Shown piece after piece: positions 1 through 14,854 of a stretch of DNA of 14,854 nucleotides. Under the pieces are notes generated by a model, which ran no database searches, was not told the DNA's origin, and saw only the letters and a program-made list of their open reading frames with translations. Within the stretch, counting starts at the first letter, position 1, and each line of letters begins with the position of its first letter. The translations under genes were made by a program, and so were the position numbers. Source of the DNA: Calditrichaceae bacterium (GTDB taxonomy: Bacteria > Calditrichota > Calditrichia > Calditrichales > JBFXGD01); assembly GCA_050178385.1 (NCBI GenBank), contig JBFXGD010000079.1, forward strand, positions 1 through 14,854, written 5' to 3'.

Positions 1-37
1 AGATGATGAAATAATTTAAACCGGCATTTTTTCATTG

Positions 38-478
38 TTATAATGAGGACAAGTGATTTCTCGCTAATGCGCGAACTGCCTGCACCATGGCCATAAGTCC
101 CATTCCTTTACCCATTGAAATGTTCTGCCGAAAGATTTTATATACGATTTCATCCGGGATCTCCGCGACTTCAGAGGCTGTAAGACCGGAGAGTGTTTTC
201 TCCAGAATGGCTGCTAATGCTTTCGCCGAAATTCCGGATGGATTTTCCACTGCAAAATATAGTTTAACCGTCCCGTCATCCTGGAGAATGGACCAGACAA
301 AGGCGTCCGATTCACAATAGGGGATTTTGTTCCTTTCCGGAAACGGACGTTTTGCAATTTCCGGAGGAACTTCCCGATATTGATCCGCATAGCTTATCAG
401 AAACTCTGCCCGATCGGTCAGATCATCCACAAGAGAAAGGTTTTCGATAAGTTCCGCCAGCTTTTCCGGCACGCGCAT
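38..478 (-). CDS. sufE: SufE-family sulfur acceptor / Fe-S metabolism-associated protein
   Basis: About 146 aa with the SufE layout: 'DRAEFLISYA' helix, conserved Cys in 'KIPYCESDAFVW' (codon 316..314; compare SufE GCQSQVW), 'ISAKALAAIL..LSGLTASEV..IP' and a C-terminal 'GKGMGLMAMV'. Start is ATG 478 or the adjacent TTG 481, after GGAAG. Lies about 30 bp downstream of the sulfurtransferase on the same strand. Confidence 0.88.
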   Translation of the reverse strand: MRVPEKLAELIENLSLVDDLTDRAEFLISYADQYREVPPEIAKRPFPERNKIPYCESDAFVWSILQDDGTVKLYFAVENPSGISAKALAAILEKTLSGLTASEVAEIPDEIVYKIFRQNISMGKGMGLMAMVQAVRALARNHLSSL

Positions 479-510
479 CAAATCTTCCAGGGATCGTTTG
501 ACTTCAACAC

Positions 511-1374
511 TTATTTTTCAATCGGAACGTTTACAAGATTCCCGTACTCCGTCCAGGATCCGTCATAATTCCGCACATGATTATATCCAATCAGATAGGT
601 GAGTACAAACCAGGATAAACTGCTTCGTTCACCGATCCTGCAATATGTGATAATGTCATTATCCGGTTTTAATCCCTGTTTGCGCAGATATATTTCCTTT
701 AAATCCTGTGAATCTTTAAACGTACCGTCTTCAGCATTCACCGCCATGCTCCATGGCACATTGGCCGCGCCCGGTATATGACCGCCTCTTAATGCCCCCT
801 CATTGGGATATCCTTCCATGTGCAACCGCGCGCCACTGTACTCTTCAGGACTGCGCACATCAACAAGCGGCAGTTTCTTTTCAACATGTTTCAGAACATC
901 ATCCCGGAAGGCGCGAATATTGTGGTCGCTGCGCTCACGCGCCGCGTACCTGCTCACAGAATATTTAGGGACATCTCTTGTCATGGGCCGCCGCTCCATT
1001 TCCCACTTAACACGGCCTCCATCCATGATCTTCATCCGGTTATGACCGAACAAACTGAACACCCAAAAGGCATAGCACGCCCACCAGTTATTCTTATCGC
1101 CATAAAAAACAGCCGTTGTGTCTTTTGTCATGCCAATTCTGGACATCAGTTCTTCAAACCCACCGCGGTGGATATAATCACGGCGTACCTGATCATTTAA
1201 ATCCGTCGTCCAGTCCACATGTACGGCGCCGGGTATATGCCCGGATGAGTACAACAGTGTGTCCTCATTTGATTCAATGATGCGTATCTCCGGATTTTTG
1301 AGATTTTCTTCCACCCAATCCGTTGACACCAGTACTTCGGGGTGTACATATCCCCGTTTATCTATGTTATTCAT
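511..1374 (-). CDS. sseA: Tandem-domain thiosulfate/3-mercaptopyruvate sulfurtransferase (rhodanese, SseA/CysA type)
   Basis: Rhodanese motifs 'LVSTDWV', '[10 protein letters not shown]', 'MDGGRVKW', '[12 protein letters not shown]', '[12 protein letters not shown]', active-site loop 'YCRIGERSS' (Cys codon 642..640) and '[12 protein letters not shown]'. ATG 1374 is preferred over TTG 1386 because GGAG lies 6 nt upstream of it. Confidence 0.95.
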
Positions 1375-1514
1375 AGGATACTCCAATTATTAATGGTTGA
1401 AACTGTATTAGGTTTAGCGAAGGAAAATGACGGAAAATTCCCCGGGATTACGGGTTATCTTACTAACTTAGTTGTGGATAGAAGAAATAATATATGAATT
1501 CTGAATTAAAGAAA

Positions 1515-2027
1515 TTACCCCAGGGACTGCCCGGCATATATCGTTTTACTCTCTGCCGGCCTGCCTGTGCTGTTTTTCATCCTGATATGGATTGTCTTTT
1601 CGATTTTCGCGTGTGTGACCCCATCCGAAGATTTGAGTTCGACCATGTATTTCCGGTCCGTCTTTGGATTAAGTTTCAAAAATTTAACAATCTCAGAGAT
1701 TTCATTTTCGTCCAGAGTGAAATCCGCGTACAGGGTCTCCCGTCCGGGTTTCACAAAACGAATTGAAGCGGCTTTATCCCATACAATGTAATCCGGGCCC
1801 AAAATCTTAAGAAGCATAATCATATAAATCGGATCAACTCCACCATACATGCTTCCGCCGAATATAGTATTGACATAATTTCTTGTTCTCATACTCAGGG
1901 GAATTTTAATCCGGATATTGGTCCAGTCACCTGAAATATGGAGGATACGCGCTCCCGTACCTCTGTATGCGGGAAAGATATTCATCCCCCATCTGAAAAT
2001 TTTTGTTTTGAATGTTTCGGATACCAC
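1515..2027 (-). CDS. DUF4442 / hotdog-fold (PaaI-like) putative acyl-CoA thioesterase
   Basis: 'FPAYRGTGARI', 'RTRNYVNTIFGGSMYGGVDPIYMIML' and 'VWDKAASIRFVKPGR' are typical of DUF4442 hotdog-fold proteins. GTG start is preceded by AGGA. Confidence 0.85.
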   Translation of the reverse strand: MVSETFKTKIFRWGMNIFPAYRGTGARILHISGDWTNIRIKIPLSMRTRNYVNTIFGGSMYGGVDPIYMIMLLKILGPDYIVWDKAASIRFVKPGRETLYADFTLDENEISEIVKFLKLNPKTDRKYMVELKSSDGVTHAKIEKTIHIRMKNSTGRPAESKTIYAGQSLG

Positions 2028-2138
2028 AGTATTTCCTAATAATATTCATTGGCGAGAAATATAGTTTTATTAAGTTAGAAATTTATAAAAAATATCCGAC
2101 AGAAAAAATTAATTCTTACACCCCCCATATCAAAAAAC

Positions 2139-5100
2139 TCATTGCGGGTTTTTCTCATGATTTTCTAAAATAACCTTGCTGACCGTTTCGGCAAGTTCTT
2201 TAATATTGAAAGGCTTGGTTATCACACCCTTAAAACCATATTCCTCATAATTCGCCATCACCGGATCATTTGAATATCCACTCGTGACAATCGATTTCAG
2301 CCCCGGATCCATTTCTTTCATAATCCGGATCGTTTCCTTGCCGCCCATGCCGCCGGGAACGGTCAAATCCATCAAGACCAGGTCAATCGGTTTACCAGAT
2401 TCCCCGGCCAGCTTGTATTTTTCAATTGCTTCCCTGCCGTCAAAAGCGAAAACAACTTCATATCCTAATTTTTTGAGCATATTTCCGCATGCTTTCAGGA
2501 TAAGATCATCATCATCCATTACCAGAATGATTCCGCTGCCTTTGGTTATTTTTTCAGTACCGGGAATTACCGCTTTTTTGGTTGTTGCTACCGCCGGAAG
2601 ATAAATGATAAATTCCGTTCCTCTCCCAAGCTCTGATTTTACAGTGATATATCCCTGATGATTTTTTATAATCGAATGGGTGGTGGCAAGTCCCAGTCCG
2701 TTACCCTGCTGTTTTGTGGTAAAATAGGGATCAAATATTTTATCCAGATGATTCATGGGGATCCCAATCCCCTCGTCTCTTATGATCACTTTTATATACT
2801 TTCCGCTTTTTAGCAGACTGTTTTTATCTTCCTTAACATGCAGATTCTCCGCGATTATTTCCAGTTTACCCCCTTCCGGCATCGCCTGATCAGCATTTAT
2901 AACAAGATTATTCATAACCTGACTCAGCTGCCCTTCATCAACTTCAATAGACCACAGATTCTTCGGAATTGATATTTTTGACTTAACGTTGGATCCTCTC
3001 AACGCAAACTCAGATGTTTCTTTTATAAGCATTCCCACATCCGATAATTTTTTAACCGGCGCGCCACCGCGTGAAAAAGTCAATAACTGCTGGGTCAGAT
3101 CCTTTGCCCTCATTGTAGCTTTCTCGGCATCATCGAGCCGGTCGAATGTTTTTTCCCCGGGTTTGAGATTTAATTTGGCGAGCGAGATGTTTCCCAAAAT
3201 TGCCGTCAGCAGGTTATTAAAATCATGGGCTATTCCCCCGGCAAGCAATCCAACCGACTCGAGTTTTCTGTTTTTTAAAACTTCATTTTCAAGGAACCGA
3301 TGCTCGGTAATATCTCTGAAAACCAATACTATACCAAGTATTTTGCTGTCTCTATCTCTGATCGGCGCGCCGCTGTCGGCAATAATTCTCTCCGTCCCGT
3401 CTTTAGAAATTAACAGTGTCGAACTTGCAAGACCTACAATCGCCCCGGATTTCATAACTTTTTTAACCGGATTTTCGGCAGGTTTTTTTGTTTTTTCATC
3501 GATAATTCTGAATACTGCATGCAAGGGTTTTCCATGAGCCTCGGATTGTGTCCAGCCGGTCAGCTCCTCCGCCACATTATTCAGCATTACAATATTTCCA
3601 TGAATATCAGTGGTTATTACGGCATCACCAATGCTTCTCAATGTCACGGCCAAACGTTCTTTTTCCGCCGCCAAATCTTCTTCCACCTTTATCCGGTCAG
3701 TTATATCCACACAAACACCGTTTATCTGGCAGGTTATGCCATTTTCATCCAAAAGCGGTTCCGCTGTTTCATAAAGCCAGCGTATATTGCCGTCTTTTCT
3801 AATAACACGATATTCTCCGTGAGCCGCCTGACCATCTAAAAGGGCATTGATTGACGTTTTTACAAATCCAGAATCATCCGGATGAATGATTGAGGACCAG
3901 AGGCTTCCATTCGCGTTTAAAAATTCTTCTGATTTGTATCCCGTTATTCTGTATATATTCTCAGTATAAATGGAATAGGAAATATTTCTATTTTTATCTG
4001 AATTCGCGCTCCACAGAAAACCGTTAACGCTTGAAGTCAGATCGTCCATCCTTTGCTTATTGATGATGAGCTCATTTTCGATTTTCTCCCTCTCCCCGAC
4101 CATATAATTCGCTGATTCCGCCAGCACTTTAAATTCATCAAGCTTTAGCTTTCCCTCACTGATCTTTTTATGCTTGTGTGCCGCCTGCTTAAAGAAGGAT
4201 GTAAATATATCGAATTCGTCCTTAATTTTTTCCGAATAATAATTAGCAAGCAGCAAGGTCAGTGTGAGAACGAATATAAAAAGCAGCAAAATACTGATAA
4301 TGTGCTGCATCACCCCCATCTTCAGTTGCTTCTTATGCGCGGATATAACACTGTTTATGTCATCAAGATATACACCCGCGCCTATCATCCATTTCCAGTC
4401 ACTCACCGCTTTGATAAATGATATCTTTGGCGAATGTTGGCGGGTTGACGGTTTTAGCCAAGAGTAATGTATATATCCCCCTTCAGGATTTTCGGCCGCT
4501 TTTCTCTCTAACTGTACAACTTTTACGCCATTGGTGTCCGTCAATTCCCAGACATTATCTCCCGCTTTATATTTTTCCGAGTCAATGATCAGCGCGATTC
4601 CATCAAAAGTGTTAACAAAAACATACCCGTTTTCATCATAGCTAATCCTTGAAATTCGCTCAAGAACTTCTTTCTTAATATCATTTTCGACATTATCAAG
4701 GAATTCTCCGGTACCGATAAACCAGTTGAAAGGCTCAAAAATCTTTACAAACCCTATCTTGGGAGATGTATTTCCTGAGTTGTCATCCGGGCGGTGCCAG
4801 TAATACTTTCGATAAATTTCCTTTTTCTTTTTTATAAGCGCGATGATTTCTTTAGTCACATATTTTCCGTCTGCATCAACCCATTCCCCCAGACTGGTGC
4901 CCTCCACTGACGGTTCCGGAGGATATAACCGAGAGACGCCGTTCATATCCGTCACAATAAAATAACTCCTCCCACTGTTAAATCGGGCAGGCCTGAGAGC
5001 ATCAATGACCATTCTTTTTAAATCGCTATCCGGATACCGGTGTTTGTTTTGGTTATAAATATTGGAGGCTATGGCATGGGCCTGATAAACACGTTGTTTT

Positions 5101-5348
5101 AAATCAGCACGAAGATTTTTTTCATACACTGTCCTGTTATACTGAATATAGCTGATAACATTTTCAACCTGATCCCTGACCATTTTCTTTTGAGATTCTA
5201 TATATGTTCTTTCCAGCTCTTCCGACTGTTGTTCAAACTGACGGAATTCGGCTGTTATCCAGAAAAAGCCGATAGAAACAGACATAAGTATCAGCGCCGC
5301 GGTGGCGCCGGTCATAAAAATACGTCTGATATTGTTGTTTTTAAACAT
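2139..5348 (-). CDS. Membrane-bound hybrid sensor histidine kinase/response regulator (TM - 2x Cache_2 - TM - 2x PAS - HisKA - HATPase_c - REC; CckA-like transmitter)
   Basis: Two TM segments flank two Cache-like repeats ending 'WFIGTGEFLD' and 'WMIGAGVYLD'. PAS motifs: 'IIHPDD..GEYRVIRKDGNIRWL' and 'SIGDAVITTD..GTERIIADSGAPI'. H-box 'GGIAHDFNNLL' (His codon 3227..3225), N-box 'NLVINADQAM', G-boxes 'DEGIGI', 'FDPYFTTK', 'GNGLGL'. REC: 'VMDDD', 'LMDLTVPGGMGG', 'KPF'. ATG 5348 has GGAG 7 nt upstream, so it is preferred to TTG 5387. Confidence 0.95.
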   Translation of the reverse strand: MFKNNNIRRIFMTGATAALILMSVSIGFFWITAEFRQFEQQSEELERTYIESQKKMVRDQVENVISYIQYNRTVYEKNLRADLKQRVYQAHAIASNIYNQNKHRYPDSDLKRMVIDALRPARFNSGRSYFIVTDMNGVSRLYPPEPSVEGTSLGEWVDADGKYVTKEIIALIKKKKEIYRKYYWHRPDDNSGNTSPKIGFVKIFEPFNWFIGTGEFLDNVENDIKKEVLERISRISYDENGYVFVNTFDGIALIIDSEKYKAGDNVWELTDTNGVKVVQLERKAAENPEGGYIHYSWLKPSTRQHSPKISFIKAVSDWKWMIGAGVYLDDINSVISAHKKQLKMGVMQHIISILLLFIFVLTLTLLLANYYSEKIKDEFDIFTSFFKQAAHKHKKISEGKLKLDEFKVLAESANYMVGEREKIENELIINKQRMDDLTSSVNGFLWSANSDKNRNISYSIYTENIYRITGYKSEEFLNANGSLWSSIIHPDDSGFVKTSINALLDGQAAHGEYRVIRKDGNIRWLYETAEPLLDENGITCQINGVCVDITDRIKVEEDLAAEKERLAVTLRSIGDAVITTDIHGNIVMLNNVAEELTGWTQSEAHGKPLHAVFRIIDEKTKKPAENPVKKVMKSGAIVGLASSTLLISKDGTERIIADSGAPIRDRDSKILGIVLVFRDITEHRFLENEVLKNRKLESVGLLAGGIAHDFNNLLTAILGNISLAKLNLKPGEKTFDRLDDAEKATMRAKDLTQQLLTFSRGGAPVKKLSDVGMLIKETSEFALRGSNVKSKISIPKNLWSIEVDEGQLSQVMNNLVINADQAMPEGGKLEIIAENLHVKEDKNSLLKSGKYIKVIIRDEGIGIPMNHLDKIFDPYFTTKQQGNGLGLATTHSIIKNHQGYITVKSELGRGTEFIIYLPAVATTKKAVIPGTEKITKGSGIILVMDDDDLILKACGNMLKKLGYEVVFAFDGREAIEKYKLAGESGKPIDLVLMDLTVPGGMGGKETIRIMKEMDPGLKSIVTSGYSNDPVMANYEEYGFKGVITKPFNIKELAETVSKVILENHEKNPQ

Positions 5349-5658
5349 TGGGGACTCCAGAATTGGGCCTGATCTGAGTTCTTCCAAATTTATTAAATAT
5401 ATTATTATGATATGTGATAAATTTAATTTCTCAAAGTAAAAAATAAAATATTACATCCAGGTCAATGCATTTGTCGGAATAAAGCGTCTTTTTACCTACC
5501 AGGCGCATATAAAATAAATGTTGTTTATGCGTATATATTTTGGGAATTTGTAGTATTTCCGGGAATTTCTGTGAACTAAGATATTGCATTCTCGTTTAAT
5601 TTCCGAATTGATCGGCGTGATCCAGGGTGATTACAACATTTTTTAAGGATTGCATTTT
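5349..5658. promoter_or_regulatory. AT-rich divergent intergenic region expected to contain promoters for the hybrid kinase (-) and the hydrolase A/NTT unit (+)
   Basis: 310-bp non-coding, AT-rich gap between divergent starts. Contains an 8-bp direct repeat GGGAATTT (5542-5549, 5561-5568) and RBS AAGGA at 5645-5649. No individual -35/-10 pair can be assigned confidently. Confidence 0.55.
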
Positions 5659-6576
5659 ATGAAAATAATCTATCTTTTAATTACTGCTTTATTAGTTTTT
5701 ATCCCGCAAGGCTTTACTCAGTCAGTTAAAGATGAGCCCCTTCCTTACTCCATCGCTGACAAGGAAATAAAACCATTAAGAAAACTGGTTGACAAGGATT
5801 TTCAGAATGAATTGGAAAAGCAGCTTCGAAAAGACAAGACCTGGGCCAGGCTGATCGATAAAAAGAAAATGTCCGTCGGTCTTGTTGATATCAGTGATCC
5901 CCATCATGTCCGTTTTGCGAGGGTTAATGGCGACTTGATGATGTATGCGGCAAGTCTGCCAAAACTGGCAATCCTGCTGGGTTCAGCTCAGGCGCTTGAA
6001 GACGGTACACTTGAAGAGACGCCGGAAATATTAAATGATATGCGCCTAATGATTAGTAAGTCAGATAATTCGGCGGCAACGCGGATGATTGACCGGATTG
6101 GGTTTAAACAAATCCAGTCTGTCCTCATGAATCCAAAGTATCAGCTCTACGCGCCGGATCTGGGGGGCGGTTTGTGGGTCGGTAAACGCTACGCGAAATT
6201 GGGAAAACGCTATCCTGATCCTTTAATGGGTCTTAGCCATGGCGCTACCGCCACACAGGTTTGCCGGTATTATTATTTGCTGGCGTTTGGGAAACTCGTT
6301 AATCGGGAACGTTCAGCTCAAATGCTGGATTTCCTGGCGGATCCTGAACTTCACCATAAATTTGTGCATAGTCTCGACGAACTCGTTCCCAATGCAAGGA
6401 TTTACAGAAAATCAGGTACCTGGCGGAACTGGCATTCAGATTCTGTGATGGTCTGGGGACCGGAATGGCGGCGTTATATACTTGTGGGACTTGTCGAAGA
6501 TCCTCATGGAGAGGCCATTCTTAGAAATTTGTTATTGACGGCGGAGATTGTTTTAAAATCCGGTAAAAAAATCTAA
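5659..6576 (+). CDS. Exported serine hydrolase of the class A beta-lactamase/PBP fold (Beta-lactamase2-like), hydrolase A
   Basis: Signal peptide MKIIYLLITALLVFIPQGFT. SxxK 'AASLPK' (5953-5964), SxN 'SDN' (6061-6069), KTG-type 'KSG' (6409-6417). ATG 5659 is 9 nt after AAGGA. No ExxLN omega-loop motif seen. Confidence 0.88.
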   Translation: MKIIYLLITALLVFIPQGFTQSVKDEPLPYSIADKEIKPLRKLVDKDFQNELEKQLRKDKTWARLIDKKKMSVGLVDISDPHHVRFARVNGDLMMYAASLPKLAILLGSAQALEDGTLEETPEILNDMRLMISKSDNSAATRMIDRIGFKQIQSVLMNPKYQLYAPDLGGGLWVGKRYAKLGKRYPDPLMGLSHGATATQVCRYYYLLAFGKLVNRERSAQMLDFLADPELHHKFVHSLDELVPNARIYRKSGTWRNWHSDSVMVWGPEWRRYILVGLVEDPHGEAILRNLLLTAEIVLKSGKKI

Positions 6577-6595
6577 CACTAAAGAGTATGGTTTT

Positions 6596-9472
6596 ATGGT
6601 GGCCAGAAATAACGTTTCCAGTGTAAAATTCATCGATATTGTTGAAAAGATACTAAACGAAACTTTTGATATACGGCACGGTGAGGGAAGACGGGCCCTT
6701 ATGATGTGGGGCTATATTTTTCTGATCATCTCCTCCCTGCTCATTGTAAAACCCGTCGTTATTTCTATGTTCCTCACCCGGTTCGGCGTTGAACAGCTGC
6801 CTTTTGTATTTATTCTGGTGGCTGTGTTCGCGGCTGCCATATCATCGCTTTATTCAGGACTGCTCAAAAAAGTGCCGGTTCATCATTTAATTGTAAAGAC
6901 TCTTAAAATTTCGATTACTTTTTTATTCATATTCTGGTCGTTTCTGCAGTTAAATTTGCTGCCAGGCTGGATCATATACATTTTTTATATATTTGTCGCC
7001 ATATTTGCCGTCATCTCCAGTTCTCAGTTCTGGATACTCGCAAATGTGATTTTTAACGCCAGGGAGGCAAAGCGCTTATTCGGATTTATCGGGTCCGGAG
7101 CCATTGCCGGAGGTATATTCGGCGGATATCTTACAAATTTTCTTGCACCTGTCATTAGCAGCGAAAATCTGATCTTTATCTGTATCGCGTTTTTATTGTT
7201 GTGTATTCCGATCACAAATAATTTATGGAAGGAGTATTTTAAGAACGCCGAACACCGCAAACTATACCGTGAACATCCGGTAGCCGTGACGGCAGCTCAT
7301 CCGGTCAGGATAATCAGGCAGTCAAAACATCTTATTTATCTGGCAAGCATTGTCGGAACAGGCGTTCTGGTCGCCAAACTTATTGAATACCAGTTCGGGG
7401 CCATCGCCGCCAGAGAAATCACCAATGAAGATCAGTTAACCGCGTTCTTCGGATTCTGGCTTTCCAATCTGAATATCGCCTCCCTCCTGATCCAGCTGTT
7501 TGTCACTCGCCGGGTTGTGGGTGTTTTTGGAGTGGGAACATCATTGTTTTTTCTGCCGGTAGGAATTCTCTTTGGAGCGGTGACCATCTTTATCACTCCC
7601 GTGCTGTGGGCGGGAATATTTATTAAAATAACAGACGGCAGTCTTAAGAACTCCATAAACAAGGCCGGGATCGAACTGCTCGCCCTGCCTATTCCGGTGG
7701 GAATTAAGAATCAGGCAAAATCGTTCATCGATGTTTTTGTGGATAGTTTCGCGACAGGTATCGGCGGCTTGCTTCTCATCTTTTTGACATATGGATTTGA
7801 TTTCACCATCAGACAGATCAGTCTTATTATTATTTTATTGCTTTCTCTATGGATTTATCTTGTCACCAGGATTAGAAAAGAGTATATCAATTCATTCCGC
7901 TTAAAGATTGAGCCCAATAAAGTACACTCAAATTCCGGTTTGCCTGATATTCAAAACGAGTCCGTATATGGAGGATTCATCAAAATCCTTGAGGGAAAAA
8001 ATGAATCTCAGATTCTCCAAATTCTCAAAATGGTAAAACCGGTTCAAAATGACCGCCTGATTCCCTGTTTTCAACGACTTCTAAACCATCATTCCGGAGA
8101 GATAAAACTGGAAGTATTGAGAAATATCTATTTCTATAAACACCTGGATCTTTCCGATGAAGTCATATCTCTGGCTGATGATCCGGATATGGAAATAAAA
8201 ACAGAGGCCATGCATTATCTGTTTCAAAGCGCCGGAGGGAACAAAATTGACAAACTTAATTCGTTCCTGCAGTCGCCCGATATTACCATTCGCGGAGCCG
8301 CCCTCCTTTGCGCGGCAAGAGAAAGCCGCAATAATCCGGAATTAAGACAGCAATTCAGAGTTAAGGAATCGGTTGACGAACTAATGAAAGATTTGCGGCT
8401 TCAGACCAATAAATCATTGACGAAATCATTAAAAATTATTGCTTCCCGGGTCATTGGCGCCGCGGATATTTCCGAATTGTATCCATACCTTCATATCCTG
8501 TTGAGCGATCGTGATTTTGATATCTTACAAGCCGCCATATTAGCCGCCGGGTCGAGCAAAAACAAGGAATTTCTACCGGTTCTGATCCGGATGCAGAAAA
8601 AGAAAAGATTATGGAAATACACCTATGAAGCTCTCACATCTTTTGGGCCAGATATCCTGGATGATCTGAATGAGCATTTAAATAATCCGTATGTAGACAG
8701 AAATATTCGATTAAGCATTCCCGCTCTGATCGCCAATTTCCGTATTCAAAAAGCGGTTGATGTTCTGGTGAAAAATTTGCAGCTTAAAGACGCGCTTATT
8801 CGCTATGAAGTCATCAATGCCTTATACGACCTGAGACTAAATTCATCCGGACTCAATTTTCATGTCCCGAACATCGTAAACCGGATTTTTGCAGAGGCCC
8901 GCGACTATGTAAACACTCTCGCGTTTCTGTATTTGCAGGTGCAGGCAGATTCAAAAATTGGTGCCCGGACTGCGCCTGATCCCAATCAGACCCAATTACA
9001 CGAAGCCAGAAATTTGCTGATAAAGGCGCTGGAAGATCGCCTGGACAACAATCTGGAAAGAATTTTCCGGTTACTCGGATTAAAATATCCGCCTGAAGAT
9101 ATCGAGAATGTGTACAGCGGAATCACCAGCAGCAAACCTGATGTCCGTGTCAACGCGGTTGAGTTTTTGGATAATGTCCTTGAAAGCGATCTGAAAAAGA
9201 TCATCATACCGATTGTTGAAACGACGATGATCAGTTCTGTGATTGATAAAACGCTTGAGCAGTTCGGCTTAAAAATCAAATCAGAGCACGAATGCTTAAC
9301 GACACTTCTTACAAGCGAAGATTCGACATTGCAAATCCGCACCTTATACCTTGTCAGCCAATTAAAGGACGAGCAGTATCTTCCATACATTGGTTCGTTG
9401 GTAAACAGCCCGGATTCAAAAGTTCGGAAAATGGCCGGTTTCGCGTTAAAACATATCGGTATCGACAGGTAA
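6596..9472 (+). CDS. NTT/TLC (Npt1/Npt2-like, MFS-fold) nucleotide transporter fused to C-terminal HEAT repeats
   Basis: The first ~430 aa have about 12 hydrophobic segments with NTT-like motifs 'LLIVKP', 'QFWILANVIFNAREAKRLFGFIGSGAIAGGIFGG', 'KLIEYQF', 'SLKNSINKAGIELLALPIP' and 'AKSFIDVFVD'. The C-terminal ~520 aa is helical with HEAT signatures ('DPDMEIKTEAM', 'SPDITIRGAAL', 'DALIRYEVINAL', 'PDVRVNAVEFL', 'SPDSKVRKMA'). 19 bp downstream of hydrolase A. Confidence 0.88.
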   Translation: MVARNNVSSVKFIDIVEKILNETFDIRHGEGRRALMMWGYIFLIISSLLIVKPVVISMFLTRFGVEQLPFVFILVAVFAAAISSLYSGLLKKVPVHHLIVKTLKISITFLFIFWSFLQLNLLPGWIIYIFYIFVAIFAVISSSQFWILANVIFNAREAKRLFGFIGSGAIAGGIFGGYLTNFLAPVISSENLIFICIAFLLLCIPITNNLWKEYFKNAEHRKLYREHPVAVTAAHPVRIIRQSKHLIYLASIVGTGVLVAKLIEYQFGAIAAREITNEDQLTAFFGFWLSNLNIASLLIQLFVTRRVVGVFGVGTSLFFLPVGILFGAVTIFITPVLWAGIFIKITDGSLKNSINKAGIELLALPIPVGIKNQAKSFIDVFVDSFATGIGGLLLIFLTYGFDFTIRQISLIIILLLSLWIYLVTRIRKEYINSFRLKIEPNKVHSNSGLPDIQNESVYGGFIKILEGKNESQILQILKMVKPVQNDRLIPCFQRLLNHHSGEIKLEVLRNIYFYKHLDLSDEVISLADDPDMEIKTEAMHYLFQSAGGNKIDKLNSFLQSPDITIRGAALLCAARESRNNPELRQQFRVKESVDELMKDLRLQTNKSLTKSLKIIASRVIGAADISELYPYLHILLSDRDFDILQAAILAAGSSKNKEFLPVLIRMQKKKRLWKYTYEALTSFGPDILDDLNEHLNNPYVDRNIRLSIPALIANFRIQKAVDVLVKNLQLKDALIRYEVINALYDLRLNSSGLNFHVPNIVNRIFAEARDYVNTLAFLYLQVQADSKIGARTAPDPNQTQLHEARNLLIKALEDRLDNNLERIFRLLGLKYPPEDIENVYSGITSSKPDVRVNAVEFLDNVLESDLKKIIIPIVETTMISSVIDKTLEQFGLKIKSEHECLTTLLTSEDSTLQIRTLYLVSQLKDEQYLPYIGSLVNSPDSKVRKMAGFALKHIGIDR

Positions 9473-9482
9473 ATCATTCAAA

Positions 9483-10730
9483 CTATTTTGAAATGATCCG
9501 GTCGATAAACGTCGCCAGCGATTGATGCTCCACCGCTGAATTTTTCTTTAATACATTTGACATAAGCGCCACAAGATAGACACGGCCGGCCGGATGCTCG
9601 ACGATGGCAACCGAGTTCATATAGTTTTCAACATTTCCCATATATTTCCCGCACTTGAAATCGGGTTCCACTTTGCAGCGGTACTGGCTTCCCGATTTAA
9701 AATATACCGCCGCGTCCGTTAACGCCGGACTCGAGGCGTAACGGATTCGCTTTGCGGTCATATACATCATTCTTTTGATCTCCAGGCTTGACCATTCATC
9801 CACTATTTTCCCCCGTTCCAGCGCGATGAGATATTTTAGCAACGCCGTGGGTGTTCCGTAACTTCCTCCGCCACCCGGAACAAGTTTTTTGCCTGTTTGC
9901 GTAAAAAAGCTGCCCAGCTGCCATTCATTCTGCTCTATCCCCATAACCCTTAACGGATCATTCACCGTCGACATGGCTATGGCGCTCAATTCGCTTTTTG
10001 AAGTTTTTTCAAAAAAATGCTTTTCCCACTCCGCACTCGCAGGATAATTTTTCCCAAACGCCCTCATCAAAAGAACTTCTTTCCAAACCACGCTTGCCGC
10101 TGAATTCGCGCTGGCTGAGATCATGTGATCCACCCATTCATAAAGAGAAAATGTATCCCCTTCTTTTATCGGTCTCCAGAATGAAGCCTTGGTCTCCGGA
10201 TTAAAAAACGGGACGTCATGATGATCGGTGAGTATCCATTTATCCGCGACAACCATTCGTGTGCGCAGCAGCTCCCGTCTTTTTTCCGGGGAGACCGGGT
10301 AGATTTTTTGTAATTCCGTAAACAGCCCCGCTAAAATCGCCAGCTTTCCCACACTGCCGGGCGCGAATCTGTTATCAGCCTGACGCTTTGCGAAACGCGT
10401 CGGTTTACCCGGCGTTATCTCAAGAAGCGCCAGTGAATAACTTTCATCGCGGTTCGGAAACAGCGCGTCAATCCGTTTTTGTAATTCCGGATCTACCTTC
10501 GGAAGAGCATCGAGACTATCACCCCTGGCGTTTAACAGGTTCAGGGCGATTTCCGCGTAAGGCTTCCGGCCTCCCGGTGGAGGCAATGTCCCCTTGATTT
10601 GTCCCTCGCTTATCATACTCAGTTTTAACAGCCGTCTTATTCCTGTCCATTGATAGCCGTCAATCGGATAACCCGAGAGACCATCAAAAAGGATCATAAA
10701 AAGCAGTAAAATCCCAATTTTTATTTTCAT
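9483..10730 (-). CDS. Exported serine hydrolase of the class A beta-lactamase/PBP fold, hydrolase B
   Basis: Signal peptide MKIKIGILLLFMILFDGLSG. SxxK 'PGSVGK' (10355..10344), SxN 'SAN' (10112..10104), 'YFKSGS' (KSG 9698..9690), helix start 'GTPTALLKYL'. RBS GGGGAG lies in the 33-bp gap after the dikinase. Confidence 0.82.
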   Translation of the reverse strand: MKIKIGILLLFMILFDGLSGYPIDGYQWTGIRRLLKLSMISEGQIKGTLPPPGGRKPYAEIALNLLNARGDSLDALPKVDPELQKRIDALFPNRDESYSLALLEITPGKPTRFAKRQADNRFAPGSVGKLAILAGLFTELQKIYPVSPEKRRELLRTRMVVADKWILTDHHDVPFFNPETKASFWRPIKEGDTFSLYEWVDHMISASANSAASVVWKEVLLMRAFGKNYPASAEWEKHFFEKTSKSELSAIAMSTVNDPLRVMGIEQNEWQLGSFFTQTGKKLVPGGGGSYGTPTALLKYLIALERGKIVDEWSSLEIKRMMYMTAKRIRYASSPALTDAAVYFKSGSQYRCKVEPDFKCGKYMGNVENYMNSVAIVEHPAGRVYLVALMSNVLKKNSAVEHQSLATFIDRIISK

Positions 10731-10763
10731 TGGATTTATTTCTCCCCAACATTGAAATAAACG

Positions 10764-13697
10764 CTACTTAAGTGTATCGCTCAGTGATATCCGGATATTT
10801 TTGATTTTTGGATCCATATTCCGGAGATATTCCGAAGATCGCGCCTTTTTGTTTTCCACAAACGGCCTGACCTGGAACAACCAAATTTGCCCGTCTTTAA
10901 ATCCCAGTTCCACGTCAAACGGTCCTTTTGATTCAATACCGGGGGTTCCCGGGAGTTTCTTTTTAATCTCATCGGCAAATGCGCGAAGCATGATCAGTTC
11001 ATTGTTATCCAGCACCGGTTTGTTTAAAGACATGATTGCTTTCGCGGTTCCTCCGGATGCGGGTAGCGTTGTGCTGAGAGTTTCCCTTGACGGAGACAAT
11101 AATTGAATGGTACCGTCACTTCTCAGAAGATACGATTCGGCCGCCTGACCCTCCACAGCCCCGCCTGCTCCCCGGTTAAAGGCGATGGTTACATCATCCG
11201 CATTCCCTGAAGTCACGCCGGTTGTGATCATCACGCCAGATTTTTCAACATCGACCGTTGGTATAATGAGAATAGACGGATATACATTTTCCGGATTTAG
11301 CAGAAATTTCTGCCTCCATTTATAACTCCGTTCCGTGAACGGAGAAGCCCAGACATCGCGGATAGCCTGAAAAATTTTTTCTTCTTCAACCACATTAAAA
11401 ACAGTCAGATTGAGTCCCGCGCCCGTAAAATCCTTCAAATCTTCCATATTGGTGTCACTGCGGATAAAAACCGGTACACTACCTATTTCCCTACCCAGAA
11501 TATCCGCAAATCCCGAGTTCATCTTTTGTAAAAACTCCTGTGAAAAATTAATTTTCTGGATGGCGTCACGAAGCGCTTCGAGACGCTTTAAGACCATTGA
11601 ATCAATCTGATCAGGCGTCATACCGGTTTTATTCTCCACGGATGCATTCTCAAATGTCCCCTGTAAATACTGCCAGTAAGTCAATTCACCACCCGGCATG
11701 ATTTGATCCAAGTGCTGTCGGAAAATTCCGAATGGAATCACAAGACCTTCCACAACCTGCTGCGGGAACATACTTTTCAACTGACCAAGATTTGCAGCTT
11801 TCGGGCCGCAAATTTTTCCCGAATCAAGTGCCCTGAGTTTTCGAAGATTTAAAATATCGGTCTGATTCAAATTGATTTTCCCGGTGGGAACCTTAATTCT
11901 TTCCTCTTTCCTTTTTTTTATCTGAATAAGTGACTTTTCCTTATCCGTCATTTTTTCGGCCGGTTTCATCAACACGCTGCCACCCGGTGAAACCGCGTAA
12001 AACACATCTTTTCCCGAATAAACAGATAAATCGGCCAAATTTTGTTCCGACAAAACCGCGTTCGGGATGCCAAGATTCCGCGCCAGCAGCTGCACATGCG
12101 AAACAAGATTGCCCTCGGAAACAGTCGCGATTCCCGCTACCGGCTTCATATCCGCCGGCGGCCGCATAAGAATATAAATTTTATCCGCCGCGAACTGAAT
12201 ATCATCCGGCGCCCCGGGAACAACTTCCAGCTTCCCAAAAGCAAACCCCGGATTGAGACCGGTAATTTTATTCTGATTGCTTATCCCCATTACATTGTTG
12301 CTCTGCCCGGCGTAAATGGACAACCTATCCGACAGATCGCCTGCAATTTCTCCGAGAGGAAGCAGAACAGAACCACGGATGCGGTCATCGGTAAATCCTT
12401 TTGCCAGCGGTTCGAAAGCGCCGAACAAAGAAACGACCGATTCAAAATTAGTCCGCACCATTCCCGCGCTCCATTCCACTGCGCGTCTTGAGATTTCGCT
12501 TTTTCTTCTGAAATCATCCAGGCTCATATCCTCTGCGCCGCCGGACGACAATAATAATGGTTCAATTTGTTCCCATTCCCATTTTTCAATAAAACCGCAG
12601 CCTGCCGCGGCTTTTGTAAGATAGTAATTTTTCTCAAGCAGCCCGCCGATGGTCTCAGGCATCCATAAATGAATTTCACTAAAAAGTATCATTTCGAGTT
12701 CGTTTGAAAGATCAATGATTGCCAGACGCTGATCCGGCCTTGACACAGAAAGCAGATTCGCCCTGATCTCCCACAGGAGTGAAGAAATATCTTTTATCCT
12801 GTTATTCTGAAGATCCTGACTGTTCTTTTTACCGTATGCCGCGATCAGCTTTTTAGTCCGCGCGGACAGAATGTTCGATGTTGGTAATTTTTCGATATAT
12901 TTGCTGAGTGTCTGGAGGTCTGTAGGCTTGAACGCCAGTTCTAGTTCACTCTCCAGGTTCTGCAGCAGCTCGGCCATCATCACGGGAATTTTGTTCTTGT
13001 ACCGCGTTTTGAAATTTCTGACCCTTTCCAGATCTCCCGCATCCGGCTGACCGTGTAATTTCACCCGCAAATCCATAAAGGTGGGCAGCGAATCGCCAAG
13101 AGTTTTTGAGAGATCCCGAATATTATTCCAGTGATTATAATTCGCCTTATGCGGAATATCCTTCGCGGCCTGACGCAATAAAAAGAAACGCGTATCAATA
13201 ATTTCACCACTGGAAACCAGCCATTTAAGGAAATTCACTCCCCAGTATTCTTCGTCTTCTACCTGAATAGCGCCCCTGTAGTACCGCGCTTTGCGAAAAA
13301 TCCAGCCGTCATCGCCGCGCTGAAGGTATCTCTCCATCATATACTGTTTTAATCTGGAATTCCGGTTTGATTCATCCCAGACATCTTCAAACTTCGCACC
13401 GGCAAGAATCTGCCCCAAATATATCCCGTTATTTTTTGCAAGTCTTGTAACAATATCTTTGTGAATTGCATGCTGGATGCCGCCGGGTTCAGGACATCTT
13501 TCCTTTGGCGGAATGATACTGCCATCCGGACAAAACCAGCGAATCGCCTGATAAGGGCCGCGTTCATCTTTTTTAAATGACTGAATTAATCTTGCGATTT
13601 CGGCAGATTCAATTGACTGTGAGTAAAGATTGACGGTAAAAACTAAAAACAGAAACTGAAAAAGAAGCAGAAGAGGAATGAGGACTTTTGATTTCAT
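10764..13697 (-). CDS. Signal-peptide-bearing dikinase of the PEP-utilising/PPDK superfamily with GWD/PWD-like domain order (unknown N-domain - phospho-His domain - ATP-grasp nucleotide-binding domain)
   Basis: N-terminal hydrophobic signal MKSKVLIPLLLLFQFLFLVFTVNLYS. Phospho-His motif 'EGNLVSHVQLLARNLGIP' (His534, codon 12098..12096). PPDK_N/ATP-grasp motifs 'CGPKAANLGQL' (Lys633), 'GLVIPFGIF', 'VFIRSDTNMEDLKDFTGAGL', 'AIRDVWAS', 'GGAVEG' and 'DVELGFKDGQIWLFQVRP'. No PEP/pyruvate TIM-barrel domain is present. Confidence 0.88.
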   Translation of the reverse strand: MKSKVLIPLLLLFQFLFLVFTVNLYSQSIESAEIARLIQSFKKDERGPYQAIRWFCPDGSIIPPKERCPEPGGIQHAIHKDIVTRLAKNNGIYLGQILAGAKFEDVWDESNRNSRLKQYMMERYLQRGDDGWIFRKARYYRGAIQVEDEEYWGVNFLKWLVSSGEIIDTRFFLLRQAAKDIPHKANYNHWNNIRDLSKTLGDSLPTFMDLRVKLHGQPDAGDLERVRNFKTRYKNKIPVMMAELLQNLESELELAFKPTDLQTLSKYIEKLPTSNILSARTKKLIAAYGKKNSQDLQNNRIKDISSLLWEIRANLLSVSRPDQRLAIIDLSNELEMILFSEIHLWMPETIGGLLEKNYYLTKAAAGCGFIEKWEWEQIEPLLLSSGGAEDMSLDDFRRKSEISRRAVEWSAGMVRTNFESVVSLFGAFEPLAKGFTDDRIRGSVLLPLGEIAGDLSDRLSIYAGQSNNVMGISNQNKITGLNPGFAFGKLEVVPGAPDDIQFAADKIYILMRPPADMKPVAGIATVSEGNLVSHVQLLARNLGIPNAVLSEQNLADLSVYSGKDVFYAVSPGGSVLMKPAEKMTDKEKSLIQIKKRKEERIKVPTGKINLNQTDILNLRKLRALDSGKICGPKAANLGQLKSMFPQQVVEGLVIPFGIFRQHLDQIMPGGELTYWQYLQGTFENASVENKTGMTPDQIDSMVLKRLEALRDAIQKINFSQEFLQKMNSGFADILGREIGSVPVFIRSDTNMEDLKDFTGAGLNLTVFNVVEEEKIFQAIRDVWASPFTERSYKWRQKFLLNPENVYPSILIIPTVDVEKSGVMITTGVTSGNADDVTIAFNRGAGGAVEGQAAESYLLRSDGTIQLLSPSRETLSTTLPASGGTAKAIMSLNKPVLDNNELIMLRAFADEIKKKLPGTPGIESKGPFDVELGFKDGQIWLFQVRPFVENKKARSSEYLRNMDPKIKNIRISLSDTLK

Positions 13698-13806
13698 ATA
13701 TTATCCCTGACAATATTGTGAAACTGGCCTATTCAGTGATTAAATTAATATAAAATTACACTAAAATGAAGATATTATTTCTCGCGCGGCCGGTGAGATA
13801 CTTTCC

Positions 13807-13842
13807 GGTTAAACCATTCTCTGACATTCTCTGATCTTAACC
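13807..13842. repeat. Perfect 10-bp tandem direct repeat (CATTCTCTGA x2) flanked by a 6-bp inverted repeat (GGTTAA/TTAACC); candidate operator
   Basis: CATTCTCTGA at 13815-13824 and 13825-13834; GGTTAA at 13807-13812 and TTAACC at 13837-13842. Lies 110-145 bp upstream of the dikinase start. The repeat is seen directly; its function is unproven. Confidence 0.5.
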
Positions 13843-13897
13843 ACTCAAGCGCCTGGATTTAAGGAGAAACAATACAAATAATGGTGAAATAGCAGGC

Positions 13898-14170
13898 TTA
13901 TTCCACATCACCCCGGTCATCGCAATAACATGAATCACCCTGAAATTTATCCCAAAGCTCTTTGAAGGATGTTAATTCATCAATATGCCCGGAAATCGCT
14001 TTCATTCCGGCATACTTTTTACCATCATCATCCAGGACAGGCAGGCTCTGAAATTTTTGCCGATCTTCAAGCCCGGACAGGACAGTGTCGTATGCGATAA
14101 CCAGTTCATCGAGCCGGTCCTGAAGATCGTCGCATTCAGAACAGTTTTTATGCCGGTATAATGTGATCAT
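13898..14170 (-). CDS. Small glutaredoxin/thioredoxin-fold protein with CxxC and a C-terminal CxC tail
   Basis: 'MITLYRHKNCSECDDLQDRL' gives the beta1-CxxC-helix pattern (CSEC 14143..14132). cis-Pro-type motif 'LPVLDDDGK'; tail 'FQGDSCYCDDRGDVE'. RBS AGGGA upstream. Confidence 0.75.
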   Translation of the reverse strand: MITLYRHKNCSECDDLQDRLDELVIAYDTVLSGLEDRQKFQSLPVLDDDGKKYAGMKAISGHIDELTSFKELWDKFQGDSCYCDDRGDVE

Positions 14171-14285
14171 ATTTATTCCCTGATTATTATCCTAAACGTT
14201 GCATTTAGCCGACATGTTCAATAAACGTGTAAGCTCGTGTCAATATTTCGAACAAGGAATATGGCTTATATGGATAACATCAAAG

Positions 14286-14345
14286 TCTGATACGCATGAG
14301 CCGATAATAACATACGGTTCGGACAATCGTAACTTACGCATCAGA
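14286..14345 (-). other. Predicted 60-nt RNA hairpin in intergenic region (possible regulatory or processing structure)
   Basis: On the minus strand UCUGAUGCGUA pairs with UGCGUAUCAGA (11 bp, 2 G-U), then AGUU/GGCU and CGAU/AUCG. The G-U pairs would be A-C mismatches on the plus strand. Confidence 0.4.
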
Positions 14346-14439
14346 GAAACGGCTGACGCGCTTGTGGCAAAATCCCATTCCAGTATTTGTGTTTTTATGT
14401 TAAGAAAATGAGAGATCTTTCCCTTAATTCGCCTAATTA

Positions 14440-14853
14440 TTATTCAGGAAATGTAAGAGATGATGTTTGATAAAAGCCCACCGTTAAATCCCTGTTGCCG
14501 GTTTGGGCAATTAAATAATCTGTGTATTCATTTAGATTATTTGTCGAACGCAGAGAATATGGCAACGGCTGATTTGAAAAAGCATCATCTAAACTATGAA
14601 GCAATGTCGCGGGCGGATACGGATTCTGAAAAGCCGGTGATTCCTTCGTGGAACGATGAATGATGTTCTTCGCCTTGTGAAATGCGCCGGAGGCCAGGCT
14701 TCTGCCTCCCCGGTAAATGGATTTTACAGAGTAGCCAAAGATAAAATCGATAATTCCGGAGGTCAGATATTCATTATATATATCAGCCATCATCGGGAAC
14801 CGGACCGGGACCGTCGGAAACAGAGGATGATTCCCAATCCCATTTAGGATGGA
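14440..14853 (-). CDS. 3' end of an unidentified protein, truncated by the window edge
   Basis: The frame of the 14440..14793 ORF stays open to the window end (…SILNGIGNHPLFPTVPVRFPMMADIYNEYL…) and ends in tandem TAA TAA. Same strand as the downstream genes. No family recognised. Confidence 0.55.
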   Translation of the reverse strand, partial: SILNGIGNHPLFPTVPVRFPMMADIYNEYLTSGIIDFIFGYSVKSIYRGGRSLASGAFHKAKNIIHRSTKESPAFQNPYPPATLLHSLDDAFSNQPLPYSLRSTNNLNEYTDYLIAQTGNRDLTVGFYQTSSLTFPE

Positions 14854-14854
14854 A

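Follow-up and report, generated by a model that had tools for sequence, protein, structure and literature searches.

The window, that is, the whole stretch of 14,854 nucleotides from a Calditrichaceae bacterium analyzed here, contains four adjacent genes in the order BL1>NTT-HEAT> <BL2<DIK. On the forward strand, BL1 (5659..6576) encodes a predicted exported serine enzyme of the class A beta-lactamase/PBP-A fold, with 305 residues counted from the ATG at 5659 (the longest ORF begins at a TTG at 5650), and it lies 19 bp upstream of, and in a shared transcription unit with, the gene of the NTT-HEAT transporter (6596..9472), in which an NTT/TLC-type membrane domain is joined to a HEAT-repeat tail. 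The reverse strand carries the dikinase gene (10764..13697) and BL2 (9483..10730), whose product is a beta-lactamase-fold serine enzyme of 415 residues, about 120 of them extra, predicted to be exported or membrane anchored. The ORF positions bore out the gaps of 19, 10, and 33 bp given in the earlier note and, since the 10-bp gap separates two converging stop codons, the genes form two convergent two-gene units and not one four-gene operon.

The dikinase, whose parts are all encoded on the reverse strand, begins with a putative signal peptide (residues 1 to 27; 13617..13697), consisting of MKSK, an 18-residue hydrophobic core, and then LYS-Q. There follow an N-domain of no known family, presumed to bind the acceptor or to be catalytic (residues 28 to 476; 12270..13616), a swivel phosphohistidine domain with the catalytic His534 (approximately residues 477 to 600; 11898..12269), and a C-terminal ATP-grasp nucleotide-binding domain (PF01326; approximately residues 614 to 977; 10767..11858). 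In Pfam, residues 630 to 956 match PPDK_N (PF01326) with 94.1 bits, and residues 516 to 548 give a subthreshold match to PEP-utilizers (PF00391; E 0.012). Furthermore, profile comparison aligned the swivel region with the His domain of a solved PEP synthase; the best solved relative is PEP synthase 8a8e, which the ATP-grasp domain matches (E 1.4e-16). Among 59 sequences dereplicated at 90%, H534, R746SDTNMED753, E930, Q942, and R944 are invariant; in particular, the swivel motif EGNxVSH534VQLLxxNxGIPN varies little or not at all among the relatives, and the ATP-grasp motifs GPKAANLG, RSDTNMED, SGV, E930, and Q942-x-R944 are invariant. The invariance of H534 and of the ATP-grasp motifs suggests a competent ATP enzyme.

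The N-domain, which begins at approximately residue 25 to 70 across the whole dikinase family and is matched by 661 representative clusters, found nothing but noise in Pfam at an E value of ≤10. Its AF2 model (pLDDT, 86.6; pTM, 0.85) is mostly helical and found no match among solved structures with Foldseek at an E value of ≤0.001, and the best VIA match (Z 9.2) is to a generic helical bundle, over 111 residues; these approximately 450 residues thus appear, according to the model, to adopt a confidently predicted structure without a solved analogue. The conserved residues of the domain include C56, C68, R115, Y140-R141, E147-D148-E149, H183, R211, K213, and H215.

The arrangement of the dikinase resembles that of the plant and algal alpha-glucan, water dikinase and phosphoglucan, water dikinase (GWD/PWD), in which the substrate-binding part also comes first, followed by the swivel His domain and a C-terminal PPDK_N-type ATP-grasp domain. 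The chemistry established for that family (ATP + acceptor + water -> AMP + Pi + phospho-acceptor) would then apply here as well, and an ESM Atlas structural neighbor cluster of the dikinase, in which 12% of the members carry GWD1_pHisD, can be taken as a lead only. No match to CBM45/CBM20 or GWD1_pHisD was found in Pfam at an E value of ≤10. Different from GWD/PWD, the dikinase has a helical N-domain without a solved analogue and a putative Sec leader and, different from the plant and algal enzymes, this bacterial dikinase has PBP-fold enzymes and a transporter, and not starch enzymes, as its linked partners. With PEP synthase and pyruvate phosphate dikinase it shares the PPDK_N ATP-grasp domain and the swivel His motif. 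However, the database name "phosphoenolpyruvate synthase" is unsupported, because the domain order is permuted, the PEP/pyruvate-binding TIM-barrel domain is missing, and the NCBIfam equivalog model gives 89 bits where its cutoff is 598.

A further likeness is to rifampin phosphotransferase (RPH) and PigC/RedH, three-domain dikinase-type enzymes that transfer phosphate to a nonglycolytic acceptor, and NCBIfam models gave weak matches to the dikinase (60.8 bits for the rifamycin phosphotransferase model). It is possible to hypothesize, on this basis, a role in detoxification, in which the exported dikinase transfers phosphate to an antibiotic-like molecule on its way in, BL1 and BL2 hydrolyze the same or related compounds, and ATP is supplied by the transporter; we consider this quite improbable. 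Every NCBIfam score is far under its cutoff (60.8 versus 999 bits), and the match is limited to the common ATP-grasp domain. Moreover, RPH and PigC/RedH differ from our dikinase in domain order, are cytoplasmic (rifampin phosphotransferase acts on its antibiotic in that compartment), and have substrate domains unrelated to the N-domain.

A hydrophobic N-terminal leader was recognized in 54 of the 59 dikinases, four of the five misses being 5'-truncated ORFs, and it is retained in distant family members at approximately 30% identity. All 54 leaders carry K/R ahead of the core, which predicts an N-in/C-out orientation, and 50 carry [AGS]Q behind it, which fits the Q-rule described for Bacteroidetes signal peptidase I substrates (PMC5837995). 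These signals point to export of the dikinase, and the fold of BL1 and BL2, which works outside the cytoplasm, speaks for the same localization, as do the conserved cysteine pairs of the dikinase and BL2. The localization does rest on predicted signals, so that an improbable alternative has to be weighed, in which the N-terminal segment stays uncleaved and anchors an enzyme that is turned toward the cytoplasm. Here, BL1 and BL2 would free a compound in the periplasm, NTT-HEAT would import it, and the dikinase, which may dock on the HEAT tail, would phosphorylate it with cytoplasmic ATP, in a manner that would recall the AmpG/AnmK route of cell wall recycling. Such a salvage pathway requires no ATP outside the cell and agrees with the predicted cytoplasmic position of the HEAT tail. 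It is at variance with the predicted orientation of all 54 leaders, with the [AGS]Q found as in signal peptidase I sites, with the conserved pair C56/C68 located after the leader, and with the family-wide start of the N-domain, which fits a cleavable leader better than a functional membrane domain.

Both BL1 and BL2 match PF13354 in Pfam (60.8 and 30.2 bits, respectively, with a cutoff of 22), neither has a match in NCBIfam, and the two are related only as distant paralogues (hhalign E 1e-4). As in PBP-A (Tll2115) and class A beta-lactamases, the SxxK, SxN, and KSG motifs are present; they are invariant as S102xxK105, S138xN140, and K254SG in BL1 (36 sequences) and as S126xxK129, S207xN209, and K345SG in BL2 (51 sequences, both sets dereplicated at 90%). 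A leader occurs in all 36 BL1 relatives, with [AGS]Q behind the core in 23 and a lipobox-like sequence in 5, and in all 51 BL2 relatives, with [AGS]Q in just 1, so that BL2 may be membrane anchored. BL2, like the dikinase, has a conserved cysteine pair (C352/C360, conserved at ≥90%). Thus, the anatomy, export leaders, and catalytic motifs read from the DNA in the earlier note withstood comparison with Pfam, the invariant motifs, and the leader survey. The AF2 model of BL2 (pLDDT, 94.3) found class A beta-lactamases and PBP-A as top Foldseek matches (target-normalized TM, 0.65 to 0.77), from which it differs by its extra residues and an identity of only 12 to 18%. The many class A beta-lactamases among these nearest folds would suit detoxification, against which stands the nearest solved relative of BL1 by profile, the DD-peptidase PBP-A Tll2115 (E 0.0025).

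Failure of the genes to co-occur in other genomes had been named beforehand as an outcome that would count against the proposal. Among metagenome loci with at least 8.2 kb available downstream, we found the arrangement DIK>BL2> <NTT<BL1 in 39 of 45, and dereplication at 90% left 34 loci, 30 of them with this arrangement, with dikinases 48 to 91% identical to that of the window, so that the proposal survived this comparison. Only four families recur among 81 related loci (in 81, 73, 53, and 47 of them), the next most common flanking family being found in 11; the flanking genes vary between loci, and no mobile-element genes were seen among the recurring neighbors. The recurrence of the four families exceeds chance. 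In 67 of 71 loci, BL2 is the gene that immediately follows the dikinase. The four dereplicated loci with full flanks that have no adjoining transporter showed no substitute transporter either, and in three further loci BL1 comes directly after BL2. The named sources include KSB1, Calditrichota, Bacteroidota (Labilibaculum, Saprospiraceae, and Lewinellaceae), Aliifodinibius, Latescibacterota, Deferribacteres, and Thermodesulfobacteriota, and we found no published description of the four-gene combination.

In the 86 genomes of the phylum, the full-length dikinase is present in 12, BL2 in 10 (all within those 12), and BL1 in 13, namely, the same 12 and one genome (G045) in which a dikinase remnant adjoins BL1; BL1 and BL2 are therefore restricted to genomes with the dikinase or its remnant. 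NTT-HEAT occurs in 12/12 dikinase genomes versus 10/74 genomes without the dikinase. In the single-contig genome G064, the dikinase (at 2.15 Mb) and the BL2/BL1 pair (at 3.64 Mb) are far apart, an instance of co-occurrence without linkage, and the locus tested has only an NTT-HEAT of the noncluster type. That the four genes are neighbors by descent only, without a functional link, is hardly credible: the two convergent units and the scattering of the genes in some genomes would allow it, but the arrangement is held at approximately 50% identity amid many differing flanks, and co-occurrence persists in genomes that scatter the genes (G062 and G064). The patchy distribution of the dikinase within the phylum would be in keeping with detoxification, whereas its full-length identity above 48% across phyla, together with the lack of mobile-element neighbors, is more like a housekeeping envelope function.

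In the transporter, a membrane domain (approximately residues 1 to 430) with ten clear hydrophobic spans between residues 41 and 426 and a K/R-rich N terminus and central loop is fused to a HEAT tail of approximately 530 residues. Its first 468 residues match TLC (PF03219) with 26.6 bits, above the gathering cutoff of 21, and the tail matches HEAT_2 with 75.6 bits (Pfam); 22 of 29 relatives match TLC at an E value of ≤0.001. The membrane-domain profile matches solved plastid NTT1 (9j3j) with an E value of 1.5e-14 and shares with it the motifs FW..AN...EAK and K.K..IDV, a likeness to the NTT ATP/ADP translocases (plastid NTT1 and chlamydial/rickettsial Npt/Tlc). Its C-terminal fusion is as described for the NTT-HEAT clade, which the portion of Major et al. 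(2017) consulted presents as widely conserved and uncharacterized, with the role of the tail not established and with no occurrence of either dikinase or beta-lactamase (PMC5381601). In our tree, one branch (SH-aLRT, 100) separates 31 cluster-linked NTT-HEATs, including that of the window, from 14 noncluster ones, to which those placed from G060, G061, G062, and G064 belong. The cluster-linked transporter is, by this phylogeny, a separate subfamily, apart from the other NTT-HEATs of its phylum. The noncluster paralogues adjoin M14 carboxypeptidases, TPR/periplasmic-binding lipoproteins, Omp85, or cNMP-binding proteins; since the wider family has other neighbors, its general role need not be feeding a dikinase.

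Taken as a whole, we tentatively propose, at slightly less than even confidence, that the four genes form a single functional module for ATP-dependent phosphotransfer outside the cytoplasm, with NTT-HEAT supplying the ATP. The periplasm is usually taken to contain no ATP, and free ATP would be costly there, given porins and phosphatases. Characterized NTTs import ATP against ADP, and a dikinase would yield AMP and not ADP. Different from the parasite and plastid NTTs, the organism has no known host association, the transporter gene is linked to those of exported enzymes, and the direction proposed, ATP export (or AMP recovery) for the exported dikinase, is reversed. Against ATP supply, the transporter and the dikinase belong to different convergent units, NTT-HEAT genes also occur in the 10 genomes without the dikinase noted above, and loci and genomes without the cluster-type transporter weaken the idea of ATP export a little.

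A rather unlikely alternative is an uptake pathway, in which NTT-HEAT imports what the exported enzymes produce, or else a nucleotide, for instance AMP, and the dikinase obtains its donor otherwise, e.g., from leaked or environmental ATP. BL1 precedes the transporter in one unit, as a periplasmic hydrolase does with its permease; noncluster paralogues have exported M14 peptidases and lipoproteins of the periplasmic-binding type as neighbors; the general family MFS_1 is a second match for 19 of 29 cluster-type membrane domains; and loci with dikinase and BL2 exist without the transporter. Against uptake, the NTT signature motifs are kept, solved ATP/ADP carriers are matched as given above, and a cluster-specific branch that stays with the dikinase across phyla fits a direct partner. 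Moreover, nanomolar ATP outside the cell would serve a conserved enzyme poorly. Lig E, a periplasm-targeted ATP-dependent ligase reported without a known ATP supplier, provides a precedent for ATP dependence in an exported enzyme and, as such, favors uptake; in the part of that study consulted, supernatant ATP was measured and the origin of the ATP is described as an outstanding question (bioRxiv 10.64898/2026.03.22.713542). As background to the module that we propose, a review, in the part consulted, describes the route of ATP to the Gram-negative periplasm as not known (PMC7432876). LpxT is an example of periplasmic phosphorylation which, going by the title of the paper on it, links lipid A phosphorylation to undecaprenyl phosphate synthesis. 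Different from our cluster, neither Lig E nor LpxT comes, as far as these sources go, with a gene for a dedicated nucleotide carrier.

According to the module that we propose, the dikinase would be exported via Sec and its leader cleaved; in the periplasm, the C-terminal ATP-grasp domain would load His534 of the swivel with the beta-phosphate of ATP, with release of AMP and Pi, and the swivel domain would then pass this phosphate on to an acceptor bound by the N-domain, which is specific to the family. The cluster-specific exchanger in the inner membrane, with its HEAT tail on the cytoplasmic side, would supply ATP and take back AMP, with or without Pi. BL1 and BL2, putative acyl-serine enzymes akin to PBP-A that would share this compartment, could make, trim, or use the same substrate, most likely a cell envelope peptide or ester such as a peptidoglycan stem. 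Besides peptidoglycan, a glucan and an antibiotic are the candidate substrates named in the earlier note. The gene cluster is thus suggestive of ATP delivery to the periplasm in these bacteria.

The window is a complete contig (C79; 14,854 bp) of a genome bin of 3.9 Mb in 320 contigs (94% complete), and its ORF coordinates bear out the packing of four genes described in the earlier note, with gaps of 19, 10, and 33 bp. On the forward strand, the ORF of BL1 (5650 to 6576; likely start ATG 5659, with AAGGA 9 nt upstream), the first of two beta-lactamase-fold serine enzymes with export leaders, is followed by that of NTT-HEAT (6596 to 9472; 958 aa), an NTT/TLC-type transporter with a HEAT-repeat tail; the reverse strand carries the second beta-lactamase-fold enzyme, BL2 (9483 to 10730), and the putatively exported dikinase (DIK; 10764 to 13697). 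Since the 10-bp gap separates two converging stop codons, the cluster consists of two convergent two-gene units (BL1>NTT> <BL2<DIK) and not of a single operon. Between the stops of NTT-HEAT and BL2 (9472 to 9483), there is no space for a terminator of each gene, and the two transcripts therefore probably overlap at their 3' ends; across related loci, the median HSP gap is 29 bp. The promoter and terminator scan returned 20 and 9 sites, respectively, compared to 18.2 and 10.4 in shuffled sequences, with no informative excess, and the Rfam search of the whole window at an E value of ≤1 gave two subthreshold matches, both beyond the cluster, and no riboswitch lead. The four sequencing runs listed for the window are all DNA runs, with no RNA run among them.

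Around the cluster, a hybrid sensor kinase (dCache, PAS, HisKA, HATPase, and receiver domains) at 2139 to 5387 (−) points away from BL1, with a 262-bp spacer between the two genes, and is conserved only in the near-identical relatives L003 and L004. The same two loci are the only ones to keep, at 73 to 74% identity, the 90-aa ORF upstream of the dikinase (13898 to 14170, −), which has a CSEC motif near its N terminus, looks glutaredoxin/thioredoxin-like by eye, and has no Pfam match. The genes at 38 to 2027 (−), encoding a SufE-like protein, a two-domain rhodanese (3-mercaptopyruvate sulfurtransferase-like), and a DUF4442 protein, are unrelated to the cluster.

The recurrence of this arrangement was assessed by scanning metagenome contigs with an alignment of 20 dikinase sequences, which retrieved 535 pattern matches, 499 of them to relatives; a scan of genome contigs with a single protein gave one close relative, 90% identical. 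The 80 top-ranking of the 499, together with one genome locus, gave 81 loci whose dikinases share 48 to 91% identity with that of the window and fall into 62 clusters after dereplication at 90% dikinase identity. Where at least 1.4 kb of downstream sequence was available, BL2 directly followed the dikinase on the same strand in 67 of 71 loci (55 of 57 after dereplication), and among the 45 loci with 8.2 kb or more of downstream sequence, 39 had the full arrangement DIK>BL2> <NTT<BL1 (30 of 34 after dereplication); thus, the gene neighborhoods confirmed the expected recurrence of the co-localization. All-against-all clustering of the 835 ORFs of the 81 loci showed that only four families recur (in 81, 73, 53, and 47 loci); the next one, a 497-aa HAMP histidine kinase different from the hybrid sensor kinase of the window, was found in 11 of 81 loci and is the only other family present in more than six. 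The recurrence of these four families alone among changing neighbors indicates that the module travels as a unit through many genomic contexts. The source names of the close relatives include KSB1, Calditrichota, several Bacteroidota, Aliifodinibius, Latescibacterota, Deferribacteres, and Thermodesulfobacteriota. One locus carries two BL1 copies in tandem (L057:17114-19020).

The phylogenetic profile across 86 genomes of the phylum of the window, that of the window (G000) included, pointed in the same direction, with BL1 and BL2 tracking the dikinase or its remnant; related genomes are not independent observations in these counts. A full-length dikinase was present in 12 of the 86 genomes, the other 26 matches at an E value of ≤0.001 being weak ATP-grasp matches to ordinary phosphoenolpyruvate (PEP) synthases or, in genome G045, fragments. 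BL2 was found in 10 genomes, all of them within these 12, and the two without a match (G053 and G057) are fragmented (1,380 and 620 contigs, respectively). BL1 was found in 13 genomes, namely, the same 12 and G045, and NTT-HEAT in 22, of which 12 are the dikinase genomes and 10 are among the 74 others. G045 appears to be losing the module: its intact BL1 overlaps a dikinase fragment (G045:C71:20213-21379; residues 64 to 181, 58% identical) with an in-frame TAG, and a second dikinase fragment lies on a different contig.

The four genes can also be dispersed. In particular, the dikinase gene of the single-contig genome G064 maps to 2.15 Mb, away from the BL2/BL1 pair (3.64 Mb) and from an NTT-HEAT gene (4.01 Mb), with a similar situation in G062, and such unlinked co-occurrence is stronger evidence for a shared function than synteny alone. 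It is therefore highly improbable, in our judgment, that the four genes have no functional link. The lone dikinase genes of G062 (L103) and G064 (L099) are flanked by genes for a PPK2 polyphosphate kinase and an S8 subtilase (L103:5083-5832 and 8923-9903 in G062). A PPK2 beside an enzyme that produces AMP is a suggestive pairing, and it was observed in one genus only; a role of the G062 PPK2 as a periplasmic ATP regenerator was rejected, because the PPK2 profile begins at residue 4 and leaves no room for a leader.

The dikinase combines the two features of the PEP-utilizing dikinase superfamily, i.e., an ATP-grasp domain and a swivel domain with the catalytic His. The former (PF01326, PPDK_N) matches residues 630 to 956 with 94.1 bits against a Pfam cutoff of 27; the swivel segment scores below the cutoff of PF00391 (15.6 versus 23.1 bits; E value, 0.012), and its H534, within the invariant motif VSHVQLL, aligns to the His domain of the solved PEP synthase 8a8e. 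Among 59 relatives dereplicated at 90%, H534, GPKAANLG, R746SDTNMED, E930, and Q942xR944 are invariant. In P0191, a distant member of the family, the catalytic His is replaced by Asn (ALSNVQLL), possibly giving an inactive variant. The domain order is N-domain, His, and ATP-grasp, different from the order ATP-grasp, His, and TIM barrel of PEP synthase and pyruvate phosphate dikinase (PPDK) proper, and no Pfam match to a PEP/pyruvate-binding TIM barrel was found (residues 1 to 629 at an E value of ≤10; whole protein at an E value of ≤0.01). Since, moreover, the NCBIfam PEP synthase models reach only 28 to 89 bits against cutoffs of 598 to 1063, the database name "phosphoenolpyruvate synthase" is not supported. 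In domain order and expected chemistry, the enzyme resembles the plant glucan, water dikinases, since in GWD/PWD a substrate domain and a pHis domain likewise precede a C-terminal ATP-grasp. However, the hallmarks of these enzymes, CBM45/CBM20 and the GWD1-type pHis domain (PF22973), have no Pfam match in residues 1 to 629 at an E value of ≤10.

The approximately 450 residues ahead of the swivel segment belong to no Pfam family. The model of this N-domain (residues 28 to 476), the presumed acceptor domain, was obtained with confidence from 55 sequences (pLDDT, 86.6; pTM, 0.85) and consists largely of helices, preceded by a small beta element. Foldseek gave no PDB match at an E value of ≤0.001 (best E value, 0.045), and the best result of an exhaustive VIA search, a Z score of 9.2 over 111 residues, corresponded to generic helical bundles, within the chance range for helical proteins. 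No carbohydrate-binding module was matched in these fold searches, which can miss relatives and bear little on the first ~160 residues, the most conserved part of the domain. Against 1.84 billion representative proteins, the N-domain profile retrieved 661 clusters at an E value of ≤0.001, including 301 at ≤1e-30. Among the 150 matches listed, the domain begins at about residue 25 to 70 in most full-length proteins, the others being mostly fragments starting inside it; the full-length proteins, of approximately 930 to 1040 residues, share one architecture, with no informative fusions. The ESM Atlas neighbors of the family include shorter His-domain-only proteins and a cluster with a GWD-type pHis domain in 12% of its members, both to be taken as no more than leads. 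A real active site is suggested by the large number of Arg, Lys, His, and acidic residues that are invariant in the N-domain, and these residues do not name the acceptor.

As far as localization is concerned, the proposal that the dikinase, BL1, and BL2 are exported agrees with leader signals that are strong and conserved among relatives, as judged by a simple hydropathy/charge script and not a trained predictor, with a leader defined as a 12-residue hydrophobic core (mean Kyte-Doolittle value of at least 1.9) ahead of the first conserved residue. Such leaders were found in all 51 BL2 and all 36 BL1 proteins and in 54 of 59 dikinases; of the five dikinases that have none, four come from ORFs truncated at the 5' end. 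In the dikinases, K/R precedes the core in 54 of 54 leaders, and [AGS]Q lies just behind it in 50 of 54; the recurring Q is in keeping with the Q-rule that applies to Bacteroidetes substrates of signal peptidase I, as presented in the available text of PMC5837995, where the rule is also stated not to be valid for the entire FCB group. The [AGS]Q motif occurs in 23 of 36 BL1 leaders, five of which are lipoprotein-signal-like, and in only 1 of 51 BL2 leaders, so BL2 may remain anchored. Just past the dikinase leader, a Cys pair (C56/C68; RWFCxDG...C) is conserved in at least 90% of cases, and BL2 also holds a conserved Cys pair. Furthermore, 12 distant members of the dikinase family (~30% identity) all start with a leader, and most of them keep the Cys motif by eye, one being clearly without it. 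These hydrophobic N termini could alternatively anchor a dikinase that faces the cytoplasm and phosphorylates imported molecules in a salvage route; the charge distribution of the leaders and the cleavage-type motif oppose this explanation, and we consider it quite unlikely.

Both BL1 and BL2 fit the class A beta-lactamase/PBP-A fold, a fold-level class that covers beta-lactamases and DD-peptidases, on the basis of PF13354 (60.8 and 30.2 bits, respectively; cutoff, 22) and of the SxxK, SxN, and K(T/S)G motifs. These are invariant as S102xxK105, S138xN140, and K254SG in 36 BL1 relatives and as S126xxK129, S207xN209, and K345SG in 51 BL2 relatives, both sets being dereplicated at 90%. The AlphaFold model of BL2 (pLDDT, 94.3) can be superposed on PBP-A, a DD-peptidase of cyanobacteria, and on class A beta-lactamases with target-normalized TM scores of 0.65 to 0.77 at 12 to 18% identity, and BL2 has approximately 120 extra residues compared to them. 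By sequence, phmmer retrieved nothing from the PDB for BL2 at an E value of ≤0.1, and the BL2 profile reached only 0.63; for BL1, the best solved relative by profile is PBP-A (E value, 0.0025). The two proteins are only distant paralogues (hhalign E value, 1e-4), and neither has an NCBIfam match. True beta-lactamases are separated from DD-peptidases by the omega-loop general base Glu166. A module serving detoxification would suit a fold shared with beta-lactamases, and the solved relatives just mentioned include a DD-peptidase; we regard such a role as improbable.

The membrane domain of NTT-HEAT matches the TLC family (PF03219) with 26.6 and 25.7 bits against a gathering cutoff of 21, the former value being obtained on the first 468 residues; PF03219 is absent from the results for the whole 958-aa protein at an E value of ≤0.01, and a TLC match at ≤0.001 occurs in 22 of 29 relatives. 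The membrane-domain profile of these 29 relatives matches two solved NTTs, the plastid ATP/ADP carrier NTT1 (9j3j; E value, 1.5e-14) and 9j3n (E value, 3.7e-12), with which it shares the motifs FW..AN...EAK and K.K..IDV. The C-terminal half scores 75.6 bits with HEAT_2 and 30.8 bits with HEAT (PF13646/PF02985). By hydropathy, residues 41 to 426 contain ten clear spans, the N terminus and the central loop being rich in K/R, and these spans, together with the two weaker ones expected of a 12-helix NTT, would place the 530-residue HEAT tail in the cytoplasm. The same architecture characterizes the NTT-HEAT fusion clade of Major et al. 2017 (PMC5381601), described there as widely conserved and uncharacterized; the available text of that source mentions neither a dikinase nor a beta-lactamase.

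A quick, unrooted IQ-TREE analysis was performed on 45 NTT-HEAT proteins, 31 of them cluster linked (47 full-length rows, dereplicated at 80%) and 14 from genomes of the phylum and not adjoining BL1/BL2; partial matches were excluded, as were the cluster-linked proteins of G038, G039, G058, and G059. One branch, with an SH-aLRT value of 100, splits the cluster-linked from the non-cluster proteins, and the transporter of the window groups with cluster-linked ones of other lineages, apart from the paralogues of its own phylum, so the cluster has a transporter subfamily of its own. The transporter is not universal, however: 4 of the 34 dereplicated loci lack it, and the NTT-HEATs placed in the tree for the dikinase genomes G060, G061, G062, and G064 are of the non-cluster type, which counts against a dedicated partnership. 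A substitute transporter was looked for among the neighbors in loci without NTT-HEAT and none was found, the genes present encoding a regulator (HTH and M78), a TetR-type regulator, a PD40/MA peptidase, an acyl-CoA dehydrogenase, and others.

The non-cluster NTT-HEATs (L084 to L097; G054 to G085) adjoin M14 carboxypeptidases in G068 and G060, TPR proteins and periplasmic-binding-fold lipoproteins in G067, G058, and G059, and Omp85, an unknown 580-aa protein, and an NTT-only gene in G074 and G085. In G063 and G061 they adjoin cNMP-binding proteins, a pairing already noted by Major et al. (PMC5381601). Such envelope and peptidase neighbors may be informative on the whole NTT-HEAT family.

Taken together, these data define a conserved, mobile four-gene module with intact catalytic motifs, conserved leaders, and a dedicated transporter subfamily. 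The extracytoplasmic phosphorylation system proposed in the earlier note is thus upheld as to gene association and, at the level of sequence, export signals; its ATP export step is hypothetical and not universal. It is possible to hypothesize, with a confidence that comes close to even, that the four genes form an ATP-dependent phosphotransfer module outside the cytoplasm, in which the exported dikinase would be charged by ATP on His534 and would then phosphorylate an acceptor held by its N-domain, while the NTT-HEAT exchanger would supply ATP and take back AMP, with or without Pi, and the PBP-A-like BL1 and BL2 would work on the same envelope substrate as the dikinase. More tentatively, and as a possibility that we hold with some doubt, the periplasm could be deliberately fed ATP, with NTT-HEAT as an ATP-out/AMP(+Pi)-in exchanger, the dikinase phosphorylating, and thereby activating or marking, an envelope peptide or glycan, and the PBP-like enzymes ligating, trimming, or removing it. 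Alternatively, NTT-HEAT could import a product or a nucleotide instead of exporting ATP, which we deem unlikely.

Envelope biology takes the periplasm as ATP free, and transpeptidation, lipoprotein sorting, lipopolysaccharide transport, and TonB/Tol are powered from the inner membrane or by preactivated substrates. Our literature searches found no paper linking dikinase or beta-lactamase-fold genes with NTT-HEAT, and those on the periplasm, dikinases, signal peptides, ATP export, and periplasmic kinases returned nothing on the four-gene module; the term NTT-HEAT itself appeared in only three papers of the literature searched. The nearest conceptual precedents, in the available text of the two sources, are the statement in a review that ATP gets into the periplasm through "a hitherto unknown mechanism" (PMC7432876) and the case of Lig E, an ATP-dependent ligase targeted to the periplasm, for which the supply of ATP is described as an outstanding question (bioRxiv 10.64898/2026.03.22.713542).

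The module defines a new dikinase family, comprising the 661 representative clusters, whose substrate domain has no solved analogue, and it offers a first functional handle on the NTT-HEAT family, uncharacterized in the literature searched. The conserved pairing of a putatively exported enzyme that depends on ATP with a dedicated transporter of the ATP/ADP carrier type makes periplasmic ATP supply directly testable, and experiments are feasible, since the database names include cultured genera (Labilibaculum, with L. filiforme and L. manganireducens, and Aliifodinibius, with A. salicampi). If our inference holds, the system would be of a new kind: it would give the widespread NTT-HEAT family its first physiological role and free-living bacteria their first dedicated route for exporting ATP, and it would bring ATP-driven chemistry into a compartment believed to be devoid of ATP.

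Follow-up and report, generated by a model that had tools for sequence, protein, structure and literature searches.

The protein encoded by P0001 is best read as a GWD-like enzyme of the His-swivel type, a "substrate, water dikinase", which would be exported across the cytoplasmic membrane and would act in the periplasm within a four-gene envelope module, with ATP supplied by an NTT-HEAT carrier. We put the probability of this reading at roughly one half. The four genes lie together in the window, i.e. the whole stretch of 14,854 nucleotides that was analysed (Table 1). The dikinase family is estimated to occur on ~870 DNA stretches of a species-representative genome collection. No published account of such a periplasmic dikinase with a carrier as its ATP source was found.

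Table 1. Module genes and dikinase features, with their positions in the window.
Feature	Position	Strand	Remarks
P0125, second exported serine enzyme, same superfamily as P0002	5659..6576	(+)	305 aa from ATG 5659
P0003, NTT-HEAT fusion	6596..9472	(+)	958 aa; convergent with dikinase operon
P0002, exported serine enzyme, penicillin-binding/beta-lactamase type	9483..10730	(-)	415 aa
P0001, dikinase gene	10764..13697	(-)	977 aa; ORF and translation
ATP-grasp (PPDK_N) domain	10818..11864	(-)	residues ~612-960; PF01326
His-swivel domain	11958..12275	(-)	residues ~475-580; weak PEP-utilizers match, PPS His-domain alignment
Predicted catalytic H534 codon	12096..12098	(-)	inside His-swivel domain
N-terminal helical domain	12288..13613	(-)	residues 29-470; presumed acceptor-binding
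Helix KGFTDDRIRGS	12369..12401	(-)	residues 433-443; D437, D438, R441
Sec-type signal peptide (predicted)	13617..13697	(-)	residues 1-~27; MKSK, hydrophobic core, ...YSQS

Domain order of the dikinase

P0001 consists of a helical domain, a His-swivel domain that contains H534, and a C-terminal ATP-grasp domain of the PPDK_N type, in this order. The latter is matched by PF01326 over residues 630-956 (E 1.3e-26, 94.1 bits, gathering score 27), as it is in all 32 family members, and Foldseek relates it to rifampin phosphotransferase (RPH; 5hv1, E 1e-13), HpeI (9goj), PEP synthase (PPS; 2ols) and PPDK. Over residues 516-548 the mobile His domain of PEP-utilizers scores 15 bits (E 0.019), short of its cut-off of 23.1. 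In the PPS structure 8a8e, the ATP-grasp part (chain 104-370) aligns to residues 699-957 of P0001, and the His domain (chain 384-460) to residues 479-552, which is weak taken alone (i-Evalue 2.4). PEP synthases and PPDK are built in the order ATP-grasp, His, PEP/pyruvate barrel, and from the order of the 8a8e alignments it therefore follows that P0001 is permuted relative to PPS. An AF2 model (pLDDT 82.8) predicts a helical N-domain (~30-465), a small alpha/beta domain (475-580) and an ATP-grasp domain (~600-960). Together with the colinear profile alignment described below, the PPDK_N match, the 8a8e alignment and the model bear out the preliminary description, which had ascribed to the protein the GWD-like order of substrate, His and ATP-grasp domains.

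Full-length relatives share 51-91% identity with P0001. In an alignment of 32 family members (A1), H534 and, in the ATP-grasp domain, K633 (within GPK633), R746-S-D-T-N-M-E-D753, E930, Q942 and R944 are invariant in 32/32; invariant as well are S533, Q536-L538 and N541-G543 of the His-swivel domain and the cysteine pair C56 and C68 of the helical domain. As the family is highly conserved, these motifs are not due to chance. The strings that had been quoted from the window all recur in the translation: NLVSHVQLLARN at residues 530-541 (containing H534), FTDDRIRGS at 435-443 (12395..12369), GLVIPFGIF at 651-659, AIRDVWASPFTERSY at 778-792 and RSDTNMEDL...AGL at 746-762.

PPS and PPDK appear from their sequences to share ATP-grasp and swivelling phospho-His chemistry with P0001, and differ from it by their barrel, their domain order and their separate place in the ATP-grasp tree. 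RPH (PDB 5hv1, 5fbs) is a cytoplasmic His-swivel dikinase with a hydroxyl acceptor other than pyruvate, as is predicted for P0001. Its order, given as ATP-grasp, substrate domain, His in the available part of PMC4844700, differs from that of P0001.

Likeness to glucan, water dikinases

Judged by profile comparison, the likeness of P0001 to GWD is real but partial. The alpha-glucan, water dikinase GWD1 (EC 2.7.9.4) occurs in plants and algae, and both proteins have a helical domain, presumed in P0001 to bind the acceptor, a His domain and a C-terminal ATP-grasp domain in the same order. When A1 was compared by hhalign with six GWD-type sequences (A6), a single colinear alignment was obtained (Prob 97.8, E 8.4e-13), which covers residues 433-868 of P0001 and 706-1085 of A6 and runs from GFTDDRIRGS / LFSEEVVRGGS through H534 into the ATP-grasp domain; the similarity thus begins at the helix and reaches beyond the generic domains. 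In this alignment D437, D438 and R441 face E710, E711 and R714 of A6, and VSH faces VSH of the GWD-type rows, so that the succession of an acidic-acidic-x-x-Arg helix, V/L-S-H and ATP-grasp is colinear. Among the 32 members of A1, D437 and R441 never vary, and D438 is kept in at least 90%. With 93 residues from R441 to H534, the helix corresponds in pattern and spacing to E900, E901 and R904 of potato GWD1, which have been proposed as catalytic helpers and whose arginine lies 88 residues ahead of H992 (PMC13553574, available part).

Of the GWD motifs that had been put forward for comparison, the helix, ALPFGVF, AIKRVWASKWNERAY and DVLSHVSVRARNGK are indeed seen in GWD-type sequences: the A6 consensus contains LFSEEVVRGGS, ALPFGVF and AIKRVWASKWNERAY, and ...DVLSHVSVRARNGK... 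is present in L095, L104, L108, L133 and L111. The RSD..EDL pair did not stand as a positional equivalence, since RSDTNMEDL of P0001 occupies the canonical place before the VWAS motif, opposite a gap in the profile alignment, whereas RSDSNGEDL..AGAGL follows VWAS in GWD1-type rows; this comparison concerns GWD1-type rows, the motif having been attributed to PWD.

The ATP-grasp tree (42 rows) places the P0001 family with the GWD-type rows (UFBoot 97 / SH-aLRT 90), in the supported clade (GWD-type, (extracellular group, P0001 family)), apart from the PPS, RPH-like and PPDK rows, and the AU test rejects a tree that unites it with PPS (p-AU 0.006); the tree has long branches and few PPS and RPH-like rows, and its plant sampling consists of one partial plant-like ORF (L111), full plant GWDs and PWDs not being among the rows. 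Kinship with starch dikinases, as proposed in the preliminary description, is hence supported in part, by the profile alignment and the tree, but not by the His-domain model or by profile comparison of the N-terminal domain. PF22973 (GWD1_pHisD; Pfam cut-off 27 bits) gave no match to P0001 at E up to 10 and, with E up to 1 allowed, matched 3/32 of the family, the best at 0.055, while 6/6 GWD-type ORFs, as positive control, were matched at 1e-31 to 1e-48. Residues 29-470 (A4) show no profile similarity to A6 (hhalign Prob 0.3), and the GWD1 structure 9HA9 was not among the hits of the sequence and fold searches, whose database copies may lack it. P0001 also differs from GWD1 in lacking both the CFATC-type redox cysteines that follow the His and a CBM45-type domain: CBM45 (PF23166 Ig_N_CWD1), CBM20 and other carbohydrate-binding families were absent from P0001 and the 32 members, whereas PF23166 is carried by 4/6 GWD-type ORFs. 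As leads only, the top Atlas feature match of residues 260-600 is a eukaryotic GWD1_pHisD cluster (0.91), and the predicted model of this region superimposes on that of a Streptophyta GWD1_pHisD+PPDK_N cluster with TM 0.65 over 306 residues.

The complete architecture of GWD1 (Ig_N_CWD1, GWD1_pHisD and PPDK_N) is found in numerous bacterial proteins, from MAGs labelled Verrucomicrobia and Acidobacteriota. These bacterial GWD orthologues lie nearer to GWD than the P0001 family does, and the bearing of P0001 on the origin of GWD and PWD, for which it had been put forward, is therefore weakened.

Export and the four-gene module

A signal-peptide-like N-terminus was seen by eye in 31/32 members of A1, and 109/118 full-length core relatives satisfy a simple criterion for a signal peptide, 86 of these 109 having [AGS]Q directly after the hydrophobic core; these calls rest on simple rules and inspection by eye, not on a trained predictor. 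The latter pattern resembles the Q-rule of Bacteroidota signal peptides (PMC5837995 and PMC10653852, available parts). Distant relatives are fused to extracellular-type domains (fn3, cadherin, Calx-beta, PPC, META), and in an Atlas cluster 62% of the members carry Por_Secre_tail. P0001 is thus predicted to be exported, whereas GWD1 is plastidial or cytoplasmic.

The dikinase, P0002, the NTT-HEAT gene and P0125 form a four-gene module that is conserved across phyla. According to tblastn at 80 loci from several phyla, P0002 is present at 72/80, NTT-HEAT at 62/80 and the 308-aa enzyme at 56/80 (P0125, whose printed start is TTG 5650), and clustering of the ORFs finds the four module genes at 78, 71, 58 and 55 loci, the next family being found at 10. 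Five of the 80 loci have sufficient flank and no partners beside the dikinase; where the dikinase stands apart, NTT-HEAT was found elsewhere in the same genome (5/5 genomes). Within the window's own phylum, the dikinase occurs in 12/86 genomes, all 12 of which have NTT-HEAT, and in 0/65 genomes that lack NTT-HEAT, counts that overstate independence because genomes of one phylum are kin. As 9/21 NTT-HEAT-bearing genomes of this phylum are without dikinase, the carrier is not dedicated to the latter. Neither the signal peptide nor the module figured in the preliminary description, whose span of 10764..12400 corresponds to residues ~433-977.

P0002 follows the dikinase on its strand at a distance of 33 bases and matches Pfam Beta-lactamase2 (E 3.5e-7); each of 31 orthologues retains S126/K129, S207/N209, K345-S-G347, C352 and C360, and signal peptides occur among the orthologues. 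P0125 lies 19 bases upstream of the NTT-HEAT gene and matches the same family (E 1.5e-16), S99/K102, S135/N137 and K251-S-G253 being invariant in 30 orthologues; signal peptides or lipoboxes occur among the orthologues. Since SxxK/SxN/KSG are invariant and the class A model NCBIfam bla_class_A failed (P0002 scored 12.3 bits where 200 are required; P0125 gave no match), the two enzymes can be assigned to the wider penicillin-binding/beta-lactamase superfamily only.

P0003 combines a membrane part (~30-440) of ~11-12 hydrophobic spans with HEAT repeats (~470-958; HEAT_2, E 3.8e-21). Pfam TLC gave no match at E up to 10. The membrane domain is nevertheless homologous in sequence to characterised ADP/ATP carriers: phmmer relates P0003 to the chloroplast ADP,ATP carrier NTT1 (9j3j, E 4.1e-5), and the NTT-HEAT profile A5 matches the solved carriers 9j3j (E 1.1e-9) and 9j3n (E 2.7e-9) over ~315 positions. 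NTT-HEAT fusions have been described as a monophyletic, widespread bacterial clade to which no function was assigned (Major, Embley and Williams 2017, available part of PMC5381601), and P0003 agrees with them in its nucleotide-transporter-type membrane domain and C-terminal HEAT repeats. That part of the paper reports no dikinase link for them, whereas P0003 belongs to a conserved module with exported enzymes.

Proposed mechanism

By the chemistry of the family, ATP would be bound by the C-terminal ATP-grasp domain, the beta-phosphate would pass to H534 with release of AMP and Pi, and the His domain would then swing over to the helical N-domain, where the D437/D438/R441 helix may aid the passage of the phosphate to a hydroxyl of the acceptor. 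Sequence and fold searches with the N-domain gave no pointer to this acceptor; we would guess at a molecule of the cell envelope or the periplasm that is also a substrate of both penicillin-binding-type enzymes. The export signal, the ATP/ADP-carrier-type partner and the exported serine enzymes together suggest that ATP is fed into the periplasm. The NTT-HEAT protein of the inner membrane would thus export ATP, probably in exchange for an adenine-nucleotide product, and the dikinase would act within the envelope module. The sequences themselves show how the domains are ordered, that catalytic residues and export signals are conserved, the synteny and co-occurrence of the genes, and the NTT homology; that ATP is what the carrier moves, which way it moves, and what accepts the phosphate are inferred. 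The periplasm is held to lack ATP, and envelope machines have been explained accordingly; we know of no accepted precedent for periplasmic ATP. Tentatively, and somewhat less confidently than the reading for P0001 itself, the scheme may be extended to many diderms (Bacteroidota, KSB1, Calditrichota, Ignavibacteriota, Desulfobacterota and others), in which NTT-HEAT would export ATP and the exported dikinase would phosphorylate an envelope component that is then processed by the two penicillin-binding-type enzymes.

Alternative explanations

How else could the module be understood? The dikinase and the two beta-lactamase-like hydrolases might form a periplasmic detoxification module against a small-molecule toxin or antibiotic, with the dikinase acting like RPH, which is its best solved ATP-grasp match (5hv1), and with the Beta-lactamase2 matches of P0002 and P0125 pointing the same way. 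We regard this as unlikely. The order of the module is fixed across several phyla at 50-60% identity, and therefore a housekeeping role fits better than a resistance island; moreover, the RPH model NF041857 reaches 60.8 bits with a cut-off of 999, the class A beta-lactamase score is as low as stated above, the N-domain has no match to the rifampin-binding domain, and the tree sets the family apart from RPH-like rows.

Phosphorylation of an alpha-glucan (glycogen or starch) or another glycan would agree with the GWD-like order, the colinear alignment, the grouping in the tree and the conserved acidic-acidic-x-x-Arg helix. It is nevertheless improbable, as the carbohydrate-binding families are unmatched, profile comparison shows no relationship between the N-domain and GWD-type sequences, and P0001 is predicted to be exported while glycogen is cytoplasmic. 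No glycan-metabolism gene is conserved near the dikinase across 80 neighbourhoods, and the starch-synthase-type gene that adjoins real bacterial GWD orthologues is absent beside P0001. The glucan acceptor suggested earlier for the enzyme is not supported.

A comparably small chance is left to catalytic domains that face the cytoplasm, with the N-terminal segment as a mere membrane anchor and NTT-HEAT importing nucleotides. Periplasmic ATP would then be unnecessary, and characterised NTTs are importers (PMC5381601, available part). Against this stand Lys/Arg before the hydrophobic core and a cleavage-type site of a small residue and Gln after it (86/118 relatives), the conserved cysteine pairs of the dikinase and P0002, the predicted export of both serine-enzyme partners, some of them lipoproteins, and the extracellular domains fused to relatives.

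By analogy to Enzyme I and HPr, the acceptor might be a protein, namely a serine-enzyme partner. The tight operon linkage to the 415-aa enzyme (72/80 loci) would suit this, as would record P0140, in which dikinase and 415-aa enzyme share one ORF; yet P0140 looks like a frameshift artefact, because its dikinase part breaks off ~120 residues short of the end and an out-of-frame tail follows, and nothing further speaks for this quite improbable idea. Still less credible is a nucleotide or energy salvage, in which the dikinase would run in reverse in the periplasm and, with a high-energy phosphoryl donor, convert AMP and Pi into ATP for import by NTT-HEAT. The PPS and PPDK reactions are reversible; however, we know of no plausible high-energy phosphoryl donor outside the cell, the data indicate none, and the two serine enzymes would be left without a role. 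Import of ATP as such is known for NTTs (PMC5381601, available part).

Finally, a PEP synthase, as which several databases name relatives ("phosphoenolpyruvate synthase", "PEP/pyruvate-binding domain-containing protein"; a mislabelling that had been foreseen), is refuted for P0001 by the missing PEP/pyruvate domain (no such barrel family listed at E up to 10), its chance being negligible also in view of the TIGR01418 score (80.3 bits, with 739.75 required, covering the ATP-grasp only), the permuted order and the rejected clade with PPS.

Implications

The common mislabelling of the P0001 family as PEP synthase is corrected by this analysis, and for the evolution of starch dikinases it means that bacteria have long had this GWD-like order of domains, in diverse forms. 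A first functional context is offered for NTT-HEAT fusions, described in 2017 with no role assigned (PMC5381601, available part), and if the periplasmic dikinase reading is true, the clade would have its first function. The genetic tie between a widespread ATP-grasp dikinase, predicted to be exported, and an ATP/ADP-carrier homologue makes periplasmic ATP directly testable, and the rule of the ATP-free periplasm would, if the reading holds, be overturned.

Domain order and putative active-site residues of the dikinase

The protein at the centre of this analysis is a 977-residue ORF product (P0001), of which the span 10764..12400 covered by the preliminary description constitutes the C-terminal 545 residues, and all five sequence strings quoted there were found in their places in P0001. 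In Pfam searches, PPDK_N covered residues 630-956 (E 1.3e-26), the PEP-utilizers mobile domain was indicated at residues 516-548 below the threshold (E 0.019), and no PEP/pyruvate barrel family was found at E up to 10. The PEP synthase structure 8a8e aligned with its ATP-grasp domain to residues 699-957 and with its phospho-His domain to residues 479-552, the second stretch being weak alone; the His domain thus comes first, which is the reverse of the order in PEP synthases. The GWD-like architecture that had been read from the sequence, with a His domain ahead of a C-terminal ATP-grasp domain, therefore stands. In an AlphaFold2 model made from 32 relatives (pLDDT 82.8), residues from about 30 to 465 form a helical domain, 475-580 a small alpha/beta domain and about 600-960 the ATP-grasp domain. 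In Foldseek searches with this model, the ATP-grasp domain alone was matched, namely by the rifampin phosphotransferase 5hv1 (E 1e-13), HpeI, PEP synthase and PPDK. For the N-terminal domain, the PDB sequence search gave no match and the fold search no clear match.

In the alignment of 32 family members, H534 (the putative catalytic phospho-His) and its neighbours are invariant, as are K633 in GPK, the stretch from R746 to D753 (RSDTNMED), E930, Q942 and R944. We take K633, R746, E930, Q942 and R944 to be the counterparts of ATP and Mg ligands of PPDK, with which the titles of two PPDK structures among the Foldseek matches (1jde K22A and 2dik R337A) agree. As both the H534 region and these presumed ligand counterparts are invariant, the enzyme looks active as judged from its sequence, and we assign a probability of about 0.85 to P0001 being a dikinase.

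Relation to the glucan, water dikinases

Homology searches from the dikinase family did not reach plant GWD or PWD: the GWD catalytic domain was not among the PDB matches of P0001, a profile of the C-terminal 599 residues, restricted to longer proteins, gave 22 matches with zero GWD, and the best 150 of 7483 matches (E up to 1e-3) in an exhaustive search of representatives consisted of the extended family alone. GWD-type sequences were therefore sourced by scanning metagenome contigs with a degenerate pattern of the GWD phospho-His motif; a text search found no paper for the GWD His motif quoted in the preliminary description. The scan yielded 56 loci, including four with plant-like exons bearing DVLSHVSVRARNGK, L111 with a plant-like 582-aa ORF containing a CFATC motif, and five others with long uninterrupted ORFs. 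In the six GWD-type ORFs, Pfam found GWD1_pHisD in all (1e-31 to 1e-48), PPDK_N in five and Ig_N_CWD1 (CBM45-type) in four, and these ORFs served as positive control for PF22973. This model matched nothing in the window's own genome or in 86 phylum genomes; three of the 32 family members touched it at E up to 1 (best 0.055) and 29 touched the generic PEP-utilizers model (best 0.0024), in both cases under the cut-off.

A profile-profile comparison of the family with the six GWD-type sequences gave a single colinear alignment (368 columns, 22% identity, Prob 97.8, E 8.4e-13), and the similarity to GWD is hence not limited to the generic domains. The alignment spans P0001 433 to 868, begins exactly at GFTDDRIRGS / LFSEEVVRGGS and includes the further pairs VSH / VSH, GPKAANL, IPFGIF / LPFGVF and VWASP / VWASK. 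Most of the motif pairs that had been proposed with GWD stand; the RSD...ED motif of the family does not occupy the position of its GWD1-type counterpart. Between the remaining N-domain and the GWD-type set, no profile similarity was detected (Prob 0.3).

According to a study of potato GWD1 (PMC13553574, JBC 2026), a central domain of 444 residues and 20 helices is connected to the His domain by a four-residue link, E900, E901 and R904 lie on a helix facing H992 and are candidate catalytic helpers, and V989 and L990 are conserved ahead of H992. P0001 has D437, D438 and R441 as well as L531 and V532 before H534 where potato GWD1, in that text, has E900, E901, R904, V989 and L990, and the Arg-to-His spacing is similar (93 versus 88 residues). 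Two leads came from the ESM Atlas with P0001 260-600: the top feature match (0.91) was a eukaryotic cluster with GWD1_pHisD, and a Streptophyta cluster with GWD1_pHisD and PPDK_N aligned in its predicted structure with TM 0.65 over 306 residues.

The full GWD1 architecture (Ig_N_CWD1, GWD1_pHisD and PPDK_N) is abundant: a search gave 2115 matches (E up to 1e-3), the best 120 of which all carry the three domains. JGI names such proteins alpha-glucan, water dikinase. Genes for such proteins were found on intron-free, densely coded metagenome contigs, and where a source is named for the listed proteins, it is a MAG with the label Verrucomicrobia or Candidatus Acidoferrum. These bacterial proteins lie nearer to GWD than the dikinase family does, and the suggested bearing of P0001 on the origin of GWD and PWD is weakened. 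On L119, the GWD1-type gene comes after a starch/glycogen-synthase-type gene and before the gene for a second GWD1_pHisD and PPDK_N protein, which has a xylose-isomerase-like TIM barrel fused to it; in L135, the equivalent place is taken by a separate TIM-barrel gene.

Breadth of the family and ATP-grasp phylogeny

Among the candidates scored in a word-indexed search, 397 relatives of P0001 were found at E up to 1e-3, and the best 120 of them are 867-1008 aa long with 51-91% identity across nearly the full length. Where the listed relatives are named, they are called "phosphoenolpyruvate synthase", as had been anticipated, "PEP/pyruvate-binding domain-containing protein" or "hypothetical protein"; the taxa represented include Bacteroidota, KSB1, Calditrichota, Balneolales, Latescibacterota and Deferribacteres. 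When one genome per prokaryote species was scanned, 599 DNA stretches matched (593 confirmed), and the total for this collection is estimated at about 870; an exhaustive profile search of representatives, with E up to 1e-30, gave 394 clusters (50% identity). Cultured genera with the dikinase include Labilibaculum, Arenibacter, Flagellimonas, Aquimarina and Pricia.

The ATP-grasp tree (IQ-TREE, LG+C20, 369 columns) comprised 42 rows: eight of the core family, eight of a sister family, four distant "extracellular" relatives, five GWD-type sequences, nine classical N-terminal ATP-grasp proteins (two PEP synthases, two RPH-like, five PPDK) and eight other C-terminal ATP-grasp proteins. Left out were L152 (two pieces, in-frame TGA), L159 (219-aa fragment), P0147 (partial match) and four family members truncated at the edge of their locus (L162, L163, L165, L167). 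A search of 41 phylum genomes (E up to 1e-100) did not find true PEP synthase (TIGR01418), and the PEP synthase rows came from other genomes. GWD-type, extracellular and family rows joined with UFBoot 97 / SH-aLRT 90 in a tree with long branches, for which the tool warns of long-branch joins; the branching order within is weak (70/29), and the GWD-type rows, of which one (L111) is a plant-like partial ORF, contain neither a full plant GWD nor a PWD. Forcing the family with the PEP synthases, a constraint group named after the tree was seen, cost 26.1 log-likelihood units and was rejected (p-AU 0.006), so that a clustering with PEP synthases does not hold. The window's own genome also encodes, on contig C288, an 892-aa protein that combines a receiver domain and DUF5752 with PPDK_N at the C-terminus and in which no His domain was detected; together with six similar proteins of other genomes it forms a separate clade (100/100).

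Probable export of the dikinase

The N-terminus of P0001 runs from MKSK through a hydrophobic core to YSQS, and a signal-type segment was seen by eye in 31 of the 32 aligned members, the exception (P0019) beginning later. A simple rule, a hydrophobic 11-mer inside the first 45 residues with Lys or Arg ahead of it, is satisfied by 109 of 118 full-length core relatives, and in 86 of these [AGS]Q follows shortly past the core. In Bacteroidota, Gln is known as the new N-terminus of signal peptidase I substrates ("Q-rule"; PMC5837995, PMC10653852). C56 and C68 are invariant in the 32 members, a pattern consistent with disulfide formation in an oxidising compartment. Judged by eye and by this simple rule, export of the dikinase is thus well supported, though not proven, and we consider it quite likely. 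That PPDK_N enzymes are exported more generally is supported by distant relatives that carry fused fn3, cadherin, Calx-beta, PPC and META domains and by an ESM Atlas cluster in which 62% of the members have a type IX secretion tail. Four proteins of 1349-2567 aa (P0142-P0145), which form a clade adjoining the dikinase family in the ATP-grasp tree, combine the PPDK_N ATP-grasp domain with fn3, cadherin, Calx-beta and PPC and add PKD-like and purple-acid-phosphatase/metallophosphoesterase domains, an extracellular-type architecture.

A conserved four-gene module

Features of the window and of other loci
Feature	Sequence	Coordinates	Strand	Basis or domains	Loci matched (of 80)
SufE-like gene	window	38..481	-	Pfam	0
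Double-rhodanese gene	window	511..1386	-	Pfam	0
DUF4442 gene	window	1515..2027	-	Pfam	0
Hybrid sensor kinase, 1082 aa	window	2139..5387	-	dCache, PAS x2, HisKA, HATPase, receiver (Pfam)	2 (weak, 23-24% identity)
308-aa serine enzyme	window	5650..6576	+	Beta-lactamase2 (Pfam)	56
958-aa membrane protein (P0003)	window	6596..9472	+	HEAT repeats in C-terminal half (Pfam)	62
415-aa serine enzyme	window	9483..10730	-	Beta-lactamase2 (Pfam)	72
Dikinase, 977 aa (P0001)	window	10764..13697	-	ORF and translation	
Small ORF	window	13898..14170	-	Pfam: no match	0
Small ORF	window	14440..14853	-	Pfam: no match	0
Full-GWD1 protein gene	L119	3866-7426	-		
Full-GWD1 protein gene	L135	3857-6898	-		
Full-GWD1 protein genes	L146, L102, L098				
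892-aa receiver/DUF5752/PPDK_N protein gene	L002	151-2826	+		

In a tblastn survey of 80 dikinase loci with the window's proteins, the gene order is that of the window: the 415-aa gene lies downstream of the dikinase gene, and this pair converges on a second one, in which the membrane protein gene lies downstream of the 308-aa gene. Unsupervised clustering of 895 ORFs gave four families in 78, 71, 58 and 55 loci, the next family being in 10. At several misses the locus ends near the dikinase (e.g. L024, L033, L042, L047); in L017, L020, L023, L063 and L066 the partners are truly missing despite several kb of flank, and all five of these genomes have an NTT-HEAT homologue elsewhere (E 1e-266 to 3e-82). 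The sensor kinase and the other genes of the window are not conserved with the module, and promoter and terminator scans gave the same counts as shuffled sequences. Within the phylum, where the counts are not independent because the genomes are kin, the dikinase occurs in 12 and the membrane protein in 21 of 86 species genomes; all 12 dikinase genomes also have the membrane protein, and none of the 65 genomes free of it has the dikinase. We are fairly confident that the four genes are functionally linked.

The N-terminal multi-span part of P0003 matched the chloroplast ADP,ATP carrier NTT1 (9j3j) as a single sequence (E 4.1e-5) and more strongly as a 29-member profile (E 1.1e-9; second ADP,ATP carrier 9j3n, E 2.7e-9), and the Pfam TLC family was not found at E up to 10. 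By these similarities P0003 is an NTT-HEAT fusion, a nucleotide-carrier homologue predicted in the inner membrane. Such fusions form a monophyletic, widespread bacterial clade, the function of which is given as unknown by Major et al. 2017 (PMC5381601). Nine phylum genomes (G054, G055, G063, G066, G067, G068, G074, G079, G085) have NTT-HEAT without the dikinase (E up to 1e-50), and several genomes contain two to four copies, so that further partners of the carrier are probable.

Both serine enzymes carry signal peptides, with lipoboxes on some 308-aa orthologues, so that together with the dikinase three of the four module products appear to be exported. The motif triad typical of penicillin-binding-type serine enzymes is intact in both: S126/K129, S207/N209 and K345-S-G of the 415-aa enzyme are kept in all 31 aligned sequences and its orthologues share an invariant Cys pair, and S99/K102, S135/N137 and K251-S-G of the 308-aa enzyme are kept in all 30. 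Neither is a class A beta-lactamase by NCBIfam (12.3 bits versus 200 for the 415-aa enzyme, no match for the 308-aa enzyme), and PDB sequence searches gave no informative match. A complex prediction of dikinase 29-600 with the mature 415-aa enzyme scored 0.00 against a mark of 0.32, which is uninformative either way. In one metagenome record, a single 1274-aa ORF (P0140) comprises a distant member of the family (34% identity) and a serine enzyme of the 415-aa type, the join beginning where the mature serine enzyme would start; the tail of the ORF looks frameshifted, and a natural fusion was set aside as a probable artefact, but the record shows the adjacency of the two genes in a distant lineage.

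Possible function of the module

The account with the best support is that of an exported dikinase of the GWD class which would act together with the two exported serine enzymes, with the NTT-HEAT carrier supplying its ATP. That the carrier exports ATP is a tentative proposal, somewhat short of an even chance. The alternatives are all considered less likely. A glycan dikinase would agree with the GWD-like architecture, and the sugar or polymer acceptor that had been proposed for P0001 found no support. The genes could also form a detoxification module, or the enzyme could face the cytoplasm, against which stand the signal-type N-termini; further, the acceptor could be a protein, or the enzyme could operate in reverse. 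A PEP synthase, as which some relatives are named, is at odds with the domain order, the missing barrel and the tree.

A full-text search, with most subscription journals outside its reach, revealed no publication that deals with an exported dikinase, with NTT-HEAT function or with a deliberate ATP supply to the periplasm. The dikinase gene is a variant of a known enzyme kind; a periplasmic ATP-supply system, if shown, would be categorically new.
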